Sequence record: PV806339.1
From: a phage
Length of the DNA: 60,026 nucleotides
Direction: 5' to 3' (one strand)
The position numbers were made by a program, and so were the translations under genes. This document shows positions 1-60,026 of the stretch, piece by piece. The notes under the pieces are model-generated. The model worked only from the letters and a program-made list of their open reading frames with translations. It had not been told where the DNA came from and made no database searches. How positions within the stretch are numbered: position 1 is the first letter of the stretch; every line of letters starts with the position of its first letter.

Positions 1-288
1 ATGGCCGAGCCGATAATCAGAGAATCGAAGGTCGAAAAGCGCTGCTGCGAATACGCGCAGGGGCGCGGGTGGTGGGTGTCAAAATTCACCTCCCCCGGCA
101 AAAAAGCCGTCCCGGATCGCGTGCTGATCCGTGGCGGCATTGTGCTTTTTATCGAATTCAAACGCCCCGGCGAAGAACCAACGGCGCAGCAGTATCACCG
201 CCACAAGGAAATGCGTAAGGCCGGGGCTAACGTGACATGGGTGGACAATTTTGCAGACTTTAAAAACTACATTATCGCCTTTGAGTAG
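1..288 (+). CDS. VRR-NUC family nuclease
   Basis: 95-aa ORF. The core VPDRVLI...LFIEFKRPG looks like the PD-(D/E)xK motif of VRR-NUC domains. It follows the polymerase gene across the window junction. Confidence 0.8.
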   Translation: MAEPIIRESKVEKRCCEYAQGRGWWVSKFTSPGKKAVPDRVLIRGGIVLFIEFKRPGEEPTAQQYHRHKEMRKAGANVTWVDNFADFKNYIIAFE

Positions 289-334
289 AGCGCTCGCGTA
301 CTGCCTGCGGACGGTTAAACTGAACCGCAGCGAC

Positions 335-1810
335 ATGCACGACTATCAGGACGAAGGCGTCCAGTTCATCAAAGACCATCCGTACTGCGGCATGTTCGTA
401 GACCTCGGCTTGGGTAAGACTGTCATGACCGGGACGGCCATGCTAGACCTGATCGCGGACGGCGAAATCAACAAAGTCCTCGTCGTCGCGCCGAAGCGAG
501 TGGCCCGTACCGGGTGGCCGACGGAATTCGACGAGTGGGGGCATCTGTGCTTCTACAAGATGTCGATTATCGCCGGAAACGCCAAAGAGCGCGCAGCGGC
601 CGCGAGTAAGGACTGTCACTTCTACACGATCAGCGTGGATAACATCGCGTGGCTATGTGAGCACTTCAAGACGAAATGGCCGTTCGACGCCGTGGTGCTG
701 GACGAGTCGAGCATGTTCAAATCCCACACCTCGCAGCGCTTCAAACTGCTGCGCCGGGTGCGGAAGTACATCAAACGGATCGTCGAGTTGACGGCCACGC
801 CTGCGGCCGAAGGGTACATGGGTATCTTCTCGCAAATTTACCTGCTGGACGAAGGCGAGCGCTTTGGCTCCACCATCGGCGGTTATCAGGAAAACTACTT
901 CACGCAGAACCGCTACAACTTCAAATGGAAACTTCGCCCCGGTGCGGAAGACGAGATTATTCGGAAGATTTCTGATATATGTTTAGTCATGAAAGCGGAA
1001 GACTACCTTGACATGCACGAACCGAATTTCGTTCCTGTCCCGGTCGAGTTAGACGGGGAGACGGCCGAGCGGTACCGCATGATGGAGGAAGAGAGCCTCG
1101 TCGAGATTATGCCGGACGATTTCGATGAACATCTGGATGACCCAATCGTGATCGAAGCGGAGCAGGCCGCGTCTTTGCAGTCGAAGCTATTGCAGATGTG
1201 CTCAGGCTTCATCTACGACACGAAAATCGTTGGCATAACGCAAGACGACAAGGTCATTAAGCAGAAGGACACGTACAGGCTGCACGACCTGAAATTCGAT
1301 GCACTGGAAGAACTACTGGAAACCACGCTGGCCGATAAAAACGTGCTGATCGCCTATCACTTCAAGCCGACCCTCGAACGACTGAAAGAGCGGTTTAAAG
1401 ATCTGGTGGTCATGGATGATGACGGTAAGTGCATCAAGAAGTGGAACGCCGGAAAGATTCGACTGCTGGCCGCGCACCCTCAGTCAGCGGGACACGGTTT
1501 AAACCTCCAGCATGGCGGCCACGTCATCGTCTACATCGACAATCCGTGGTCACTCGAACGCTTCCTGCAATTCAATGGCCGATTGCACCGTCAGGGGCAG
1601 AAGTACCCGGTTACGATCTACCAGTTCAAAGCCATGCTGCGAACACCGAACGGGCTTCTGGCCGAGACGGCGGACGACGTAGTCATACAGGCGCTGGTCG
1701 AAAAGGAAGACGTGCAGGACGCGTTCTTCGAACTGCTCGAACGTATCAAAGGGCGCATCAAACGCCGCAAGAAATCGAAAAATAAAGGGGTATGGGATGA
1801 CGAAGAGTAA
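335..1810 (+). CDS. SNF2-family helicase/ATPase
   Basis: DYQ..G region, Walker A GLGKTV, DExx box VLDESSMFK, C-terminal helicase motif HPQSAGHGLNLQ. The ORF opens at 251 but overlaps VRR-NUC. The first ATG after that gene's stop is 335, so the start is uncertain. Ends ...VWDDEE. Confidence 0.85.
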   Translation: MHDYQDEGVQFIKDHPYCGMFVDLGLGKTVMTGTAMLDLIADGEINKVLVVAPKRVARTGWPTEFDEWGHLCFYKMSIIAGNAKERAAAASKDCHFYTISVDNIAWLCEHFKTKWPFDAVVLDESSMFKSHTSQRFKLLRRVRKYIKRIVELTATPAAEGYMGIFSQIYLLDEGERFGSTIGGYQENYFTQNRYNFKWKLRPGAEDEIIRKISDICLVMKAEDYLDMHEPNFVPVPVELDGETAERYRMMEEESLVEIMPDDFDEHLDDPIVIEAEQAASLQSKLLQMCSGFIYDTKIVGITQDDKVIKQKDTYRLHDLKFDALEELLETTLADKNVLIAYHFKPTLERLKERFKDLVVMDDDGKCIKKWNAGKIRLLAAHPQSAGHGLNLQHGGHVIVYIDNPWSLERFLQFNGRLHRQGQKYPVTIYQFKAMLRTPNGLLAETADDVVIQALVEKEDVQDAFFELLERIKGRIKRRKKSKNKGVWDDEE

Positions 1811-2366
1811 TGCGCCACTGGCAACCCGGAATCGCCGCTCTAATGCGCCGGACGCCGATACCGAAGCGATGATCTTTCAGGGCTGCAACATCACGCAACT
1901 GGCGAAGCTGTTTCGCATGGAGCGCCGGGACATCACGCCGAAAATCATGGATGTCCCGCCTGTCGGCGAGCGTGGCGGGTACCCGATCTACGCGGTTCAC
2001 GAAGTGGCCCCGTACCTCGTTAAGCCGCTGTACGATGTCGAGACGTACCTGCGCCGCATGAATTTCAAGGATCTGCCGAAGGAGTTGTCGAAAGAGTTTT
2101 GGGCCGGGCAGCGTGCAAAGCAGGACTTCGACATCAAAGCGGGAAACCTGTGGGAAACCGAGAAGGTGATCGAGCACTTCGGCGAGGCGGTGAAGGTGCT
2201 GCGCATGTCGATGTTGCTCATTCCCGACACGCTGGCGCGTCAGGCCGGACTCAGCGAGCCGCAACGTCAGGTCATCACGTCATCCATTGACGCCATGCTG
2301 AACGACCTGTCGAGCGCGCTGATCGATAAGTTCAACGGCGACGAGGTGGATGACGATGAAGTTTAA
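1797..2366 (+). CDS. terminase small subunit, lambda Nu1-like
   Basis: The N-terminal winged-HTH-like segment NITQLAKLFRMERRDITPKIMDVPPVGERGGYPIYAVHEVAPYL parallels the lambda Nu1 N-terminus. It overlaps the start of the large terminase gene. Ends DDDEV. Confidence 0.7.
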   Translation: MTKSNAPLATRNRRSNAPDADTEAMIFQGCNITQLAKLFRMERRDITPKIMDVPPVGERGGYPIYAVHEVAPYLVKPLYDVETYLRRMNFKDLPKELSKEFWAGQRAKQDFDIKAGNLWETEKVIEHFGEAVKVLRMSMLLIPDTLARQAGLSEPQRQVITSSIDAMLNDLSSALIDKFNGDEVDDDEV

Positions 2367-4431
2367 GAGCATCGGGCAGATTATCAGTTCGGTGGCCGAG
2401 CAGTTACGGCCGCCAATGCGCATGACGGTGGCCGACGCGGCCGCCAAGTATCGCTACGTCAACCAACCCGGCGCATACGTCGGGGATTGGCTTAACTCGA
2501 CGACGCCGTACATGGTCGAGCCGATGAACATGATGAACAGCCGGGCGTACGACAAGATGGCCTTTGTCGGCCCGGCGCAGTCCGGTAAAACCGATGCGCT
2601 GATCCTGAATAGCATTGTCTATTCGGTGAAAGTTGACCCGATGGATCTGATGGTCTACTGCCCGACGTCAACGGCCGCGCGCGACTTCTCGATGCGACGT
2701 GTAGACCGTCTTCACCGCCATAGCCCGAAGGTGGGCGAAATGCTGATGAAGAACCGCGACGCCGACAACAAATTCGACAAACACTACGTCACAGGCATCA
2801 TCCTGACGTTGAGTTATCCGTCAGTAACCGAACTGGCCGGGCGTCCCGTTGGCCGCATCATCATCACCGACTACGACCGTATTGACGACGACATCGGTGG
2901 CGACGGTAACGCCTTCGACCTCGCATCAAAACGTACGACGACCTTCGGGTCGTTTGCCATGTGTGCAGCCGAGTCATCACCATCGCGCCCGATTAAAGAC
3001 CCAAGCTGGATTAAGCGCACGCCCCACGAAGCCCCGCCGTGTGACGGGATTGTCGGCCTGTACAACCGAGGCGACCGCCGCCGCTGGAAATGGCCGTGTC
3101 CGCATTGCGACCAGTATTTCGAAGGTACCTTCCAGCTTTTGAAGTGGAACACGAAAGACGCCGATGGCAACCCTCTAACCAACCTCGAAAAGTCGGAGAC
3201 AGTGCGCATGGCCTGTCCACACTGCGGCTGCGAAATAGACCCGGTTGATAAGTATGAAATGAACCTGTGGGGGATGTGGGTGCCGGAAGGCTGTCATGTC
3301 AACGAGTTGGGCCAACTGGCCGGGGTACCGATGCGCTCGTCGTTCGCGTCCTTCTGGCTTCGCGGAACGGCGGCCGCATTCATCACATGGCAGAAACTGG
3401 TTCTGAACTACCTCGATGCGATGGATGACTACGAGCGTACGATGTCCGAAGAGTCCTTGAAGAAATTCTGGAACAACGACATGGGCGAACCGTACGTGCC
3501 GAAGGCGATCGAGACGGTACGCGTTCCGGAAGCGCTGAAAGCCCGCGCCGAGAAGTGGCCGGAACAGACGGTGCCGAAGAATGTGCGGTTCTTGGCGGCC
3601 ACGGTGGACGTGCAGAAGCATAGCTTTGAAGTGTCGGTGCATGGCGTGGCCCCCGGCTACCCATTCGACACCTACCTGATCGACCGCTTCAACATCACGA
3701 AATCGCGCCGACTCGATGACGATGGCGACCCGAAAATCCTGCACCCGGGCGCGTACCTCGAAGATTGGGATCTCATTGAAACCGAAGTGATGAACAAGAC
3801 GTATCCGCTGTCCGATAATTCGGGCCGTTCGCTGCCGATCAAGATGACCGCGTGCGACTCCGGTGGTGAAGCCGGGGTAACGGGCAACGCGTACGAATTC
3901 TTCCGGAAACTGCGGAAGGAAGGGAAAACCGGGCGCTTCTGTCTGGTGAAGGGCGACCCGAAAGCGAACAACCCGCGCACCCGTGTAGCGCTACCGGACT
4001 CCAACCAGAAAGACAAGAAAGCCATCGCACGCGGCGACGTTCCGGTGCTGATGATTAACTCGAACGTGATGAAAGACAGCCTGAACGGCCGACTGGACGT
4101 CGTGGAGCCGGGCAAAGGCATGTACCACATCCCGGACTGGATGGGCGACGCGGTATTCGCCGAACTGTGTACGGAGACGCGTGACGAGAAAGGCTGGCAC
4201 AACCCATCCCACGCCCGAAACGAAACGTGGGACTTGGCATATTATTTATTGGGAATTTGCGTCAGTGGCCGCGTGCTCGGGATTGAGCAGATAGATTGGG
4301 ATAACCCGCCATCATGGGCGGCCGAGTGGGACGATAACAGCATGGTTATTTTACCGCAGAGCGATGAACCTATTGATGCACCGAAAGATACCGAATACAG
4401 TTTCGAGAAACTCGCAATGGCGTTAGCATAG
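2350..4431 (+). CDS. terL: terminase large subunit, lambda gpA-like
   Basis: 693 aa. Walker A VGPAQSGKT, paired CPHC motifs (CPHCDQYF, CPHCGCEI), and position between the TerS-like and W/portal-like genes. Confidence 0.9.
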   Translation: MTMKFKSIGQIISSVAEQLRPPMRMTVADAAAKYRYVNQPGAYVGDWLNSTTPYMVEPMNMMNSRAYDKMAFVGPAQSGKTDALILNSIVYSVKVDPMDLMVYCPTSTAARDFSMRRVDRLHRHSPKVGEMLMKNRDADNKFDKHYVTGIILTLSYPSVTELAGRPVGRIIITDYDRIDDDIGGDGNAFDLASKRTTTFGSFAMCAAESSPSRPIKDPSWIKRTPHEAPPCDGIVGLYNRGDRRRWKWPCPHCDQYFEGTFQLLKWNTKDADGNPLTNLEKSETVRMACPHCGCEIDPVDKYEMNLWGMWVPEGCHVNELGQLAGVPMRSSFASFWLRGTAAAFITWQKLVLNYLDAMDDYERTMSEESLKKFWNNDMGEPYVPKAIETVRVPEALKARAEKWPEQTVPKNVRFLAATVDVQKHSFEVSVHGVAPGYPFDTYLIDRFNITKSRRLDDDGDPKILHPGAYLEDWDLIETEVMNKTYPLSDNSGRSLPIKMTACDSGGEAGVTGNAYEFFRKLRKEGKTGRFCLVKGDPKANNPRTRVALPDSNQKDKKAIARGDVPVLMINSNVMKDSLNGRLDVVEPGKGMYHIPDWMGDAVFAELCTETRDEKGWHNPSHARNETWDLAYYLLGICVSGRVLGIEQIDWDNPPSWAAEWDDNSMVILPQSDEPIDAPKDTEYSFEKLAMALA

Positions 4432-4441
4432 GAGAACCACC

Positions 4442-4696
4442 ATGACACCCGAAGAATGCCGCGCGCAATATCGCCTCATGCTCAAAGAAGCGATGGATGC
4501 GTACCACCAATTAAACCTCGGCGGCTCGGTGCGCGTCGTGGTGGATCAGAACAGTGAACGCGTGGAATATACCGCAGCGAACCGACAAAGCCTATGGGCC
4601 TACATCGTTCGACTGCAAAACGCGATTAATTCGGACAACCCTTGCGCGGCCTTCATGGGCCTACCAAGTTCACCAGCAGGATTCTTATTCCCATGA
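4442..4696 (+). CDS. head-tail joining protein, lambda gpW-like
   Basis: 84 aa. The pattern ...GGSVRVVVDQNSERVEYTAANRQSLWAYIVRLQ parallels gpW (...[25 protein letters not shown]). Sits between terL and the portal gene. Confidence 0.65.
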   Translation: MTPEECRAQYRLMLKEAMDAYHQLNLGGSVRVVVDQNSERVEYTAANRQSLWAYIVRLQNAINSDNPCAAFMGLPSSPAGFLFP

Positions 4697-6372
4697 CCGA
4701 GAAAAAGAGAAGCACTACACAACGGGCGAAGAAAGCGGCAAAGACCGCCGACGTCGCTACGTTGGACGCCACGCCGCAGAATCCTTCGGCACTCGGTGGC
4801 GGCTTAGAGGGGGCTGAACGGAACACGCGTGAAATGTTCCGCTGGACGCCTGCCATCATTTCACCAGACCAGCAGATCGCCCAAGACGGTACGCTGGCGC
4901 TTTCGCGTGCGCAGGACATCGTACAGAACGATGGCTACGCATTTGGCGCGGTGGCGATTCACCGTGACAGCGTCGTCGGCTCGCAGTACAAACTCAACTC
5001 GAAACCGAATTCGCTGGTGCTCGGCGCGCCGGAAGGTTGGGCGGATGAATTTCAGGAGGTAGTCGAGGCGCGCTTCAACATGGTGGCCGAGTCTCCTGAA
5101 AACTGGTTCGATGCCCGCCGGATGAACACGCTGACCGGGCTTGTCCGTCTGGCCGTTGGCGGCTTCATCATGACCGGGGAAGTTCTGGCGTCATGCGAGT
5201 GGATGAAGCCGAAGGGAACCCGTATGCAGCGCCGTCCGTTCGGCACTGCGATCCAGATGATTTCGCCGTACCGTCTGTCCAACCCGGACAACATCATGGA
5301 CGACAAGTATCTGCGCTCCGGCGTCAAACTGGATGAAATGGGCGCTCCGATCGGCTACTGGCTGCGTAAAGCGTTCCCGGGCGACCCGACTGACCTCGAA
5401 CAATGGCGATGGGAATACCAGCCCGCTCGCTTCGATTGGGGCCGACGTCGGATGATCCACATCATCGAAGCGCTGCTGCCGGGCCAGACTCGCGGTATCA
5501 GTGAAATGGTCGCAGCGTTGAAGCAGATGAAGATGACCCGAAACTTTCAGGAAGTCACGCTGCAAAACGCCATCGTCAACGCGACCTACGCGGCCGCCAT
5601 CGAATCAGAATTGCCGTCTGACGTGGTCTTCAATCAGATGGGGATGGGACAGACGCCGTTCGGCGACATCCTGAAAACCTACATGGGGAGTCTGGCCGAG
5701 TACATCGCCGGATCGAAAAACATCGCAATCGACGGGGCGAAAATCCCGCACCTGTTCCCCGGTACGAAACTGAAAATGCAGCCCGCAGGAACGCCGGGCG
5801 GAGTCGGAACCGATTATGAAGAATCGTTGCTCAGGAACATCGCCGCATCACTCGGCCTTTCGTACGAGCAGTTCAGCCGCGACTATACGAAAACGAACTA
5901 CTCTTCTGCCCGCGCTTCGATGGCTGAAACGTGGAAGTACATGGAAAGCCGTAAAAAGCTGGTAGCCGACCGTTTCGCGTCGATGATTTATACGTTGTGG
6001 TTGGAAGAAGAGGTTAACGCTGGTAATGTTCCACTGCCGCCGGGCTTCACTTGGCGCGACTTCTACGACCCGATGAAACGTGACGCGCTTTGCAACGCAG
6101 AATGGATCGGCGCGAGTCGCGGCCAGATCGACGAGAAGAAAGAAACCGAAGCCGCTATCCTTCGCATCAAGAATGGCCTGTCAACGTACGAAGCAGAAAT
6201 CGCCCGCCTCGGTGGGGACTTCCGCGAAGTATTCAAACAGCGCGCCCGCGAAGAAGGCATCATCAAAGATTTGGGCCTTGATTTCTCCGGCAAGATGGTC
6301 GAAGGGACGGAGGCAAGCGGTTCAACTGGCAGCACTGGCTCGGACAACAACGAAGAGGATACGAAGGAATGA
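4693..6372 (+). CDS. portal protein, lambda gpB-like
   Basis: About 560 aa, placed after the W-like gene and before the S49 protease gene, as in lambda. Start taken at the ATGA overlap with the W-like stop (the ORF opens at 4642). Confidence 0.8.
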   Translation: MTEKKRSTTQRAKKAAKTADVATLDATPQNPSALGGGLEGAERNTREMFRWTPAIISPDQQIAQDGTLALSRAQDIVQNDGYAFGAVAIHRDSVVGSQYKLNSKPNSLVLGAPEGWADEFQEVVEARFNMVAESPENWFDARRMNTLTGLVRLAVGGFIMTGEVLASCEWMKPKGTRMQRRPFGTAIQMISPYRLSNPDNIMDDKYLRSGVKLDEMGAPIGYWLRKAFPGDPTDLEQWRWEYQPARFDWGRRRMIHIIEALLPGQTRGISEMVAALKQMKMTRNFQEVTLQNAIVNATYAAAIESELPSDVVFNQMGMGQTPFGDILKTYMGSLAEYIAGSKNIAIDGAKIPHLFPGTKLKMQPAGTPGGVGTDYEESLLRNIAASLGLSYEQFSRDYTKTNYSSARASMAETWKYMESRKKLVADRFASMIYTLWLEEEVNAGNVPLPPGFTWRDFYDPMKRDALCNAEWIGASRGQIDEKKETEAAILRIKNGLSTYEAEIARLGGDFREVFKQRAREEGIIKDLGLDFSGKMVEGTEASGSTGSTGSDNNEEDTKE

Positions 6373-7685
6373 GCAACCACGTAAGAGCGAGCGTCTCAAT
6401 GGCGCTCAGTCGAATGAACGGCCAGCCGATCGCCATTCGCGAGAATGACCCGACGCTGCTGACCAACATGCAGCAGATGATGTCCTGCGATGACGAAGAT
6501 TTTCAGGAGCGCGCTGAACAGCAGATGCGCGAAAACCTGTGTGCAGCGTACGGCGTTGGCCGACCGTCTGCGGACAAGCCTTTCGCCTTCTCGAACGGCC
6601 TCGCCATCATCCCGATTCACGGCACCCTGATTAACCGCTATGGCGGGTATTACTACGGCTACGTGACGGGCTACAATTTTATCCGCAGTCAGCGTAATGC
6701 AGCGCTGGCCGACCCAGATGTCGAGGCTATCATCTACGACGTTAACTCGAACGGCGGGGAAGCAGCAGGCTGTTTCGAGCTGTCACAGGAAATGTTTGAT
6801 ACACGCGGCGAGAAACCTTCGCTGGCGGTTGTCGATTCAAACTGCTATTCTGCGGCATATGCGTTGGCGAGCGCAGCGGATAAAATCGTTGTAACGCCGT
6901 CCGGCGGTGCCGGAAGCATCGGTGTTATCGCCCTCCACATCGACATGTCGAAGATGTTGGCGGACATCGGTATCACCGTGAATATCATCAAGTCCGGGGA
7001 GCACAAAGCCGACGGCAACCCGTACGAACCAATGAGCGATGAAGTACGAGCAGACTGGCAAGCGAGCGTAGATTCAATGCGTACCGACTTCGTCAATCTT
7101 GTCGCTCAAAACAGGGATTTAGATCCGAAAGTGGTGCGCGACACCGAAGCGATGTGCTATAACGCTGGTGAAGCGATGTCAATCGGTCTAATTGACGCGG
7201 TATCAACGCCTTCGAAGGCTGTTACCGAATTCCTCAACGGGCCGTCCGATAACAGCCCGGATCACTCAGGAGCGAACGCAATGAGCTTTACGCAAGAAGA
7301 AATGGACGCAGCCCGCGCAGAGGCGGCGACCAACGAACGAACCCGCATTGCCGGGATCATGGGCTGTGATGCAGCGGCTAACCGTACCAAACTGGCAAAC
7401 CACATCGCCTTCAACACGAATATGTCCGTTGAAGACGCGACTGCAATGCTGACCAATTCCGCCGAAGAACCGAAAGCCGCTGTTACGACTACCGTCGTTG
7501 ACGCTGCTGCGCCGGGTAAAACCGGAACCGAAGCGAAGGGTGACAGCCCGTTCGATTCAGTGATGGCAAGCGCGGAACATCCTAACGCTGGTGCCGATGC
7601 AGGCAACGAGCAGGAAGGCGCGAAAGAAACGGCTGGCCTGATGGCGGCAATGACCGCTGTCGCTGGCAACAACATGGCTAAGTAA
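6369..7685 (+). CDS. prohead protease, S49/SppA family, lambda gpC-like
   Basis: ClpP/SppA-type segments IIYDVNSNGGEAAG and SAAYALASAADKIVVTPSGGAGSIGV. ATGA overlap with the portal gene. The C-terminal third is Ala/Glu-rich. Confidence 0.85.
   Translation: MSNHVRASVSMALSRMNGQPIAIRENDPTLLTNMQQMMSCDDEDFQERAEQQMRENLCAAYGVGRPSADKPFAFSNGLAIIPIHGTLINRYGGYYYGYVTGYNFIRSQRNAALADPDVEAIIYDVNSNGGEAAGCFELSQEMFDTRGEKPSLAVVDSNCYSAAYALASAADKIVVTPSGGAGSIGVIALHIDMSKMLADIGITVNIIKSGEHKADGNPYEPMSDEVRADWQASVDSMRTDFVNLVAQNRDLDPKVVRDTEAMCYNAGEAMSIGLIDAVSTPSKAVTEFLNGPSDNSPDHSGANAMSFTQEEMDAARAEAATNERTRIAGIMGCDAAANRTKLANHIAFNTNMSVEDATAMLTNSAEEPKAAVTTTVVDAAAPGKTGTEAKGDSPFDSVMASAEHPNAGADAGNEQEGAKETAGLMAAMTAVAGNNMAK
7281..7685 (+). 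CDS. nested in-frame scaffolding protein (lambda Nu3-like arrangement)
   Basis: Internal in-frame ATG at 7281, preceded by AGGAG (7268-7272) at 8-nt spacing. It encodes the Ala/Glu-rich C-terminal part of the protease ORF, mirroring lambda C/Nu3. Confidence 0.5.
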   Translation: MSFTQEEMDAARAEAATNERTRIAGIMGCDAAANRTKLANHIAFNTNMSVEDATAMLTNSAEEPKAAVTTTVVDAAAPGKTGTEAKGDSPFDSVMASAEHPNAGADAGNEQEGAKETAGLMAAMTAVAGNNMAK

Positions 7686-7699
7686 TAGGGGATCTTCGG

Positions 7700-8119
7700 A
7701 TGAATCTTTTGACTATGATGGCCGCCTCCAGCCTGCCTAACTATCTGGCTGGAAACGGCGACCTCGGCTCTTGGGAGCCAACCCAAATCTTCGCAGGTGA
7801 AGCGGATATTGTGACCGAAGGCGGTGCCGCTGGCGCTGACATCGAGATCTATCAGGTTATCGCGAAGAACGCCGCTGGCGCTATGGTGCCACATGACCCG
7901 ACTGCGACCACTGGCACGTCTCCGGACGAAGTACCAGCACCGCAGTCTGTGGCTATCGGTATCGCAGCGCAGCCCGCGAAGTCCGGCCAGAACGTGCCGT
8001 ACTACATCGGTGGTGTATTCAACCACGCTGCCCTCGGTTGGCACGCGTCGCTTGATACGCTGGCAAAACGTCAGGCGGTCTTCGACCGTACTAACATCCA
8101 CATCGGCAATCTGTACTAA
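7700..8119 (+). CDS. head decoration protein, lambda gpD-like
   Basis: 139 aa between the protease and capsid genes. The C-terminal pattern VAIGIAAQ...YYIGGVFNHAALGW...AVFDRTNIHIG parallels gpD. Confidence 0.7.
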   Translation: MNLLTMMAASSLPNYLAGNGDLGSWEPTQIFAGEADIVTEGGAAGADIEIYQVIAKNAAGAMVPHDPTATTGTSPDEVPAPQSVAIGIAAQPAKSGQNVPYYIGGVFNHAALGWHASLDTLAKRQAVFDRTNIHIGNLY

Positions 8120-8131
8120 GGAGCAGCGCAA

Positions 8132-9196
8132 ATGGCTGGACTTTACACTACTTACCAACTGCTCGAAGTACAGCGCAAGCTGAAAACGCTGCCTGCGTTC
8201 TTCCTGCAATGGTTCCCGCGCCAGATTAACTTTCAGGAAGACATGATTGCCTTCGATAAAGTTATTCAGGACGTAACCCGCGTCGCTCCGTTCGTTGCAC
8301 CCAACGTACAGGGCCGCGTGATCAAAGAAAGCGGCTACAACACGAAGACTTTTAAACCTGCCTACGTGAAGCCGAAACATGTCATCGACCCTAACATGAT
8401 CATCCCGCGTCAGCCGGGTGAAGCGTTGGGTACTGGCACCCTGTCTATCGCGCAGCGCCGCGACCGTGTCATCGCATATCTGCTGATGAAACACCGCGCC
8501 ATGCACGAAAATACGTGGGAATGGATGGCGGCGCAGGCTGCGCAATACGGTTACGTTGACGTTCAGGGTCAGGACTACCCGCTGGTGCGTGTAGACTTCG
8601 GCCGTGATGCAGCGCTGACCATGACAACCGACTGGACTGCCAGCGGCGTCACCCTGATGGACATGATTGCTGACCTGCGTGACGGTCAACGTCTGGTGTC
8701 CGATAAGTCCATGTCCGGCACCGTGATCCGCGACTACGTCTTCGGCGGCGACGCTTGGGATCAGTTCGTCAAGGTCGGCGGTAAAGAACTGTGGGGCAAA
8801 GACGGCCTGATGGACTCAACCATCCGTGGGTCTGAAACCAACGTTACCCGCCTGTGGGACGACGTGGAAGGCGTTCAGTACATGGGCGAACTGGTAGGGG
8901 CTAACGGTGCTGGCCGTATGCGTATTTGGGTGAACACTCAGAAATACCGCGACCAGAACGACCAAGAACAGTTCCTGATGAAGCAGAAGGCGGTAATGGG
9001 TATTTCCTCGGCGATCGAGGGCGTACGTTGCTTCGGCGCGATTCTGGACAAAGGTGCGGGCTATCAGGCGCTTGATTACTTCCCGAAAATGTGGGATCAG
9101 GAAGACCCGAGTGTGGAATACCTGATGTCTCAGGGCGCACCACTGATGGTTCCGGCCGACCCGAACGCGTCGTTCCTGCTGACCGTGATGTCCTAA
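8132..9196 (+). CDS. major capsid protein, lambda gpE-like
   Basis: 354 aa. The N-terminus TYQLLEVQRKLKTLPAFFLQWFP...FDKV is characteristic of the lambda E family. Position fits. Confidence 0.9.
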   Translation: MAGLYTTYQLLEVQRKLKTLPAFFLQWFPRQINFQEDMIAFDKVIQDVTRVAPFVAPNVQGRVIKESGYNTKTFKPAYVKPKHVIDPNMIIPRQPGEALGTGTLSIAQRRDRVIAYLLMKHRAMHENTWEWMAAQAAQYGYVDVQGQDYPLVRVDFGRDAALTMTTDWTASGVTLMDMIADLRDGQRLVSDKSMSGTVIRDYVFGGDAWDQFVKVGGKELWGKDGLMDSTIRGSETNVTRLWDDVEGVQYMGELVGANGAGRMRIWVNTQKYRDQNDQEQFLMKQKAVMGISSAIEGVRCFGAILDKGAGYQALDYFPKMWDQEDPSVEYLMSQGAPLMVPADPNASFLLTVMS

Positions 9197-9226
9197 TAAC
9201 CCGTAATTCAAACCTACGATCCGCCT

Positions 9227-9256
9227 GTACCGGGCGGGTCGCTTTGAGGAAAGAGC
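9227..9256 (+). terminator. weak hairpin after the capsid gene (attenuator or RNA stabiliser)
   Basis: cgatccgcctg-tac-cgggcgggtcg forms an 11-bp stem with two G-U pairs, followed by only a short cttt tract. Confidence 0.35.
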
Positions 9257-9257
9257 C

Positions 9258-9551
9258 ATGCCAAAACGTAAAGTTCTCCAGACCGTCATCGTTTACCGCG
9301 ACGGCGCGCGTATCAAACCGTCCATCGGCGAGATCTTCGATTTCAAACAAGCCGAACTGGACAGCATCAACAAAATCAACCCGGATGCCATCGGCCGCCC
9401 GGTGATGGAAGTTGACGTTGAAAATCAGGCTGCACAGGAAGCCGCAGCGCAGCAGGCGAAAGCTGACGCGTCCAAAAAAGACGAGAAGGCTGACGGTGCT
9501 AAGAAAAACGCCAAAGACGATAAAAAGTCTGGCGCGGAAGATGAAGTCTAA
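9258..9551 (+). CDS. hypothetical head/packaging-associated protein (occupies the lambda FI position)
   Basis: 97 aa with an AGGA-type SD. The C-terminal half is Lys/Ala/Asp-rich and probably disordered. Ends ...SGAEDEV. Confidence 0.75.
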   Translation: MPKRKVLQTVIVYRDGARIKPSIGEIFDFKQAELDSINKINPDAIGRPVMEVDVENQAAQEAAAQQAKADASKKDEKADGAKKNAKDDKKSGAEDEV

Positions 9552-9553
9552 TC

Positions 9554-9919
9554 ATGGCTTCTAACTTCGCCGCAATTAAAGCGAAGGCTCGCAGGGACGT
9601 ACATGCGTCCCTGTCTGTCGCTGCTCGCTATGAGAATTATGCGCAGGATGTCATCGTAGACGACATTAGCGTCCGCTGGCACAACAAGATCGCCATCATG
9701 GGCGACTTGGAAAACGGTGGTTACGCTAACGTTATCGAGGGCATCGAGCGCATCATTTTTATGCGTGACGAGTTAAATGCAAAAGGGATCATGCTGTCCG
9801 AAGGCGATAGCATCATCATGACGGCCGAGGGGTACGAGAACGCCCGTTTGGTACTCAAAACGCAGGAACCTATCGTCGGGCCAGTGGAAATCGTCTGGCA
9901 GGTGGCGAGGGCCGACTGA
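9554..9919 (+). CDS. head-tail adaptor, lambda FII-like
   Basis: 121 aa. Assigned by size, position and a C-terminal pattern (IFMRDEL...GDSIIM...VWQV) similar to gpFII. Confidence 0.5.
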   Translation: MASNFAAIKAKARRDVHASLSVAARYENYAQDVIVDDISVRWHNKIAIMGDLENGGYANVIEGIERIIFMRDELNAKGIMLSEGDSIIMTAEGYENARLVLKTQEPIVGPVEIVWQVARAD

Positions 9920-10545
9920 TGCCTGTTAACGTGTTAGCGATCGGCTCCGACGAGTTGAAAGGGTATCTGGAACAGGTACCGGAAATCGCTAACAATTCGA
10001 TCCGCATGGCGATTAATAGCGTGGCTGCTGGCAAGGGCATGACCCTTATCAAGAAGTCGATGACCGACGAGATTGCCTTCCCAACCGGGTATCTCAACGC
10101 AGACCGCCTCAAGCTGACTAAGCGCGCCACCACATCCAACCTCGAAGCTGTCATTGTCGGCCGTAAGCGCGCCACCAGCCTCGCCCGTTTCGTTACAGGC
10201 GGCGCAATGGTGACGAATAGCAAACGGCCCGGCGGTGTACAGGTGCGGGTGAAGAAGGGCAAGACGACGTACCTGAAAAATGCGTTTCTTGTGCGGCTAA
10301 ACAAAGGCGCGAGCCTCACCGAAGACCAGTATAACGTCGGTCTGGCCGTGCGACTTTCTGCCGGGGAATCCCTGTCCAATAAACGCTCGCAGCACAAATC
10401 ATGGCTCGTACCGGGCCGGGTGGCATTGCTGTACGGGCCGTCCGTGGATCAGGTCTTTGCGGAAGTGTCCGGCACCGTCGCGCCGAAGATTGGCGACATG
10501 GTGGCCGCTGAATTCCATCGTAACTTTGCGAGGCTGTCTAAATGA
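9919..10545 (+). CDS. minor tail protein, lambda gpZ-like
   Basis: 208 aa. The N-terminal IRMAINSVAAGKG parallels gpZ AAMAINRVASS. TGATG overlap with the previous gene. Confidence 0.55.
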   Translation: MPVNVLAIGSDELKGYLEQVPEIANNSIRMAINSVAAGKGMTLIKKSMTDEIAFPTGYLNADRLKLTKRATTSNLEAVIVGRKRATSLARFVTGGAMVTNSKRPGGVQVRVKKGKTTYLKNAFLVRLNKGASLTEDQYNVGLAVRLSAGESLSNKRSQHKSWLVPGRVALLYGPSVDQVFAEVSGTVAPKIGDMVAAEFHRNFARLSK

Positions 10546-11045
10546 GTCAAAGGCTTGACATTCTTAAAGCATTGACAGCGCACCTTGAACAGATCACCAT
10601 TGAGAACGGATACGCCTACGACCTGAAAGGTAAAGTGTATCGCGGGCGCGACCGATTCGGCGCGGACTTCACGTCCAAACTGCCAATCGTGTCGATCCTC
10701 GAAGCGAAGGCCACGGACTACGGAGCCTTTGCCAACGAGGAACAGACCGTACGAATGGACGATTGGGTGCTGCTGGTGCAGGGGTGGGTCAAAGATGACC
10801 CGAGAAACCCGACCGACCCGGCGTACGAACTGCTGGCCGAGGTGGAAAAGCGACTGGCGATGTTGGTGGCGAAGGACGAGAACGGACAACCGATGTATCC
10901 GGCCCTCTACCGCTTGGGTGGGAAGATTGCTAAACTCACACTCGCGCAGCCCGTTGTCAGGCCACCCGAAGACGGCTTGTCCGATACAGCGTTTTTCTTC
11001 CTACCTGTTAGGGTAGGACTCAAAGTGGACATTAGGAATCCTTAA
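10542..11045 (+). CDS. tail terminator/completion protein (gpU-like position)
   Basis: 167 aa, ATGA-coupled to the previous gene, immediately upstream of the major tail gene. Confidence 0.5.
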   Translation: MSQRLDILKALTAHLEQITIENGYAYDLKGKVYRGRDRFGADFTSKLPIVSILEAKATDYGAFANEEQTVRMDDWVLLVQGWVKDDPRNPTDPAYELLAEVEKRLAMLVAKDENGQPMYPALYRLGGKIAKLTLAQPVVRPPEDGLSDTAFFFLPVRVGLKVDIRNP

Positions 11046-11058
11046 CAGGAGAAACAGA

Positions 11059-12198
11059 ATGAACGATAACTACCAAAACAACTACGTGGTAGGTCGCGGA
11101 ACGGTCTACTTTGACCGATTCCAAGACGGCACTAACCGTAAGACGGGTGAAATGTATTTCGGTAACACGCCGGAATTCACCATCAACACCGATTCCGAAA
11201 CGCTGGATCACTACTCTTCCGATCACGGTATGCGCGTGATGGATGCGTCCGTCCTGCTGGAAGCGTCTCAGGGCGGTACCTTTACCTGTGACAACATCAA
11301 CGCGGATAACCTCGCGCTGTGGTTCCTCGGTGAAGTATCGAACACCACTCAGACGCAGCAGACCGACGCGAAAGAAGTGTTCAACCCGATCATGCGCGGC
11401 CGTTACTATCAACTCGGCACCACTGACGATAACCCGACGGGTGTTCGCAGCGTGACTAACTTCCAGATGGTCAAGGCTGACGCGTCCATCGCAATTTCCG
11501 TTGGTACAGGCGACATCACTTCTATCGTGGGTGCCACTGTCGTTAACCCGGCGGGTAACTACGAAATTGATCTGGAAGCTGGCCGTATCTACATCGAGCC
11601 GGATTCAGCCGACCTCGCGGGCAACGTGCAGATCGCGGTTCAGTACGACGTTGATGCGCAGAAACGTACGCTGGTCATCGGCAAGTCCAACATGGTGTAT
11701 GGCGCGCTGCGCATGATCTCCGATAACCCGGTGGGTCTGAACAAGAACTACTACTTCCCGAAAGTGTCCATCGCGCCGGACGGCGATTATGCACTGAAAG
11801 GCGACGACTGGCAGGTCATGTCCTTCACCTTCAAGGCCATGCAGCTTAACAACATCACGCAGCGCGTCTACATCGACATCGTCGAAGCGGCCGCAGCGGT
11901 TGACCCGACCACGCAACGCACCATCGAGATTTCGCCTGCATCGACCTCGGCCGCATCCGGTGGCGCAGGTGTCGTTTGTACGGTGACTGTCCGTGACGGC
12001 ACTGGCACAGCAGTTCAGGGCGATGCAGTGACGTTTACCACCGTTTCCGGTGCGACCGTTACGCCTAACAGCGCGACGACCGGGTCTACCGGGACGGCGA
12101 CCACCACCGTCAACCGTGCCGCCGCTGGTACCGCGACTGTCACCGCCACGCTGGCGAACGGCAAAGCGGCCACGACTGGCACCATTACCTTCTCGTAA
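11059..12198 (+). CDS. major tail protein with C-terminal Ig-like domain
   Basis: 379 aa. The C-terminal ~90 aa are Thr/Ala/Gly/Val-rich beta-type repeats (VTVRDGTGTAVQGDAVTFTTVSGATVTP...), typical of bacterial Ig-like domains on tail tube proteins. Followed by a strong terminator. Confidence 0.8.
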   Translation: MNDNYQNNYVVGRGTVYFDRFQDGTNRKTGEMYFGNTPEFTINTDSETLDHYSSDHGMRVMDASVLLEASQGGTFTCDNINADNLALWFLGEVSNTTQTQQTDAKEVFNPIMRGRYYQLGTTDDNPTGVRSVTNFQMVKADASIAISVGTGDITSIVGATVVNPAGNYEIDLEAGRIYIEPDSADLAGNVQIAVQYDVDAQKRTLVIGKSNMVYGALRMISDNPVGLNKNYYFPKVSIAPDGDYALKGDDWQVMSFTFKAMQLNNITQRVYIDIVEAAAAVDPTTQRTIEISPASTSAASGGAGVVCTVTVRDGTGTAVQGDAVTFTTVSGATVTPNSATTGSTGTATTTVNRAAAGTATVTATLANGKAATTGTITFS

Positions 12199-12214
12199 TA
12201 CATGCCAAACTGAT

Positions 12215-12240
12215 AAAGCGCCTTCGGGCGCTTTTCTTTT
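12215..12240 (+). terminator. rho-independent terminator after the major tail gene
   Basis: AGCGCC-TTCG-GGCGCT hairpin followed by TTTTCTTTT. Confidence 0.85.
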
Positions 12241-12294
12241 ATCTGCAAGTATGTGCTACATTAACGACGGATTAGCGCAAAGGAGATCCGTCAA

Positions 12295-12756
12295 ATGTCA
12301 TTAGCAGATTACGCACCAGAAATCGAAGAAATCACCATCCCGGCCAGACACGGTAAAAAGGCTGGCTCGTTTAACGTCCGTGGGCTTTCCTTCCACGACA
12401 TTTCCAAAATCATCCGCGTCCACTATCACGACCTTGATGGCCTGTTCGACCTGTATCAGAAGACTGCCGGGGAAGACCTGACGGCCATCGCTACGGGGCG
12501 ATTCGCCGTGTCGCTGGTATCGGACGCGCCGGGGCTGGTGGCACATGTCATCGCGCTGGCCGCAGACGAAGAAGCCGAACTGGAAAAGGTACAGACGCTG
12601 CCGCTTCTGGTGCAGTTCGACGCCTTGAAAAAGATTGCTGGTCTGACGTTCTCGGACGTTGAAGAAGTAAAAAAGATGTTCGCTCAGGTAATGGAGCAGA
12701 TCGGCAAGATGAAGGGCGAAGAGGCGGGGTCGAAACCCGGTCAAAGCGCGAAATAG
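12295..12756 (+). CDS. tail assembly chaperone (gpG-like)
   Basis: 153 aa, immediately upstream of the tape measure gene. Contains the slippery heptamer. Confidence 0.8.
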   Translation: MSLADYAPEIEEITIPARHGKKAGSFNVRGLSFHDISKIIRVHYHDLDGLFDLYQKTAGEDLTAIATGRFAVSLVSDAPGLVAHVIALAADEEAELEKVQTLPLLVQFDALKKIAGLTFSDVEEVKKMFAQVMEQIGKMKGEEAGSKPGQSAK

Positions 12757-12998
12757 TTCTCGACTTCCACAATAACCTTCGTGCCACGGTGTCCTTCCTC
12801 ATGTCCGAGGGACACCCGGCCGCCCGGCATTACCCGTTAGGATATTTGTGGTCAGAAACGAAAATCGCGAAGCGCCGGGTAAACGCGGGTTATGTCACCC
12901 AAAGTTTACTGATGCAGTCCTGTATCGGCGCTGTACTCAACGGCAAGAAAGGCGGGAAAGAGTATAAAAAACTAATCAAGGAATTATCTGATGGCTAA
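12295..12998 (+). CDS. tail assembly chaperone G-T fusion made by a -1 frameshift at 12669-12675
   Basis: Conserved G/GT architecture of long-tailed phages. The T part (12675-12998) has no convincing initiation context of its own. Confidence 0.7.
12669..12675 (+). promoter_or_regulatory. -1 programmed frameshift slippery site A_AAA_AAG
   Basis: In the G frame the codons are GTA AAA AAG (V K K). The -1 frame is open from 12663 to 12998 and ends by overlapping the tape-measure start. Confidence 0.75.
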
Positions 12999-15900
12999 CA
13001 GTAAAGACGTCGAGCTACGAATCCGGGCGAGGGACTACAGCCAGAAGCCCCTAAAGGCTGTGACCAGTGCCATCGAGCAGATGGCGAAGGCGCAGGACGA
13101 ACAGCGTAAAGCAGCCGAGCGCGGTGAAGTCTCGACGCGTGATCTGGAAGCCGCATACAAAAAGCTGGAAAGTGCCGGGAACCAACTGCTTAAACTCAAC
13201 TCGCTGATCGAGGTGTTCAAACGGCAGAATCAGGCCATGACGGAGGCGACGGCCAAGACCGAAGGACTCCGCCAGAAACAGGCCGATCTCCAGAAGACCT
13301 ACGATTCCACCGAGAAGGTTACGCAGAAACAGGAACGGGCGCTGGCCCGGGTAACACGTCAGGTTGAAGCCGCAACCCGCGCGGAAGCGAATCAGGCCGA
13401 GCGCGTGTCCCGGGCTACCCGCGACCTCGAACGATACGGGATCGAGACGTCGAAAGTTGGGGCGGCCCAAGCGGGTATCGTCACCAGCGTCGCGCAGGTC
13501 AACCGTGTCCTCGAACGTCAGGACGAAATCATTTCAACGTCTGCCGCTGCGGCCGCACAAGCGAAGGTCATTCGTGGATTGCAGCAGCAGGCTGATCAGG
13601 CGATGGCGACGGCGCGCGGGTACCAAACCCTCGGCCGCGTGGTGCAGCAGGCAACCGGGCAACTCGGGCCGCTTGGCACGCAGATCCAGACTATCGTCAG
13701 CCCGGCAGAAGCGGCGCGCCGCACGCTGTCCGGCCTTGAGAATCAGGTACACGGCGTTACTACCGAACTGGCCCGTAACAGTAAGGAAGTGGAAAACGTC
13801 GCTCAGAAAGTCCGAATGCTCAACGAGGCGAATAAAACCGTCTCGGCGCTGGCGCAGCAAATCGACCTGTACCGCCAGCAGGTGTCAACCCTTCGGAACG
13901 CCCGCACTGAATACCAACAAGCGCGACAAGACGTCATCAAGTTAGCACAGCAGATGCGCACCGCGACAACTGATACGGGCGCTTTAGGTATTCAGATGCA
14001 GGCCGCCCAACAACGGCTTTCCGCAGCCGCGACGGCCATGCGAAACACGGCCACGGCCGCCCGGTCTACCCAAGCCGCGTTACGAGCGGCGCAGGTGGAC
14101 ACGCGTAACCTGTCCGATGCGGAAGCCCGGCTGATCTCCACCAGCCAACAATCGGCCGCAGCGCTTAACACGCTGTCCACCGCGACGAACCGGAACAGCC
14201 AAGCGGCGCGCGACGGCTCGAAGGCGTGGTCACTGTTCCGAGACGAGGGCCGTACCACGCTGTCCTTCCTGCAACGTATTCGCGGTGAAGTGCTGGCGCT
14301 GACGACCACTTACATCGGTTTTCAGGGGGCTATCAATCTGGCGGGAGGCGCGATCGACGCGTACAAGAACCGTCAGCAGGCGATGGTCAAAATTGCGAAC
14401 GTGGTGGGTAACAGCCAAGCGGCCATCAACAAAGAGTGGGAATACATGGTCGGTCTGGCGAATACGCTCGGGATCGACATCACCACCCTGTCACAGTCGT
14501 ACACGAAATTCGCCGTATCCGCGAAGGCGGTCGGCCTGTCATTGCAGGACTCAAAGTTCATCTTCGAAAGCGTAGCGAAAGCGGGCCGCGTCTTCCACCT
14601 GTCACAAGATGACATGGAAGGCGTATTCCGCGCGCTGGAACAGATGTTGTCGAAGGGTCAGGTGTATGCGGAAGAACTGCGCGGCCAATTGGGTGAACGT
14701 CTCCCGGCGGCCTTCGCGCTGTTCGCAAAAGGCATGGACATGACCACCGCCGAACTGATGAAGGCGATGGAAAACGGGGAAGTCACTGGCGAGGCGGTTA
14801 TCAACTTCGCCCGCGAGCAGGCCAAAGCGATTGACGCTCAACTCGCCACGGCGCAGAAAGGTGTCGATGCGATGGAAGCGCGCGCCCGCAACGCCATGAA
14901 CGCGTTTCAACTGGCATTGGCCGACGCAGGCTTTATCGAAGCGTACGTGCAGATGCTTAACAAGATCACCGACTTCCTGAACAGCGAGGATGGTCGGGCG
15001 GCCGCCGTTAAACTCGGCGAGGCGTTCGGCACGTTGGCCGACGCTGTGACGTGGTGCATCGAGAACGTGGACACGCTGATCACCGCGTTAAGCGTTCTGG
15101 CCGGGCTGAAAGTGGTGCAGTTCATCGGCGGCATGATTTCGGGCCTTAAAAACCTGCTGCCGCTGTTCAGCACGCTCGGTAAAATCGGCGATGGCATTAT
15201 CACGATGCTAGAAGGTGTCGCGGCCAGAATGATTGCGGCACAAGGGGCCGTAGGGCTTCTCGGCATCGCGTTGAAAGGGCTGACCCGGTTAATCCCGATT
15301 GTCGGATGGGCGCTGCTGGCGTACGACATCGGTGCCATCATGTACGACCAGTCGCAGACCTTCCGCGAGGCGGTCAACGCGATCATCCGGGACTTCAAGA
15401 ACCTCGGGAATCAACTGGCAGCCGTCGTCGAGTCCATCCCGGCGCTGCTGTACGATCTGGCGGTATCGGTGCTGCGCCCTATTACCACGATGTTCGCCGA
15501 CACCACGCAGGCGATTATTAAGTGGATCGCGGATGTCCTGAAACTGATCCCGGGCGTTGGTCAAGGGCTGTCCGAGTGGGCCATGTCCATTGGCGACGAC
15601 CTGACGAAAGAGCAGCGTGGCTTCCTCGAATCGACTGGCCGCATTTGGGACAACGTCAATAAACAGTGGGTGAAACTGAACGACGAAATGGTCGCGAAGA
15701 ACGCCGATGCGACTGACAAGATTCGCGGGCAGGTCAACCAACTGGCCGCCGACATGGCCGCTATCACGAAGGGCGAAGGCTTCCAGTTCACCCAAGACCC
15801 GGGAACAGGCGTCACGAAGCGCAGCCGCGAGATCGCGGGCCTGACGAAAGAGTTAGGCAAGATGGAAGAGGCGGCCAAGAAGGCGGACGTTGCGTCGCGT

Positions 15901-17286
15901 AAAGCGGAACAGCGGAAAAGCCTGTCCGGACGCCTTGCCATTATCGACGAGGAATTCGCGCCGCAGTACGCCCGCGCTAAGTCGATCGGCGGCTCGGAGG
16001 GTGATGCCCTTACCAAACGTCTCGACGCCGTTGTGGCCGCGCGCAAGAAGGCAGAAACGACCCTCTTCAACTCGCAGCAACGTACGACGGGTGGTATCAA
16101 GAAACAGGAAAACGCATTACAGGCGCTGATCAACAAGTACAACGAGTTGAATGCCGCCGTCGGCGTGAAGGAAGTTAAGATTGACCCGAATGCCACGTTT
16201 GACGACCGTCTGGCCGCTAAACTGGCCGCTGTCAATACGCAGTACGATCAGCTGATCGCCAAGTCGAAGAAACTCGGGACTGGCGGGCAGAATCTGGCCG
16301 GGCAGTTCGAAGACCTTCGCAAACGCAATCTGGAATACGCGACCACGCAGGCCAAACTCGAAGAACTGAAACGCATTGAGGATCAGTTAAACTCGCAGCA
16401 GGAGACGAAGAAAAACCTGCTGGACGAAATCAATGCCAAACGGCAGGCCGGGGTTATCTCCGAAAATGAAGCCGTCGCGCAGACGGTAGCCTTGTATCAG
16501 AACATGAATACGGGCATCGCGTCGTCAGCCGAGCAGCTTGACGCCTTCGCGCAGAAGATTAAAGACACGATGTCGCCGGAAGAATTCAGCCGCATCATGG
16601 CGCAGATTGCATCCGTCAAAGCCGGGCTGGTGGACGTCACAGGCACCTTCACGACGATGGACACGACTGTCGTTCAGGGCGTGCTGGACGGAATGAGCAC
16701 GGCGCTGTCATCCATCGTTGACGAAATGGCGTTGGTCGTGGCCGGGTCGCAAAGCATTGGCGATGCGTTCTCAAACCTCGGCGTGGCCGTGGCACGGTTC
16801 TTCGCGGACTTCTTGCAGAAGATCGCAATGGCAATCTTGCAGCAGATGGCGCTCAACGCACTGGCCTCTATGGGGGGTGGCATCGGTTCGGCGGCCGTTG
16901 CATTAGGCGGCACCGTGGCGAAACACAATGGCGGCACCGTCGGCAGTAAGACAACTGGCGGCACGCAGATGAAGGGCGGCATCAGCCCGGCCATGTTCGC
17001 GAATGCCCCGCGCTTCCACGACGGCGGTCTGCCGGGCTTGCGTTCTGACGAGGTTCCGACCATTCTGCAAAAAGGCGAACAGGTGCTGTCGAAGGATGAC
17101 CCGAACAACGTGCTTAACCAATCACGCGGAGGCGGCCAGACGGCGCAGTCGCCACAAGGTCTTCGCTTCGTGCTGGTGGATGATAGGTCGAAAGTGCCGG
17201 AAGCCATGAACACGCCGGAAGGAGAAAAGGCGGTGATGCAGATTCTTCAACGCAACGTACCGACGTTGAAAAACTTAGTGGGATAA
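12991..17286 (+). CDS. tape measure protein
   Basis: 1431 aa. Ala/Gln/Arg-rich coiled-coil N-terminal half, hydrophobic central segments, position after G/GT. Confidence 0.9.
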   Translation: MANSKDVELRIRARDYSQKPLKAVTSAIEQMAKAQDEQRKAAERGEVSTRDLEAAYKKLESAGNQLLKLNSLIEVFKRQNQAMTEATAKTEGLRQKQADLQKTYDSTEKVTQKQERALARVTRQVEAATRAEANQAERVSRATRDLERYGIETSKVGAAQAGIVTSVAQVNRVLERQDEIISTSAAAAAQAKVIRGLQQQADQAMATARGYQTLGRVVQQATGQLGPLGTQIQTIVSPAEAARRTLSGLENQVHGVTTELARNSKEVENVAQKVRMLNEANKTVSALAQQIDLYRQQVSTLRNARTEYQQARQDVIKLAQQMRTATTDTGALGIQMQAAQQRLSAAATAMRNTATAARSTQAALRAAQVDTRNLSDAEARLISTSQQSAAALNTLSTATNRNSQAARDGSKAWSLFRDEGRTTLSFLQRIRGEVLALTTTYIGFQGAINLAGGAIDAYKNRQQAMVKIANVVGNSQAAINKEWEYMVGLANTLGIDITTLSQSYTKFAVSAKAVGLSLQDSKFIFESVAKAGRVFHLSQDDMEGVFRALEQMLSKGQVYAEELRGQLGERLPAAFALFAKGMDMTTAELMKAMENGEVTGEAVINFAREQAKAIDAQLATAQKGVDAMEARARNAMNAFQLALADAGFIEAYVQMLNKITDFLNSEDGRAAAVKLGEAFGTLADAVTWCIENVDTLITALSVLAGLKVVQFIGGMISGLKNLLPLFSTLGKIGDGIITMLEGVAARMIAAQGAVGLLGIALKGLTRLIPIVGWALLAYDIGAIMYDQSQTFREAVNAIIRDFKNLGNQLAAVVESIPALLYDLAVSVLRPITTMFADTTQAIIKWIADVLKLIPGVGQGLSEWAMSIGDDLTKEQRGFLESTGRIWDNVNKQWVKLNDEMVAKNADATDKIRGQVNQLAADMAAITKGEGFQFTQDPGTGVTKRSREIAGLTKELGKMEEAAKKADVASRKAEQRKSLSGRLAIIDEEFAPQYARAKSIGGSEGDALTKRLDAVVAARKKAETTLFNSQQRTTGGIKKQENALQALINKYNELNAAVGVKEVKIDPNATFDDRLAAKLAAVNTQYDQLIAKSKKLGTGGQNLAGQFEDLRKRNLEYATTQAKLEELKRIEDQLNSQQETKKNLLDEINAKRQAGVISENEAVAQTVALYQNMNTGIASSAEQLDAFAQKIKDTMSPEEFSRIMAQIASVKAGLVDVTGTFTTMDTTVVQGVLDGMSTALSSIVDEMALVVAGSQSIGDAFSNLGVAVARFFADFLQKIAMAILQQMALNALASMGGGIGSAAVALGGTVAKHNGGTVGSKTTGGTQMKGGISPAMFANAPRFHDGGLPGLRSDEVPTILQKGEQVLSKDDPNNVLNQSRGGGQTAQSPQGLRFVLVDDRSKVPEAMNTPEGEKAVMQILQRNVPTLKNLVG

Positions 17287-17291
17287 TAACA

Positions 17292-18980
17292 ATGGCTTTG
17301 AGCGGACTGCGCCCCGCGCGCGAACAGTTTAACCAAGCAATCTACGACGCCCTTAACGGGGCGTACCAGCTTTACGTTCAGGACGTCTTCGGTCAGGCTG
17401 CGGCCAACCAGACGTACTACATGGCGAAGTGGATGAAGTTGAAGGCCGGGTCTTATACGGCGGTCATGTATGTCGATGACTCCGGCACCCTGTCTATCGA
17501 TCATGCCGTCGTCGCGACTGCGGCCATCGGCACCAATCCGAACAGCGGGGAGTTTACGATCTCCGCCGACGGCGTGTACCGCTTTGACTGCATCTACTCC
17601 AACGTCCCGGCCGACACCCCGGCGTACATGGCATTCCAGCTAATCCTTGACGGCCAGACCGTCGAGGTTAGCCGGGCCAACGACTTTATCGCGGACATCG
17701 TGCCGATCCCGGATAAGGCATTGGGGCCGAAGCCGCCATACTCCGACGACGTCCGCCTGACGTACCCGGTGTTCCTGCCGCTGCCGAACTGGAAAGACGG
17801 CGTCACCGAGCGCATCGAGTGGCAAACTGACGTCATGATTTCCGAGTCCGGCGCAGAACAGCGACGCCCGATCCGCCTGCACCCTCGCCGCTCATTCGAA
17901 GCGACGTTCCTGCGTTGGGAAGAAAAGCGTACGCTGCTCGATACGACCATCGCGGGCGTCGGCCAGTCTCCGTTACTCCTGCCTTTGTGGCACGACATGA
18001 CAGCCACGGAAAACGATGCGCCAGCCGGGTCGGTGGACATCTTCGGCCAGTTCCGGGTGAAAGACTTCAACGTGGGTGACGTGGTCATGTTCAACCGTGG
18101 CACGACGTGGGACTATGAGACGAACATCATCGCCGGGCTGGACATTGACGCCGGGCATATGACGCTGACGTTTGGCCTCCAGTCGGACACGCCGCGAGGC
18201 ACGCGCCTGTATCCGGTTCGCGTTGCGCAGATCCGGGAGGCGATGAACGGCCAGCAGATGACCGATAGCGTGTCACAGACCCAAGTCCGGTTCTTCTGCA
18301 CCGAGAACTATGACCTGACGCCATCGTGGTCAGACTTCCCTGTCTACACCCGTACCGGGCTGCACATCTTCGTCCTGCCGGAAGATTGGGGATCGTCCAA
18401 TGAAATCACGTCTGACCGCCTGACCTACAATTTCGATAACCAGTCCGGCCCGGTGGTCATTGTTGACCCGGGCGGCCAGAACTACGGCACCGTGAAGAAG
18501 TCGTACACCATTAACGGCCGCACAGCGGATCGGCAGTTCCGGCAGATCCTGTTCGCGCTCCGTGGCCGCACCAAGACTTTCCACCTGCCGCTCGATACGA
18601 ATGACTTCATTCTGTCCCGCGACATCAACCCGGCCGACGGCGCGCTCGTAGTCCGGCGCTGCGGTTATACTCAGTACATCGGCGGGACGCAGGAAACGAA
18701 ACGTGACATCATGGTCGAACTGTACGACGGCACCAGAATCCCGACCACCATCATTTCGAGTCGTATCGTTGGGGATGAAGAGTGGCTATTCCTGTCACAG
18801 TCCATCCCGGCGACGTCCAGAAACGACGTCCGGCGCATCGGATATATCCCCGTAGCGCGATTAGATGTTGACGGAATCGAAATAAAACGGTTGACTGACT
18901 CGGCGGGCGTAAGTCAAGTTTCTCTGACCTTCAAGTTTTTCGACGATCGGAGGATTGCAACGCCCTTACCATTATCATAA
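17292..18980 (+). CDS. distal tail / tail-tip protein (GTA g12 / DUF2460-like)
   Basis: 562 aa. The segment ERIEWQTDVMISESGAEQRRPIRLHPRRSFEATF...LLLPLWHD resembles the family found upstream of BR0599-type genes. Confidence 0.5.
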   Translation: MALSGLRPAREQFNQAIYDALNGAYQLYVQDVFGQAAANQTYYMAKWMKLKAGSYTAVMYVDDSGTLSIDHAVVATAAIGTNPNSGEFTISADGVYRFDCIYSNVPADTPAYMAFQLILDGQTVEVSRANDFIADIVPIPDKALGPKPPYSDDVRLTYPVFLPLPNWKDGVTERIEWQTDVMISESGAEQRRPIRLHPRRSFEATFLRWEEKRTLLDTTIAGVGQSPLLLPLWHDMTATENDAPAGSVDIFGQFRVKDFNVGDVVMFNRGTTWDYETNIIAGLDIDAGHMTLTFGLQSDTPRGTRLYPVRVAQIREAMNGQQMTDSVSQTQVRFFCTENYDLTPSWSDFPVYTRTGLHIFVLPEDWGSSNEITSDRLTYNFDNQSGPVVIVDPGGQNYGTVKKSYTINGRTADRQFRQILFALRGRTKTFHLPLDTNDFILSRDINPADGALVVRRCGYTQYIGGTQETKRDIMVELYDGTRIPTTIISSRIVGDEEWLFLSQSIPATSRNDVRRIGYIPVARLDVDGIEIKRLTDSAGVSQVSLTFKFFDDRRIATPLPLS

Positions 18981-18989
18981 GAGGGCATT

Positions 18990-19808
18990 ATGTCTTACAA
19001 CATTATCGAGACGTCCAACGACAACGGCAGGCCCGTATTTATGTACGAGTTTCGCCTGCTGGATAAATACTGGCGTTATACCTCCGCAGACGCTAAAGTA
19101 AGTGCGCTGGGGAGCATTTGGGAACCGATGGGAGTGTCCGACGACGGGATTAAACAAACGGGCGAGGCTAAGACGGATGCGCTAAATCTGACGCTGCCAA
19201 ACTCGAATCCCGTCGTCGGCCTCTTCATCGGGACTCCCCCCGGCTCCCCCGTAACCCTGACTATCCGACGGATGCACCTTGACGATAACGACCCGGTGGT
19301 CTGTTATGTCGGCACCGTCGATAGCATCAATCAGGGCGAAAACCCTACCGTAGCAACTGTCACCTGTTCAACCCTGTCGGCCACGATGGACAGAAATGGT
19401 CTGCGCCTGTCGTGGAGCCGTGGTTGTCCGCACGCGCTGTATGACGGCCAATGCCGCGTTAACAAAGAAGCCTTCCGCGTGGATGCCACGATCCTTACCG
19501 TTGGCGCGGGTACCGTTACGGCTGCTGCATACGCCACACGGCCAGATGGGTATTTCGCAGGCGGCTTCATCGAGTGGATAGATCCGGTGTACGGCGTGGA
19601 ACGTCGCGGCATCGAAACCCATACCGGGAATACCATTACCATCTTTGGTACCGTAGACGGCTTGGCCGGGGGCTACATCCTCAAGACTTACCCGGGATGC
19701 CCGCGCACCAGTACGGCCTGTGATACCATCTTCAACAATCTGGCGAACTTCGGCGGTATCCCGTCGCTGCCAGACCGTTCCCCGTTCGACGGCAACCCAA
19801 TCTTTTAA
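18990..19808 (+). CDS. tail-tip protein, DUF2163 / BR0599 family
   Basis: 272 aa. Characteristic C-terminus GCPRTSTACDTIFNNLANFGGIPSLPDRSPFDGNPIF and an N-terminal ...WRYTSAD... motif. Confidence 0.75.
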   Translation: MSYNIIETSNDNGRPVFMYEFRLLDKYWRYTSADAKVSALGSIWEPMGVSDDGIKQTGEAKTDALNLTLPNSNPVVGLFIGTPPGSPVTLTIRRMHLDDNDPVVCYVGTVDSINQGENPTVATVTCSTLSATMDRNGLRLSWSRGCPHALYDGQCRVNKEAFRVDATILTVGAGTVTAAAYATRPDGYFAGGFIEWIDPVYGVERRGIETHTGNTITIFGTVDGLAGGYILKTYPGCPRTSTACDTIFNNLANFGGIPSLPDRSPFDGNPIF

Positions 19809-19819
19809 GGAGAATCGCT

Positions 19820-20050
19820 ATGTGGTGGGCGTTAGCTATGCTGGTGGCCTCGGTGCTGATCAACGCGGCCCTCGCGCCGAAGCCTGCATCGGCAAAACCA
19901 GCAACAATTCAGGACTTCGACATCCCGCAGGTGAAGGAAGGCACGCCGCAGTCCGTGGTATTCGGCGAGGTGTGGACAGCCGACTGGCAGGTATTGGGCT
20001 TCGGCAACTTCCGAACCAAAGCAGTTAAAGCGAAACAGGCGAAAAAATAA
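19820..20050 (+). CDS. small membrane protein resembling the detached N-terminus of J/g15-type tail proteins
   Basis: 76 aa. An N-terminal TMD, then QDFDIPQVKEGTPQSVVFGEVW...GFGNFRT...KAKQAKK. This pattern normally forms the first ~80 aa of a single large host-specificity protein. Confidence 0.7.
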   Translation: MWWALAMLVASVLINAALAPKPASAKPATIQDFDIPQVKEGTPQSVVFGEVWTADWQVLGFGNFRTKAVKAKQAKK

Positions 20051-20289
20051 TGAGCAGACACGACGAGCCGCAGGATCAGCCGCGCATCTTTATGCGCCAT
20101 GCCCGGAAACTCGGGTATTGCAAAAACGGGTCGGAGCGCTTGGCCGAGCGCTTCGGAATCACCTTCGAACAATTCCTACGGGAAGGCTACCCGGTAGCGG
20201 AAGCCATGAAGTCCGCAAACCCGCTGCTGCGTAAAGCCGCAGCCGTGGCCCAACAAGAATGGGACGAGGCGCACGCACATGGGAAGTAA
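20050..20289 (+). CDS. hypothetical 79-aa protein inserted between the two parts of the J-like gene
   Basis: TAATG coupling to the upstream ORF and an 11-nt overlap with the downstream ORF. Probably helical; no family recognised. Confidence 0.65.
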   Translation: MSRHDEPQDQPRIFMRHARKLGYCKNGSERLAERFGITFEQFLREGYPVAEAMKSANPLLRKAAAVAQQEWDEAHAHGK

Positions 20290-23200
20290 AGCCAAGAAGA
20301 TTACGGTTGGGTACAAATACTACATGGGCCTGTTTATGGGCCTTTTCCGTGGCCCGGTGAATGAGATTGTCGAGATCCGCGTGGGCGACCGTACCGCGTG
20401 GACAGGCTCAATCACTGGCAACACAACCATCCAGATTAACCGCGAAGACTTGTTCGGCGGCACGAAGGCGGAAGGCGGCATTGATGGCCCGCTAGAACTG
20501 TACATGGGCGCGCCGACGCAGACCGTCAGCCAGAAGTTAAAGAACATGCTCGGTGGCCGCCAGCCGGAATTCCGTGGTGTCGTTACCGCGTATTTCGACG
20601 GCCTGATCTGCGCCATGAACCCATACCCGAAGCAGTGGAAATTCAAGGCCCGCCGCTCTACGGCCGGGTGGACTGGCGGCGTCTGGTATCCGGAAAAATG
20701 TCTGGTCAAGATGCAGGGGTACGACGGTCAGGGCAATCAGCACGAAATCCATGCCATGAACCCTGCGCACATCCTGTATGAGTGCCAGTCGAACTTCGAA
20801 TGGGGCCGTGGCCTGTCACGCTCGCTTATCGACGATACGACGTTCCGCCTTGTGGCCGACACCCTGTTTAACGAGAACTTCGGCCTTTGCATCCGATGGA
20901 ACCGTCAGGACACGCTCGAATCGTTCATGCAGCTTATCCTCGACCACATTGGCGGTGCGATGTACGTCAGCAAAGTGACGGGCAAACTGTCCCTGCGGTT
21001 GATCCGGAAGGACTACGACTTCGACACGCTGCCGATCTTCGACACGGATTCCGGGCTGCTGTCCATTCAGGAAGCGACCAACGCGTCTCCGGCCAATCTG
21101 GTTAACGAAGTGGTCGTGACCTACCACAACCCGATCATGGACGAAGACCAGCAGGTGCGTAGCCACAACCTCGCGCAGATCCAGAATCAGGGCTGTCTGA
21201 ACAGCAACACGATTGAATACCTCGGCATCCCTACCGGGAAACTGGCGATGCAGGTGGCACAGCGTGACTTGCGCGCCGCGTCTACCAACGTCCGCCGTTT
21301 CACCGTGATCTGTGACCGCCGGGCATGGAACGTGCAGCCGGGCGACGTGCTGAAAGTGCGTGACCCGAAACAGCGCGGCCTGACCGAAGTTGTTATCCGC
21401 GTCGGTACCGTTGAAGATGGCACGCTGCCGGACGGCAAGATCAAGATTGTCGCGCTGCAAGACCAGTTCGCCTTCCAGTTAAACACGTTCAACCAAGTCG
21501 AGCCACCATCCGGATACGAGCCTGACCTGACTCCCGCGATTGCCCGCCGTATCGTGTACGAAATGCCGTACGTGGATCTGGTGCAGCAGCTACCGGACGG
21601 CGAACTGAACGCCGTTGGCCCGAACGATGCGTTCATCAACTCGCAGGCCGAGAAGCCGACTGACATGTCCGCCGCGTATGACATGGGTATCATGGCCGAA
21701 GGTGAATCGGGCTTCGACATCCGTGGCAACGGTGACTTCGGCGCGTTCGGATCACTGGCCGCCGACATCGACTACCTGTCAACGCAAATCGTTCTGTCCG
21801 AAATGACCGACATGTGGGACGACGTGCAGCCCGGATTTGTGGCGCGCATCGCCAAGCCTGTTCTTGACGGCCAACGCACGCAGATGGAAATCGCGGAAGA
21901 GTTTGTCCGCATCGACGCCATCAATGGCAACGTGATTACCGTGGCGCGCGGCGTACTTGACACCATCCCATTCCGCCACCAGAAAAGCGAAATGCTTTGG
22001 GTGACGACGTACGACGGCGGTACCGACTGGCAGAAATACGCGGGCAACGAGTCCATCGACATCAAGATTCTGCCGTGGACATTGGGCGGTGGCCGCTTCC
22101 CGATTGAAGATGCGCCGATTGATCATCTGGACATGGACTTCCGCCAGATCCGCCCATACCCGCCGGGCAACGTGCAGCACTATCTCGCTTCGACGTCAAC
22201 GCTGCAACGCTGGTATGTCCCGTCCGCGCTTACCTACACGGCCAACGCCGGGGAAACGCCTGACACGTACACCCTGACTTGGGCGCACCGCGACCGTATC
22301 CTGCAAGCGGATAAGCCTGTGCCGCACACCGACGGCGACATCGGGCCAGAACCGGGTACCACGTACACCATCCGCGTCTACAATCAGGAAGGCACGTTAG
22401 TTCGCACCGAATCCGGCATCAACGGCACGTCGTGGAATTGGCCGTACGCAACCGCAGCGGCTGACATGAATGTCGAAGCCAGTCTGTTCGACCCGGTGCT
22501 CGCGACGCTCCGCCTGACGTCTGTCCGCAGTGGCCGCGAAAGTTGGGAATACTACGAAATGAAGGTCAGCGTTTATAAAAAGCCGCCGCAGTTCGTGTAT
22601 GACGCCAGCCTGATGCAGTTCGCCGCGCAGCCGTACAACGCCGCCAGTGATCCTAACCCGCCAACGCCACCGATGGACGGCCCGTATGTTTCGTCCCTGA
22701 TGCAGTTCGCCGCGCAGCCGGATGGTAGCGGTGATTTCGGCGAAGCAGATAGCATGAGTGGCCCGAACGTGGCGCTGCTGCCGCACCAAGTTACGCAGAC
22801 GTCGTCCATCATTACGCCGCTCGATACGCTGCTGTACGAAACACCGTACATCCAGTTATCCCGCGACGGCCGTGACCTGAACACGTCGAAAGTCAGCGCG
22901 TACGTGGCGCGTTCGTCCGACCGTACCGTCGATTCGTATACCCTGTTCACCAAGCATGAAGCCGATGCGGATTACGCTTCCGCCGGGACTCAGCCGTGGA
23001 CACCGTGGGGCATGACAACCGTCGGCCTCGGCTTCTTCACGGACGAAGTGACGATTGACCCGACGTCGGATAAAGACGGCGTTCCTATCGCGGGCGCGCA
23101 GGTGGGCGATCTTCTGCTTATCGATCAGGAATTGATGTCCATCACCGCCATCAACGGCCGCACGTACAAGATTGGGCGTGGCGTGGCTGACACCATTCCG

Positions 23201-24169
23201 GCGCAGCACTACAGCCGCCGTCCGGTCTGGCTGATCTCCGTGGGCTTCGGCTACTCCGACATGGCATTCGGCGATAACGAAAAGGCGATGGTCATCGTCC
23301 GCCCGGATACCTACGGCACCGACATCCCGCTGAACAAGCTGTACCCGCTCCAGTTGCAGATGCAGTACCGCCCGAAACGTCCATACCCGCCGGGCCTGAT
23401 GATGATTGGCGGCCAACCGTTCTTCAACACCGCGAGCGGACTGGCAGACGATTTCAACCCGTACAACAACCTGAAAGCGAAAGACGTGGCCTGCACGTAC
23501 GCCCACCGCAACCGCGTAACTCAGGCAAACACGGCGCGCGACCATTTCGCCGTCGGTATCAACCCGGAACCGGGCGTGAAGTACCGCGTGCGTATCGGCT
23601 ATGCGTACTGGTCGCAGTCCGGCAGTGGATTCTCGCTGCTGTCTCAGTTCGACACGGAAGACGCGGGCTTCATCATGCGCGCGGCCGACCTTGAACGTTG
23701 GGGCCGTCAGGCGGGCTATGCGCAAGACGCTGGCGGATACTCCACGTTAAACGTGACCGTCAACGCGATTCGTGATGGAATGCTGAACTGGCAGGGATAC
23801 ACGATGACCGTGCGCGTGCCGTCCTTCCCGCTTCCTCCGGGTCAGAAACCGGGCGGTGGCGATGGGCCGTGGAACCCGCCGGGCGGAGGCAATACAGGCG
23901 GTACCACGCCACCTACGGAGCCGCCGGATCGTCCAGACCCGAGCGAGCCGGGTACAACCGACCCATCCGAGCCGACCAAGCCGGACGAACCGGAAGATCC
24001 GCAACCGCCTGTAGACCCGGAAGACCCGGATACTGATCCGCCGACTCCGCCAGACCCGCCGATCGACCCGACCAACGTGCCGGGCTGGTCATTGAGTTGG
24101 GATCACGGTTGGGCGATGACGCTGCCAGATTTCCGATACGTTCCACCAGCAGAAGAGGAACCTGAATAA
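20279..24169 (+). CDS. central tail fibre / host specificity protein (lambda J / GTA g15-like)
   Basis: 1296 aa. The N-terminus KKITVGYKYYMGLFMGLFRGPVNEIVEIRVGDRTAW...LFGG is typical of this family. It carries an ~90-aa Pro/Asp/Glu/Thr-rich C-terminal linker. Confidence 0.85.
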   Translation: MGSKAKKITVGYKYYMGLFMGLFRGPVNEIVEIRVGDRTAWTGSITGNTTIQINREDLFGGTKAEGGIDGPLELYMGAPTQTVSQKLKNMLGGRQPEFRGVVTAYFDGLICAMNPYPKQWKFKARRSTAGWTGGVWYPEKCLVKMQGYDGQGNQHEIHAMNPAHILYECQSNFEWGRGLSRSLIDDTTFRLVADTLFNENFGLCIRWNRQDTLESFMQLILDHIGGAMYVSKVTGKLSLRLIRKDYDFDTLPIFDTDSGLLSIQEATNASPANLVNEVVVTYHNPIMDEDQQVRSHNLAQIQNQGCLNSNTIEYLGIPTGKLAMQVAQRDLRAASTNVRRFTVICDRRAWNVQPGDVLKVRDPKQRGLTEVVIRVGTVEDGTLPDGKIKIVALQDQFAFQLNTFNQVEPPSGYEPDLTPAIARRIVYEMPYVDLVQQLPDGELNAVGPNDAFINSQAEKPTDMSAAYDMGIMAEGESGFDIRGNGDFGAFGSLAADIDYLSTQIVLSEMTDMWDDVQPGFVARIAKPVLDGQRTQMEIAEEFVRIDAINGNVITVARGVLDTIPFRHQKSEMLWVTTYDGGTDWQKYAGNESIDIKILPWTLGGGRFPIEDAPIDHLDMDFRQIRPYPPGNVQHYLASTSTLQRWYVPSALTYTANAGETPDTYTLTWAHRDRILQADKPVPHTDGDIGPEPGTTYTIRVYNQEGTLVRTESGINGTSWNWPYATAAADMNVEASLFDPVLATLRLTSVRSGRESWEYYEMKVSVYKKPPQFVYDASLMQFAAQPYNAASDPNPPTPPMDGPYVSSLMQFAAQPDGSGDFGEADSMSGPNVALLPHQVTQTSSIITPLDTLLYETPYIQLSRDGRDLNTSKVSAYVARSSDRTVDSYTLFTKHEADADYASAGTQPWTPWGMTTVGLGFFTDEVTIDPTSDKDGVPIAGAQVGDLLLIDQELMSITAINGRTYKIGRGVADTIPAQHYSRRPVWLISVGFGYSDMAFGDNEKAMVIVRPDTYGTDIPLNKLYPLQLQMQYRPKRPYPPGLMMIGGQPFFNTASGLADDFNPYNNLKAKDVACTYAHRNRVTQANTARDHFAVGINPEPGVKYRVRIGYAYWSQSGSGFSLLSQFDTEDAGFIMRAADLERWGRQAGYAQDAGGYSTLNVTVNAIRDGMLNWQGYTMTVRVPSFPLPPGQKPGGGDGPWNPPGGGNTGGTTPPTEPPDRPDPSEPGTTDPSEPTKPDEPEDPQPPVDPEDPDTDPPTPPDPPIDPTNVPGWSLSWDHGWAMTLPDFRYVPPAEEEPE
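22609..22720 (+). repeat. 25-nt perfect direct repeat inside the J-like gene
   Basis: cctgatgcagttcgccgcgcagccg occurs at 22609-22633 and again at 22696-22720, encoding SLMQFAAQP twice. Confidence 0.9.
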
Positions 24170-24909
24170 TGCCGAAAAAGACAGCCCCGAATCAGGGGCT
24201 ACCCTACGGGTGGATTCGCGGGGAAGACTATTGGGGTGGCCCGATGTCCGACTCGCAAATCTTCCTCGACACCACGCTATTCCTGACACTGGAATCGCTG
24301 ACCTTCTCCGCTCCGCCGCCTAACGCGGTGGACGGGGCCACCTACGTCGTCGCGGCCAACCCGACGGGGGCGTGGGCCGGGCATGAAGGCGATGTGGCCG
24401 TGTACGTGGAAAAGGTCTGGACGTTTTACACGCCTCGCTACGGGTGGCGCGCTCGCGTTCGTTCGTACGAGAAGTTCTTGTGGTTCAATGGCACGACGTG
24501 GATTGACGAGGCGACCGGGGAAGACCCGGTCAACCCTGACCCTGACCCAAGCGTTAAGCCGAAATGGTACGACATCGGGGTGACGGTGTCGGACAGCATG
24601 TACGCGAATGAGCCTGTCGTGCATCTGCCGATCCTTGACCCGATGTACCTGCCCGCCAACATGGTAGGATCTCAGTTTGACATGGCCGACGGTGCAAGCC
24701 CGGCCTATTATCAATTCCGCGTGCAGCGCAACGGCCAGAACGTCGCAACGATGACCGTGGAAATCGGAAACTTCAACGCGTCGTTTACCACTACCGGGGG
24801 CAACCCGATTTCCTTCGCGGCCGGGGATCGCATGACGGTTCGCGCGCAGCAGGAAGCCGTCGCCGGGATGAAAAACTTTGGCTTCGTAATTCGCATGGGA
24901 CTGGTCTAA
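24169..24909 (+). CDS. DUF2793-type tail/fibre protein
   Basis: 246 aa. GLPYG...FLDT at the N-terminus and DGATYVVAANPTGAWAGHEGDVAVY...WTFYTPRYGW match the DUF2793 pattern seen next to J/g15-like genes. Confidence 0.65.
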   Translation: MPKKTAPNQGLPYGWIRGEDYWGGPMSDSQIFLDTTLFLTLESLTFSAPPPNAVDGATYVVAANPTGAWAGHEGDVAVYVEKVWTFYTPRYGWRARVRSYEKFLWFNGTTWIDEATGEDPVNPDPDPSVKPKWYDIGVTVSDSMYANEPVVHLPILDPMYLPANMVGSQFDMADGASPAYYQFRVQRNGQNVATMTVEIGNFNASFTTTGGNPISFAAGDRMTVRAQQEAVAGMKNFGFVIRMGLV

Positions 24910-24918
24910 GGGGATCAC

Positions 24919-25926
24919 ATGGCAAGTTATTTTGATGGATATGAGCAGTTCCGGTCTACGGACAAGTCTAACCCGGGAACCTTTATGCGGCTCGCCGGGT
25001 ACACGGTTCGCGGTGCAATCTCCGCAGGTCTTGGTCGCCTCCAGACGAGCATCGGCCTGTACACACTGAACAGCGCCTACGAGCGCGATTGGACGTGGGG
25101 CGGTGACACCCTTACCATCGGCTTCGCGTGCAAGCAGCAGGCGCGTGGCGCGCTATTTGGGCTAAAGGTCGGTGACGCCACTGGCCGCGATGTTCCGCAT
25201 GTCGTTGTCTACACTGACCCGGTGTCGGCGCTCGTCACCATCCAGACCGGGCCAGACCAGTCGGAAGTCGGGTATGTCACGCCGATCCCGACACGCTGGT
25301 ATTACTATGAAGTCGTGATGAACCGCGCCACGAAGGTTATCGAGGTGTTTGTCAACGGGAAATCGGACGTAGCCTATACACTGCCGGACGTCCTTGCGGC
25401 GTCGGCCGTCGTGCGCATGGTCTTCAACCCGTTCGACATGCTGCCATCGTTCCCGGCCGACGCGGAGTACACGGAAGACACGAAGGTATTCGACGACATG
25501 TACGCGCAGGACGGCGGCCGCTTAGGGGCCATCCAGATCAGCGGACGTCTGCCGGACGGCGACCGCGATACCGAATGGGGCGTGGCCGGGCCTAACCCAA
25601 CGGCCGCACATAACCAGATGGTCGGCCGACTGCCGCCAGACATGGCAAACAAGTACATCTACACTGGCACGAATGACCGTCACGACTCGTTTATCTCGAC
25701 GAACAAACTGCCGGATAACGGGGCCATTCTGGCGCAGGGTCTGATCGCCTTAGTCCGGAAGGCCACGGCCGACCCGGTGTCGATTATCGCGAACATTGAC
25801 AGCCACACTGTTACCCTGTCGAATATCGGCCGTAATTGGGAATATCGTTACGCGCAATTCACCACAAGCGGTTATGATCAGGCCGCCATTGAAGCCGCCG
25901 AATTCGGTGTGCGTTCAGTTCTATAA
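24919..25926 (+). CDS. tail fibre/receptor-binding candidate, paralogue 1 (jelly-roll/LamG-like)
   Basis: 335 aa. Shares N-terminal F-DG-(Y/F)-(D/E), central WYYYEVV..., the (I/V)EV(F/Y)VNG block and C-terminal FG(V/I) with the next two genes. Confidence 0.75.
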   Translation: MASYFDGYEQFRSTDKSNPGTFMRLAGYTVRGAISAGLGRLQTSIGLYTLNSAYERDWTWGGDTLTIGFACKQQARGALFGLKVGDATGRDVPHVVVYTDPVSALVTIQTGPDQSEVGYVTPIPTRWYYYEVVMNRATKVIEVFVNGKSDVAYTLPDVLAASAVVRMVFNPFDMLPSFPADAEYTEDTKVFDDMYAQDGGRLGAIQISGRLPDGDRDTEWGVAGPNPTAAHNQMVGRLPPDMANKYIYTGTNDRHDSFISTNKLPDNGAILAQGLIALVRKATADPVSIIANIDSHTVTLSNIGRNWEYRYAQFTTSGYDQAAIEAAEFGVRSVL

Positions 25927-25936
25927 AGGGGTTACT

Positions 25937-26899
25937 ATGCTGAAATTTATGGACGGTTTTGACCAGCTACGCGGCTGGTCTGACGTTACGGATGGGCTGA
26001 CCAAATGCGGGTACACCGTGTCTGGCACGCCCACGTTAGAAGAAGGACGCGTGGCTACGCAGATGGCGGTATCACTGCCGGACACGGCCAGCCTGAAACG
26101 CGTGTTCACCTCCGGGGCCACGAAAGTCGTGTTTGGCTTTGCCTTCCGGGCCATCGGTCTGCGCCACACCCTGATCACCATCAAAGATGTCGTGACGATT
26201 ACGTGGAGCGAGACGGACGGGAAGATCACGGCCGCTGGCGGTACCGGAACGGCGGTGCTGCTGCTGGACTTGTGGTACTACATCGAAGTGGTTCTGGACA
26301 AGACCACCAGCACGATCGAGGTGTACGTGAACAACGGGCTGGACATCACCGCGCCATCGCCGTCGAGCGCTAACCCGGTCACTAACTATGAAGTCACATG
26401 GGCGGGCGTTGCCACGGCGCAGTACCTTCTCGACGACCTCCAGTTCATCGACAATCAGCCGGGCAAGTATACCGGGCGCATCGGGCCTATCCAGATCACC
26501 AGTCGCTTGCCGATGGTGGACGTGGACAAAGAATGGTCGCCGTCATCCGGCAACGACCACTACCCGCTCGTCTACAATCAGCCGCCCGTCGAGGGGTCGT
26601 ACATCCAGTCGAACACGTCCGGCGCGACCGACACGTTTCTATCAAACACCGTCATCCCTGATACGCAAAACATTCTGGCCGTCGGCATGACCGTGCTGAA
26701 TAAAAAGTCAGACGTGGACAACCGTCAGTTAGGCATGGTCATCGGCCAAAAAGGCGACACGCAAAAAGAAGTTATCGACGCGGCGCTATCCACGACTGAA
26801 AAGTATAGTTATGCTGTGTTCGAGACGAACGCGGCCGGGCAAGACTGGAATGACGAACGACTCAGCGAAGCGCCGTTCGGCGTCATCGTAAGACCATAA
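25937..26899 (+). CDS. tail fibre/receptor-binding candidate, paralogue 2
   Basis: 320 aa. Start at the ATG 25937 with an AAAGGGG SD (the ORF opens at 25796 inside the previous gene). Shares motifs MLKFMDGFDQ, LWYYIEVVLDKTTSTIEVYVNN, YIQSNTSGATD. Confidence 0.75.
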   Translation: MLKFMDGFDQLRGWSDVTDGLTKCGYTVSGTPTLEEGRVATQMAVSLPDTASLKRVFTSGATKVVFGFAFRAIGLRHTLITIKDVVTITWSETDGKITAAGGTGTAVLLLDLWYYIEVVLDKTTSTIEVYVNNGLDITAPSPSSANPVTNYEVTWAGVATAQYLLDDLQFIDNQPGKYTGRIGPIQITSRLPMVDVDKEWSPSSGNDHYPLVYNQPPVEGSYIQSNTSGATDTFLSNTVIPDTQNILAVGMTVLNKKSDVDNRQLGMVIGQKGDTQKEVIDAALSTTEKYSYAVFETNAAGQDWNDERLSEAPFGVIVRP

Positions 26900-26912
26900 G
26901 GAGCATACCGAA

Positions 26913-27932
26913 ATGTTTAAATTCTGTGACGGGTACGACCACTATGCCGAAATCGGCGTGAAGGGTACGGCCCTACAAGGTTATCTGGAAGCCGCCGGGT
27001 ACGTGGTGCGTAATGCCAGCGATACGACGTTTTCCGTTGTCGAGGGCCGCCGGACAGGTGCGCGTGCGCTGAAATTCACCGTGGCCGCCAGTTCATCGGT
27101 CAACGCCTCGCTGTCATGGGGATTCACCACGACGGCCTCGTCAGTCGTCTTCGGATTTGCCATGAAAGCCGGGCTGTCCCGTATGCGTATCGCGCGTATC
27201 GAGAACATCGTGGATATCGAGTGGGACACCACGACCGGGAAAATCCGCGTAGGCGAGCAGTTAGGCGTCAACCCGCTGATCCTGAACGCATGGTACTACT
27301 TCGAAATCGAGATCGATAAGACGGCCAACACCGTCAAGGTCTACGCGAATAACGAATTGCAGTTAACCGTTACGCCATCGAGTGCGCCGACCACCACGTA
27401 CACAATCGTTTGGGGCCAGACGGGTACCGCACCTAATGCGGGCGAACAGACACTGGATGACTTCTACGTGATCGACGGTTCCGGTAGCCGCAACAACGCG
27501 CGCCTGACTCCGGTCGAAGTGACCAGCCGTATGCCGACGGCCGACGTTTCTACGCAGTGGGACGTTGTGAACGCCTCGTCCTCCACGCCGCACTATCAGA
27601 TCGTGTCACAGCTTTCCCCGGGCGGCGAGTCGAAGCCATACCTGCAATCGAACACCGCAGGGGCCACGGATATGTACCGTTCGAACGTGACGCTGCCGAA
27701 CAATAACCAGATCTTCGCCGTATCTGTTATCGCGTACGCCCGTAAAGGCGACCTTGATGATCGTAAACTCGGTCTGGTGGTCAACACGGAAGGCGGTACG
27801 CCGACTGAAATTCAGGTGCCGCTTACCGAGTCGTATAAGTATTATCAGGCATCGTTCGAGCAAGCGCCGGGCGGAAGTGACTGGAACCAGAACAACGTCG
27901 AATCTTTGCAATTCGGCATCATCACGCGATAA
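26913..27932 (+). CDS. tail fibre/receptor-binding candidate, paralogue 3
   Basis: 339 aa. MFKFCDGYDHY, AWYYFEIEIDKTANTVKVYANN, YLQSNTAGATD. Clearly paralogous to 25937-26899. Confidence 0.75.
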   Translation: MFKFCDGYDHYAEIGVKGTALQGYLEAAGYVVRNASDTTFSVVEGRRTGARALKFTVAASSSVNASLSWGFTTTASSVVFGFAMKAGLSRMRIARIENIVDIEWDTTTGKIRVGEQLGVNPLILNAWYYFEIEIDKTANTVKVYANNELQLTVTPSSAPTTTYTIVWGQTGTAPNAGEQTLDDFYVIDGSGSRNNARLTPVEVTSRMPTADVSTQWDVVNASSSTPHYQIVSQLSPGGESKPYLQSNTAGATDMYRSNVTLPNNNQIFAVSVIAYARKGDLDDRKLGLVVNTEGGTPTEIQVPLTESYKYYQASFEQAPGGSDWNQNNVESLQFGIITR

Positions 27933-27946
27933 GGGAGGGACACACT

Positions 27947-29176
27947 ATGCCTGTAGTATGGCACTGCGGTTTTAATGGTTTTATCAACAATACGTCGGGG
28001 CAGGGTCAGTCGAACCTGTTTATCAACACAAACGATACCGGGACGGTGAGCCATGCCCTCTCCGCCGACAATTTAATTAATAACGTTTTTGGTCGTGGCG
28101 GAAACGGCTACCAAAACGGCGGCTTTCTCCCTTTGATCACTTACTACGGACGTAAATGGTCGTCGTCCGGGTCGTACGGGTCGTCTTATGTTTTTGGTCG
28201 TGTTAAGCCGTCTTTCTTTGATAACTCCGTGCCATGTCTAAGCACCGAACAATACCAACCTGCTAACACTTCCGACTGGTGGGGAGGGTGGCAGTTCCGT
28301 ATCGATTTGTGCTGGCCCTCGGCGGAACGCCTGACGACGTCGTGGCGCATGGGCTTCCGTATTGGCCGCGCAACACACCCCACATACAATATTGGTTATC
28401 AAGTCTATATCTGCCCGGCGGGTATTAACGAAGCAAACGGCCAAGACTTGTATCGTATCTCGATCTCTGCGGGTCAGGACGAGAAGTATATGGAGGTGGA
28501 ATGGTTGGCGGACAGCAAGACCCTTAACATCTATCTGAACGACGAACTTGTCTCGACCCGCACCAACTATACTGCCAACGATATGTCGTACGGCCTTATT
28601 TTGATGTGCGAACATTTCGTTGGCACTAACACTAGCTCCACACCGTTCTTCGGTTTTGAACTGCGGGACATGTATGTCCAGAAAATCGTTTCAGATGCAG
28701 ATCAACGCCTCGGGTCTTCGACGAAAGTATATGCGTTCAATCCCGTTAATGACGATGTTGTACAGTTCTCTCGGCCAGACGCATATTCGTCAAACGCCGC
28801 CGTCGCGGTAACGCCGATCGCTCCCGGGGGTATCACCCCGACGCCGTCGCAATCTCCCGCAATTCTCGGGGCGGACGTGGTCGGACAGCAAGACCTGTAT
28901 AACATTGACATTTCCAAAGTCAGCACACGTCTGGCGTCGATTGAAGCGGTCAACGTCCGGACGATGGCCCGAAATCCGTTGCTTGGAAATAGACAATCTG
29001 CCGCGATCGCTAAATCCGGGGCGACCCAAACCCAAAGCGAGAACACATCGACGCTCGAACAAGGCGGCCTGTGGCGTTTCAACACGTTGCAGATGGTGTC
29101 TGACCCGGCGGACGGCGCACGTTGGAACCTTACAAAACTGGCCGGGCTTAAAGTCGGTACCAAATTCGTCGCGTAA
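27947..29176 (+). CDS. tail fibre/receptor-binding candidate, divergent paralogue 4
   Basis: 409 aa. It retains the central ...YMEVEWLADSKTLNIYLNDEL... block and a C-terminal W-N...L..LK(V/F)G pattern. Its N-terminal region is different and Gly/Asn/Ser-rich. Confidence 0.65.
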   Translation: MPVVWHCGFNGFINNTSGQGQSNLFINTNDTGTVSHALSADNLINNVFGRGGNGYQNGGFLPLITYYGRKWSSSGSYGSSYVFGRVKPSFFDNSVPCLSTEQYQPANTSDWWGGWQFRIDLCWPSAERLTTSWRMGFRIGRATHPTYNIGYQVYICPAGINEANGQDLYRISISAGQDEKYMEVEWLADSKTLNIYLNDELVSTRTNYTANDMSYGLILMCEHFVGTNTSSTPFFGFELRDMYVQKIVSDADQRLGSSTKVYAFNPVNDDVVQFSRPDAYSSNAAVAVTPIAPGGITPTPSQSPAILGADVVGQQDLYNIDISKVSTRLASIEAVNVRTMARNPLLGNRQSAAIAKSGATQTQSENTSTLEQGGLWRFNTLQMVSDPADGARWNLTKLAGLKVGTKFVA

Positions 29177-29185
29177 GGGGGCCAT

Positions 29186-31381
29186 GTGGCTGATGAAGAC
29201 GTAGGTATCAGCGCGGCCAAGTTGGTCGGCGAAGCCTTGCAGTGGAATGGCGAGAAGCCCAAACTCACATACCTGTCCCGGTGTGTAGGGGAAGCGTTAG
29301 CCATTTCCGCATTGAACATGGACGCGGCGAAAAACTTCGGGGAGGTTTTGCAGTGGGACGGTAAATTGCCGTCCATCTTCCGCGCCTCCAGACTGGTCGG
29401 CGAAGTGCTGGCGATTCAAAAGATGGAGATCCGCGCATCGTCAATGATTTGCGAAGCGCTGGTCAAAGAGCCGCAATTTATGGCGGCCGAAATGATCTGC
29501 GAGGCTATCGGTCAGGCGGCCACGGAACGGCCACCGCTTTACGCAGATGCGGTGTATGAGTATGTCACGCAGCACGACGTCGTACCGCCTTTGTCGGAAG
29601 TCATTTCTCCGGAAAGTCTGTACACGTTGTGGAATTACGCCATTGTCCAGCGGCCGATCGATGACCCGATTTCCTACAACATCGTGAAGCAGGCGGTGAC
29701 GCTGTCCGTTCTGGCGTCGCCTATCGTGACCATTTCGTACGACAAGGTGAAGACCGCGTGGTCGTATGCTGTGGTGTCCGCGACGCTCGGTGACTTCCCG
29801 CTGCCGGATGAAATGTGGTCGAAGATCAGCACGAAGCAGGTCTGGAATCTGGTATTGCAGTCGATCGACATCCCGTACGTCCCGACGTCTGGTGTGTTCG
29901 TTCGTCATGAATCGACGCTGGTGGTTCAGGCCCATCCGCTGCCGATGTACACGACGCCTGCGTCCGTGAAGTCGAACGCGGTTCTGGCCGCGCAGAAGCG
30001 CCCGGTTGAACGACTCCCGCGCTCAATGACTCGCGTGGCGCAGGGATTATCGCAGGCCGTTACCGCGCTGCCGATCCCGATGCCACGGTCTGACGTGTTC
30101 GCCGCGCAGATGCTGTCACAGGCTGTAATCCCGGCCGACTTCGTTGACCCGACTGTCGGCGTCGAGCACGCGGCCGCAGTGACGTCGTACGCCGTTTGCG
30201 AGTATCAGGTGTCGCTTCCTATCAGTTACACGCGCGCGAAGTCCCTGACGCCGCTGGTGCTGCAATTTAGCGATAACCAACGAGTCATTCCGCTGTCCAC
30301 GATGCGCACCAAACATGTTTCGTCTCAGTTCTTGGTCAAGTCTGACTTGCTCCCGGTGCTGTCCACGATGCGCACCGAACATGTTTCGTCTCAGTTCTTG
30401 GTCAAGTCTGACTTGCTCCCGGTGCTGTCTCGGACGCGCGTTAAACAGGTACGCGGCTATGCAGTGCGGGCGGAAGAGTACACGCCTCCGATTAACCTGC
30501 TGGTGTGGTCGCGCGCTGACGCTGTTCGCATGTCGGTGGTGCAGCAGGCAACGGACTACCCTGACCCGGGAATCCCTACAACGTCGGCCATCGTCAGCGC
30601 GGCCACGGCGTACCACGTCATGAAAGCGCTGGACTACGAAGATCCGAACGACATGTGGGAGGCGAGCAAGGTTCAGATCGTGCCGCAGTTCTTAGAGAAG
30701 GTGGTGAAAGCCCAACCGCTGCGGCTCCCGATCTCGTACGCTCCGCTGGCGCAATTTGTTGAACTGGTGACGCGGTACCAGTACATGCCGCCTCCGGGCG
30801 AAGTCGCCGAGTCCGGTATCCATGTTCGTCAGGTGATGCAGCCAGTGGCGTTCCGCGCGACGTACCCTGACCCGACTGTCCCGGTATCCCACCTGACGGT
30901 CAATCAGGTGCTGGAGCACATCGCGATCCCGGCCGACTATCCGGACGTCCACCTGCCGACGTCGGACGCGATTGTAAATCAGGTATTGGAACACGTTGCG
31001 CAGATTGACGATTTCCCTGATCCCGGTACCATGTTCCGGCCGCTTATTGTCAGCCAGATCATTCAGCAGGCGGCACAGGATGCGTCTTACCCGGATTGGA
31101 GCACACTGCATAAACCGCTTGCGGTTCAGCAGGTAATTCAGCATGTATCAATGACGGCGGAATACCCTGACAAGGACGTCCCGCAATCATTTGCAAAAGT
31201 GTCTCAAGTTTTGCAGCACTATGCCGATAAAGCTAATTACCCAGACAAAGATGCTCCCCAATCCACGCTACGAGTCCGTCAGGTACTTGAGCAGGTAATG
31301 ATGCGCGACAAGTCGATGTACGAAATGCCGCAGCCACCACGGAAACATCGGGTGCAAATCACTTGCCGCTTTGTGTACTGA
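29186..31381 (+). CDS. 731-aa repeat protein, probable tail fibre
   Basis: GTG start with an AAGGGGG SD. Built almost entirely of degenerate ~22-24-aa repeats (e.g. YPD(P/K)xxPxSxxxVxQVL(E/Q)Hxxxxxx). Last structural gene before a strong terminator. Confidence 0.8.
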   Translation: MADEDVGISAAKLVGEALQWNGEKPKLTYLSRCVGEALAISALNMDAAKNFGEVLQWDGKLPSIFRASRLVGEVLAIQKMEIRASSMICEALVKEPQFMAAEMICEAIGQAATERPPLYADAVYEYVTQHDVVPPLSEVISPESLYTLWNYAIVQRPIDDPISYNIVKQAVTLSVLASPIVTISYDKVKTAWSYAVVSATLGDFPLPDEMWSKISTKQVWNLVLQSIDIPYVPTSGVFVRHESTLVVQAHPLPMYTTPASVKSNAVLAAQKRPVERLPRSMTRVAQGLSQAVTALPIPMPRSDVFAAQMLSQAVIPADFVDPTVGVEHAAAVTSYAVCEYQVSLPISYTRAKSLTPLVLQFSDNQRVIPLSTMRTKHVSSQFLVKSDLLPVLSTMRTEHVSSQFLVKSDLLPVLSRTRVKQVRGYAVRAEEYTPPINLLVWSRADAVRMSVVQQATDYPDPGIPTTSAIVSAATAYHVMKALDYEDPNDMWEASKVQIVPQFLEKVVKAQPLRLPISYAPLAQFVELVTRYQYMPPPGEVAESGIHVRQVMQPVAFRATYPDPTVPVSHLTVNQVLEHIAIPADYPDVHLPTSDAIVNQVLEHVAQIDDFPDPGTMFRPLIVSQIIQQAAQDASYPDWSTLHKPLAVQQVIQHVSMTAEYPDKDVPQSFAKVSQVLQHYADKANYPDKDAPQSTLRVRQVLEQVMMRDKSMYEMPQPPRKHRVQITCRFVY
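30293..30424 (+). repeat. 66-bp tandem duplication (2 copies, 1 mismatch) inside the repeat-protein gene
   Basis: Units 30293-30358 and 30359-30424 differ only by aaacat/gaacat. They encode LSTMRT(K/E)HVSSQFLVKSDLLPV twice. Confidence 0.95.
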
Positions 31382-31401
31382 CAATTGACGGGTTAATATT
31401 C

Positions 31402-31428
31402 TTAGCGGGCTTGTCCCGCTAATTTTTT
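31402..31428 (+). terminator. rho-independent terminator after the structural genes
   Basis: TTAGCGGG-cttgt-CCCGCTAA followed by TTTTTT. Confidence 0.9.
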
Positions 31429-31443
31429 GTGAGGAAGCACCCA

Positions 31444-31782
31444 ATGAGCGAAATGGAACGGGAACGGCCGGGGGATAACTCCGGCGGCATCAAGTTAGAC
31501 TTGTCTGTCAATCTCCCCACGATTCTGACGATGGCTTCGATGCTGGTGGCGGCGGTACTGTACGTCAACAACCGCTTCGCCGACCTATCAAACCAGAACA
31601 CGCAGACGGACACCCGGCTTACCAACGTCGAGAAACGTCAGGACTCCACTGACGCGGCGTTCACGGTTCTCCGGGCCGAAACCGTCTCGCAAAACTCCGC
31701 CCTTCGTTCAGACCTTCGCGCCGACATGCGCGACCTGAAACAAAGCGTGGATACCCTATCTTCCCAAATGATGAGGAAATAA
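31444..31782 (+). CDS. putative holin / XhlA-like single-TMD lysis protein
   Basis: 112 aa from the ATG 31444 (GAGGA SD). One TMD (LPTILTMASMLVAAVLYV) followed by a coiled-coil-like C-terminus. First gene of the lysis cassette. Confidence 0.5.
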   Translation: MSEMERERPGDNSGGIKLDLSVNLPTILTMASMLVAAVLYVNNRFADLSNQNTQTDTRLTNVEKRQDSTDAAFTVLRAETVSQNSALRSDLRADMRDLKQSVDTLSSQMMRK

Positions 31783-31785
31783 CCG

Positions 31786-32499
31786 ATGGCTAAACAGAAG
31801 CCGCGCGGGATTCGCAATAACAACCCGGGCAACATCGAGTGGGGGTCGCCGTGGCAAGGGCTGATCCCGCGCAGTGAAGCGACGGACAGCCGCTTCGCAC
31901 AGTTCAAAGACCCGGCATCCGGCATCCGCGCCATTGCCGTCACTCTGACCACCTACTACGACAAGCGCAAAGCGAATGACGGTAGCAAAATCGACTCGGT
32001 GCGAGAAGTTATCGAGCGGTGGGCACCCGCCGTTGAGAACAACGTATCGGCCTACGCTAAACAGGTTGCCGCCGTTCTGGCCGTTGACCCGAATAGCGAA
32101 ACGCTGAACCTCCACGACTACGACACCATGCGCGGTCTGGTGGAAGGCATCATCCGCCACGAAAACGGGAACCCGGAAGCGTTCGGCCTGACGTCGTACA
32201 GCAACGCGAATACGTGGTACTCGGACGAAGTGATCGAGGAAGGTCTGCGCCGGGCGGGCATCGTTAAGGCGGCCAAGCCTGTTAACCGTACCACCGTGGC
32301 CGCGACAAGCGTGGCAGGACTCGGCGCGGCGCAACTGGTTGACATGGTACAGCCCGTCAAGGCTGCGATGGACAGCGCCCACGGTGATATTTCTTCCGGT
32401 GATTGGGTACGCATCGCATTCGGCGCGGCCACAATCGCGATTGGCCTGTACATGGGATGGGTCGCGTACCGGAAGCATCGGGCCGGGGCCGCTGCATGA
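31786..32499 (+). CDS. endolysin candidate (RGIRNNNPGNI-motif peptidoglycan hydrolase family) with a C-terminal TMD
   Basis: 237 aa. The N-terminal GIRNNNPGNIEW motif is one I recall from phage muralytic proteins. The C-terminus has WVRIAFGAATIAIGLYMGWVAY followed by RKHR. Confidence 0.6.
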   Translation: MAKQKPRGIRNNNPGNIEWGSPWQGLIPRSEATDSRFAQFKDPASGIRAIAVTLTTYYDKRKANDGSKIDSVREVIERWAPAVENNVSAYAKQVAAVLAVDPNSETLNLHDYDTMRGLVEGIIRHENGNPEAFGLTSYSNANTWYSDEVIEEGLRRAGIVKAAKPVNRTTVAATSVAGLGAAQLVDMVQPVKAAMDSAHGDISSGDWVRIAFGAATIAIGLYMGWVAYRKHRAGAAA

Positions 32500-32750
32500 C
32501 GGGGCTACTCGCCCGGATTAAGACGGGCGTCCTTGCGGCGCTCGTTTTCGTTGTGGCCCTCTTCGGCGTCTGGCGGGCAGGACGCACGAAGGGCAAACAG
32601 GATCAGATTAATAACCAGAACAATGACACGTTGCGGGAACAGGCAAACGCGGATAAAAATGTGGCCGAGGTGCATAATGAAATCAATAAACTCCCTGATG
32701 GTGGCGCTAACGATCTGCTTCGCCGTAAGTGGATGCGTCGAAAGGATTAA
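32496..32750 (+). CDS. i-spanin (Rz-like)
   Basis: 84 aa. ATGA overlap with the endolysin stop, an N-terminal TMD (VLAALVFVVALFGV), then a charged periplasmic region. Confidence 0.7.
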   Translation: MTGLLARIKTGVLAALVFVVALFGVWRAGRTKGKQDQINNQNNDTLREQANADKNVAEVHNEINKLPDGGANDLLRRKWMRRKD

Positions 32751-32880
32751 CCCTGCGCCGTCTTTCTGTTCTGTCGCGCGCGCCATCTACATCGGTGAGG
32801 AAGACGTGCTGACAGATGAAACCGCACGGCAGATCGCCACCCACGATGAAATCGGCGAACGGCTATGCGGCTGGAAATAG
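32677..32880 (+). CDS. o-spanin (Rz1-like lipoprotein), overlapping the i-spanin gene out of frame
   Basis: 67 aa. Signal peptide plus lipobox (LTICFAVSGC). The start lies inside the 3' end of the i-spanin gene. Confidence 0.7.
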   Translation: MKSINSLMVALTICFAVSGCVERINPAPSFCSVARAIYIGEEDVLTDETARQIATHDEIGERLCGWK

Positions 32881-33342
32881 TTAAATGGTCGGGTGGGTGA
32901 TAACCACCGTACGTTCACCCTCGATTGTCTGGTGGTACCGCAGTGAGGACACCAGATGATCGAGGTTATTGAAGACCGGGATATTCAGCCGCTTCGCCTC
33001 TTCCACCTCCGCGCGGGTACCTGAACTGCGCATCGCGTCTTCACCAATCAGCAGAACCGCGTCACAGCGGCGCATCAATTCCATCGTGCATTCCAGCCAA
33101 TATTCATCCGGTATCTCGCCCTCGGTCTTGTACTCGAAGTTGGCCGTGTTCAGGTGCGGCGTGACCGGGAACATCTTGTGGACGTAGAGTTGATCGACAA
33201 CCGACACGGCCGTCTCTTCGGCTTTCAGGATGTTGACCTTCGTCGGAACGGTGCAGCCAGAACCGATGATGTACGGGCGGTACGGCCCGGCCAGATAGAT
33301 CATGACGGGCTTGGCCGCCGGGTTACACATATTCACGTTCAT
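32881..33342 (-). CDS. nucleoside 2-deoxyribosyltransferase-like protein (DUF1937/DUF4406-like)
   Basis: 153 aa. VMIYLAGPYRP near the N-terminus, PVTPHL, and RCDAVLLIGEDAMRSSGTRAEVEEAKRLNIPVF match the hallmark pattern of that superfamily. Confidence 0.6.
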   Translation of the reverse strand: MNVNMCNPAAKPVMIYLAGPYRPYIIGSGCTVPTKVNILKAEETAVSVVDQLYVHKMFPVTPHLNTANFEYKTEGEIPDEYWLECTMELMRRCDAVLLIGEDAMRSSGTRAEVEEAKRLNIPVFNNLDHLVSSLRYHQTIEGERTVVITHPTI

Positions 33343-33623
33343 ATTAAGCCTCGGTTATATTCGTCCACGTATTTTTCATTTTCAGGAGATCGGTCTACCT
33401 GATTAATCTCGCTGAACTCGCAGGAAATAATATCCCCGCTAGGCAGGCGCACCCGCCAAAAAATATCCTCTTCACGCGGCCCGGTGCGTTCCCATTCGAG
33501 CACGGTTCCGTAGTATTTATGCCCGTTGAATCGGTCAGTGAAATGCACGGAGTCGCCTTTAATCGGCCAGCCCGGTTTTATCTTGGCACGGTATTTCCGT
33601 TTTATAGCCTCAACGTCGATCAT
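33339..33623 (-). CDS. hypothetical protein
   Basis: 94 aa. ATGA overlaps at both ends, within the operon. Confidence 0.7.
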   Translation of the reverse strand: MIDVEAIKRKYRAKIKPGWPIKGDSVHFTDRFNGHKYYGTVLEWERTGPREEDIFWRVRLPSGDIISCEFSEINQVDRSPENEKYVDEYNRGLI

Positions 33624-34519
33624 ACTTCATCGTCCTCGAAGTCTTCGTCAAAAAGGTCAGACTGGAACGGCTCACATGATGATGTGCAGCCATCGCCGTC
33701 GTCCGGGTTAGTGCGGGTCAGGTACAGCAGGCGCTGGCGGTCTTCCAGTCCGGCGTCGGCCATAAGCTGATCCGTGTTTCGTTTGCCACGGAACCATGTG
33801 TGGCCGTCTTCCGCTTTAACGTGGCCGTACTGGATTTCCATGTCGCGGTTCCACGTAAACCATTCAGGGTGTTCGTGGGCTATCAGGTACAGCTTTGCAT
33901 TGCTCTTTTTAAAGCAGGTCAGGCAGTTCCCGTAATGCGGCGGGATGTTCAGTTTGAACGGCATGGCATCCCAATAATCGTTCACGTCCTGCTTATCGAA
34001 ACTCCCCCAATGGCAAAGGGGGTACACCAGATTGAATTTCTTGGCCGACGCTTTGTTCGGGTCAGCCCGCTCCGGCTCGTCCGACCGCATTCCGATGGCC
34101 GTCTTGGCACTCCACCCCCGGCGCGCAAGACCATTGCTGCGCATCCAGTGGCGAATCGTCTGCGTTTTCAGATAGTCGCTGCACTTCTGGCGCGATATGT
34201 TCGGGATGCCCTCGACGCTGATCAGGCTTTCAAACGGTTCGCCCTTCCGTGCGGCCGTCTCGAAACTGACGACCCGGTGGCGCATCCCGACACCGTGTTC
34301 CGGACTGGCGTAGCCCTCCAGCCACACCAGATTCAGGCCGAAGTGTTTATCCACCTTGTCGGCGAATATCAGTGTTTCTTCGTGCTCCCGGCCAGTATTG
34401 GCGAACACGAAACGCAGGTCATATTTGTGGCCGTAATTCTCGATCAGGTATGCACAAAGAAAGCCGGACGACTGGCCGCCGGAAAAGCTGACGACAAGCG
34501 GCTCTTTGTTAGTTGGCAT
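33620..34519 (-). CDS. PP-loop ATPase, PAPS-reductase-like family
   Basis: The PP-loop VVSFSGGQSSGFL follows directly after the start MPTNKEP (the ORF opens at 34603 but overlaps the upstream gene). Cys-rich C-terminus (GNCLTCFK...CTSSC). Ends ...FEDDEV. Confidence 0.7.
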   Translation of the reverse strand: MPTNKEPLVVSFSGGQSSGFLCAYLIENYGHKYDLRFVFANTGREHEETLIFADKVDKHFGLNLVWLEGYASPEHGVGMRHRVVSFETAARKGEPFESLISVEGIPNISRQKCSDYLKTQTIRHWMRSNGLARRGWSAKTAIGMRSDEPERADPNKASAKKFNLVYPLCHWGSFDKQDVNDYWDAMPFKLNIPPHYGNCLTCFKKSNAKLYLIAHEHPEWFTWNRDMEIQYGHVKAEDGHTWFRGKRNTDQLMADAGLEDRQRLLYLTRTNPDDGDGCTSSCEPFQSDLFDEDFEDDEV

Positions 34520-35222
34520 CGGTTGAATCCTCGCATAATGGTATGAAGTCCTTCGGGCCGTCGCCTGAACCGGGGAAGCGCCGGAAGACCATTTCGTCTT
34601 CAATGGTCAGTTTATCCTTGCTGTTCCCGCGACGATAGAAGTCGGCCATGCCGCTGCCGTACGTGCGGTCAATCCCGGCACCATACGGATCTTGCGGGCA
34701 AAGTTCCAGCGCCAGCACTTCTCGCCAGTCCGGCCGATCGATGCGGCTGACGATGCGATGGTTATTCGACACCCGGCAGTACCCCGAGGCTATCAGCGTT
34801 TCCACCAGCCGGGCCTGTTCCTTGCCACGCATCGTTTTCGCGCGCTTGACGTCCTCTTTCCTTGCCCGGGCGAAATACTCCCGCGAGAAGCGGCTACCGA
34901 CGTTCTCCGCGAAGATGCGCAGGTCTTTGATGACCATGCCCCATTTCCGTCGGCTACCTTCTTCCACGTATCGAATGGCCCCGGCGTAGCGCAGCAGCAT
35001 TGCATCGGTCAGGCGGGCATTCTTCGGGTCTTTGGCCTTCCACCAGCCGTACACTTCCACCATGCGGGCCATCGCCTTGTCGCTGTACCATAGCTCGGCG
35101 TGGCTGGTGGGCGAGTATTCCGGGTAACACTTCGCTCCGCCGTCAAACGCCCGGTAGCAGTACCAGATCCCGCCGCTGTACTGGAAGTGCGGTATCTTGT
35201 GTCGCTCTTTCATCGTAGCCAT
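34509..35222 (-). CDS. hypothetical protein
   Basis: 237 aa, tightly packed in the operon. Confidence 0.75.
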   Translation of the reverse strand: MATMKERHKIPHFQYSGGIWYCYRAFDGGAKCYPEYSPTSHAELWYSDKAMARMVEVYGWWKAKDPKNARLTDAMLLRYAGAIRYVEEGSRRKWGMVIKDLRIFAENVGSRFSREYFARARKEDVKRAKTMRGKEQARLVETLIASGYCRVSNNHRIVSRIDRPDWREVLALELCPQDPYGAGIDRTYGSGMADFYRRGNSKDKLTIEDEMVFRRFPGSGDGPKDFIPLCEDSTDAN

Positions 35223-35223
35223 G

Positions 35224-35676
35224 TCAGCCCTCGGCCAGTTCAGGATTAATGGTAAACCGCAGCCCGTACTTAAAATCGTTTACGGACAGCAGATGGATGA
35301 TGTCGTCCGAGTTTTCTATCTTGATGCCCTTCGCGGCCAGCGCTTCCCTCGGCGGAAGCCACGGATCGATAGTCAACTGGCGGTATACCGGGGCCATGTG
35401 TATCGGCGAGCCTTCGCGCACGATGAATGGCAGCGGGTACGGACGGCCAGACCGGGCGTGGATACGACGTGGCACGGGCGAACGGGTAATACCGTAGAAC
35501 GATGCCATAACGTCGGTCAGCCCTTTGCCGTACATCGAGCGTATGACTTCTTCGTCGCCGCGCAGGAGCCGCTTAACGATATGCCGGACAAACGGGTACA
35601 GATCCCACTTCGCGCGTTGGCGGATGACCGAAGCCTGTCGGCGGGCCTCCTGCTGGAATAATGATCCGCGTTTCAT
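35224..35676 (-). CDS. hypothetical protein
   Basis: 150 aa. ATGA overlap with the upstream gene. Confidence 0.75.
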   Translation of the reverse strand: MKRGSLFQQEARRQASVIRQRAKWDLYPFVRHIVKRLLRGDEEVIRSMYGKGLTDVMASFYGITRSPVPRRIHARSGRPYPLPFIVREGSPIHMAPVYRQLTIDPWLPPREALAAKGIKIENSDDIIHLLSVNDFKYGLRFTINPELAEG

Positions 35677-35984
35677 TTTTTATATTTATCCTCTTCGTTG
35701 AAATTACGGACAGGCACGCCGTCCCAAATGCGTACGATGCCCGGGTGCGCCTCGCGCCACGATCCGAGCAGGTGGTCAGCCCACTCCTTCAAGTCTTCGC
35801 TGTATGCGGCCAGAAGTCGGTCTTCAATGGACTGGCGTTCCGCTGCGGACATCGGCCCGACCTGATGGATGATGTCAAACCAGATCTCGTCGTGGACACC
35901 GTTGACGGCCACCAGATAGCCTTTTGCTTCCAGATCTGCGATGACGGCGTGGGTGCGGTCGGCTTTCATGCGCATGTAATTCAT
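35673..35984 (-). CDS. hypothetical protein
   Basis: 103 aa when started at the ATGA overlap (35984). The ORF opens at 36020. Confidence 0.65.
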   Translation of the reverse strand: MNYMRMKADRTHAVIADLEAKGYLVAVNGVHDEIWFDIIHQVGPMSAAERQSIEDRLLAAYSEDLKEWADHLLGSWREAHPGIVRIWDGVPVRNFNEEDKYKK

Positions 35985-36262
35985 GCGGCGGCCCTCCCCC
36001 ATAAGATTTGTAGGGTGCATGGCGGCTCGTCCGGGTCGGAATAGATTTCGAACCCGGCGTCCTTGATCCAGCCGATAAGCATGGCGCGGGATTTATCGGA
36101 CAGCGGGTGGTCGTTGTGTAACAGCGCGACCGTAGTGGTGGTCAGCCCGGCCGATGCGGCCCGGCGGATAAGACGCTCTACCTCGCCACGTACTTCAATC
36201 GCTTCGGCGGTGTGGTGATCGGTAGCAGCTTTATACATTTCATCGGCAGTGATAGTCAGCAT
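35981..36262 (-). CDS. hypothetical protein (first gene of leftward operon 4)
   Basis: 93 aa. AGGGGG SD 5 nt upstream of the start, downstream of promoter 36306-36335. Confidence 0.75.
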   Translation of the reverse strand: MLTITADEMYKAATDHHTAEAIEVRGEVERLIRRAASAGLTTTTVALLHNDHPLSDKSRAMLIGWIKDAGFEIYSDPDEPPCTLQILWGRAAA

Positions 36263-36275
36263 GTTGCCCCCTAAA

Positions 36276-36305
36276 GTAAAAATCCCCGTTGTTGCCTTCG
36301 GGGAT
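36276..36305 (-). terminator. hairpin plus U-tract overlapping the discriminator of the adjacent promoter
   Basis: Minus strand reads ATCCCCG-aaggcaacaa-CGGGGAT-TTTTT. The 5' arm (36305-36299) begins immediately after the -10 element. Confidence 0.6.
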
Positions 36306-36335
36306 AATATAGGTTATACACGCGACGTATGTCAA
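36306..36335 (-). promoter_or_regulatory. sigma70-type early promoter, leftward operon 4
   Basis: Minus strand reads TTGACA-TACGTCGCGTGTATAACC-TATATT (18-bp spacer). The spacer carries the conserved box. Confidence 0.7.
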
Positions 36336-36342
36336 ACAGTTT

Positions 36343-36855
36343 CTAAGACTTTCTTTTCCGGGCGTGCTCCAGTCGATCACCGTGGCCCTTCTCGACCATG
36401 AAATCGCGGGTCTGTTTGTGCAGGTTGGCGATCGTCTCCTTCGTTTTCCGCCAGCGCGCCACTAACCCTTCGCGCACTTCCCGTTCGCGGAACAGGACGG
36501 CCAAGTCCGTCGCGGTGATGTCGTACCCTTCGCACGCGGCCAAAACTCCGGCCTTGAATTCGTAGAACAGGCTTTGGATCTCCCGGAATTCGGCCTCGGT
36601 TACGATCTCGATATTGACCGTTTTCCCTTCACCGATGTCGTCCTCGGTAAACAGGCACCCGGCTTCGCCAATGGCGCGGCCATCGTCCTTCCGGTAGCGC
36701 GTATTCCCTACGATGATCTGCGTCGGCGTGGTGCGCTCTACGCGTCGTTTCACGGCGAAGGTTACTTCCGGGCTGTACCCGATACGAATGCTGTTACGCT
36801 CCAGTGTCATGTCGCCAGTTTCGAGGTGTCCGAATCTCAATTTTTTATCGGCCAT
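36343..36855 (-). CDS. hypothetical protein
   Basis: 170 aa, last gene of leftward operon 3. Confidence 0.75.
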   Translation of the reverse strand: MADKKLRFGHLETGDMTLERNSIRIGYSPEVTFAVKRRVERTTPTQIIVGNTRYRKDDGRAIGEAGCLFTEDDIGEGKTVNIEIVTEAEFREIQSLFYEFKAGVLAACEGYDITATDLAVLFREREVREGLVARWRKTKETIANLHKQTRDFMVEKGHGDRLEHARKRKS

Positions 36856-37091
36856 TCTGCGTATTCTCCCTTCGGTAATTCGTCAGTCACGTCGCGCTCG
36901 GCCCATTTCAGGAACGCTTCGCGGGTGCAACTTGGATAGTGTCGGCCAAAGCCTACGACCGGGCCGTCATACTGGATGTGCGTGGCACCGATGTACAGGA
37001 TGGTGCGGTCGTTCACCAGTCCGCTGCGGTTCTGCGGCCGTTTACCGCGATAGGTGCGGCCGACTTTAAGTTTTAACGCTTCATCGGCCAT
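36837..37091 (-). CDS. hypothetical protein
   Basis: 84 aa, within the operon. Confidence 0.65.
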   Translation of the reverse strand: MADEALKLKVGRTYRGKRPQNRSGLVNDRTILYIGATHIQYDGPVVGFGRHYPSCTREAFLKWAERDVTDELPKGEYAEWPIKN

Positions 37092-37302
37092 CGGTGTCCA
37101 CCTCGACTTCGAACGTGCGCGGAACGGTCATGGTCAGCACGTCATTCTCGGTGAACGGTGACAGCGGTTCGTCGCCCGGCTGGAAGCGCAGCGTCACGCT
37201 GCCGACGTTGTGATACGTGATATAGCGAAGGCGGAACTGCTCGCCGAAGATGGTCGCGAGTACGCCCGGCTTAACGTCTCCTGCGGGAATTTTCATGGTC
37301 AT
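37081..37302 (-). CDS. hypothetical protein
   Basis: 73 aa when started at the ATGA overlap (37302). The ORF opens at 37326. Confidence 0.6.
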   Translation of the reverse strand: MTMKIPAGDVKPGVLATIFGEQFRLRYITYHNVGSVTLRFQPGDEPLSPFTENDVLTMTVPRTFEVEVDTDGR

Positions 37303-37493
37303 AGTCTCCAGTCTAACGGCTCCCATTGGCCGTCTCGTTTGATGTAGCAGCCGCTTAACGGGCTGTATTTGGTTGGTAGTTCGGTCTGGACGCTGACGTC
37401 GTTACACCCGATCGCCGCGCCCACACGGCCAATAACAAACAGCACACCGCAGATAATCAATACAAACAGCGTTAGCGCAGCGATCTTCTTCAT
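37299..37493 (-). CDS. small membrane protein
   Basis: 64 aa with an N-terminal TMD (IAALTLFVLIICGVLFVIG). Confidence 0.65.
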   Translation of the reverse strand: MKKIAALTLFVLIICGVLFVIGRVGAAIGCNDVSVQTELPTKYSPLSGCYIKRDGQWEPLDWRL

Positions 37494-37503
37494 GGTGGCC
37501 CCT

Positions 37504-38322
37504 TTATTCCTTCGGTGGATTTGATTGGTGGCGATTTAGCCAGATGACAATCCCGGCAGTATAATTGATCACGCCGAGCAACTCCCTAACCCTTTGGTCA
37601 TGCGTTGGCAGGTTGACGCCTTCTACGACCTTCTTGCACACCTGATAGACCAAGCCGAGCGGGCTACCGATCAGGTCGGAAATAGCGTTCATCGGCTGCT
37701 GGTGGAAAGGCAGGTCGTTTGCGTGGCGTTCCCGCCCTTTACCATACGCGGCTTGCGTCAGCGCATCATGCAGCACTTTGACTAATTCGGAATAATCGTT
37801 GCTGTCTTTGACGTCCCGGAATTCGTATTTCCATGACCGGGGGGCCGAAGGTGCCACGGCTTCCGGCGCGACGAGGGCTTCGTTAAGCGGCCAGCCCTGC
37901 GCGAAGGAGAACATGATGTAATTCATTGCGTCGATGTACTGATTCTCTTCGAGACAACGACGAATGGCGTCGGAACATTGCTTCGGCCAGTCCGGCTGCA
38001 TCCATCCCAATTCCAGTCCCGGGTTTTTGCGCTCGAACTGCACCAGACGGTCAAGCATGTAGCCGAAAGTCTTCTCGGCCTGTTCAACCGTTGGCGCGCT
38101 CAGTTTAGGGCGGCGCAGCACGATGACCGTCTCGGCGTCGGCGGCTTTCGGGATGGCGATCTGATTGTCCATCATGGAATTGATAAGTTCGAGAACGTGG
38201 TCGGTCGCGTCGTCGTCCGTTTCAAAGTCGTCCATGTCGAGGTTCAGTGCGTTCATCACTGAATTGCGGAAACGCTGCGCGGATGGCTTGCCAGCGTGCT
38301 TTTGTTTTGATGCGTCTACCAT
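37504..38322 (-). CDS. hypothetical protein (C-terminal YGKGRERH...INY motif, possibly all-alpha NTP-pyrophosphohydrolase-like)
   Basis: 272 aa, first gene after promoter 38362-38390. The family guess is weak and rests on the motif only. Confidence 0.7.
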   Translation of the reverse strand: MVDASKQKHAGKPSAQRFRNSVMNALNLDMDDFETDDDATDHVLELINSMMDNQIAIPKAADAETVIVLRRPKLSAPTVEQAEKTFGYMLDRLVQFERKNPGLELGWMQPDWPKQCSDAIRRCLEENQYIDAMNYIMFSFAQGWPLNEALVAPEAVAPSAPRSWKYEFRDVKDSNDYSELVKVLHDALTQAAYGKGRERHANDLPFHQQPMNAISDLIGSPLGLVYQVCKKVVEGVNLPTHDQRVRELLGVINYTAGIVIWLNRHQSNPPKE

Positions 38323-38324
38323 AA

Positions 38325-38360
38325 TAAAAAACTCCCGTTGGTGGATTAACCTTCGGGAGT
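38325..38360 (-). terminator. hairpin plus U-tract overlapping the initial transcribed region of the adjacent promoter
   Basis: Minus strand reads ACTCCCG-aaggttaatccaccaa-CGGGAGT-TTTTT. The 5' arm (38360-38354) starts 2 nt after the -10 element. The 3' arm contains the SD GGGAG of the next gene. Confidence 0.65.
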
Positions 38361-38361
38361 A

Positions 38362-38390
38362 ATATTAATTACACATGTCGCGTGTGTCAA
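38362..38390 (-). promoter_or_regulatory. sigma70-type early promoter, leftward operon 3
   Basis: Minus strand reads TTGACA-CACGCGACATGTGTAAT-TAATAT (17-bp spacer). The box is present in inverted orientation. Confidence 0.75.
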
Positions 38391-38399
38391 ACGCTTTCT

Positions 38400-39086
38400 T
38401 TAAATCTCGTCCCACATCTTGATCCAGCGGTTCCGGATCTTGGCCGATACGTTAGCCAGTGGCGCGCCGATTTCCAGTAGCGTTTCACGGTCGATATACT
38501 CGTTGGGGTGAATGCGGTCACTCTCCGGGTCGAAGATGTGGATGGCCGCGCCGAACCCGGCTGACGTGATTTCGCTGCTGCCTTCCTTCGGCCGGAACCA
38601 GACTGGCGGTTCAAACCCGATGCGCCCTTTGATGAAGATGGTACGCGTGGCGATAGCGTCCGGCCACCAGCTTTCTGATGTCGCGGACTTGGTCAGCCAG
38701 ATGGTTCCCGCACCTTTGGCCCGTTCTTCGTCGGCCTTGCGCATGATGTGCGTCATCCCGGTCAGGTGATCTTTCCCGGCGCGCTTCTGGCTGTAAGGGG
38801 GGTTAGCGTAGGCCCAAACGCGGGTCTTCTGGTCGAACCCGTCGCTGGCGTGGATCTCGGCCAGACGTTTTGACCAGTCCTGCTTTAACGCATTGTCTTC
38901 GGCGGTGAAGAAGCGCTGACATTTGGCGTTCTGGCCGTCGGTGAACAGGTCAAGCACGATTGGCCCGTACAGCTTGTTAATCGCTTGAAACAGCCATTCC
39001 GGCGTACGCCATTGGTCGCCGATCATCTTTGGTTCGTGTTCGTCCATGTTTTTCATGGCGTTGAGTGCATCAACATACTGGCTCAT
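38400..39086 (-). CDS. dam: DNA N6-adenine methyltransferase (phage Dam family)
   Basis: DQWRTPEWLF...LDLFT, the catalytic NPPYS motif and the C-terminal FIKGRIGF match the phage Dam (T1-type) family pattern. Confidence 0.8.
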   Translation of the reverse strand: MSQYVDALNAMKNMDEHEPKMIGDQWRTPEWLFQAINKLYGPIVLDLFTDGQNAKCQRFFTAEDNALKQDWSKRLAEIHASDGFDQKTRVWAYANPPYSQKRAGKDHLTGMTHIMRKADEERAKGAGTIWLTKSATSESWWPDAIATRTIFIKGRIGFEPPVWFRPKEGSSEITSAGFGAAIHIFDPESDRIHPNEYIDRETLLEIGAPLANVSAKIRNRWIKMWDEI

Positions 39087-40186
39087 TAAAACGTGTCTCC
39101 GTTAAGCAGGTCTTCGGCCTCGCGGTAGAAGGCTTCGTATTTGTCCTCCGACATCATTGTCAGCGAATGGACGCCTGCATATTTGCGGGTCAGATCGCTG
39201 AACGTGGACGCGCTCGCGAGGGAGTGGAGGCGGTTGATCATGTCTTTGACCATTTGCTGCGTGACCGTCTTCGGTGGCGGTGACAGCAGCAGGTTATCGC
39301 ACATCGCATGGATGAACGACGTTACTTGTGGCGGAAGCCCGACTACCAGATCTGCATCAATGCGATAGTGCGGGATTTCGAGGTATTCCGCCGCCTGTAA
39401 CGGGTATGTGTGGAAGGCGGACAGGACAACCATGCGAGCGGCCGTAAGGTCGATGGCCGCCAGTTCTTCCCATGCCGCGCGAACCGAGGCGGACTGTCGG
39501 GTGTACCGTACGTTATTCTGTAGTGACTTGATCGTGGCGCGCAGCTTAGTGATTTCCCGGTCGTGCTCGGTGTTATCGTCGGCGTGACGGCGGTGGGCCT
39601 CGGATAACTGGATTTGCAGACTGGTGACAGCGCTTTCAGCAGTATCGAGACGGCGGCCTTTGTCGTCCAGCGCTTCGCGTAGTGCAGCCAGTTCGCCCGG
39701 CGTGATGTTGGCGAGGCGCAGCGGTTCGAAGTCTTTCAGCGTCAGCGGGCCATCGCTGGTCATCTGTCCGGTCAGGCGCTGTATGTCCTGCATGGCGAGG
39801 CTTCCGGCCAGTTCGAGGCTGGTGGTGCCTGCAATCTTCGCGTATTTAGCGCGGGCGCGTACCGTTTCGAGGATGGTGCTCAGGATCTGCTGGCACTGCT
39901 CGCGCTCCCACTCGGTCACTTCGGCGGCCGTTGGCGTAACTGCGGACGGACGTTTAACCCGCGTCCAGTGAATGCGGATCTCCCGGGGCATCGCGTCACC
40001 GTCCACCTCGACTTCATCGACTGACTGGATGTTCCCTTCCGGAACGCCGCAGTTATCGAGAAGGTATTTATGCGCCACGCACAGGATATGATTCGGGGAT
40101 ATGCCGCCTTCCTGCTCGATAGCCATGACGAGGATGTCTTTCAGGCTTTTGTCGTCGGTGATGTAAGTGACTTTTGGTTCGCTCAT
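39086..40186 (-). CDS. hypothetical protein
   Basis: 366 aa. TAATG coupling to dam. Contains a coiled-coil-like central region. Confidence 0.8.
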   Translation of the reverse strand: MSEPKVTYITDDKSLKDILVMAIEQEGGISPNHILCVAHKYLLDNCGVPEGNIQSVDEVEVDGDAMPREIRIHWTRVKRPSAVTPTAAEVTEWEREQCQQILSTILETVRARAKYAKIAGTTSLELAGSLAMQDIQRLTGQMTSDGPLTLKDFEPLRLANITPGELAALREALDDKGRRLDTAESAVTSLQIQLSEAHRRHADDNTEHDREITKLRATIKSLQNNVRYTRQSASVRAAWEELAAIDLTAARMVVLSAFHTYPLQAAEYLEIPHYRIDADLVVGLPPQVTSFIHAMCDNLLLSPPPKTVTQQMVKDMINRLHSLASASTFSDLTRKYAGVHSLTMMSEDKYEAFYREAEDLLNGDTF

Positions 40187-40788
40187 TTGGATACCTTTAA
40201 GATGTTAGAGAATTCAACGATGTTGACGATTTTGTGCTGGCGGCCGCTGTTCGATCTGGCGAGGCTGGCCGACTCCATCACGCGAGGATTCATTTCAACG
40301 CGCGGCGTGCGCCCGGTACCGTATTGATCCATGCTGCTCATGCGGTCAACGCTGATGCTGTACATCTGGCTGGCCGTCATCCAGTTACCCATCGTATTGA
40401 TGAAAAATTCCATCGCCTGCAATGCGTCGAGCGCATAGACCAACGTGGACGCGTTGTCCGTGTACAGCACGTACGCGCCGACGGACGGCACAACCTTATC
40501 GACGCCGCTCATGTACTGCTCGATCCATTCTGGCGGCACTGGCGGCACGGCCAGACGTTCCCCGGTAGCCGGGCTGCCGTACGGATAGGCGAAAGCCGGG
40601 CTGGACGACACGCGACGTCCGGTAGGCGTGGTCGTCGCCATTGCTTTCGGCGCGTCGGACTCCGGCGCGGTGCATGGGGGTGGGTCGATGTCATTCGCAT
40701 CCCATGTCTTCTGGCAGTCCCGGCAATAGAATTGGTCACTATGCTGCACGACTGATAAGTGGCTTCCGCCAGTGGCTTCGATTCTCAT
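40183..40788 (-). CDS. hypothetical protein with an N-terminal CxxC motif
   Basis: About 201 aa when started at the ATGA overlap (40788). The ORF opens at 40851. Confidence 0.65.
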   Translation of the reverse strand: MRIEATGGSHLSVVQHSDQFYCRDCQKTWDANDIDPPPCTAPESDAPKAMATTTPTGRRVSSSPAFAYPYGSPATGERLAVPPVPPEWIEQYMSGVDKVVPSVGAYVLYTDNASTLVYALDALQAMEFFINTMGNWMTASQMYSISVDRMSSMDQYGTGRTPRVEMNPRVMESASLARSNSGRQHKIVNIVEFSNILKVSK

Positions 40789-41531
40789 ATCTCGACTTCC
40801 CCTTCGGTTAAAATGCGAAACGCGCCGCCGCCGACTTTCCAGCCCTGCCATACGTCGGCCAGAAGCGCCGCCCGGTACTTCCGGTGAAACACGTTATAAA
40901 TCATGTCCCAATTCTCACTCGGCAGGTCAGACGCGATACCGCCGCCCTCCCACGCCCAATCACGCGGCGACTGCGTCAGCCATTTCAGCGGAGGACGGGG
41001 GTAGGTGTACGGATTCGCCAGACCGCAGGCCACCAGCCCGCGTTTAATCCATGCACGTTGCCACCATAAATCGTGAACCGTCTTCCCGGCGATGAATTCT
41101 TCGTCCAGCATCGCGCACAGGATCGTCATGGCGGCCTTTTCTGCGTTCATGGGTACGCCAATGTCGTCCCAATCTTCCAGCGCCGCCCTGACGCCGTCAG
41201 CGCTGCCGTCGTCGTTGCTGGTGGATGAACGGTCATGCAGGATGACGTCGAACACCATGAACGGGAACACGACCTGTTCGCCGTTCCGCGTGTATTTCGG
41301 GTTAGGCTCGCTGAACATGGCCGAGTACAGGCGGCGGATGTGGTCTTCGAGATCCGGGACGAAGCCAGTCAGGTTTTCGGTGGTGTCGGCGTTAACGACT
41401 TCAAGGTCGGTTCCGTTGGTGCGGACAAGGCAGCGCGGCCCGTACGGCAGGGGGAACACGTACAGCACTTCTTTCCCGATCAACGCTTGGTTGAAAGGTA
41501 CGAATTTCATTACGTGGGTCTTCATCGGCAT
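40785..41531 (-). CDS. hypothetical protein (first gene of leftward operon 2)
   Basis: 248 aa. AAGGAG SD, downstream of promoter 41554-41582. Confidence 0.8.
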   Translation of the reverse strand: MPMKTHVMKFVPFNQALIGKEVLYVFPLPYGPRCLVRTNGTDLEVVNADTTENLTGFVPDLEDHIRRLYSAMFSEPNPKYTRNGEQVVFPFMVFDVILHDRSSTSNDDGSADGVRAALEDWDDIGVPMNAEKAAMTILCAMLDEEFIAGKTVHDLWWQRAWIKRGLVACGLANPYTYPRPPLKWLTQSPRDWAWEGGGIASDLPSENWDMIYNVFHRKYRAALLADVWQGWKVGGGAFRILTEGEVEI

Positions 41532-41553
41532 GACTCCTTTGTTATGGTACGGG

Positions 41554-41582
41554 AATATTAGTCGTACACGCGACGTACGTCA
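41554..41582 (-). promoter_or_regulatory. sigma70-type early promoter, leftward operon 2
   Basis: Minus strand reads TTGACG-TACGTCGCGTGTACGAC-TAATAT (17-bp spacer) with the conserved box. Confidence 0.75.
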
Positions 41583-41603
41583 ATAACTTTATTCGGGGCA
41601 AAA

Positions 41604-41634
41604 GAAAGCCCGCGTAAAGGGATTGCGGGCTTTT
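41604..41634. terminator. bidirectional rho-independent terminator ending leftward operon 1
   Basis: AAAGCCCGC-gtaaagggatt-GCGGGCTTT, with T-runs on both strands (the minus strand continues TTTCTTTT). Confidence 0.85.
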
Positions 41635-41720
41635 GGAAGGTGGCATCCGAAGATTACCACTGGCTTAAAGCGGACAACGCAGGAGCCGATAAGGAAGCAC
41701 TATGCCGAGTCCGCAGTTAA

Positions 41721-41999
41721 TCATATGTCGGGGTTACTGTAAATAAGATTCCAGTATTTGTACTCCTTCAAGTCCAGTTCGATGACGCATGGGTCATCCA
41801 GCGCGCTCAGGCAGGTGCCGTAGTCCTCGACAAAGACGCAGGAGGATTCCGGGTGATGCAGCAGGCGTACCCGGCGGTAGTTCAGGTGCCATTCCGGACT
41901 GAACACATGATCCTCCGGCTGGCGTATCAGCATGATCTGGCCTGTCGTTTTGACCTGCCAGTATTGGTCTACTTGGGGCGTGGCATAGGCTCCCATTTC
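41721..41999 (-). CDS. hypothetical protein
   Basis: 92 aa from the ATG 41999 with an AAGGAG SD. The longer ORF to 42128 overlaps the upstream gene. Confidence 0.65.
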   Translation of the reverse strand, partial: EMGAYATPQVDQYWQVKTTGQIMLIRQPEDHVFSPEWHLNYRRVRLLHHPESSCVFVEDYGTCLSALDDPCVIELDLKEYKYWNLIYSNPDI

Positions 42000-42000
42000 G

Positions 42001-42234
42001 TTACTCCTTTTTATCCGCTTTGTCCCGGTAAACGCGGGTACCCATCTTCCCGTAGATCTGGTCTTGCAACGTGAACCGGATGGACAGGCGGATGTTAAGC
42101 CGATAGCCCATTCGACGCAGATAGCCAAGATCCTGCGGCTTCACGCCTTCGATAAAGAACGAATCGCCGTCCTTCATCCCGAGCAGAAGTTTTTCGTGAG
42201 TTTCACGCACGCTTTTGTCGGTAGTCGCGGCCAT
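42001..42234 (-). CDS. hypothetical protein
   Basis: 77 aa, within the operon. Confidence 0.65.
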   Translation of the reverse strand: MAATTDKSVRETHEKLLLGMKDGDSFFIEGVKPQDLGYLRRMGYRLNIRLSIRFTLQDQIYGKMGTRVYRDKADKKE

Positions 42235-42236
42235 TG

Positions 42237-43313
42237 TTAAACCTCGTCGTCGTCTTCTTCGTCGTTCAGCGTTCCGGTGTACTCGACTACCTGCCCGGCC
42301 TCGTCCAGCACGCTGATCACCGCACGCAGGGACTTATCGAGTTGGAACAGGTTAGCCATCATGGTCAGGAACTGGCCGCCGTCGGTGCCGTAGCGTTCGA
42401 GCGTGGCGTCGTAGTTCGCATCAACGTCGGCCTCGCCGATGTGGATACCGGACAGGATGGCTTTGTCGGACAGGCGGAAGTACACGGTGTCGATGCCCGG
42501 GCATTGCGTATCGACTTCGAGATCCAGCGCGCGGACAGTCCAGTGACGTGACAGCAGGTCAACCACCGACTCGTCTTTGAAGATGTCCGTGTCCTTCATC
42601 TTGACGTCGTCGCCATCGTCGTGTTTCAGGTGGATAAACGCATCGCCCTTGATGCCGTCCTGCTGGCCGAGAACCGCGCGCTGCATTAACTGGCGCAGCT
42701 CATACTCGCTCGGCAGGAGGTGTTCGACGGGCCATGTGCCGAGCGCGGTACGGATCAGCGCGCTGCACTCTTCTGCCGTCTTCGCGCTCGACGTGAACAC
42801 GTACACGAACGGGGCGGACAGGATGACGTTGACGCGGGAAGGGCGGATAGGCGCGTGTTTCAGCATTTCCGCTTCCACGTCGTCCTTCATCTGCGCCCAA
42901 TCCTTGCGGTTCGGCTCCCAACCCTCGATCTCTTTCTCCCGCAACGCGGCCATGCGCTTCACGACTTCATTTCGTACGCTGACGCCGGGCAACACACGTT
43001 CGCGCTTCTCGATCTGGAAGACGATGGCGTTTGTTCCGGGGATGGCGAGGGCGAATTTACTTTCAACCTCTTCGCCGTACGCTGCAAAGCCCATTGTCTT
43101 GTAAGACGCCTCCGGCGGATCTGACACTTCATGCTTTTCGAGTGCATCGCTAAACGCTCCTTTCGCGAAAGCCGTTACGGCCTCTTCGTCAACGTTCGGC
43201 AGGTTCAGGATCAGGCGGTGCAGCGGCTTGACCTTCTCGTTACCGTCGTTGGCCGCGTCATACAGCGCGCCGAGGTGCAAGATAATGGCTTTCTCATAAC
43301 CCTTGATTTTCAT
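42237..43313 (-). CDS. RdgC-like recombination-associated protein
   Basis: 358 aa. The segment ERVLPGVSVRNEVVKRMAALREKE...VFTSSAKTAEECSALIRTALGTWPVEHL parallels E. coli RdgC (...[21 protein letters not shown]) as I recall it. Ends EEDDDEV. Confidence 0.5.
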   Translation of the reverse strand: MKIKGYEKAIILHLGALYDAANDGNEKVKPLHRLILNLPNVDEEAVTAFAKGAFSDALEKHEVSDPPEASYKTMGFAAYGEEVESKFALAIPGTNAIVFQIEKRERVLPGVSVRNEVVKRMAALREKEIEGWEPNRKDWAQMKDDVEAEMLKHAPIRPSRVNVILSAPFVYVFTSSAKTAEECSALIRTALGTWPVEHLLPSEYELRQLMQRAVLGQQDGIKGDAFIHLKHDDGDDVKMKDTDIFKDESVVDLLSRHWTVRALDLEVDTQCPGIDTVYFRLSDKAILSGIHIGEADVDANYDATLERYGTDGGQFLTMMANLFQLDKSLRAVISVLDEAGQVVEYTGTLNDEEDDDEV

Positions 43314-43656
43314 GCTCTATGGCTCCTACGTTAATTAAATTGGCTGGTGCTCCGTGGTACATCGACTGCGCAGCATGGAACATCGCGGCGCGTAGTGCTT
43401 CTTTGGCCGCCCGAAGGCCCGCCATTGATTCAGCGTACTGGTCGCTGACCGTGTTATACGCCGCCTCGTCGTTGTCCAGTGTGGCGAGGTCAAGCATTTT
43501 GGTACTGTGGGCCTGCACTTCGTCTTCCATGTCCTTGAAAAACGTCTCAAGGGCAGACAGTTTGCAGGTGATTTGGTCTAACCGGACTTTGCGCAGTTCT
43601 TGGAACTGCACGCGAACGAATTCAATGCCTTCCACCAGCCACCTCCACGACGACAT
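43294..43656 (-). CDS. hypothetical coiled-coil protein
   Basis: 120 aa, within the operon. Confidence 0.65.
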   Translation of the reverse strand: MSSWRWLVEGIEFVRVQFQELRKVRLDQITCKLSALETFFKDMEDEVQAHSTKMLDLATLDNDEAAYNTVSDQYAESMAGLRAAKEALRAAMFHAAQSMYHGAPANLINVGAIEHENQGL

Positions 43657-43957
43657 TCTGCACTTCCGGGCATGGCATATTCGTCATGGCCCAATCCAGA
43701 AACTTCACGATGTACATGCGCATGGCCGTGCATTCATCCGCGCCGCGAGCCTCGCCGTGCTTCGCGATGGCCGGGTCGCCAGACTGATAGAAGGTCACGC
43801 GGTGATTCGTGGCCGCCGACACCTTGATCCCGGTGTGCGTGGCATGGATGGTCACGCTGTAGATCCGCTCGATAGCGCGGAACGCCGGGACGACGTCGAT
43901 GCGGCCTTTCGGGTGCATGGCGTTGTTCACCATCAACGCGGTATTAGTCGGCTGCAT
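43622..43957 (-). CDS. hypothetical protein
   Basis: 111 aa. AGAGGA SD upstream of the ATG at 43957. Confidence 0.7.
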   Translation of the reverse strand: MQPTNTALMVNNAMHPKGRIDVVPAFRAIERIYSVTIHATHTGIKVSAATNHRVTFYQSGDPAIAKHGEARGADECTAMRMYIVKFLDWAMTNMPCPEVQNVVVEVAGGRH

Positions 43958-44384
43958 TCAGAGGTTCCTCTTTCAGACGGTAGGTGATGGTGTCCGGGCG
44001 AGTCGCGTCGATTTCCAGTTCAGGCATCTGCCCGGTGATCAGGCGGGACGGCGTAAGGACTGCGGTGCGCAGGCCATTCTCGAACATGATGTTGGCCGCC
44101 GTGACCAGCGAAATACTTTCGATGTGGTCTTGGGTCTGGTCGAGGCGGCGCTGTAACAGTTCGACCTTCTCCGCGTTCGTGTCCGGAATGTCGAAGGCAG
44201 ACCGCAAGCCATCGATCAACGCAATAGCGTCCGCGCGGGTCAGGGGGGTAACGATCTCGGTGTCGCCGTTGTCCTTCTCGATGTAGATCTCGCCGTCCTT
44301 CTGGCCGGGCTTCTTGTAGATAAAGGCCGTGCGGGTGATGTCGCGTACCGGACTCAGTTCAATAGGGTGGTGCGTGGTTTTCAT
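43944..44384 (-). CDS. hypothetical protein
   Basis: 146 aa, within the operon. Confidence 0.75.
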   Translation of the reverse strand: MKTTHHPIELSPVRDITRTAFIYKKPGQKDGEIYIEKDNGDTEIVTPLTRADAIALIDGLRSAFDIPDTNAEKVELLQRRLDQTQDHIESISLVTAANIMFENGLRTAVLTPSRLITGQMPELEIDATRPDTITYRLKEEPLNAAD

Positions 44385-44455
44385 CGGTGTGCGTCCTATA
44401 GGGTGTCAGGTCAAAAGGGTGGTACGCCATTTTTCAGGCGTGCCGTCCTACGTTT

Positions 44456-44827
44456 TTAAACTTCGTCGTCGTCCGAAACGTCGGTGTCAGTACAGGTCAC
44501 AACGGCCTGAATGAACATGCGGCCAGACGGGTAAGTCACCAGCGCGGATTCCATGCTGAACCGTTGGCCGTGGTGTTTCATGGCGTTCCGGATGGAAGAA
44601 TTAAGGCTGGCCCGCATCTTCGCTTTGAGGGCATTGGCCTCGTCCTGTACCTGCGAAAGCGTACGGTCAAGCGGGAGTTCTTGGGACAGGGTGTACACGC
44701 CACCGACTTCCAGCGCAATGAGGTTCCCCACGACGCTGTACACGCGCACGCGTGACGGCAGTTCAACATCCGGCTCGGTCGTCATCATTGCGCCAGTCAG
44801 TTCGGCCGGGCTTAGTTCTTTGCTCAT
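44456..44827 (-). CDS. hypothetical protein (first gene of leftward operon 1)
   Basis: 123 aa. TGGAG SD. Ends ...VSDDDEV. Confidence 0.75.
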   Translation of the reverse strand: MSKELSPAELTGAMMTTEPDVELPSRVRVYSVVGNLIALEVGGVYTLSQELPLDRTLSQVQDEANALKAKMRASLNSSIRNAMKHHGQRFSMESALVTYPSGRMFIQAVVTCTDTDVSDDDEV

Positions 44828-44869
44828 TGGGATGGCTCCAGTTGGTTCGTTAAATGTTACGTTCGGAGA

Positions 44870-44898
44870 ACAATAGTTCTACACGCGACGTATGTCAA
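44870..44898 (-). promoter_or_regulatory. sigma70-type early promoter, leftward operon 1
   Basis: Minus strand reads TTGACA-TACGTCGCGTGTAGAAC-TATTGT (17-bp spacer) with the conserved box. Confidence 0.7.
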
Positions 44899-44948
44899 TT
44901 CATTTCATCCAGTAATTATGATGACCGGGTGACACTCCAGTTTAGTTT

Positions 44949-45187
44949 CAGCCGGATGACTTTTTGAAGTAAGGCGGGTGGCCGGGCCGCCGGGCTTCAA
45001 CCGGGTAACTTTTTCAAGTAAGCGCGGAACGTCGCAACGACAACCGGACAGGTTTTTCAAGTAAGCCCGTCAGCCGGGTGAAATTGCCCCGACGCTGGTG
45101 GACAAAACCGTCAGCCGGGTAGGTTTTTGAAGTAAGAACTGGCCGCGTCGTTCAAAATTTTTCAACCGGGTAACTTTTTCAAGTAAG
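44949..45187 (+). repeat. five ~25-bp iterons CA(A/G)CCGG(G/A)(T/C)RNNTTTTT(C/G)AAGTAAG
   Basis: Copies at 44949-44973, 44998-45022, 45041-45065, 45112-45136 and 45163-45187. Copies 2 and 5 are identical. Partial copies lie at 44921-44940 and 45071-45085. Confidence 0.9.
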
Positions 45188-45493
45188 CCCGTCGGGAATT
45201 TTTATAGAGAAAGTCAGGCCCGGCGCGGCCTGCCGTTGTGGGCGGTTGTCGTTTTTGGCGGGATTTCGTACAAATCGTTATAAATCAACGGCTTAACCTA
45301 TGCGCCGATCGGCCTGTTTTGGCCCGGTTGGCGTCGGTTTTTCGTATAGAGTTCAAGTGTTTAGGACGTGGCGCGGTGTGCCGTTTGGCGGTGTGCCGGG
45401 GCGGGGGCCGTGGGGCGCGGCGGTGCAATGCGGCCCGGCGTGGCGATCGGTGGCGCTTTTATGTGCGGTTAATCAAATAATATGAAAAAAGAT

Positions 45494-45523
45494 TTGACGC
45501 ACGCCGCGTATATCATTTACATT
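45494..45523 (+). promoter_or_regulatory. sigma70-type promoter, rightward cassette 1
   Basis: TTGACG-CACGCCGCGTATATCATT-TACATT, followed by the leader hairpin CCC-TTCG-GGG. About 65 bp are shared with the promoter at 48128. Confidence 0.65.
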
Positions 45524-45587
45524 TAAATTCCCTTCGGGGGACGGGGCAAAAAGTCCCGGCGATAAACTAACTTTATGAGGTGTCACG

Positions 45588-45848
45588 ATGGAAAAGGTAT
45601 ACAACGCGATCAAGGGTCAGACGTTGCAACATTGGTTATCAATCGTTATTAAGCGCGACGAAAGCGGCACGGCAACGGTTGAACTGCATAGCACGATCCA
45701 CGTTAACCGGGTGAGCACGCTTTCTTTTTCATGGGGGAAGGAATTCACCGACGCCGATATTTTAAATGACAATGATTTATTACGCGTTATTTATCAGAAG
45801 TACGGCCGCGAAATTTTCACCGCCGAATATACCCGCGATTTCAAATAA
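45588..45848 (+). CDS. hypothetical protein
   Basis: 86 aa. GAGG SD. Confidence 0.7.
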   Translation: MEKVYNAIKGQTLQHWLSIVIKRDESGTATVELHSTIHVNRVSTLSFSWGKEFTDADILNDNDLLRVIYQKYGREIFTAEYTRDFK

Positions 45849-45861
45849 GAGGATCAACACA

Positions 45862-46401
45862 ATGCAAACTATCATTACCAAATATTCTAACGGTTCAATT
45901 ATGGCTAAATGCTGGAATGGTTGGACGCGTTCACAGTATGACGCTGAATTAAATAGCGAACAAAATCACCGCGCGGCCGCTGAAAAGTTGATCGCTAAAC
46001 TCAATGCGAATAAATCAGTTAGTTGGGGGATTGTTGCTAGTGCGCCATCCGTGCCGGGCGTGCGTGGTACGGATAATGGCTGGACGTTTATGATCGGTTA
46101 TATTCCAGAAGTCGCGCCGCTGGATATGTCGATCACTGTTAAATTCTGCCCGGCAACAAATAAAGGCCCGGCGTATATGCGCGTTTATTCGTGGTTAGTG
46201 CCGCGCGGGATCAAGGTTAACTATTCGCCACGCGTCGCCGACGGGTCAGACATTCAAGCCAATGCACGATACGCGGCCGGGATCATGTTAGAGCGAATTA
46301 ATGAAATATGCCGCGAGGGGGGCGATCTTTTAGGCTGGAAAATTGCGGACTATGTGCAATTGTACGACGGCGATCGCCTGTTCACACTGAAAGCTAATTA
46401 A
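45862..46401 (+). CDS. hypothetical protein
   Basis: 179 aa from the ATG 45862 with an AAGAGGA SD (the ORF opens at 45766). Confidence 0.75.
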   Translation: MQTIITKYSNGSIMAKCWNGWTRSQYDAELNSEQNHRAAAEKLIAKLNANKSVSWGIVASAPSVPGVRGTDNGWTFMIGYIPEVAPLDMSITVKFCPATNKGPAYMRVYSWLVPRGIKVNYSPRVADGSDIQANARYAAGIMLERINEICREGGDLLGWKIADYVQLYDGDRLFTLKAN

Positions 46402-46415
46402 TCCGGGGGCGCGTC

Positions 46416-46616
46416 ATGTTAATGGCTATTATCTTGATCGGTTATTCAATTATTGCGGCTGTTATATATCGTGACGCGCGGGCGGTGTGGCGTCGCTGTA
46501 AGGTTGAGCGCCGTTATTCTTTCGGGCGTAAAACTTTTTATTTACGCGAGCGTAAAACAGGCCGTTTGATCGGCTGTTCAAATAATTTTTTCACTCTTCT
46601 GTTACAAGGGGCTTAA
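46416..46616 (+). CDS. small membrane protein
   Basis: 66 aa. N-terminal TMD, then an Arg/Lys-rich tail. GGGGG SD. Confidence 0.55.
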   Translation: MLMAIILIGYSIIAAVIYRDARAVWRRCKVERRYSFGRKTFYLRERKTGRLIGCSNNFFTLLLQGA

Positions 46617-46618
46617 TC

Positions 46619-47101
46619 ATGAATCTTAATTCTATCAATAAAGATCAACGTTTATACGTCATGAAAGCGGGCGCGGGCTTTACCTGCTACGGGTTCGACG
46701 TGCTGAACAATAAAGCGCGCCGGGCGTTGGAATGGTTAAAGCGTCACGGCCGCGCGGCTGAAATGCTGTTAGGGGCAAAGGGGATCGACGTCATCGCGCT
46801 GGATATTCCCGCCCGCGTTGGTACTAAAAAACATTTTGCCGCGTGCAATAAGGTATTCGACGCCGCGCGGATCTATTCCATCGCGAGCGGCAATAAATGC
46901 GATGCGGAATATACACCGCAATTAATCGGCCTTGAGGGTCGCCGCGTGGAAGTGGTGGACGCATACGGGGAAACGCGCCGCTTTACCGTGGGGCGGTCAT
47001 CCGGCTGGATGCCTTGCCACCTTGAGATCGCCCGCCGCGATTCCAACGGCGGCCCGGCGGTGACGGGCGCGCCTTTTAAATCCGTATCCGTAATTAACTA
47101 A
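46619..47101 (+). CDS. hypothetical protein
   Basis: 160 aa, tightly packed against its neighbours. Confidence 0.75.
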   Translation: MNLNSINKDQRLYVMKAGAGFTCYGFDVLNNKARRALEWLKRHGRAAEMLLGAKGIDVIALDIPARVGTKKHFAACNKVFDAARIYSIASGNKCDAEYTPQLIGLEGRRVEVVDAYGETRRFTVGRSSGWMPCHLEIARRDSNGGPAVTGAPFKSVSVIN

Positions 47102-47112
47102 CCGGGGGATCT

Positions 47113-47316
47113 ATGGGTCATATGTATGGCGTTATCTTGTCAAATGGTACGCATTGCGACACGTCAACCACGGAAAAGGGCGCGAAAAATTACGCCACGC
47201 GCCACGGTTACAAGGAAGTAAGCCGCCGCCTGAATTGCGGCTATGACGTCGAAATCGTAGCACATCGCGCCGGGTCGAAATGGATCGACGGGCCTGCTAA
47301 CCACTCAACCAAATAA
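47113..47316 (+). CDS. hypothetical protein
   Basis: 67 aa. GGGGGA SD. Confidence 0.6.
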   Translation: MGHMYGVILSNGTHCDTSTTEKGAKNYATRHGYKEVSRRLNCGYDVEIVAHRAGSKWIDGPANHSTK

Positions 47317-47326
47317 GGGGATCACC

Positions 47327-47875
47327 ATGAAACTAAATATCACCGCGCCGGGCCTGTTCTTTAATCGTAGCGGCGACCGCGTCACCGTGGATCAAATCGT
47401 TTTAGAGAATAGCGCCGGGGCCGTCGTGTCATTCCCTGTTAAGGGCCGGATCTGGAAAATGTACCGGGGCGCTTATCGTCCGCGTGAGTTCAAGATCTGG
47501 ACGGCGGCGGGCAAGTTTTACGCGGGCGAACAATCCCGATCGCCGTGGGATATTGTCGGCGAGGTTGTCGCGGACGATGTGCGCCCGGTGTACTGGCAAG
47601 ATCTGACCGATGTCCAGAAAGCGCAAGCCGCCGCCAAATATCACAACGGGGAAGGCACGCCGGAAGATTATTTCACCTATACGCCGGATCAATTCATCCT
47701 GATTAATGGTGACGTTTACGATCTGGACGCCGACGCGGCCGTTTATGAGGTGGAAGGGTTAAAAGGTCATGTGCGCATACTGGAAAGCTCAAAGGCGGAC
47801 GGGGCCGCGTTGGCGGTGCAATGTGTGGACGGCTGGCAAGTAATAAGCGTTTACCGCGTACAGGTGGCATCATGA
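47327..47875 (+). CDS. hypothetical protein
   Basis: 182 aa. AGGGGA SD. Confidence 0.75.
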   Translation: MKLNITAPGLFFNRSGDRVTVDQIVLENSAGAVVSFPVKGRIWKMYRGAYRPREFKIWTAAGKFYAGEQSRSPWDIVGEVVADDVRPVYWQDLTDVQKAQAAAKYHNGEGTPEDYFTYTPDQFILINGDVYDLDADAAVYEVEGLKGHVRILESSKADGAALAVQCVDGWQVISVYRVQVAS

Positions 47876-48093
47876 ATAAAACCGGATTTTCGGGGAACGC
47901 CGCAAGGGCCGCGATCAAGTTTACCGCGTGCGGCGCGATCGTGGCGTTTATCGGGGCGGCGGTTATTTTCGGCGACAACGTCGGGCCATATAAAGTGTTT
48001 TTGTATACCGTCGCCGGGGGCGTATGTGTGCGCCTGATTTGGCCGACTCAAGACGAGGGCGACGCGCTTTTAAAACGGGATGACGGCCCGTAA
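47872..48093 (+). CDS. small two-TMD membrane protein
   Basis: 73 aa started at the ATGA overlap. Hydrophobic segments ACGAIVAFIGAAVIF and FLYTVAGGVCVRLIW. Confidence 0.6.
   Translation: MNKTGFSGNAARAAIKFTACGAIVAFIGAAVIFGDNVGPYKVFLYTVAGGVCVRLIWPTQDEGDALLKRDDGP
47878..47904 (+). repeat. 27-nt repeat, copy A (coding, 5' end of the membrane-protein gene)
   Basis: aaaaccggattttcggggaacgccgca matches 50543-50569 at 26 of 27 positions. Confidence 0.9.
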
Positions 48094-48127
48094 TGGTGAC
48101 GCGGCCGACGATTAAAGAGAAAAGTTA

Positions 48128-48157
48128 TTGACGCACGCCGCGTATATCATCTATTAT
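48128..48157 (+). promoter_or_regulatory. sigma70-type promoter, rightward cassette 2
   Basis: TTGACG-CACGCCGCGTATATCATC-TATTAT (18-bp spacer), followed by the same CCC-TTCG-GGG leader. Confidence 0.7.
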
Positions 48158-48218
48158 TAAATTCCCTTCGGGGGCCGGGGGCAATGGGGCCGACGGTTAT
48201 CAAAACAGGTACATAAAA

Positions 48219-49388
48219 ATGACTCACGATCAAATCGTTGCAATGGTTAACAAATACAGCATTAAAGCCGATCGCGCCGTTTCTTATAACTTTGATAAAT
48301 ATGGTTCGACGCAAGTCGAGATCCGCGAGATTGACGGCGGCTGTTTAGTGTGGCGCGCGTGGTCTTATGAAAGCAATTTTGAAAACGTGTTAGAAAGCGC
48401 GCTCGATCATTCCGGTGTACTGAAAACCGCCGACGAAATCGCAGAACAGGAAGCCGCCGCACGCGCTCAAAAGCTCCGCAATGACGCGATTTTCTTTGAG
48501 GTTCACGGCTTCGAAGATGATTTCATTCTTAACCTGTCCGACTTTACCCGCGCTGAAATCGAAGCGGAGATCATCGCGATGAATGCAGAATTAAACGCGG
48601 CAAGCGCCGACGCCGACGCGGCAACGTTTGACGCCGCCGATCATGTTTTACGCTCAACCAATCCGGCCGGGGAATATGTGTATTTAAAGCGCGGTTTCTG
48701 GATGTTAGATCTTGAGGACGCGGAGATCCTGAACGCGCGCCCGGATATACACTGGACAAGCCTTTACGATACCCCGATCGAATATGTGACCGTTGAGCAG
48801 GCCCGCAAGGATGACCCGGAAAGCGATTTCATCAAGCAAATGAAAGCGGGCTATGTGACCGCCCCGGCCGACTATGTCGATCGCGCGTGCGCCGCCGTTG
48901 AGCGTGGCAACGTTAACGCATCGGGGATCGTGCTGCATACCTTGCGCGACAAAATCGACGGCGAATTTTACGAAATCTCGACCCGTATTAGCCCGGCCGA
49001 ATATCAGGTTTATCGTGTGCGCGTTGTCGTGTCGTGCTGCATTGATGGCGCGTTTCATAACGTCATTGAACTGGATCGCGACGTCAACACGGTTGAACAC
49101 GTCCGCGACGTGGTGCGCGTCGGCTGCATGAAACAATACATCAAGCAAGCCCGCGCGACGTTTGCCGCGACCGGGGCCGCAACGCTGAACAATGACAAGA
49201 CGGCGACCCGTATCAAGATTAAAACCGTTGCGGGCATGACGTTGATCGCTAAAACCGAAGACGTGATTTTTTCAGAAAGCGGCCTGTTTTGCTCCGCGTG
49301 GTTAATGCGCCTTGATTTACTGGAAAACAAGACATACGCGCAAGCCGTCCTAACGTCGCAAATCAAATCAATCGAATTTATCAAATAA
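48219..49388 (+). CDS. hypothetical protein
   Basis: 389 aa, first gene of cassette 2. Confidence 0.8.
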   Translation: MTHDQIVAMVNKYSIKADRAVSYNFDKYGSTQVEIREIDGGCLVWRAWSYESNFENVLESALDHSGVLKTADEIAEQEAAARAQKLRNDAIFFEVHGFEDDFILNLSDFTRAEIEAEIIAMNAELNAASADADAATFDAADHVLRSTNPAGEYVYLKRGFWMLDLEDAEILNARPDIHWTSLYDTPIEYVTVEQARKDDPESDFIKQMKAGYVTAPADYVDRACAAVERGNVNASGIVLHTLRDKIDGEFYEISTRISPAEYQVYRVRVVVSCCIDGAFHNVIELDRDVNTVEHVRDVVRVGCMKQYIKQARATFAATGAATLNNDKTATRIKIKTVAGMTLIAKTEDVIFSESGLFCSAWLMRLDLLENKTYAQAVLTSQIKSIEFIK

Positions 49389-49398
49389 GGGGATCGCG

Positions 49399-49623
49399 AT
49401 GTTTTACACCGTGCTTTTAAACGCCGACTTCGAAGGGGCGACAAACGTCAAAATCTTTTACGTGGAAGGGGAAACGGTAGAAGACGCCGTGACCGCCGCG
49501 ATCGATGACATCAACGCGACCGAAGCGGAGATCGGCGGGGATGACTTCGAACCGTTAGCGCGTGACCAGTTCACGATCATTGCAGTTTTTCCGGGCTATC
49601 AGCCTAACGTGTGGGAGGGTTAA
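49399..49623 (+). CDS. small, highly acidic protein
   Basis: 74 aa. Many Asp/Glu and very few basic residues. AGGGGA SD. Confidence 0.65.
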   Translation: MFYTVLLNADFEGATNVKIFYVEGETVEDAVTAAIDDINATEAEIGGDDFEPLARDQFTIIAVFPGYQPNVWEG

Positions 49624-49626
49624 CCG

Positions 49627-49896
49627 ATGGAAATTAACGGCGTACAGGTCAAAAGCGTTGAGCGGTTCAGCAATTACGCGGAATGGTTAGCGCGTCAAAT
49701 GGTGGCGGGCGTGCCGTTGGCGTCGCACGCTTGCCCGCATTGCGGATCGGCGTTGCACGTCATCGCAAACGGTGACAAGGGCGATCAATGGGATTCTACT
49801 TGCGCTTGTCCGGTGTGCGCGGGCTTCTTTCATCGCTCAATCATTCACGGCGAAAAGCCGGAAATAACGATCGTTAAACTGGATCGAGGTTGGTAA
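49627..49896 (+). CDS. zinc-ribbon protein
   Basis: 89 aa with CPHCGS...CACPVC, i.e. four Cys in a ribbon-like arrangement. Confidence 0.7.
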   Translation: MEINGVQVKSVERFSNYAEWLARQMVAGVPLASHACPHCGSALHVIANGDKGDQWDSTCACPVCAGFFHRSIIHGEKPEITIVKLDRGW

Positions 49897-49898
49897 TT

Positions 49899-50036
49899 AT
49901 GGCGGGCTTATGGTTTTTAGTGGTGACGATGTGCGGCGCGGTTGGCGCTGATAATATGGCGGCCGATTGTCACGATTATGTTATTGACGCGGGGATCTCT
50001 TATGACGATTGCCGCGCGGCCGTGGCGAGGCGGTAG
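49899..50036 (+). CDS. possible 45-aa protein with a hydrophobic N-terminus (not in the supplied ORF track)
   Basis: ATG at 49899 preceded by GAGG, TAG stop at 50034-50036. It fills the gap between flanking genes. Translation: MAGLWFLVVTMCGAVGADN... Confidence 0.4.
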   Translation: MAGLWFLVVTMCGAVGADNMAADCHDYVIDAGISYDDCRAAVARR

Positions 50037-50048
50037 AAGGGGGCAACG

Positions 50049-50300
50049 ATGAATAAAGGCCAATACCGCGCCGCGCGTCGCCTGATACGTGATAACGGGA
50101 TCTATGCGTTGCGATGGCTGGACGATGACACCGCGCCGATTATGGACGTGTTAGCAAGCCAGCCGGATGACCAGTTAGAGACAAGGGCGGCGATCGTGGC
50201 GTACAGCGCCCGCGCCGGGCTTGCGTGCAATGTGCGTAAAACGGCGTCACTTGACCTTTTAGCGCGGTACCATGACCGCAAGGCGGCCGCGAATGGATAA
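50049..50300 (+). CDS. hypothetical protein
   Basis: 83 aa. AAGGGGG SD. Confidence 0.7.
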   Translation: MNKGQYRAARRLIRDNGIYALRWLDDDTAPIMDVLASQPDDQLETRAAIVAYSARAGLACNVRKTASLDLLARYHDRKAAANG

Positions 50301-50544
50301 GGCGCAACGCTTAACGGCCGCACGTATGGCGGCGGATCGGTATGCCGGGATCGCAAGGGCAAAAGGTTTTAAGCGTCATATTGATGGCGTGACGTTTACC
50401 CGGGCCGATGCGGATCTAACGTGGGATGACCGGGCGCGCGCTTTCCGTGTGACGCTGTACAAAATGGACGGGGCCGCGCGTCTTGCCGTTGCCACTGTAC
50501 GCGCTAACGCGATGCTTAACGTGCTGTTAAAAGCGTTTATCTAA
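50293..50544 (+). CDS. hypothetical protein
   Basis: 83 aa from the ATG 50293, with an 8-nt overlap with the upstream gene (the ORF opens at 50272). Confidence 0.65.
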   Translation: MDKAQRLTAARMAADRYAGIARAKGFKRHIDGVTFTRADADLTWDDRARAFRVTLYKMDGAARLAVATVRANAMLNVLLKAFI

Positions 50545-50569
50545 AACCGAATTTTCGGGGAACGCCGCA
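50543..50569 (+). repeat. 27-nt repeat, copy B (non-coding remnant)
   Basis: aaaaccgaattttcggggaacgccgca lies immediately after the last gene of cassette 2. There is no start codon, and a 1-nt indel lies just upstream of the repeat relative to copy A. Confidence 0.9.
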
Positions 50570-50610
50570 CGATCCCTTTTAACCTGTTTTGACATATTCC
50601 CCATGTATCA

Positions 50611-50640
50611 AAGGCCGCCTATCCGGGCGGCTTTTTTATT
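50611..50640 (+). terminator. rho-independent terminator ending rightward cassette 2
   Basis: GCCGCC-tatccg-GGCGGC followed by TTTTTTATT. Confidence 0.9.
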
Positions 50641-50647
50641 GCCTTTC

Positions 50648-50846
50648 TGATATACGCGGCGTGCGTTGGTGTGCCGTGTATCGGGCCTATGGTGCGCCGC
50701 TGTAGTTGATATACGCGGCGTGCGTATGGCGGCCCGTCCTGCTTTCTTCCTTCCTGATATACACGACGTGCATCAATGCGGCCTTATGTGCGCGCTATGC
50801 CGTATGGCGGCCCGCTATGGTGCTGCATGATATACGCGGCGTGCGT
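50648..50846 (+). repeat. four promoterless copies of the early-promoter spacer box
   Basis: TGATATACGCGGCGTGCGT at 50648-50666, 50707-50725 and 50828-50846, plus the variant TGATATACACGACGTGCAT at 50755-50773. No usable -10/-35 pair accompanies them. Confidence 0.9.
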
Positions 50847-51083
50847 TGGTGTGCGGCTGTATATGGCTATCTATTCCCCTTTCTATGGTATCCCCTGCTA
50901 TATGGTGTGACGGGGCGTTATTGTATGCCCTTATTTCGGCCGCTATGGGGGCTAGGCGGGGCGATCGTGGTGTAAGGTATGCCTACCTATTACGATCTAT
51001 CTTGCGAGGCGTGGCGGGCGGCTGAGAAAGAATTACGGTCACGATTTCAAAAAGGTACTTACCCGCCAGTCGGTCGGCCCGGG

Positions 51084-51095
51084 GGTGCGCAGAGC
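51084..51095 (+). other. candidate cohesive-end (cosN) dodecamer GGTGCGCAGAGC
   Basis: A GC-rich dodecamer containing the TGCGCA palindrome, in the largest non-coding region. It matches my unverified recollection of the 12-nt 5' cohesive end of chi-like phages. Confidence 0.3.
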
Positions 51096-51307
51096 CGCTT
51101 TCTCGGAAAATGGGCCGGATCTGCCATAGCCCCGCTTTGCGAAATCAATAACTTAGCCGAAAAACCGAATTTCTCCCGTAGGGAGTCTCCAAATCGCGGT
51201 GGTGACGGGGGTGCGGGCGGAACGGCGCTTTAGCCCCGCAATCGGTTGATTGTATTACTGTTTTACCCGGTGGGCGGGTGCTGACCAAGTCCACGGCAGC
51301 AGTATCA

Positions 51308-51587
51308 GGTTACAAGTTACAGACGGGTTACAAGTTTTTCGCTTTGTAACCTCTAACTATCTCACTGTTTTTACTGCGTTTTTCTCCTATAAAGTTACAA
51401 GTTACAAATAAAGTATAGTAATAGTCCAGAAATAGAGAAAACGAGGTAAAAATGTGAATTTTATATAGGGGGGAATTTTACCCGGGCGCTAAACCACTTC
51501 GGTTTGTAACCTGAATACCCGGATCGCTGAGAGCCGCGCCACCACTGGCCCGAACATGGTTACAAACGGCGAAAATGGTATGTAACC
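51308..51587 (+). repeat. array of GGTTACA(A/T) half-sites in direct and inverted arrangement
   Basis: ggttacaagttacag 51308-51322; GGTTACAAG-n7-CTTTGTAACC 51326-51351; gttacaagttacaaa 51394-51408; ggtttgtaacc 51501-51511; GGTTACAAAC-n9-GGTATGTAACC 51558-51587. Confidence 0.85.
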
Positions 51588-51620
51588 TTTTGCCCGTTTT
51601 GGCCGTTTTCTTGCGTTTCA

Positions 51621-51636
51621 ATAACAAATTTGTTAT
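51621..51636 (+). promoter_or_regulatory. perfect 16-bp palindrome ATAACAAATTTGTTAT (operator candidate)
   Basis: Lies just upstream of the putative promoter of the XRE gene. A further half-site TTTGTTAT lies at 51667-51674, just after the -10 element. Confidence 0.6.
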
Positions 51637-51654
51637 ACGTCTTGCCCCGAATCC

Positions 51655-51663
51655 TGCTATAAT
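51655..51663 (+). promoter_or_regulatory. extended -10 promoter TGcTATAAT for the XRE-family gene
   Basis: TGCTATAAT lies 34 nt upstream of the ATG at 51697. The -35 element is poor. Confidence 0.45.
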
Positions 51664-51696
51664 TTATTTGTTATAAACAGCAAAAATAGGTCAAAA

Positions 51697-51984
51697 ATGC
51701 AGCACGATGAATGCCGTGAAACGTTGATGGATTTCAAACGACAATTACAGACACATTTGAAGGCGATTTTACGTCGTCAGGGGGTCACACAGAGCGCGCT
51801 TGCGACGATGATCGGCGTACACCAGTCAAGATTAAGTTTCATGCTTAACAGTGACGCAGACAGAGTTTCGATCGATAAACTCATTGAAGCGATAGTGAAA
51901 CTGGACGGCGTGTTTATGGTGAAAATCGGAGATCAAACAGACATAAATCGAGTGCGGTACAAGGAGTGCGAAGACAACGTTTGA
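51697..51984 (+). CDS. XRE-family HTH DNA-binding protein
   Basis: 95 aa. HTH segment VTQSALATMIGVHQSRLSFMLN. Confidence 0.75.
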   Translation: MQHDECRETLMDFKRQLQTHLKAILRRQGVTQSALATMIGVHQSRLSFMLNSDADRVSIDKLIEAIVKLDGVFMVKIGDQTDINRVRYKECEDNV

Positions 51985-51990
51985 CAGACA

Positions 51991-52021
51991 AAAATAAGGC
52001 CGGATTTCCCGGCCTTTTTAT
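51991..52021. terminator. bidirectional terminator between convergent genes
   Basis: AAGGCCGG-atttc-CCGGCCTT, flanked by an A-run upstream and a T-run downstream. Confidence 0.85.
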
Positions 52022-52024
52022 CGA

Positions 52025-54610
52025 CTAAACTTCGTCTTCATCGTCAAACGGGTCTGGCTTTTTGCCGACCAGTTTTTCGACTTCTGCGTCATGCCGTTTT
52101 AACGTAGTCTGCACCCACGACGAGTTAAGTTTCCCCGCGTCGTCGAATGCCCCTTTGACCCGCTTCCTGACATAAACGCGGCCAGATTCGCCGCCAAATT
52201 TGACCACGCCGCCCGGCTTGAAGCCCAATTCCATAAGCATGTTTTTCAGGCGGTTCGTCTTCGGCATTTCCACGTCTGTCATTTCGAGGAATGCGTTTTT
52301 CAGGGACGGCACGAAGATGACGTCGCGGTGTACGCCCGGCGTCGTTCCGTCACGAAGCATTTGTGCGATTGCGCCTTCCACGCCATCGTCAGACGCGTCG
52401 GCCATGACCGCGAATGCTTCGGTGTCCTGCGGTGCGTGTCCTTTGGCATCGAAATCCTTTCCGATCTCCCAATCGAGGAACCACTTTTTGATAGCAGGTG
52501 CGTGGTTTTCGATTGCCCGGTACACGTTTTTGAAGAAGCGCGCGCGTTCAGTCTTCGACCCGTAAACCCGCTCCATGTCCAGATGATTTTCTGCCTGCGT
52601 GGACACCACCAGATAACGACGCTGGTTTTCATCGAGTGGCAATGCGTTGAAGTGGTTGGTGAACATCATTTTGCTGCTGGTGTTCACGACTTCCTTCGGC
52701 TTGCGGCCCTTTGGCTCAATCTGGAAGCGATCGTTTGTGATGAATTCCTTCTGGCGTTCCACCGCGCTGTACCGATCGCCTTTGTCGTAGATCTCTTCCA
52801 CGATTTTCAGGATGTGGCCCTCGGCCCAATCGCTGAAACGGCCATTCATCACGGTGTTTGACACATAGCCCACGTTCGACGCGCCGAGCATCCGCGACAT
52901 GATGATGCCGAGCGTCGTTTTACCAGAACCATGCGCACCACGGATCAGAAGCGAGTAGTTGATGCGTTTCGTTGGGTGCTGAATAACCCACGCCATCCAG
53001 TCCAGAACATAGCGGCGTTCCTTCTCGTTCGGGAAAAGCACGATGAAGAAGTCTTTGATGATCTCCAGCGCCTTTTTGTCGTACGGAGAAAGGTCAGTCG
53101 CGGCCTCCGGAATGGATTCAGGGTCAAAAGAGTTCAGCCACGTACGCCCACGGTCGTCAATAAAGAATTCCGGCCCGATCACCCCCTCTTTCGGCTTCCA
53201 CACAGATTCCGGCATGTCACCGTGCATCGCCGGGTAGTACATCGCGTCCCAAACGATAGGAACCGGGCGGACTACCGACGCATAGTGGACAGGCTTGAAG
53301 GCTTCTTCCTCAAACACGCATTTTTTCGCAAAAGCGACGTCGAAAGCGCCTTTTGTGATGTAATCGCCCGTGGTTTTTTCGATAAAACTGTCATTTGCCT
53401 TCGAGAAAACGAAGTTTTTCAGCCACTGCGGAGTCTCTTTTGACCCGTAATCGAAGCCCAAAAGCTCCCTTTTGTCACCAGCAGTGAGGCGGAAGTTGTT
53501 GATCCTGCGGTATGCTTCGGCCGCAATCTGGACGATGGCCTTGCGGGTAAGCCCGAAAATCTGCGCTTTTTTGAATGATTCGGCCCACGCATTCCAGTCA
53601 TTCGCCTCGGTACACTCGGCGAAAGCCTCGCGGTACTCGATGGCGCGTTCTTCCTGCTCGGCTTTCTCGATGTCCTGCACTTCTTTGATGATGGTGCCGA
53701 GCGTGATCAGTCGAGTCGAGTTGTGCGCGAAGCCCTTATCCCACTTGTATTCGAAATCACCTTCGTCGAAGTTGTGTGCCTGCATGGCCCATTCGCGGGC
53801 AATGGCCTTCGCCTCGTCCTGATCGCGGCAGGAAATTTGCAGCGCGGCCAGTACGGTGATGTAGTTCTCGTAATCTTCCGGGTTCGGGTATTTCAGGACG
53901 ATGTCGCGCAGTTCATCGTACGTGCCGTCCCACTTTTTGACGTCAGACAGCGCGGCCCAATCGTCATCGTCTGCCGAACCGATAGACTCATAACCGTTCA
54001 TTGGCCGTTTGACCATTGTCCAGCCCAAGTCCTTCGCGTATCGGTCGAATTCGGCGGCGATCTCGCGAGCGGTATCGAGGCTGATCTCTTCGAGGTCAAG
54101 GTCGGCGGCGTTGTTCAGCGGATTCTCGCCATCAATCCAGTAATAGTCGCGCTTGGTGTCCGGGTGGATACCGTACGCAACGAACTGCTGGCCGTCGGCG
54201 AGGATTTCAACTGCATGGCGCTGGCCGAAGTCGTCTTCCCACACGCCGGATTTCACTTTGGCGAACGGGTTTTCGGTTCGGTACAGGTAGAGTTTCTTCG
54301 GCTCCCGGCCGATACGACATGGCGCTGCACCGACGTTCTCGGCGATCCAGTCTGCCATGTGCGCCACGGCGTCTTCATCGTAAACGTCGATGTCAACCGC
54401 CGGGGTGTATTTGGTCAGAATCCCGATGCCGTTATTCGTATAGCGTTTCGCCCAACGCTGGATCTGCTCCTTATCATTGATTGTTCGTTCCCAATCTTCA
54501 CCGATAGGGCGTTTGCCCGCACCCTTCTTATCGGCGTCCGGGGCGTAGATAGGTACGATGGTGTACCCATTCCCCCAAAGCGTTTCGCCGTACTCTTGCC
54601 AGTAGTTCAT
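52025..54610 (-). CDS. bifunctional primase-polymerase / P-loop helicase (prim-pol plus P4/D5-type NTPase)
   Basis: 861 aa. N-terminal prim-pol-like region (GYTIVPIY...GKRPIGEDW), Walker A GAHGSGKTTLG, Walker B-like ILKIVEE. Ends FDDEDEV. Confidence 0.85.
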   Translation of the reverse strand: MNYWQEYGETLWGNGYTIVPIYAPDADKKGAGKRPIGEDWERTINDKEQIQRWAKRYTNNGIGILTKYTPAVDIDVYDEDAVAHMADWIAENVGAAPCRIGREPKKLYLYRTENPFAKVKSGVWEDDFGQRHAVEILADGQQFVAYGIHPDTKRDYYWIDGENPLNNAADLDLEEISLDTAREIAAEFDRYAKDLGWTMVKRPMNGYESIGSADDDDWAALSDVKKWDGTYDELRDIVLKYPNPEDYENYITVLAALQISCRDQDEAKAIAREWAMQAHNFDEGDFEYKWDKGFAHNSTRLITLGTIIKEVQDIEKAEQEERAIEYREAFAECTEANDWNAWAESFKKAQIFGLTRKAIVQIAAEAYRRINNFRLTAGDKRELLGFDYGSKETPQWLKNFVFSKANDSFIEKTTGDYITKGAFDVAFAKKCVFEEEAFKPVHYASVVRPVPIVWDAMYYPAMHGDMPESVWKPKEGVIGPEFFIDDRGRTWLNSFDPESIPEAATDLSPYDKKALEIIKDFFIVLFPNEKERRYVLDWMAWVIQHPTKRINYSLLIRGAHGSGKTTLGIIMSRMLGASNVGYVSNTVMNGRFSDWAEGHILKIVEEIYDKGDRYSAVERQKEFITNDRFQIEPKGRKPKEVVNTSSKMMFTNHFNALPLDENQRRYLVVSTQAENHLDMERVYGSKTERARFFKNVYRAIENHAPAIKKWFLDWEIGKDFDAKGHAPQDTEAFAVMADASDDGVEGAIAQMLRDGTTPGVHRDVIFVPSLKNAFLEMTDVEMPKTNRLKNMLMELGFKPGGVVKFGGESGRVYVRKRVKGAFDDAGKLNSSWVQTTLKRHDAEVEKLVGKKPDPFDDEDEV

Positions 54611-54888
54611 TCAAGGATTTCCCCTGTTTCGCTGTCCGTTTTGATCCATGAAGGGTTAGTCAGCCAATGCGGACGGATGCCGCAGTGAGGGACAGCTTTG
54701 CAAACTTTTTCGGCCACGCTGCTCGTTACGTTGTTCTGCACGGCCCATAACAATGTCGGGTAACTGATCTTCGCTGCCTTCGCCAGTTCGGCCATTCTGG
54801 CGTTCGGGTCTACCTCCAAAGCCGCTTGCATCATGAGAAATTTGACCCGCATCCGGTCGTCGTTTAAAGCCCAATCTGGAAATCGCAT
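54607..54888 (-). CDS. Cro/YdaS-like HTH protein
   Basis: 93 aa. HTH-like MAELAKAAKISYPTLLWAVQN. GAGGG SD. ATGA-coupled to the primase gene. Confidence 0.65.
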   Translation of the reverse strand: MRFPDWALNDDRMRVKFLMMQAALEVDPNARMAELAKAAKISYPTLLWAVQNNVTSSVAEKVCKAVPHCGIRPHWLTNPSWIKTDSETGEILE

Positions 54889-54930
54889 AGTGATGCCCTC
54901 GCGTAATGTGCGCGTGTTATAGATTTGCGG

Positions 54931-54959
54931 ATATTATATCCGGGCTTGACATCTGTCAA
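54931..54959 (-). promoter_or_regulatory. sigma70-type promoter for the HTH-primase operon
   Basis: Minus strand reads TTGACA-GATGTCAAGCCCGGATA-TAATAT (17-bp spacer). The -35 element is part of the palindrome CTTGACAtcTGTCAAG. Confidence 0.7.
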
Positions 54960-54968
54960 GTTGGCCAG

Positions 54969-55029
54969 TTATTCGGGTACCAAAGGCGCTTTATGTCCGG
55001 AAAACAAAGGGCTTGCGGTACCCGAATAA
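54969..55029. repeat. 13-bp perfect inverted repeat TTATTCGGGTACC (35 nt) GGTACCCGAATAA
   Basis: Arms at 54969-54981 and 55017-55029, between the divergent promoters. Confidence 0.9.
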
Positions 55030-55048
55030 AAAATTTCTAAAAAAGTGT

Positions 55049-55078
55049 TTGACAGTGATTCGGCGTTTGGGCCATACT
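55049..55078 (+). promoter_or_regulatory. sigma70-type promoter for the rightward replication/structural block
   Basis: TTGACA-GTGATTCGGCGTTTGGGC-CATACT (18-bp spacer), 53 nt upstream of the ATG at 55131. Confidence 0.55.
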
Positions 55079-55130
55079 TCATCCCGTCAACACGACACGA
55101 CCTTTTAAACACTTAACGGAGTAGAAAATT

Positions 55131-55547
55131 ATGTCTGGTATCTTCGAACAACTGCTGGCTGAACAACAAAAAACCAACACCCTGCTGGAAGGCGTTCTGG
55201 CAGCACTGAAAGGCGGCGCGGTGAACACTTCCGCTGACGCTGGTAGCGAAACTACTGAAAAAACCACCACCACCAAAGGCGGTGCTAAGGGCGGCGCGAA
55301 AGGCGGTGCAGGTAAAACCGAAACTAAAGCGGTCAAGCCTAAACACACCAAAGACGAAGTAGTCGCGGCTGTCGTTGCGGTTAAAGACGCGTTCGGCGCG
55401 CCGGAAGCCAAGAAAATCACCGCACACTTCGGCCTCGCCAAAGTCGCGGAAGCGAAGGAAGAACACTTCGACGAAATCGTCGAAATGTGTGAAGCCAAAC
55501 TGGCTGAAAAAGATGAAGGCGGTAACGGCGAAGAAGACGACGTTTAA
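55131..55547 (+). CDS. hypothetical protein with a Lys/Gly/Thr-rich low-complexity centre
   Basis: 138 aa. GGAG SD. First gene after the rightward promoter and followed directly by a terminator. Ends GEEDDV. Confidence 0.75.
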   Translation: MSGIFEQLLAEQQKTNTLLEGVLAALKGGAVNTSADAGSETTEKTTTTKGGAKGGAKGGAGKTETKAVKPKHTKDEVVAAVVAVKDAFGAPEAKKITAHFGLAKVAEAKEEHFDEIVEMCEAKLAEKDEGGNGEEDDV

Positions 55548-55562
55548 TCTTTCGCCCCGCAT

Positions 55563-55587
55563 CGGCTCCCTTCGGGGGGCCGTTTTT
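55563..55587 (+). terminator. rho-independent terminator (UUCG loop) after the first rightward gene
   Basis: CGGCTCCC-TTCG-GGGGGCCG followed by TTTTT. Confidence 0.85.
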
Positions 55588-55608
55588 CACACCAACGGAG
55601 AGGCAATT

Positions 55609-55938
55609 GTGACCAGCATTACTTTCACCAACGTAGCAACATCCGGCGGCGCAGTTCTCGCGCGCACTTGGGCGGAGTTTCGTTTTCAAATCGGTGATCG
55701 CGATGTGCTGTTCAGAGTTACTTCACCTGTTTCGAAACACGAAGCGCCGCTGCTCGTAACCCATGCTGCATCGGGCTATCGAGTGTGCGACGTCTGGTGG
55801 GACGACGTGGCGAAGACTCGCTTTAACGCAGGCCGCAATAATTACAGCGGGGCAGGCGCTAGGGCATTGGTAGCGACGATTGAGCGAGTCGGCGAACACC
55901 GATTCCTCAATGCGATAAAGGCGTATCCGAATGAGTAG
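55609..55938 (+). CDS. hypothetical protein
   Basis: 109 aa from the GTG 55609, preceded by GGAGAGG. The longer ORF from 55375 overlaps the upstream gene and the terminator. Confidence 0.6.
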   Translation: MTSITFTNVATSGGAVLARTWAEFRFQIGDRDVLFRVTSPVSKHEAPLLVTHAASGYRVCDVWWDDVAKTRFNAGRNNYSGAGARALVATIERVGEHRFLNAIKAYPNE

Positions 55939-57268
55939 TAAGTCACTGTTAGTCCGCATCATGCGGGAATTCGGCGGTGGCGGCCACTCAATCTTCGCGC
56001 CTTCTGCGTCAGCGCGTTGGATCGCATGTTCTGGAAGCCTGATAGCCGGGCTTTTCGAGCATGACGAAACCATCTACGAGGCGGCGGAAGGCACGGTGGC
56101 CCACGGAATCGCCGAACAATGGCTGCGAACGGATGTCCGGCCAACCCATTTAATCGGTACGGTCGAGACGATCACGGAAGGCGGTGTCAGCCATGACATC
56201 CCCATTACTCGGTCAATGCTCGACTCGGTTCAGGAGTACGTTGACTGGTGCCGATTTGAAGAGGGTGAAATGTTCACGGAAATCCGGGTCTGGTTTACCG
56301 ACCTGATGCCGCGAGCGAACCCGGATGAACCTGACGAAGACCCGATCGAGTTTGTCGCTCAGGGCGGAACGGCGGATAATATCATCATCCGCGACCGAAC
56401 CTTGATCGTGACCGACCTGAAATACGGGACTGGCGTTCAGGTTTTCGCGGAAGGGAACCCGCAGGCGCTACTTTACGCGTACGGTGCGTACCGCGCTTTC
56501 TCGGATGAATACGAGTTTGACCGTATTGTCATCCGGATCGCGCAGCCGAGGCTCGACCATTTCGATACGTGGGAAATCACGATTGACGAATTGTTAGAGT
56601 TCGCGGAGTATGCCCGGGAGCGAATTGCAGCGGCATGGAGCCTTACCGCGCCGCGCCGCGCATCCCTGAAAGGGTGTCGCTTTTGCCGGGCAGCACATAA
56701 CTGCGCAGCGATAGCGTACATGATGGAATGCGCAGTGGGCGGGGACGTGGAATTCCTTGAAGCTGAATTCGGGGAGGAAGAAATGTCAGTATTGCGTGAT
56801 GCGCTGGCGCAGGAATATAAGTTCCGGCGTGCGCAGTTCGGAAACCTGACAACCGAGCAGATGGCGAAGATCCTGCCATACCGCAAGGTGGTCGAAAACT
56901 GGTTCTCGCGCCTTGACTTCGAACTGGAACGCCGCGCAATGAACGGCGAGAAGGTACCGGGTCAAAAGCTGGTGGAGTCGCGGACAAACCGTAAATTCGC
57001 CAACGAGAAAGATGCGATCGCGCTGTTCCGGTTCCTCGATATTGACGAGGACAAGTACATCGAACGCAAACTGCGTACCCCGGCGCAGATGGAAGAAGTG
57101 CTTAGGGATGAATTGGGCGTGTCCCGGGCTGGCGCGCCGAACATCATCGCGGGGATCGTCTACAAGCCGGAAGGCAAGCCGACACTGGCACCGCTGACCG
57201 ATAAGCGGCCACCACTGGACGGCAAGTATTCCGGGGCGTGGGACGACGAAGATGATGACGAAGTGTAA
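55931..57268 (+). CDS. PD-(D/E)xK nuclease, DUF2800 / Cas4-like
   Basis: 445 aa. PSASARWIACSGS and AAEGTVAH at the N-terminus, the VTDLKYGTG catalytic motif, and the Cys cluster CRFCRAAHNCAA. Ends WDDEDDDEV. Confidence 0.85.
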   Translation: MSSKSLLVRIMREFGGGGHSIFAPSASARWIACSGSLIAGLFEHDETIYEAAEGTVAHGIAEQWLRTDVRPTHLIGTVETITEGGVSHDIPITRSMLDSVQEYVDWCRFEEGEMFTEIRVWFTDLMPRANPDEPDEDPIEFVAQGGTADNIIIRDRTLIVTDLKYGTGVQVFAEGNPQALLYAYGAYRAFSDEYEFDRIVIRIAQPRLDHFDTWEITIDELLEFAEYARERIAAAWSLTAPRRASLKGCRFCRAAHNCAAIAYMMECAVGGDVEFLEAEFGEEEMSVLRDALAQEYKFRRAQFGNLTTEQMAKILPYRKVVENWFSRLDFELERRAMNGEKVPGQKLVESRTNRKFANEKDAIALFRFLDIDEDKYIERKLRTPAQMEEVLRDELGVSRAGAPNIIAGIVYKPEGKPTLAPLTDKRPPLDGKYSGAWDDEDDDEV

Positions 57269-57311
57269 ACCCGTAAAACCGTAGAAAGTAAACCCGTAAA
57301 ACAGTAAACCG
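57265..57311 (+). repeat. GTAAACCCGTAAAAC direct repeats in the SSB 5' UTR
   Basis: Copies at 57265-57279 and 57288-57302, plus the partial copy agtaaaccg at 57303-57311. They end 12 nt before the SSB ATG. Confidence 0.9.
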
Positions 57312-57322
57312 AGGATATTAAG

Positions 57323-57919
57323 ATGGCCGAGAAATTAGTCCCTGCGAAAAAAGTCAAGAATGGCGTGCTGTACAAATCTGGTCACATCAAGATTTCTAAC
57401 GTACGTGCTTCTTACCCGCACCTCGATAAGCCGTACGGCGGTGAAGACGGCGGCGAGCCGAAATACTCGCTGACGCTTTTGATGCCGAAAGACAGCCACG
57501 GCGAGATCGAGAAAATCATCCGTGAGCAGATCGAAGTCACCAAGAAGAACCACAAGACAGGCGCGCTGAAAGTCGCCCCGTCCATGTTGTTCATCAAAGA
57601 CGGTGATACCGATTTTCCGGATAAACCGGAATGCGAAGGGATGTGGGTTATCTCCGCACGCGAAAGCAAACGCCCGGATGTGTATAACATCGAGCGCGAA
57701 GAGTTGACTACCTCTTCCGAAATTCTGGAAGAGATCTACGGTGGTTGTTGGGTGTCGGTTGTCATCCGTCCGTGGTCGCAGGAAAACAAATTCGGCAAAC
57801 GCGTTAACGCCAACCTGATTTCCGTTCTGAAACGCAAAGACGACGAGCCGTTCGGTGAAGGTCGTGTGGACACGTCCGACGCGTGGGATGAAGACGAAGA
57901 TTGGGAAGACGAAGTGTAA
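57323..57919 (+). CDS. single-stranded DNA-binding protein, DUF2815 type
   Basis: 198 aa. ISNVRASYPHLDKPYGG...KYSLTLLMPKD matches the DUF2815 pattern. Sits between the DUF2800 gene and polA. Acidic tail ends WEDEV. Confidence 0.8.
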   Translation: MAEKLVPAKKVKNGVLYKSGHIKISNVRASYPHLDKPYGGEDGGEPKYSLTLLMPKDSHGEIEKIIREQIEVTKKNHKTGALKVAPSMLFIKDGDTDFPDKPECEGMWVISARESKRPDVYNIEREELTTSSEILEEIYGGCWVSVVIRPWSQENKFGKRVNANLISVLKRKDDEPFGEGRVDTSDAWDEDEDWEDEV

Positions 57920-57942
57920 TGTACGCCCTCGGGCGGTAATAC

Positions 57943-57968
57943 AAGGCCCGCCGCGTGCGGGCTTTTTT
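57943..57968 (+). terminator. rho-independent terminator after the SSB gene
   Basis: GCCCGC-cgcgt-GCGGGC followed by TTTTTT. Confidence 0.9.
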
Positions 57969-57985
57969 CATACAGGAGCGTTAAC

Positions 57986-60025
57986 GTGACCGATTGCATT
58001 AATCTGGACTATGAATCCCGAAGCCGGGTGAACCTTAAAACGAACGGATTCGACCGATATTCGAACGACGAATCGACTAAAATTCTGATGGGCGCATGGT
58101 CTATCAATGGCGGAGCGGTGCAGCACATCGACCTTCACCGAGGGAAGAAGTTGCCCGGCGAACTGCGTGAAGCGCTGGAAGACCCGGCCGTCGAGAAGTG
58201 GGCCTTTAACGCGCAGTTCGAACGCGTAATGACCCGCCGGGTGCTCGGCATCAAGACGCCGTATAAATCGTGGCGCTGTACGATGGCGCTGGCGTACATG
58301 CTCGGCTTTGCTGGCGACCTTCTGGCCGTCGGCACGCAGATCGGCTTGCCGGAAGAGAAACTGAAAGACCCGGAAGGCAAGCGCCTGATCGACCTGTTCA
58401 GCAAGCCGCAGCGTGTCACGAAGAAAAACCCGTTTGAGTGGCGCAATGAAGCGACCGACCCGGAAGACTGGTGGCACTTCTGCAAATATAACGTGCGGGA
58501 CGTTGAAACCGAACTGGCGATTAAAGCCCGCCTGATGCGGTACCCGGTTCTGGATGCCGAATGGGACATGTACGCGCTGGATCAGTTCATCAACGATACA
58601 GGCGTGATGATTGACCGCGAATTCGCGTACTCGGCGCTGGCGCTCGCAGAGGCGCGCAAACCGCAGATTATCGAAGAAATGGCCGACATCACTGGCCTGA
58701 ACAACCCCAATTCCCCGGCTCAGTTAACACCGTGGCTCAAAGAGCGCGGCTATCCGTTCAGCGACCTTCGCAGTGACACCGTCAACAAGGTCATTCGCGA
58801 AGCCGATGAAAACGGCGTTGACCCGGATGCGATCCGCGTGCTGCGGATGCGCCTGAATAGCGCGAAAAACTCCCTGTCAAAATATCAGACCATGATTGAC
58901 GCGGCTGGCGAAGATGGCCGATTCCGCTTCTCGCTGCAATTCGCCGGGGCAAGCCGCACGAACCGTTGGGCTGGCCGCCGTATTCAGACTCAAAACCTGC
59001 CGAGAACGCCGAAGCTGATCGAGGACGTGACCGACCTGTCCATCGTTAACAAGATGATCCACCAGCGCGACCTTGATGCGTTGACGCTGTATGTGGGCGA
59101 GCCGATGGACGCGCTGGTGGGCTGCATTCGCTCCGCCTTCATCCCGACGCCGGGCCACAAGTTCATCGTTGCCGACCTGTCGTCCATCGAATCCGTGGTC
59201 ATCGGGTGGCTGACAAACTGCAAATGGTTCATGGACACGCTGGCGGCCAAGCACGACCTTTACCGTTCATTCGCGGCTCACTGGCTGCACCTGCCGTACG
59301 AAGAAACGAAGCCACACCGCCCGAAAGCCAAACCTGCTACCCTCGGCGCGGGCTATCGCCTCGGCGGCGGCCACATGGACGAGAATGGCAAGAAGACCGG
59401 ACTGTGGGGCTACGCCGAAAACATGGGCGTACACATGACGCAGAAAGAGGCAGAAGAGTCGGTACAGGCGTTCCGCGACCTTTGCCCGGAAATTGTGCGC
59501 GCATGGTATGACCTCGAAAACGCGGTATTCAAGGTTATCCGTACCCGTCAGGCCGTCGTATGGGGCTGTCTGATCATCGAATACACAAAACCTTTCCTGA
59601 CCATCCGTCTGCCGTCTGGCCGCAAAATGTATTACTTCCGTCCGCGTCTGGTCGAGCGCCAGATGACCGTTCAGAAAGGGCCGAAGAAGGGTGAGAAGTA
59701 CACAAAGACCAACTTCCAGTACGAAGGCAAGGTGGAAGGCAGCGGCACCAAGTGGGGCAAGATTTACAGCCACGGCGGTAAGCTGGTGGAAAACATCGTT
59801 CAGGCGCTGGCGCGCGACGTGCTCGCCGAAGGTCTGAAAAAGGCGCACCGCATGGGCTTCCGGATCGTCATGCACATCCACGATGAAATCGTAACCGAAG
59901 TGCCGGAAGACAGCCCGCTGACCGTGGACGACCTTATTTCCTGCATGGCGGCCGAACTACCGTGGGCCGAAGGGCTACCGCTTGGCGCTGCCGGGTGGGA
60001 AGGCTATTTCTACCGTAAGGATTAA
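57986..60025 (+). CDS. family A DNA polymerase with 3'-5' exonuclease domain
   Basis: 679 aa from a GTG with an AGGAG SD. Exo I motif LDYES, motif A ADLSSIESVV, motif B KPATLGAGYRLGG, motif C HIHDEIV. Confidence 0.9.
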   Translation: MTDCINLDYESRSRVNLKTNGFDRYSNDESTKILMGAWSINGGAVQHIDLHRGKKLPGELREALEDPAVEKWAFNAQFERVMTRRVLGIKTPYKSWRCTMALAYMLGFAGDLLAVGTQIGLPEEKLKDPEGKRLIDLFSKPQRVTKKNPFEWRNEATDPEDWWHFCKYNVRDVETELAIKARLMRYPVLDAEWDMYALDQFINDTGVMIDREFAYSALALAEARKPQIIEEMADITGLNNPNSPAQLTPWLKERGYPFSDLRSDTVNKVIREADENGVDPDAIRVLRMRLNSAKNSLSKYQTMIDAAGEDGRFRFSLQFAGASRTNRWAGRRIQTQNLPRTPKLIEDVTDLSIVNKMIHQRDLDALTLYVGEPMDALVGCIRSAFIPTPGHKFIVADLSSIESVVIGWLTNCKWFMDTLAAKHDLYRSFAAHWLHLPYEETKPHRPKAKPATLGAGYRLGGGHMDENGKKTGLWGYAENMGVHMTQKEAEESVQAFRDLCPEIVRAWYDLENAVFKVIRTRQAVVWGCLIIEYTKPFLTIRLPSGRKMYYFRPRLVERQMTVQKGPKKGEKYTKTNFQYEGKVEGSGTKWGKIYSHGGKLVENIVQALARDVLAEGLKKAHRMGFRIVMHIHDEIVTEVPEDSPLTVDDLISCMAAELPWAEGLPLGAAGWEGYFYRKD

Positions 60026-60026
60026 C

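Follow-up and report, generated by a model that had tools for sequence, protein, structure and literature searches.

We found that the gene closing the tail operon of a Salmonella phage related to the flagellotropic phage Chi encodes a protein, gp36, composed of ~30 homologous short units, which are arranged in several sub-arrays and followed by a conserved non-repeat tail of 22 residues. Unit number changes through in-frame doubling of one whole unit at a time. In near-identical phages a recent duplication has in each case affected a different single repeat, so the length of gp36 is changing in nature. The explanation that we favour, giving it about an even chance, is that gp36 is a long, modular part of the fibre apparatus used for receptor recognition, and that unit slippage changes its length. 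All coordinates refer to the window, i.e. the whole analysed stretch of 60 026 nt (sequence record PV806339.1).

Gene identity and genomic position

Judged by full-length homology and gene position, the protein is a member of the Chi gp36 family (PHROG 7226, listed with function unknown; hmmscan E = 0, 1295 bits), with a function recorded for no member. The gene and the element that follows it are:

29186..31381, + strand: repeat protein gene, homologue of Chi gp36 / YSD1_35 (731 aa, GTG start)
31402..31428, + strand: intrinsic terminator-like hairpin and T-run (stem-loop 31402–31422, then six T), closing the tail operon

The start codon at 29186 is also the start of the annotated genes Chi gp36, Siskin_036 and Utah_037. 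The protein has 88–98% identity to the Chi, YSD1 and Utah proteins, with position and architecture alike; 98% identical genes are present in Chi-like phages and carry the annotation ‘hypothetical’ in all records. The reference proteins of Chi and YSD1 have 709 aa with every unit single, whereas the window protein has one extra 22-aa unit. The gene lies after a DUF2793 gene and four paralogues and ahead of the lysis genes. An earlier reading of this DNA, made from the sequence only, had placed it last before a strong terminator; gp36 does end the tail operon, and a terminator is annotated at the equivalent site in phage Siskin. In the literature searched for YSD1_35 and CHI_36 we found nothing on gp36; the PIN1/PIN2 paper, which mentions YSD1_29 and BH2P, is silent on the gene.

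The gene is under purifying selection (dN/dS 0.11–0.16). Conservation is highest in the C-terminal array and tail, while the middle arrays are the most variable and have the highest dN in the gene; overall, gp36 diverges much faster than gp34. The family is small, as an exhaustive profile search returned only 89 clusters, and the exact window protein had no match in a collection of 15 billion proteins. Those distant homologues whose sequences were read share both the architecture and the C-terminal tail; in one distant homologue, P0094, F5/8 type C and glycine-rich domains are fused at the N-terminus. That the repeat could be assigned to no described family, as the sequence-only reading had stated, agrees with our searches: gp36 had no match in Pfam (E ≤ 0.1), the LRR, beta-helix and pectate-lyase families included, or in NCBIfam, its profile had no match to PDB sequences at E ≤ 10, and an LxxLxLxxN pattern is missing from the unit consensus.

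Repeat architecture

Periodicity of gp36 was significant, confirming that the protein is built of repeats. Autocorrelation of BLOSUM62 scores, computed with one duplicate copy taken out and compared with 500 shuffles, gave z-scores of 8.9 at lag 25, 4.2 at lag 22, 3.9 at lag 50 and 3.5 at lag 75; the regional period is ~37 aa in residues 1–100, 22 aa in residues ~225–475 and 25 aa in residues ~476–710. The C-terminal unit is therefore 25 aa long, not ~22–24 aa as had been proposed. In profile–profile self-comparison, with a single-copy homologue as master, every segment in residues ~117–690 matched others with E-values from 1e-5 to 5e-17. From the N-terminus on, half-units of 17–20 aa (37-aa double period) give way to units of 22–28 aa and then to units of 25 aa:

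29186..29533, + strand: N-terminal array, residues 1–116; GE(A/V)L-type half-units of 17–20 aa with 37-aa double period (lag-37 signal in residues 1–100)
29534..30637, + strand: middle arrays, residues ~117–484; degenerate 22–28 aa units with a recurrent P-x-S motif (regional lags)
30638..31312, + strand: C-terminal array, residues 485–709; nine 25-aa units in register
31313..31378, + strand: conserved non-repeat C-terminal tail, residues 710–731, ending ...MPQPPRKHRVQITCRFVY

The N-terminal array, with GE(A/V)L motifs as described earlier, has weak profile–profile support (E = 0.014), and its copy number differs between homologues. Off-diagonal profile–profile matches of the middle arrays have E-values from 1e-5 to 5e-11. 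Matches of the C-terminal array reach 4e-14, and 5e-17 in profile–profile self-comparison. Its last six units are clean (residues 560–709, nt 30863–31312), again as described, and are preceded by at least three degenerate 25-aa units in register from residue 485. The consensus of 436 distinct family units is [YF]PD[PK]xhPxSxhxVxQVh[EQ][QH]VAhxDx. When iterated, the HMM of the 25-aa unit makes no headway on the window protein alone and counts too few units in distant homologues; its counts are therefore minimum values. The tail is the densest group of invariant columns in the alignment of 23 sequences, and the most distant homologues keep an equivalent tail (e.g. ...IPTRTDRRRAVVTVSIS). No periodicity comparable to that of gp36 was found in gp30–gp35.

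Changes in unit number

The recent duplication in the window is seen at the nucleotide level:

30293..30424, + strand: 66-bp tandem duplication, residues 370–391 and 392–413 (Tandem Repeats Finder and direct comparison)

Tandem Repeats Finder reported 30292–30429 with period 66, 2.1 copies and 98% matches. Copies 30293–30358 and 30359–30424 have one mismatch, A30311 versus G30377, corresponding to K376 versus E398; the single K to E difference noted in the sequence-only reading is therefore correct. The sequence CTGTC starts both copies as well as the following unit, a microhomology at the unit boundaries that stems from the repeats themselves.

We observed four independent whole-unit duplications among phages that are 95–99% identical elsewhere. 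One is the 22-aa unit of the window phage (731 aa). In Utah/ER3 (731 aa) the junction is shifted by ~10 nt in comparison with the window duplication. In Siskin/BPS2 (731 aa) the neighbouring, preceding unit is doubled; equal gene lengths had made it seem that these two phages share the window duplication, which the alignment contradicted. In KKP 3829 (746 aa) one 37-aa N-terminal double unit is present as an exact copy. The window allele was seen in none of the phage records whose repeat region was read; this sequence-level comparison left out sal2, with gene length equal to that of the window phage, and BPS4. More divergent homologues differ by indels about one unit long, and distant homologues have from 6 to ~15 C-terminal units (unit-HMM counts, hence lower bounds). 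All these observations bear out the earlier claim that repeat number is actively changing.

The fibre gene cassette

The genes between the J-like hub and gp36 are as follows:

20279..24169, + strand: gp30 homologue (YSD1_29), J-like hub whose C-terminus carries a long extension (full-length match to PDB 8vjh_A; YSD1 annotation)
24169..24909, + strand: gp31 homologue, DUF2793 protein, first cassette gene (Pfam PF10983, E = 2e-22)
24919..25926, + strand: gp32, paralogue (mutual phmmer matches with gp33 and gp34)
25937..26899, + strand: gp33, paralogue (mutual phmmer matches with gp32 and gp34)
26913..27932, + strand: gp34, paralogue (mutual phmmer matches with gp32 and gp33)
27947..29176, + strand: gp35, paralogue (tied to gp32–gp34 solely through PHROG 2448)

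The AlphaFold2 model of gp34 (pLDDT 94.3) led in Foldseek to ConA-like lectin jelly-rolls, and the four paralogues gp32–gp35 are predicted to have a lectin-like fold. The gene order is common to the window, Chi, YSD1, Siskin, pEp_SNUABM_08 and four metagenomic contigs, which shows that the J-like hub of these Chi-type siphophages is accompanied by a conserved six-gene cassette (DUF2793 protein, four lectin-fold paralogues and the repeat protein) rather than by one gene; gp36 is its terminal and largest member.

Yonseivirus Seifer, with non-motile Klebsiella as host, is without gp32–36 and has a short J-like protein. The correlation between the cassette and host motility is confounded by phylogeny. 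Flagellotropism has been experimentally established for few Chi-type phages.

Fibre identity and presence in the virion

The Chi fibre is ~200 nm long and is reportedly unresolved in cryo-EM work on Chi. The sequence-only reading had suggested a fibre or filament-binding protein evolving by repeat gain and loss; the changing repeat number stands, but the protein labelled in the fibre is a different one. According to PMC12264135 (citing Dunstan 2019), immunogold labelling puts YSD1_29, that is Chi gp30, in the Chi-type long fibre. YSD1_29 corresponds to the window gene 20279–24169 and gp36 to YSD1_35, and phmmer found no similarity between gp30 and gp36, so we rejected gp36 as the experimentally identified fibre protein. 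We also rejected equating gp36 with YSD1_29 by way of the ‘truncated YSD1_29’ given for phages 35 and 37 in PMC12264135, as the YSD1 record assigns that name to the J-like gene; in the phage 37 record, reading frames are broken across many tail genes. Sources disagree on the fibre gene itself: CHI_31 was named the putative fibre gene in PMC10399903, versus YSD1_29 in PMC12264135.

The deposited Chi structure (PDB 8vjh) contains gp30 and none of gp31–36. LC-MS/MS of pEp_SNUABM_08 virions found 12 proteins, with the J-like and DUF2793 proteins listed and none of gp31–36 (PMC8310351). This negative observation is weak, because gp31–35 were missing too and have virion homologues in the Achromobacter phage AchV4, where virions contain gp34 homologues as well as the DUF2793 protein (PMC7996906). 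The tblastn matches of gp36 named no Achromobacter phage. As AchV4 virions carry lectin-fold proteins, apparently with no repeat protein, lectin-fold proteins do not strictly need one.

Predicted structure and possible roles of gp36

AlphaFold2 produced an unusable model of the full-length gp36 monomer (23-sequence alignment, mean pLDDT 29.9). Such a failure would fit a protein that folds only as an oligomer or only with a partner; it could also simply stem from the shallow alignment. The pattern of the unit leans to helix over strand: P-x-S is followed by hydrophobics at i, i+3, i+4, i+7 and i+8, the hydrophobic moment at 80–120 degrees exceeds that at 160–180 degrees, and the low-confidence model has helices at these positions. 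All three features would suit a filament-gripping element, in which nebulin- or apolipoprotein-like amphipathic helices with proline-rich linkers run along the flagellum or the phage's own fibre, with one unit per repeating subunit, so that unit number would set the valency. The tolerance of unit duplications at several sites points the same way, as does the nut-and-bolt model, where a fibre fits the grooves between flagellin rows (PMC7911016), and the middle arrays are most variable, with outer flagellin domains implicated in Chi recognition (PMC10399903). Still, the moment signal is weak, several distant units have proline within the putative helix, and the C-terminal array is the best conserved one, while variation would be expected if it touched variable flagellin surfaces; we consider such gripping distinctly unlikely. 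Less probable again, and indeed very doubtful, is a self-contained solenoid (beta-helix or LRR-like horseshoe with 22–28 aa per turn) acting as a tailspike-like enzyme or adhesin rather than a long fibre. The unit length matches a typical rung, stacks or ladders could be built from the conserved aromatic, Asp and Gln residues, and solenoids can tolerate unit insertions. However, AlphaFold2 usually models solenoids well, and the low pLDDT speaks against one, as do the missing LxxLxLxxN-type signature and the lack of matches to LRR, beta-helix and pectate-lyase families in Pfam and to PDB sequences of the profile even at E = 10.

Tail-fibre assembly proteins are typically encoded by the last gene in a fibre operon, and gp36 closes the tail operon. 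It could thus be a non-virion scaffold, template or chaperone that, during morphogenesis, organizes the fibre or the paralogues, or sets how long they become, and is then discarded. Repeat modularity would suit a template, as would the predicted failure of gp36 to fold by itself, and its divergence, much faster than that of gp34, and its absence from the solved Chi structure and from the virion proteome of pEp_SNUABM_08 (PMC8310351) would agree with this role. The same proteome, though, is also without gp31–35. Furthermore, at 650–930 aa gp36 is several-fold bigger than known fibre chaperones, with no Pfam match to them, and the N-terminal fusion in P0094 suggests an exposed receptor-facing protein, not a cytoplasmic helper. 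We regard an assembly factor as unlikely.

The putative role of gp36 in the adsorption apparatus, for which the case is circumstantial but consistent, is proposed because of the conserved position in the cassette, the absence from a non-flagellotropic relative and the N-terminal carbohydrate-binding-type fusion in one distant homologue. As an elongated modular fibre component, gp36 would be a structural element of this apparatus, namely a fibre segment, shaft or spacer, and its folding would need self-association or a partner. The conserved C-terminal tail would fix or register the protein, with the variable N-terminal and middle parts facing outward. Every gain or loss of a unit would alter either the length or the contact-site number by a constant increment; unit gain and loss may then be a simple way of tuning the reach or grip on the flagellar filament.

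One could also speculate, at small probability, that gp36 is a molecular thread or ruler, with successive sub-arrays recruiting or aligning the lectin-fold paralogues, or flagellin subunits in the filament groove, and with unit number setting length or valency. If so, single-unit slippage would be a fast and reversible retuning of the grip on different flagella; we know of no description of such a nebulin-like principle for any phage adsorption device.

Comparison with known systems

One comparison is with Chi gp30 (YSD1_29), encoded in the same operon and belonging to the adsorption apparatus in which gp36 putatively acts. The long J extension of gp30 and gp36 are both lineage-specific and both missing in Yonseivirus Seifer. 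Nevertheless, gp30 is a different gene, with no phmmer similarity to gp36 and no comparable periodicity, and it alone of the two is present in PDB 8vjh.

DUF2793 proteins of the pilus-specific phages DMS3 and JBD26 are encoded directly after the central fibre gene and were proposed to be pilus binders (bioRxiv 10.1101/150227). In these phages and in RcGTA (Rcc00171) the hub is homologous to gp30 (~36% identity) and a DUF2793 gene directly follows, as in the window; a further likeness is that filament recognition depends on the genes at the tail-operon 3′-end. No gp36 homologue was detected by tblastn in Pseudomonas phages.

Like lambda Tfa and T4 gp38, gp36 is encoded by the last gene of a fibre block. 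Assembly proteins of the Tfa/gp38 type have ~150–260 aa and belong to recognized Pfam families, whereas gp36 has 731 aa, is built of repeats, and has no Pfam or NCBIfam match, so that position alone is shared.

In the adenovirus fibre shaft and reovirus sigma-1, relatives differ in repeat number, which determines how long the fibre is. As in these triple beta-spirals, the repeats of gp36 are short and degenerate, keep their hydrophobic positions and contain Pro/Gly turns. However, triple beta-spiral repeats are ~15–16 aa long, in contrast to periods of 37, 22 and 25 aa in gp36; there is no sequence or profile similarity, and the gp36 unit leans to helix, not strand. The viral shafts end in a globular C-terminal head, while in gp36 just the 22-aa tail comes after the repeats.

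In tape-measure proteins with tandem repeats, in-frame gain or loss alters length proportionally, and such a ruler is, by analogy, a model for how gp36 might work. The window tape measure is a separate gene (12991–17286), and gp36 lies ~12 kb downstream; it follows the tip genes instead of preceding them, and is not known to bear on tail length. We rejected gp36 as a tape-measure protein itself, as its gene is outside the interval bounded by the tail chaperone genes and the gene of the distal tail protein.

Implications for Chi-like phages

Interest in gp36 comes from the question of how the ~200-nm fibre of Chi is constructed and keeps its hold on a spinning flagellum. The largest member of the gene cassette is an unstudied repeat protein with unit number polymorphic among near-identical isolates. 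Natural variants of 709 aa (Chi/YSD1), 731 aa (Utah type, Siskin type and the window phage) and 746 aa (KKP 3829) have already been isolated; they are ready material for relating unit number to fibre length, adsorption and host range, the last of which matters for the use of Chi-like phages against Salmonella.

Gene identity and genomic setting

The open reading frame at 29186–31381 has the position and length given in the sequence-only reading, and its DNA is 97–98.5% identical to that of a gene found in Chi-like siphophages of Salmonella and Escherichia (Chivirus, Casjensviridae). Its counterparts are CHI_36 (gp36, the name used here), YSD1_35, Siskin_036 and Utah_037. Nearly all records label the product 'hypothetical protein'; labels in a few of them ('site-specific recombinase', 'putative capsid protein', 'putative endolysin 2') are evidently wrong. 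The order of genes around gp36 (tape measure, distal tail protein, hub, J-like protein, DUF2793 protein, four hypothetical genes, gp36, terminator, holin, endolysin, spanins) is that of the annotated Siskin, Chi and YSD1 genomes, and the terminator claimed 3′ of gp36 is real.

20279–24169, + strand: J-like protein gp30 (YSD1 record; PDB 8vjh_A match)
24919–29176, + strand: four paralogous genes, homologues of gp32–gp35 (gp35 link weaker)
29186–31381, + strand: repeat protein gene gp36 (ORF list; GTG start, 731 aa)
30293–30358 and 30359–30424, + strand: 66-bp tandem duplication in gp36 (Tandem Repeats Finder and direct comparison)
31402–31422: terminator hairpin, followed by six T

For the endolysin homologue (31786–32499, 237 aa), the matching PHROG families bear the labels tape measure, tail injection transglycosylase and head protein; this lysin may be associated with the virion, in addition to or instead of acting as a conventional endolysin. 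In Salmonella phage PMBT21 (locus L016, 101–2230) the annotated start of the gp36 homologue is internal (locus position 233), while frame and conserved N-terminus run from position 101. Throughout the locus from Salmonella phage 37 (L005, NC_029045), and also in phage 35, numerous tail genes, the J-like gene and gp36 among them, are fragmented and carry implausible product names, e.g. site-specific recombinase or capsid protein; frameshifts from sequencing error, rather than biology, seem to be the cause. Records OR844949, OR848973, OR850098 and GU169904, labelled as Enterococcus, Listeria or Staphylococcus phages, hold fragments near-identical to Chi-like tail genes and are probably contaminated or mislabelled.

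Repeat architecture of gp36

Tandem Repeats Finder reported 2.1 copies of a 66-bp period at 30292–30429 with 98% matches, and direct comparison bore out the claimed duplication, with a single-base difference between the copies (K376 versus E398). Since the duplication itself is a trivial signal, one copy was removed before periodicity was assessed from the mean BLOSUM62 score of residues i versus i+k, with 500 shuffles. The autocorrelation had z=8.9 at lag 25, 4.2 at lag 22, 3.9 at lag 50 and 3.5 at lag 75; by region, the period is ∼37 aa at residues 1–100, 22 aa at ∼225–475 and 25 aa at ∼476–710. Residues 485–709 set in rows of 25 form nine in-register units, the last six very clean. In a profile-profile scan with a single-copy homologue as master, each segment between ∼117 and 690 matched others (E-values 1e-5 to 5e-17), with weak support for the N-terminal array (E=0.014); three C-terminal units compared with the whole-family profile matched 545–606 at E=4e-14 and 432–486 at E=5e-4. 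Taken together, these data demonstrate that gp36 really is periodic over almost its entire length. Thus, the periodic pattern of the sequence-only reading stands, but its unit of 22–24 aa does not hold at the C-terminus, where the unit is 25 aa, with consensus [YF]PD[PK]xhPxSxhxVxQVh[EQ][QH]VAhxDx (436 distinct units from the whole family).

We found no Pfam or NCBIfam match to gp36, and PDB sequences gave no match to gp36 or to its family profile even at E=10; the repeat is, as had been said, not assignable to a known family. No function is assigned to the PHROG family of gp36, 7226. When 1.84 billion representative proteins were searched exhaustively with a profile, only 89 clusters emerged, mostly of 600–770 aa. 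The distant members that were read share short N-terminal xxVxGxxxG-type units, middle units with P-x-S and Q-rich motifs, 25-aa [FY]PDP units and a conserved C-terminal tail of the type hP..R..RR..V.[IV].I[SYW]. In one database homologue, P0094 (1536 aa; locus L007, 10001–14611), F5/8 type C (discoidin) and glycine-rich domains are fused N-terminally, upstream of the repeats, and a gp31-like gene and four gp32–34-like paralogues precede the gene; its 229 kb metagenomic contig, with a topoisomerase IV-like gene, may come from a large phage or from a chromosome. We characterize gp36 as a new, undescribed repeat family of a generally known kind, the fibre-apparatus proteins of phages with varying pseudo-repeat number.

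An AlphaFold2 model of the gp36 monomer (23-sequence alignment) had a mean pLDDT of 29.9, with no residue >50; such a failure would fit a protein that is an obligate oligomer or needs a partner to fold. Hydrophobic positions 13, 16, 17, 20 and 21 of the 25-aa consensus have helix-like spacing, in agreement with the helices of this low-confidence model, and the hydrophobic moment is higher at 80–120 than at 160–180 degrees; some distant units carry a proline within the helix stretch. A helical character of the units is weakly suggested.

Duplications and change of repeat number

Nine gp36 genes were aligned at the DNA and protein level. Most relatives have a single copy of the 22-aa unit and the usual length of 709 aa. 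Among phages otherwise 95–99% identical, the alignment revealed four separate duplication events. In the window, LSTMRT(K/E)HVSSQFLVKSDLLPV is duplicated. The same region is doubled in Utah and ER3, but in a different allele (DLRPV) and with a different junction: the second copy starts CTGTCTCGGA there, as does the following unit, and CTGTCCACGA in the window, as does the window's first copy. The span in iEPS5 and ABTNLsp1 agrees with the Utah/ER3 duplication; database proteins P0001 and P0003 have the Utah/ER3 allele and junction, and P0002 has two identical copies of the DLRPV allele. Siskin (L001, 12001–14196) and BPS2 (L015, 101–2296) also encode 731 aa, yet are single-copy at the window's site; there, a 66-bp duplication affects the unit just upstream, TSYAVCEYQVSLPISYTRAKSL. 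Equal gene length therefore hides non-identical events. Finally, KKP 3829 (L003, 301–2541; 746 aa) carries an exact 111 bp duplication of an N-terminal 37-aa double unit.

Every one of the four events added exactly one structural unit in frame. CTGTC opens both window copies and the next unit, and slippage or illegitimate recombination would be favoured by such microhomology. None of the phage records read across the repeat region has the window's duplication allele, and the exact protein is missing from about 15 billion collected proteins; the duplication thus appears to be private and recent. Indels in homologues of greater divergence likewise span about one unit, the copy number of the N-terminal array varies, and C-terminal units range from 6 to about 15 (15 in P0102, counted by eye; at least 12 in P0102 and P0103 by HMM). 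The earlier claim that gp36 gains and loses repeats is, with these observations, well supported. The middle of the protein is its most variable part, the C-terminal array and tail its most conserved, and a dN/dS of 0.11–0.16 indicates purifying selection.

The conserved cassette and its likely role

In relatives, gp36 closes a block of a J-like hub (sometimes two genes), DUF2793, position-by-position orthologues of gp32, gp33, gp34 and gp35, and the repeat protein, followed by lysis genes. The split J-like pair of distant relatives (L010, 1–3023; L011, 1–2782; L013, 1–3051) consists of an N-terminal hub part with Phage-tail_3 and a second protein of ∼800 aa homologous to Chi gp30. The 32-33-34-35 order is kept in very distant relatives; gp32, gp33 and gp34 are mutual paralogues, with gp35 linked more weakly. 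Hosts of phages matching gp36 include Salmonella, Escherichia, Proteus, Providencia, Serratia, Hafnia, Cronobacter, Erwinia and Klebsiella aerogenes, all of them regarded as motile bacteria. Yonseivirus Seifer, which shares its family with Chi-like phages, infects non-motile Klebsiella pneumoniae; its genome has no gp32–36, and two other genes for fibres or spikes come after that of a short J-like protein, which matches the 'tail-fibre cassette substitution' reported in PIN1 and PIN2, two Klebsiella phages.

We found no published work on gp32–gp35 homologues. The gp34 model (pLDDT 94.3) has two beta-sandwich domains, for which Foldseek returned ConA-like lectin jelly-rolls at E-values of about 1e-6 (a sialidase carbohydrate-binding module, the botulinum toxin HCN domain, legume lectins and ERGIC-53). 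In a viral structure library, other phages also have proteins of this fold, one being a 'virion structural protein' of Achromobacter phage AchV4, whose virions contain, by LC-MS/MS, a DUF2793-like protein and two proteins of the gp34-type fold (PMC7996906). The DUF2793 gene always lies directly 3′ of the central fibre gene, and its product was proposed as the pilus-binding component of the pilus-specific phages DMS3 and JBD26 (bioRxiv 10.1101/150227), both of which have a hub homologous to gp30. Gene transfer by RcGTA depends on its DUF2793 protein, Rcc00171, which competes for a site on the cell surface (PMC5026251). Given the lectin fold, the AchV4 virion proteins and the DUF2793 roles, the cassette ending in gp36 is best read as a receptor-recognition module. 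Across the wider group gp34 (26913–27932) is far better conserved than gp36 (29186–31381): its identity is at least 48% over the 120 clusters listed, with length fixed at 336–348 aa, while gp36 falls to 27–45% in phages where gp34 stays at or above 48%.

The protein that experiments located in the Chi-type fibre is another gene product, not gp36. By the account in PMC12264135, which cites Dunstan 2019, the protein identified by immunogold labelling and neutralisation is YSD1_29 (gp30), a J-like protein of 1296 aa (20279–24169 in the window) with a full-length match to PDB 8vjh_A. CHI_31, the DUF2793 gene, was called a putative fibre gene, noted there as untested (PMC10399903). None of gp31–gp36 is present in PDB.

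The fibre or filament-binding role proposed from sequence is plausible from context. The main alternative, that gp36 is a scaffold or assembly factor outside the virion, draws on LC-MS/MS of pEp_SNUABM_08 virions, where the 12 proteins detected include J-like and DUF2793 proteins and none of gp31–36 (PMC8310351); that proteome is, however, shallow and also misses the lectin-fold proteins that AchV4 virions contain, and we regard a non-virion role as unlikely. It is rather improbable that gp36 binds a filament subunit by subunit, and very improbable that it forms a self-contained solenoid.

The favoured reading, to which we give about an even chance, makes gp36 a modular, elongated part of the Chi-type adsorption apparatus. 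Such a protein would be fixed or registered through its conserved C-terminal tail, the N-terminal and middle parts would be its variable portion, and slippage would shift its length one unit at a time.

Follow-up and report, generated by a model that had tools for sequence, protein, structure and literature searches.

NinC-like PP-loop, DUF7768 and Dam-family proteins of the leftward early arm in a Chi-like Salmonella siphovirus

Described relatives of the three enzymes

The PP-loop protein of the present locus can be compared with several described enzymes, beginning with lambda NinC (Nin 290; PHROG 424, a subset of PF01507). Lambda NinC displays 29% identity to the Chivirus NinC-like protein (E 2e-18), with which it shares the length class, the PP-loop, five invariant Cys residues including those of a C-terminal C-x3-C-E-x-F motif, and a niche among the replication and recombination ('nin') genes, in which ninC is dispensable (PMC10695390). 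The two proteins differ by their ends, ...GREAA in lambda NinC and ...DDEV, an SSB-type tip, in the Chivirus protein. DndC, SspD and BrxP also exhibit a PAPS-reductase-type PP-loop fold, conserved Cys residues and, like the NinC-like proteins, a presumed action on DNA. However, the NinC-like proteins are phage-encoded in replication modules instead of host defence islands, and are devoid of an adjacent DndD/SspC/BrxC NTPase, of DndE/SspB and of a dedicated desulfurase. Finally, [4Fe-4S] APS reductase (2goy), TtuA, NcsA and LarE align with about 165 of the 299 residues of the NinC-like protein, which would carry a comparable cluster but possesses a C-terminal helical half of its own.

With respect to the acidic tip, the T7-type SSB (Enc34 family) and the primase-helicase both possess an acidic C-terminal tail, as do T7 gp2.5 SSB and gp4 helicase-primase, whose tails dock on T7 DNA polymerase. 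The Chi-like tip differs in ending with Val instead of Phe and in its occurrence on at least eight proteins, including the PP-loop enzyme, with a weaker form on the DNA methyltransferase. The NDT / DNPH1 (Rcl) / MilB-BcmB superfamily shares with the gp41-like protein the fold, the N-terminal Y-x-A-G-P motif and the S-x-G-x3-E nucleophile motif, although gp41 remains below the PF05014 threshold, belongs to DUF7768 and shows an extra invariant R-C-D motif. The phage Dam family (PF05869 / TIGR01712) includes the Dam protein of this locus, which scores above both curated cutoffs and contains the NPPY catalytic motif, but differs by a C-terminal extension of about 20 residues ending in W-D-E-I/V and conserved in Casjensviridae.

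Organization of the leftward arm

The window, i.e., the whole stretch of 60,026 nucleotides that was analysed (sequence record PV806339.1), comes from a Chi-like Salmonella siphovirus (Chivirus, Casjensviridae). The analysis established to which families and folds the proteins belong, which residues are conserved, how often the tip occurs and how far it is conserved, in which relatives the genes are present or absent, and which genes surround them. Comparative genomics shows that the three genes of the Chi-like phage, each either accessory or core, are independent of one another instead of forming one DNA-modification pathway, and we lean, by a small measure, towards a leftward early arm whose three enzymes act on nucleic acids or nucleotides independently of each other, with the roles proposed below.

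The four ORFs concerned are all located on the minus strand, and they and their motifs were all found where the earlier note had placed them. The accessory gene of the NinC-like PP-loop protein, equivalent to Chi gp42, occupies 33620..34519 and encodes 299 residues. A TTG start would enlarge the ORF to 33620-34603, but the ATG at 34519 seems more likely because of its GAGGA Shine-Dalgarno sequence and of the resulting length, identical to that of Chi gp42. Upstream, the gp43-like gene (34509..35222, minus strand), which is retained even in relatives deprived of NinC-like, extends 11 nt past the NinC-like start. Downstream, orf94 (33339..33623; 94 residues, PHROG 18367) is coupled by ATGA overlaps to both flanking genes, NinC-like and the gp41-like gene (32881..33342; 153 residues). 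The Dam gene, equivalent to Chi gp52, lies at 38400..39086 and encodes 228 residues. Sigma-70-like minus-strand sites occur in three intergenic gaps, at 41583, 38390 and 36335, which makes the operon layout of the earlier note plausible. The site at 36306..36335 (TTGACA-18-TATATT, a consensus match of 11/12 only) is located upstream of the operon terminated by NinC-like, orf94 and gp41, and the site at 38362..38390 (TTGACA-17-TAATAT, also a consensus match only), in the gap directly downstream of Dam, would mark the start of the middle operon.

The gp41-like protein, which contains IYLAGPY...SSGTRAEVEEA, was correctly recognized in the earlier note as deoxyribosyltransferase-like: it matches DUF7768 (1e-7, 32.6 bits for a cutoff of 26) and PHROG 355 (1e-31), Nuc_deoxyrib_tr (PF05014) being sub-threshold, and its best Foldseek matches are NDTs, MilB, BcmB and DNPH1 (probability 1.0, TM about 0.45-0.5). 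It has the NDT / DNPH1 / MilB fold, in which a conserved Glu occupies the place of the nucleophile, and residues Y16, A18, G19, R92, C93, D94, S106, G108 and E112 are invariant. Its gene is conserved in Casjensviridae, where it closes the leftward arm. The Glu nucleophile of this N-glycosidase or transferase is intact, and the enzyme most likely serves to edit or clean the (deoxy)nucleotide pool. The identification of Dam as an N6-adenine methylase holds as well (PF05869, 1e-30; TIGR01712, 140 bits for a cutoff of 97). It is a core orphan N6-adenine DNA methyltransferase.

The NinC-like protein and its putative chemistry

Judged from its residues, the PP-loop protein genuinely belongs to the family of lambda NinC, a very large group of 1,029 clusters (50% identity, E<=1e-30) made almost entirely of single-domain proteins. 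PAPS_reduct (6e-8, above threshold) is the sole Pfam domain detected, in agreement with the earlier assignment to the PAPS-reductase type, and the PP-loop motif S-F-S-G-G-Q-S-S of residues 11-18 (34466..34489, minus strand), part of SFSGGQSSG, contains S11, S13, G15 and S18, invariant among 34 diverse homologues. A T/S residue replaces the Asp of the classical ATP-PPase motif SGGxDS, so that the use of ATP is not certain. Five Cys residues, C113, C199xxC202 and C278x3C282, are invariant in the family, lambda included. The Cys-rich C-terminus consists of the C278-x3-C282-E-P-F motif, both Cys of which are invariant in the homologue alignment, followed by a lineage-specific acidic tail (QSDLFDEDFEDDEV; 33623..33688, minus strand) that is predicted to be disordered and ends in ...DEDFEDDEV. 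The structure model is confident except for residues 272-299 (pLDDT <50). All of its closest structural matches are PP-loop enzymes, with [4Fe-4S] APS reductase, TtuA, [4Fe-4S]-LarE, TilS and NcsA at the top, and it is similarly close to [4Fe-4S] APS reductase, TtuA, LarE and TilS.

The protein is probably an ATP pyrophosphatase or a sulfurtransferase-like enzyme that depends on Fe-S or Zn. The layout of its Cys residues, a C113 + C199xxC202 triad and a mobile C278x3C282 pair, would parallel that of [4Fe-4S] APS reductase, TtuA, NcsA and LarE, but these residues could instead bind Zn or form disulfides. We infer its metal cluster, sulfur chemistry, substrate and docking. With a nucleic acid or a nucleotide as its substrate, the enzyme would adenylate an oxygen and then replace it, most likely with sulfur delivered by host sulfur-relay proteins, no partner being phage-encoded; sulfur or adenylation chemistry would take place on nucleic acid at the replisome. 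A weak profile match to the solved protein 'PptA' (21fy_C, E 4e-4) may signal an already characterised function.

Annotations in GenBank, PHROGs and virome papers regard the protein as a genuine PAPS/APS reductase, a cysH-type AMG boosting host sulfate assimilation. The Pfam match and the occurrence of APS and PAPS reductases among the top structural neighbours agree with this reading, and phage PAPS reductase is treated as an AMG in the literature, a claim that its authors acknowledge to be untested (PMC13369170). However, the NCBIfam CysH and APS-reductase models reach only 18 bits, for cutoffs of 154 and 235. The PP-loop, degenerate in CysH, is a canonical SGG in the NinC-like protein, the C-terminal catalytic ECG[LI]H is replaced by GC-x2-SCE-P-F, and CysH has nothing that corresponds to about 130 of the 299 residues. 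The gene also belongs to replication modules, not to metabolic genes, and carries a replisome tail in this phage, so that we hold a reductase of sulfate assimilation to be highly improbable.

A solitary DNA phosphorothioation enzyme of the DndC/SspD/BrxP type, fed by host IscS sulfur and relying on the replisome in place of DndD/SspC and DndE/SspB, is less improbable but still unlikely. The best PADLOC defence-system model is SspD (E 4e-15, positions 3-215 of 277), and the PAPS-reductase fold with Cys motifs, the replisome-type tail, the replication-module context and the methyltransferase genes found beside NinC-like in some phages are all compatible with it; no match to the DndC or BrxP models was obtained at E<0.01. 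Lambda carries NinC, yet we know of no report of the Dnd degradation phenotype for its DNA. DndA/SspA can be replaced by host cysteine desulfurases, but the four established PT systems all require a dedicated P-loop NTPase adjoining the PAPS-reductase-domain gene, isolates without NTPase being without PT (PMC12914056), and such an NTPase does not recur near NinC-like. Of the parallel with DNA sulfur modification by DndC drawn in the earlier note, the PAPS-reductase-type fold stands, whereas an NTPase of the DndD/SspC/BrxC type and a targeting protein of the DndE/SspB type are absent.

In another reading, the protein acts on RNA or nucleotides instead of DNA, e.g., as a TtcA/TtuA/TilS-like tRNA thiolase or lysidine-type modifier tuning translation or shielding tRNAs from anticodon nucleases. 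This is quite improbable considering the absence of any recognisable tRNA-binding domain such as THUMP beside PAPS_reduct, the SSB-type tail gained in Chivirus, and the consistent location among DNA replication and recombination genes, not tRNA or translation genes. At 80 diverse viral loci, the neighbours comprise DnaB, gp4-like primase-helicase, SSAP, Pol A, FEN, PD-(D/E)XK nucleases, NinG and SSB, and no specific partner recurs among them.

Acidic tip and gene independence

A [DE][DE][DE]V end occurs on 8 of the 76 proxy genes for 0.0098 expected (binomial P ~1e-21), and on 9 proteins among all ORFs of at least 60 residues. The prototype carrier of the tip common to NinC-like is the Enc34-type (T7 gp2.5-like) SSB (57308..57919, plus strand; Enc34_ssDNA-bd 8e-31), ending in ...DWEDEV. 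The other carriers include the Prim-Pol / DUF5906 primase-helicase (52025..54610, minus strand; ...DDEDEV), the RdgC-like recombination-associated protein (42237..43316, minus strand; ...DDDEV), a DUF2800 PD-(D/E)XK nuclease, DUF7609 and DUF1441. The cloning primer of the Enc34 SSB orthologue encodes WDEDEV-stop, and in the crystal the acidic tail docks in the beta-sheet groove of a neighbouring molecule (PMC5686142). The tip of RdgC and DUF7609 is conserved in four Chi-like lineages, and that of NinC is restricted to Chivirus: the tail of the 82%-identical relative L088 lacks the terminal Val and that of KPN N98 is absent, so that the family as a whole cannot be credited with replisome docking. 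NinC-like proteins from 80 other phages were compared with the other genes of their loci, and none had its last three residues in common with any of them.

The tip that the earlier note had recognized on both the PP-loop enzyme and the replication proteins is thus real, highly non-random and conserved, and makes recruitment of the Chivirus enzyme to replication or recombination complexes reasonable; a placement at the replication fork would not extend family-wide. The Chivirus protein would have secondarily gained the SSB-type acidic tail of its lineage (...DDEV), which should dock at the receptor used by the primase-helicase, RdgC, the nuclease and SSB, possibly the SSB OB groove and/or the DNA polymerase. 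The same reasoning would extend to Dam, whose lineage-specific C-terminal extension ends in W-D-E-I and whose orthologues (Chi, PMBT21, Enc34, L088, KPN N98) all end in W-D-E-I/V: by the resemblance of this conserved end to the SSB tail, Dam may ride with the replication machinery and methylate nascent phage DNA. The tip never occurs on gp41 in the Chi-like lineages compared.

The earlier note had united NinC-like, orf94/gp41 and Dam in a single base- or backbone-hypermodification or anti-restriction pathway on phage DNA. All encode nucleic-acid or nucleotide enzymes of the same leftward arm, and NinC-like, orf94 and gp41 are transcribed together and coupled by ATGA overlaps. Their distribution argues against such a set. 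Among about 100 close relatives, full-length NinC-like occurs in 57, gp41 in 101 and Dam in 105, NinC-like being lost or decayed in about half while gp41 and Dam are retained. PMBT21 and Enc34 possess orf94, gp41 and Dam without NinC-like; orf94, present in 47 related records, is missing from Chi itself. At 80 NinC-like loci of unrelated phages, a gp41-like gene was found in none, Dam in one, and no Dnd/Ssp/Brx partner was detected. PHROG 33262 resembles a PAPS-reductase+Dam fusion profile, but this 'fusion' is unsupported: among 50,697 phage genomes, none of the 914 matching records shows the two halves fused or adjacent. Separate presence and absence, the lack of fusion or adjacency, the missing phosphorothioation partners and the tipless gp41 make one pathway distinctly unlikely.

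Three independent enzymes are thus the preferred reading, in which the dispensable and often lost NinC-like protein would fit a conditional role, e.g., anti-defence or DNA marking. A C5-cytosine methyltransferase gene adjoins NinC-like, at most two genes away, in two relatives, which indicates that the leftward arm does gather DNA-modification genes. In three Chi-like lineages, one arm carries both NinC-like and an NDT-like gene; considering this co-occurrence and the ATGA coupling, the two may entertain a facultative functional link.

Genomic setting and typing of the three proteins

An earlier note on this DNA had tentatively joined a PP-loop protein of the PAPS-reductase type, a deoxyribosyltransferase-like protein and a Dam methylase into a single DNA-modification or anti-restriction set. 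The observation itself is confirmed, whereas its interpretation finds support only in part: the typing of all three proteins was right and a role at replication complexes is plausible for two, but they do not make up a coherent pathway. Dozens of GenBank records already carry annotations of all of these genes. The novelty lies in the evidence against both the pathway reading and the reading as a sulfur-metabolism AMG, together with the pattern of acidic C-terminal tips on the PP-loop protein and on Dam.

The 6.2-kb region concerned is 94-98% identical to the corresponding region of the Chi-like Salmonella siphoviruses FSL SP-099, SeF6b and Chi (Chivirus, Casjensviridae), and matches were found in 114 phage records. 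In the curated Chi record, the counterparts are named 'hypothetical' (gp41), 'ninC-like' (gp42, the PP-loop protein) and 'DNA methylase domain protein' (gp52, Dam). Among the 34 genes of the rightward region, the Chi genome paper proposed putative functions only for the NinC-, methylase- and exonuclease-like products, and DNA modification is not mentioned there (PMC4342425). Translation bore out the quoted motifs and the coordinates of all ORFs, which lie on the minus strand: the NinC-like gene (33620-34519, -), a 94-aa ORF designated orf94 (33339-33623, -), gp41 (32881-33342, -) and Dam (38400-39086, -). The mechanical ORF of the NinC-like protein begins at TTG 34603; the ATG at 34519 is the likely start, judging from its GAGGA Shine-Dalgarno sequence, an 11-nt overlap with gp43 and a product of 299 aa as in Chi. 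ATGA overlaps occur at both the NinC-like/orf94 and the orf94/gp41 junctions. The proposed operon layout is plausible: sigma-70-like sites on the minus strand in three intergenic gaps (41583, 38390 and 36335), which are consensus matches only, fit an arrangement in which one operon closes with Dam and the operon two beyond it closes with NinC-like, orf94 and gp41.

The gp41 protein passes the DUF7768 model (score 32.6 for a threshold of 26), stays below the gathering cutoff of Nuc_deoxyrib_tr (PF05014; 17 bits versus 28.8) and matches PHROG 355, 'nucleoside 2-deoxyribosyltransferase', at 1e-31. Its homologues keep Y16-x-A18-G19, P62, R92-C93-D94 and S106-x-G108-x3-E112, of which S106, G108 and E112, invariant in 24 homologues, form the catalytic-Glu motif S/D-x-G-x3-E, which we take to be the position of the Glu nucleophile in NDT and DNPH1. 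The predicted model (pLDDT 78.8) adopts the flavodoxin-like NDT fold, and almost all of its top 30 Foldseek matches are NDTs, MilB/BcmB CMP N-glycosidases or DNPH1. The profile search returned a single match, the uncharacterised 1t1j, and no functional literature was found on DUF7768 or DUF4406. For Dam, PF05869 is matched at 1e-30 (107 bits, cutoff 28.1) and the TIGR01712 equivalog at 140.4 (cutoff 97.05), and motif IV NPPY is present in the translation as 'YANPPYSQ'. Characterised phage Dam members target GATC, and the 317 GATC sites of the window (O/E 0.88, neither depleted nor avoided) are compatible with GATC methylation by this putative enzyme. Dam is a core orphan methylase and gp41 a core enzyme of NDT fold devoid of the acidic tip.

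Distribution of the genes among related and unrelated phages

A coherent three-gene modification pathway is not borne out, four independent tests speaking against it. Chi possesses the NinC-like gene and gp41 and lacks orf94, whereas PMBT21, whose flanking genes are 97-100% identical, and Enc34 possess orf94, gp41 and Dam and lack the NinC-like gene. A 90-nt remnant ORF (13751-13840 of the PMBT21 record, L086) occupies the NinC-like position of PMBT21, between gp43 and orf94. In Salmonella phage 35 (P0061), the NinC-like product is cut to 178 aa, the first 43% of the protein being 100% identical before the sequence diverges. Among close relatives in the phage collection, Dam occurs in 105, gp41 in 101, NinC-like in 83 (57 of them full-length) and orf94 in 47. 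The loss alleles of PMBT21 and phage 35 are useful natural knock-outs, and the Chi-like phages offer a natural experimental handle in the form of near-isogenic isolates with and without NinC.

Beyond these relatives, 80 diverse IMG/VR loci containing a NinC-like gene were compared by phmmer searches with all window ORFs and by a gp41-family HMM; in addition, neighbouring genes were clustered with BLAST, and the Pfam domains of those at ±2 positions were tallied. A gp41-family gene occurred in none of the 80 loci and a Dam homologue in one; a specific conserved partner was also sought and none emerged, no family being present in more than 10 of the 80. The neighbours are genes of replication and recombination, encoding DnaB, gp4-like primase-helicase, SSAP, Prim-Pol, Pol A, FEN, PD-(D/E)XK and DUF2800 nucleases, Sak4-like ATPase, NinG and SSB. 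In the Chi-like contig L088 (11745-12536) and in Klebsiella phage KPN N98 (L089:8375-9481, gp60), C5-cytosine methyltransferases lie no more than two genes away from NinC-like, and DNA methyltransferases directly adjoin the NinC-like gene in about 4 of some 38 other loci; NinC-like is to this extent mildly associated with genes of DNA modification. DNA-modification cassettes seem to be swapped preferentially at the end of the leftward arm. The NinC-like gene is an often-lost accessory cassette belonging to a large orphan family, and NinC-like, gp41 and Dam are not a coherent pathway.

PHROG 33262, which both NinC-like and Dam match as if it were a fusion, was considered as a Rosetta-stone link between the two and rejected: when the two sequences were concatenated and searched against 50,697 phage genomes, neither a fusion nor an adjacent pair turned up (80% coverage in one place was reached in 0 of the 914 records with a match), and the profile therefore lends the pathway no support. 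Its chimeric nature accounts for the RefSeq name 'phosphoadenosine phosphosulfate reductase' on Dam genes. Wrong-looking RefSeq/PHROG labels occur in NC_025442, NC_021315, NC_004313 and other records, and the 170-aa gp47 homologue (36343-36855) is labelled 'thymidylate synthase complementing protein' (phrog_9072) without Pfam or NCBIfam support. Among the PHROG-derived RefSeq labels of Chi-like phages, 'PAPS reductase' thus looks wrong for Dam, and 'ThyX-like' lacks support for gp47.

The NinC family and its sulfur-metabolism label

The lambda sequence was published in 1982, and ninC has remained an orphan ever since. The protein of the window was correctly assigned to the PAPS-reductase type (Pfam PAPS_reduct, PF01507, 6e-8); it matches PHROG 424 at 1e-72 and lambda Nin 290 (NinC) with 29% identity (tblastn, E 2e-18). 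It shares with the lambda NinC family a single-domain organization, a gene located among phage replication/recombination (nin-type) genes, the PP-loop SFSGGxxS and five conserved Cys (C, CxxC, Cx3C-E-x-F/Y). In an alignment of 34 diverse homologues, S11, S13, G15 and S18 of the PP-loop, the five Cys (C113, C199-x2-C202 and C278-x3-C282) and many basic residues are invariant, all of them common to lambda NinC and to the KPN N98 homologue. The AlphaFold2 model (pLDDT 89.6) is disordered and of low confidence over residues 272-299, a stretch that includes both the C278-x3-C282 motif and the acidic tail. By analogy, a Cys followed by CxxC and a mobile C-terminal Cys tail would parallel the Cys pattern of APS reductase and the [4Fe-4S] thiolases.

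In a library of 1.84 billion proteins, the family comprises 1,029 clusters (50% identity, E<=1e-30) and 4,148 at E<=1e-3, almost all members being single-domain proteins of 270-330 aa; extra Pfam domains or informative fusions were sought in the few long members and none was recognisable. Direct sequence searches of the PDB with NinC-like and gp41 gave no matches. Generic PAPS reductase apart, the NinC-family profile matches a single solved protein, 'PptA' (PDB 21fy chain C, 270 aa, E 4e-4), over the PP-loop region and the GNCxxC-K (N-C-x2-C-x-K) region. A published function may thus already exist for a distant relative, although neither the literature nor a homology search with fragments nor the context of PptA revealed its identity. 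In many enterobacterial and lambdoid NinC-like proteins (P0003-P0019, P0098-P0114), including lambda NinC itself (L092:1082-1954; ...GREAA), the C-terminus consists of an acidic stretch and a final -A-A; this is a different, lineage-specific tail, for which partner docking or a degron are possible meanings.

The broad PF01507 match is also what permits the reading of NinC-like as a PAPS/APS reductase, i.e., as a sulfur-metabolism AMG, yet the more specific models argue against it, with 18.3 bits for NF002537 (CysH; cutoff 154) and 18.1 for TIGR02055 (APS reductase; cutoff 235). The C-terminal catalytic motif of CysH is E-C-G-[LI]-H, in place of which the NinC family exhibits G-C-x2-S-C-E-[PA]-[FY]. 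In addition, the PP-loop is canonical, the Cys architecture is unlike that of CysH, the genes are located in replication modules and the Chivirus protein bears a replisome tail. Phage NinC-type homologues of PAPS reductase have been described as uncharacterised (PMC11437467); they are still read as sulfur AMGs without validation, and ecological conclusions are drawn from this reading (PMC13369170). Lambda does not need ninC to form plaques (PMC10695390). Since virome studies routinely report NinC under this label and the family is large, the label matters.

Acidic tip, probable replisome docking and the possibility of sulfur insertion

The C-terminal 'DDEV tip' proved real, and its sharing with replication proteins was confirmed: [DE][DE][DE]V terminates 8 of 76 proxy genes versus 0.0098 expected (P ~1e-21), and a ninth ORF ends EEDDV. 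The eight to nine carriers are the DUF1441 protein (1683-2366, +), the DUF7443 protein (9258-9551, +), NinC-like (33620-34519, -), the RdgC-like protein (42237-43316, -), the DUF7609 protein (44456-44878, -), the 861-aa Prim-Pol/DUF5906 primase-helicase (52025-54610, -), a 140-aa protein (55125-55547, +), the DUF2800 PD-(D/E)XK nuclease (55919-57268, +) and the Enc34-type SSB (57308-57919, +). The same sequence forms the tail of the T7-gp2.5-type SSB that the phage itself encodes. In the Enc34 orthologue, the cloning primer encodes W-D-E-D-E-V-stop and the acidic tail is docked, in the crystal, in a β-sheet groove of the neighbouring molecule (PMC5686142). Orthologues of RdgC and DUF7609 (49-99% identical) end D-D/E-E-V in Chi, PMBT21, Enc34, the contig L088 and KPN N98, and the tip was counted as conserved on both proteins in four Chi-like lineages. 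It has the appearance of an 'address label' that the whole lineage shares and that is identical to the tail of the SSB. As in T7, a gp2.5-type SSB and a primase-helicase have a common acidic C-terminal tail; however, the T7 tail ends in an aromatic Phe, which is essential, whereas Val is the terminal residue of the Chi-like tip, and Ile or Val that of Dam.

Every Dam orthologue examined in Casjensviridae (L001, PMBT21, L087, L088 and KPN N98) ends W-D-E-I/V, a motif formed by the last four codons (38403-38414 in the window) and situated beyond the Pfam Dam domain (residues 17-207 of 228). This ending could represent a weaker form of the tip found on the replisome proteins. Among the Chi-like phages compared, NinC-like ends ...DDEV only in Chivirus; the L088 protein (82% identical) ends ...WENDDE, the KPN N98 protein (40% identical) has no tail and gp41 never carries the tip. 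In the 80 unrelated phages, NinC-like usually ends at the C-x3-C-E-x-F/Y motif, and its last three residues matched another gene of the locus in 0 of 80 loci outside the Chi-likes. The suggestion that the PP-loop enzyme acts at the replication fork is reasonable for Chivirus, where its tip matches the SSB tail, but docking at the replisome would not be a general property of the family. The Chivirus NinC-like protein would have secondarily acquired the address label of its lineage, Dam having a weaker version, and both would then probably be recruited to a hub that binds SSB-type tails. From their C-terminal sequences, NinC-like and Dam plausibly act at replication complexes, and a short NinC tail peptide should reveal the docking partner.

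The PAPS-reductase-domain PP-loop (PF01507) is also a feature of the Dnd, Ssp and BREX-4 systems, and SspD (4e-15) is the sole PADLOC match of NinC-like. All established phosphorothioation systems require, besides a PAPS-reductase-domain protein, a P-loop NTPase of DndD/SspC/BrxC type (PMC12914056); none occurs in the window operon and none recurs among the 80 loci, so that membership fails on a defining feature. DndE/SspB, cysteine desulfurase and ParB were not found near the NinC-like genes of these loci either, and host IscS could substitute for a dedicated desulfurase. By analogy, NinC-like may still function in the manner of a PP-loop enzyme that inserts sulfur. It is conceivable, and in our estimation distinctly improbable, that the NinC family comprises solitary replication-coupled enzymes that would insert sulfur into nucleic acids, or otherwise adenylate them, and mark nascent phage DNA without a DndD/SspC-type partner, NinC-like and Dam of the Chi-likes being addressed to the fork by the common SSB-type tip. 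If true, this would represent a fifth, minimal route by which sulfur enters DNA, or else a novel thiolation of bases, as well as a novel 'address-label' principle by which DNA-modifying enzymes are recruited, and it would extend to thousands of clusters now labelled 'PAPS reductase AMG'.

Some further observations concern the window and the Chi-like records at large. Over the whole window, AGCT is strongly scarce (46 observed versus 129 expected, O/E 0.36) and CTAG is also under-represented (O/E 0.19), GATC being near expectation; the avoidance of AGCT might result from selection by an AluI-type restriction system. A 731-aa ORF located upstream of the lysis genes (29186-31381, +) contains many degenerate repeats of ~30 aa each, includes a segment that is duplicated almost perfectly in tandem (...STMRTKHVSSQFLVKSDLLPVL / STMRTEHVSSQFLVKSDLLPVL...), and probably encodes a repetitive tail-fibre protein. 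Finally, GU169904.1, 'Staphylococcus phage SA1' (147 kb), contains sequence 98% identical to Chi-like genes, as do other records named after phages of Gram-positive hosts (Listeria, Enterococcus and Staphylococcus phage); all of these probably either derive from mixed or chimeric assemblies or carry a wrong label.

Follow-up and report, generated by a model that had tools for sequence, protein, structure and literature searches.

Two operon junctions on the minus strand of a Chivirus genome (PV806339.1, a Chi-like Salmonella phage; the window analyzed is the whole stretch of 60,026 nucleotides) carry a hairpin and T-tract that begin directly after the -10 element of the next promoter, as the original prediction claimed and as sequence and coordinates bear out. 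The model proposed there, a promoter-first terminator, is the best explanation of this arrangement, and we give it a probability of roughly 0.65: only RNA arriving from upstream can probably fold the hairpin and stop. The leftward early gene cluster appears to comprise four transcription units, each with a strong sigma70 promoter, and the hairpin-after-promoter layout is present at two of its three internal boundaries. Related phages of six or more genera share the layout. We consider the odds slightly better than even that these promoter-first composite elements form a conserved class of their own among the Chi-like phages (Casjensviridae), with a start site within the 5' arm that sets both termination and access to the ribosome-binding site according to transcript origin.

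The first junction occupies the 77-nt gap between the Dam methylase gene gp52 (stop codon at 38400-38402) and gp51 (ATG at 38322-38320), and contains the following elements:

38385-38390, minus strand: -35 element TTGACA, 9 nt past the gp52 stop codon
38362-38367, minus strand: -10 element TAATAT, with a 17-nt spacer to the -35
38354-38360, minus strand: 5' arm ACTCCCG, which doubles as the promoter discriminator
38353-38355, minus strand: predicted sigma70 start window C38355/G38354/A38353, 7 to 9 nt past the -10, based on PMC5730371
38338-38353, minus strand: 16-nt loop, variable in length and sequence among relatives, that contains a short GGU/ACC stem
38331-38337, minus strand: 3' arm CGGGAGT, which includes the gp51 Shine-Dalgarno (SD) sequence GGGAG
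38326-38330, minus strand: T-tract TTTTT, which doubles as the SD-ATG spacer

A single T (38361) separates the -10 from the 5' arm, and the stem is followed by UUUUU-A-UU. The predicted placement of TAATAT at 38367-38362 and of the hairpin with its T-tract at 38360-38325 is confirmed, and the SD GGGAG does lie in the 3' arm (38337-38331).

The second junction occupies an 80-nt gap between gp47 (stop codon at 36343-36345) and gp46 (ATG at 36262-36260):

36330-36335, minus strand: -35 element TTGACA, 7 nt past the gp47 stop codon
36306-36311, minus strand: -10 element TATATT, with an 18-nt spacer to the -35
36299-36305, minus strand: 5' arm ATCCCCG, adjoining the -10 directly (0 nt)
36297-36299, minus strand: predicted start window G36299/A36298/A36297, 7 to 9 nt past the -10, again based on PMC5730371
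36282-36288, minus strand: 3' arm CGGGGAT, identified from the sequence, a hairpin scan, and folding
36273-36281, minus strand: T-tract TTTTACTTT, interrupted (TTTT at 36281-36278, then AC, then TTT)

Here the loop is 10 nt long and the SD sequence, AGGGGG at 36272-36267, is separate from the hairpin. The hairpin was correctly predicted to follow the -10 directly, but the proposed UUUUU is not present; the tract after the stem, UUUU-AC-UUU, is short and weaker. An alternative -10 element within the spacer, TATAAC, was rejected for its 11-nt spacer to the -35.

At both junctions the -35 and -10 hexamers are separated by a spacer of 17±1 nt, as a sigma70 promoter requires; the promoters are near consensus, and in a promoter scan they rank among the best matches of the region (scores of 10/12 and 11/12 at junctions 1 and 2, respectively). 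Both hairpins also have the sequence features of an intrinsic terminator, a GC-rich 7-bp stem-loop with a U-tract directly after the stem. With relaxed settings, a terminator scan of the 60 kb yields some 20 distinct hairpin-plus-T sites on the minus strand, and the chance that one begins 0 to 2 nt past any one -10 is about 1e-3. With five minus-strand promoters, about 0.005 coincidences are expected and the probability of two or more is about 1e-5, so the coincidence of promoter and hairpin at the two junctions is not due to chance. A bidirectional terminator was considered and rejected, as the plus strand has the hairpin complement followed by the AT-mixed complement of the -10 with no T-run, and no plus-strand genes lie there.

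Escherichia coli RNA polymerase starts 7 bp after the -10 element, with a range of 6 to 9, and pyrimidine-rich discriminators move the start downstream (PMC5730371). By this rule, the predicted starts coincide with the last one or two bases of the 5' arm or fall in the loop, and G38354, which is preceded by a pyrimidine, is the likeliest start at junction 1. A start 7 to 9 nt after the -10 means that at most the last 1 to 2 nt of the 5' arm are transcribed. Folding of the two transcript classes agrees with the expectation that they differ in structure: the full hairpins fold at -14.6 kcal/mol (junction 1; z -3.6) and -11.0 kcal/mol (junction 2; z -3.1) and still form when 100 nt of upstream RNA are added, whereas leaders starting 7 to 8 nt past the -10 fold at about 0 to -4 kcal/mol and are unstructured.

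In the proposed mechanism, the terminator's 5' arm would take up the 7 nt that separate the -10 hexamer from the start. A polymerase arriving from the upstream unit would copy both arms, allowing the hairpin to form beside the U-tract, and its transcript would end just before the next ATG. A polymerase from the local promoter would start at the last one or two arm bases or in the loop, and its RNA, with no hairpin possible, would carry an unstructured leader past the U-tract. At junction 1, since the 3' arm contains the SD and the U-tract is the SD-ATG spacer, an upstream transcript that escaped termination would also have its ribosome-binding site paired. For both junctions we infer the start position, the termination, and the translational effect from sequence features. 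Termination may be partial, given the 7-bp stems, the loops of 10 to 16 nt, the interrupted T-tract of junction 2, and a gap in the annotation of phage Siskin described below. C/T-rich discriminators are general in this promoter family and are inherently complementary to SD sequences, and some of the junction 1 pairing could be a by-product of such a discriminator. The label "insulator" that had been attached to the design is too strong: an incoming polymerase crosses the promoter before terminating, which leaves the promoter open to occlusion. Promoter-bound polymerase would, for its part, bar access to the terminator.

Comparison with relatives shows that the layout is conserved while its sequence is not. 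The -10-to-hairpin offset is 0 to 1 nt in all 15 sequence versions, which have at least five different stem sequences and come from Chivirus, Enchivirus, Redjacvirus, Yonseivirus, Jacunavirus, an unclassified Yersinia phage, and one metagenome contig. In an alignment of 13 cassettes from six genera, every stem cell (91/91) is a standard pair, compared with at most 59% paired in slid registers. Compensatory changes occur in four of the seven stem pairs, and none of 500 shuffles reaches the covariation score; this count omits JC01 12607 and Rostov 5685, in which MAFFT placed the 3' side one column off, and both were checked by hand. We conclude that the hairpin is selected as an RNA structure. 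The cassettes have loops of 4 to 16 nt. Across the 13 cassettes the T columns hardly vary, and the tract is conserved even with an SD farther downstream. Every cassette promoter, whatever the genus, has TTGACA. Likewise invariant, in the 13 cassettes, is the G aligned to G38354, which stands at position 7 or 8 with a pyrimidine before it. Covariation, the conserved T-tract, the fixed offset of 0 to 1 nt, the start-site rule, and the unstructured truncated leaders support each structural premise of the proposed model. Among the family promoters, none has a clean hairpin with T-tract located entirely past the expected start.

Orthologous junctions have the same architecture with different stems and loops, and their downstream proteins are only 35 to 45% identical. 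At the junction of Rostov 43 that corresponds to one with ACTCCCG and a 16-nt loop in the window, the stem is ATCCCCGTAG/CTGCGGGGAT with a 5-nt loop. Stems at the same position also precede genes without a detectable match in the window: AACCCTGTAT/ATACGGGGTT followed by T7 in Providencia phages, a second stem in Rostov 43 (ACCCCTGA/TCAGGGGT), and GCTCCTG/CAGGAGC in the metagenome contig. The downstream genes likewise lack a detectable window match in Cronobacter phage JC01, which has GCTCCTGTAG/CTACCGGAGC followed by T6 and CCCCTTG/CGAGGGG followed by T5. Near-identical cassettes in different genera stand before unrelated genes. Existing annotations of Siskin, Season12, and Soft place a terminator, as a predicted feature, over the first hairpin, and in Siskin the annotated ribosome-binding site lies inside this annotated terminator; Siskin has no terminator annotation at junction 2. 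Searches of IMG/VR with gp51 and with the promoter pattern returned only four Chi-like contigs and three distant relatives. In these three, the gp51 homologue adjoins the upstream gene with no promoter, and they are uninformative on the junction.

A mainly translational hairpin, in which upstream RNA would pair an anti-SD with the next ribosome-binding site and local RNA, lacking the anti-SD, would be translated (the fold-back principle of IS10/IS50), is the strongest of the alternatives, and we regard it as unlikely. The 3' arm is indeed the SD at junction 1, in both cassettes of JC01, in Soft and Providencia 12027, and in the metagenome contig, and anti-SD/SD hairpins without a T-tract begin 0 to 3 nt past the -10 in Proteus phage PM87 and Aeromonas phage 13AC503A. 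However, the hairpin and T-tract are kept despite a downstream SD at junction 2, Enc34 13355, Providencia 14991, and both Rostov 43 cassettes, and the near-invariance of the T-tract also argues against this reading. A translational role is compatible with termination, but it cannot be the common denominator of the cassettes.

It is very improbable that the hairpin is a promoter-proximal terminator acting on the promoter's own transcripts, with a start upstream of the hairpin and a later antiterminator, as in lambda PR'-tR'. The terminator does lie within about 30 nt of the promoter, and the loops of the junction 1 type contain a -10-like TAAT/AAAT that could, in principle, be a sigma-dependent pause signal. 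This motif is, however, absent from loops of the junction 2 type; the 5' arm begins only 0 to 1 nt past the -10, and the invariant TTGACA has no other -10 at a usable spacing. Equally far-fetched, and disfavored, is the reading that no RNA structure is selected and that the complementarity arises incidentally from the C-rich discriminator together with the SD and the U-rich spacer, or that the inverted repeat is a DNA operator for a protein: TCTC/TCCC after the -10 does occur also in family promoters without hairpins, but compensatory changes in four of seven pairs, 10-bp stems with 4- to 5-nt loops at the same position, and hairpins where the SD is separate all speak against it, and a loop range of 4 to 16 nt is ill-suited to a fixed operator.

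The promoter-first terminator has relatives among known systems. Like the promoter-early stem-loops (PeSLs) of the T4-like phages RB49/phi1, PST, and nt-1 (PMC2839356, PMC4122927), the Chi-like cassettes combine in a compact intergenic region a strong sigma70-type promoter, a stem-loop that ends (in the Chi-like case, is predicted to end) transcription coming from upstream, and the next gene's SD and ATG, and in both the stem-loop is positioned to be absent from the cassette's own transcript, which for the Chi-like cassettes is a prediction. The stem-loop position of PeSLs (PMC2839356) is not matched, since the Chi-like stem-loop lies 0 to 1 nt downstream of the -10 in 15 of 15 versions and spans the predicted start; a conserved operator-like motif occupies the Chi-like spacer instead. 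PeSLs flank ORFans in hyperplastic regions, where their dozens of copies drive recombination with one another, whereas the Chi-like element has two copies per genome. Promoter-coupled terminators of bacteria, a class in which no more than 35 bp separate the termination site from a start on the same strand (Fletcher et al., bioRxiv 10.64898/2026.08.19.745784), likewise have DNA common to the terminator and the next promoter, occur between tandem genes, and shorten the intergenic region. They terminate transcription some 10 bp before the start, with the T-tract abutting the -10 and the stem overlapping the -35. The Chi-like order is reversed, with termination predicted about 25 to 30 nt downstream of the predicted start, and it is because of this order that the two transcript classes would differ in containing the 5' arm.

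Insertion sequences offer a parallel in principle. Fold-back inhibition of IS10 and IS50 transposase mRNA was reportedly described by Davis, Simons and Kleckner in 1985 and by Krebs and Reznikoff in 1986. The fold-back in IS10 and IS50 blocks translation only and has no U-tract. Its geometry, with the 3' arm over the ribosome-binding site, is present at junction 1 (where the start is predicted) and absent at junction 2. In IS10, IS50, and IS200, as in the Chi-like model, the start lies inside or after an inverted repeat, so that only outside transcripts form the structure. The Chi-like hairpin is predicted to join effects on termination and translation, whereas the left-end terminator of IS200 (nt 12 to 34), which blocks impinging transcription, lies wholly upstream of its start near nt 40 (PMC4513863). 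The Chi-like element is a known composite promoter-terminator idea with its order reversed, an extension rather than a new principle.

In the searchable literature we found no mapped start sites or 3' ends and no transcriptome data for Chi-like phages, and nothing usable on a published start site within a terminator hairpin; the ONT-cappable-seq paper on LUZ7 contains no comparable case. An RNA-seq study covers a distant relative, Serratia phage JS26, without 5' or 3' end mapping. Rfam gave no match for the whole window at gathering thresholds, nor for 36200-38450 by E-value.

Should mapped start sites and 3' ends bear the model out, the cassettes would join PeSLs and promoter-coupled terminators as a third kind of overlap between a terminator and the following promoter, and alone among them would combine terminator DNA common to both transcript classes with an RNA structure that differs between the two. 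They would then explain how Chi-like phages have separate early units despite intergenic gaps of less than 80 nt, caution annotators that a predicted terminator over a ribosome-binding site need not silence the downstream gene, and provide a very short part for synthetic operons that halts incoming transcription and then restarts it. A single cassette of 75 to 80 nt would serve as promoter, terminator of incoming transcripts, SD, and spacer, and similar logic may sit unnoticed in other compact phage genomes.

The remaining leftward promoters differ in their surroundings:

44870-44898, minus strand: first leftward promoter, without hairpin and T-tract; no upstream transcription enters on the same strand
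41598-41632, minus strand: conventional terminator (AAGCCCGC, an 11-nt loop, GCGGGCTT, then TCTTTTGC), some 15 nt before the next -35

At this third internal junction, the terminator (41632-41606 plus TCTTTT) precedes the -35 of the promoter at 41583-41555, in terminator-then-promoter order with no overlap. The gap of 189 nt with the terminator first contrasts with the 77 to 80 nt of junctions 1 and 2 with the promoter first. The conventional hairpin (-14.8 kcal/mol, 11-nt loop) is similar in stability and loop size to those of junctions 1 and 2, and it shares with them the promoter family and the role at a unit boundary. This terminator is kept in four other genera. The terminator scan of the window found no terminator at all at the rightward internal promoter at 48128, so the separation of units is not a general rule in the Chivirus genome. 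Both this promoter (48128+) and the one at 45494+ have CCC-UUCG-GGG hairpins, which had been placed at a position equivalent to that of the leftward hairpins. They begin 6 nt after the -10 rather than 0 to 1 nt, and they probably stay at the 5' end of the rightward promoters' own transcripts.

Both junctions lie within the leftward early gene cluster, which corresponds to Chi genes gp62 to gp41, and about 100 Chivirus genomes, including that of Salmonella phage Chi, share 92-98% identity with the 4-kb region around them. According to Pfam, the gene upstream of junction 1 (the unit boundary upstream of gp51) encodes a Dam-type methylase; the remaining genes flanking junction 1 and junction 2 (the boundary upstream of gp46) have no Pfam match. 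Direct reading of the minus strand located the elements of the two junctions, among them every one that the original prediction had claimed:

38390-38385, minus strand: junction 1 -35 element TTGACA, then a 17-nt spacer
38367-38362, minus strand: junction 1 -10 element TAATAT, then a single T before the hairpin
38360-38354, minus strand: junction 1 5' arm ACTCCCG, then a 16-nt loop
38337-38331, minus strand: junction 1 3' arm CGGGAGT, then TTTTT and ATT
38322, minus strand: gp51 ATG, the downstream end of junction 1
36335-36330, minus strand: junction 2 -35 element TTGACA, then an 18-nt spacer
36311-36306, minus strand: junction 2 -10 element TATATT, directly adjoining the hairpin
36305-36299, minus strand: junction 2 5' arm ATCCCCG, then a 10-nt loop
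36288-36282, minus strand: junction 2 3' arm CGGGGAT, then TTTTACTTT, AGGGGG, and CAAC
36262, minus strand: gp46 ATG, the downstream end of junction 2

In a sigma70 promoter scan, junctions 1 and 2 score 10/12 and 11/12, respectively. The upstream stop codon is 9 nt (junction 1) or 7 nt (junction 2) from the -35 element, within stop-to-start gaps of 77 and 80 nt. With relaxed terminator settings (minimum stem 6 bp, loop of 3-18 nt, 5 or more T in 7), the minus strand of the window yields about 20 distinct terminator-like sites; across its five minus-strand promoters, about 0.005 such sites are expected to start 0-2 nt past a -10 element, and two are observed. Folding of both transcript classes agrees with the proposal that only read-through RNA forms the hairpins. 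The full hairpins are stable, at -14.6 kcal/mol (z -3.6) for junction 1 and -11.0 kcal/mol (z -3.1) for junction 2, and adding about 100 nt of upstream RNA leaves both intact in the minimum-energy and centroid structures. In RNAs starting 7 or 8 nt past the -10 element, the hairpin segment retains about 0 to -2.6 kcal/mol, and truncated leaders run to the start codon (-3.2 and -4.1 kcal/mol) fold no better than shuffled sequence.

A 111-nt junction 1 query matched 137 phage records; in 109 of them, one stretch accounts for 80% or more of its length. Among the matches are phages from other genera with flanking genes too diverged for DNA-level detection. To compare such short intergenic elements of promoter, hairpin, and T-tract (cassettes), we took regions from Siskin (Chivirus), Soft and KPN N98 (Yonseivirus), PibeRecoleta and PSTCR9 (Redjacvirus), Enc34 (Enchivirus), JC01 (Jacunavirus), Yersinia phage Rostov 43, and more distant Proteus, Erwinia, and Aeromonas phages, with one additional variant from a metagenome scan using the promoter-spacer pattern. 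All 15 sequence versions begin the hairpin 0-1 nt past the -10 element and have 5 or more T in the 7 nt after it, and between them they carry at least five distinct stems: ACTCCCG/CGGGAGT; ATCCCCG/CGGGGAT (longer in Rostov 43, ATCCCCGTAG/CTGCGGGGAT); CCCCTTG/CGAGGGG; AACCCTGTAT/ATACGGGGTT; and the GCTCCTG(TAG)/(CTAC)CAGGAGC type together with ACCCCTGA/TCAGGGGT. Loop length varies between 4 and 16 nt. In a 13-sequence alignment, the 7-bp helix has standard pairs in 91/91 cells and changes on both sides in four of its seven pairs; the covariation score was matched by none of 500 shuffles, and slid registers reach 59% pairing at most. Some cassettes precede homologues of gp51 (35-45% identity) or gp46 (42%), placing part of them at orthologous junctions, and others lie upstream of genes without a detectable match in the window. 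Other annotators have marked the junction 1 hairpin as an RBS-overlapping terminator in Siskin, Season12, and Soft; the junction 2 hairpin has no terminator annotation in Siskin.

E. coli RNA polymerase starts most often 7 bp past the -10 element, with positions 6-9 accounting for nearly all starts, and pyrimidine-rich discriminators move the start downstream, to position 9 for a CCT discriminator (PMC5730371). Both junction discriminators are pyrimidine-rich, and all aligned cassettes have an invariant G after a pyrimidine at position 7 or 8. Given this rule, local transcription should begin no earlier than the final one or two bases of the 5' arm (C38355 or G38354 at junction 1, G36299 at junction 2), or else in the loop. 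Transcripts starting there would be unable to fold the terminator hairpin, which would also explain the narrow offset between -10 element and hairpin. With the promoter first, a 5' arm between the -10 element and the start would be the only terminator site sparing both the AT-rich -10 element and the promoter's own transcript. The searchable literature yielded no mapped start sites or 3' ends for Chi-like phages.

At junction 1, as in several relatives, the 3' arm doubles as the Shine-Dalgarno sequence (SD) and the T-tract forms the spacer to the ATG, an arrangement that would suit translational control. Hairpin and T-tract are kept even where the SD is located further downstream, as at junction 2, Enc34 13355, Providencia 14991, and both Rostov 43 cassettes, indicating that predicted termination is the trait common to all cassettes and SD sequestration an addition in some. 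Proteus phage PM87 and Aeromonas phage 13AC503A (L025 7112-7170) have anti-SD/SD hairpins 0-3 nt past the -10 element without a T-tract. The comparative and thermodynamic evidence favors a mechanism in which incoming transcripts fold the terminator and local transcripts escape it, with a probability of roughly 0.65. Termination efficiency may be modest, above all at junction 2. Of the proposed insulator-plus-promoter function, the separation of the RNAs would stand, but the promoter would not be shielded, since polymerase arriving from upstream would cross it before terminating.

IS10 and IS50 start transcription inside an inverted repeat and sequester the ribosome-binding site only in outside transcripts; the phage cassette would work similarly, but with a U-tract added. 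It would also resemble in its working the IS200 left-end terminator, which lies just 5' of the start and blocks impinging transcription (PMC4513863), and bacterial promoter-coupled terminators, although those terminate about 10 bp before the start (bioRxiv 10.64898/2026.08.19.745784), a position the cassette does not share. The promoter-early stem-loops (PeSLs) of T4-like phages are likewise composite promoter-terminator cassettes, with SD and ATG at the end (PMC2839356, PMC4122927), but their stem lies inside the spacer, a site perhaps unavailable here because the spacer holds a conserved motif. The PM87 regions concerned (L024 7280-7330 and 10968-11020) hold, besides the anti-SD/SD hairpins, a PeSL-like stem, GCGGGGGA/TCCCCCGT, that spans the -10 hexamer.

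The conserved spacer motif directly follows the -35 element (TTGACA-yACG-n3-CGTGT-A) and is common to all strong promoters:

36329-36317, 38384-38370, 41577-41565, and 44892-44880, minus strand: spacer motif
45500-45512 and 48134-48146, plus strand: spacer motif

It is inverted at junction 1, forms a perfect inverted repeat in Klebsiella phage Soft (ACACGnnnCGTGT), and probably serves as operator for a phage regulator acting on all early promoters.

No T-tract hairpin accompanies the first leftward promoter (44898-44870). At the next internal leftward junction, a conventional terminator (41632-41606, minus strand; -14.8 kcal/mol, 11-nt loop, then TCTTTT) precedes the promoter at 41583-41555, with about 15 nt between it and the -35 element, in a 189-nt intergenic gap; a long loop and a stem of about 7-9 bp are thus normal for terminators of this phage. 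Terminator-like hairpins accompany 3/3 internal leftward promoters, and none was found at the rightward internal promoter 48128. The terminator-then-promoter order at the gp56/gp55 junction is kept in four other genera.

Downstream of the rightward promoters, the CCC-UUCG-GGG hairpins lack a T-tract, as predicted, but their position is not equivalent to that of the leftward hairpins: they start 6 nt past the -10 element and are probably retained at the 5' end of the RNAs that these promoters make. In the stretches 45530-45558 and 48164-48197 (plus strand), each tetraloop hairpin precedes a second GC-rich hairpin without a T-tract, and the pairs are likely 5'-terminal stabilizing structures. 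Also in the rightward early region, hairpins at 51996-52016 and 57944-57964 have T-runs on both strands and are candidate bidirectional terminators.

The divergent intergenic region that separates the leftward from the rightward early promoters contains, at 44947-45191, five copies of a repeat of about 31 nt (TTCAACCGGGTAACTTTTTCAAGTAAG...) at spacings of 43-71 nt; the copies look iteron-like and may mark a replication origin. Loops of the junction 1 type (window 38349-38343 and its counterparts in relatives; columns 19-26 of cassette alignment A2) keep an A/T-rich TAAT/AAAT core (GGTTAATCC, GGTAAATCC, GCTAATCAC) that resembles a -10 element, would occupy roughly +6 to +12 of the local transcript, and is absent from junction-2-type loops. 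Near-identical Chi-like sequences appear in GenBank as Staphylococcus phage SA1, where they form part of a 147-kb record, and under short "Listeria phage" entries, which suggests contamination or chimeric assemblies.
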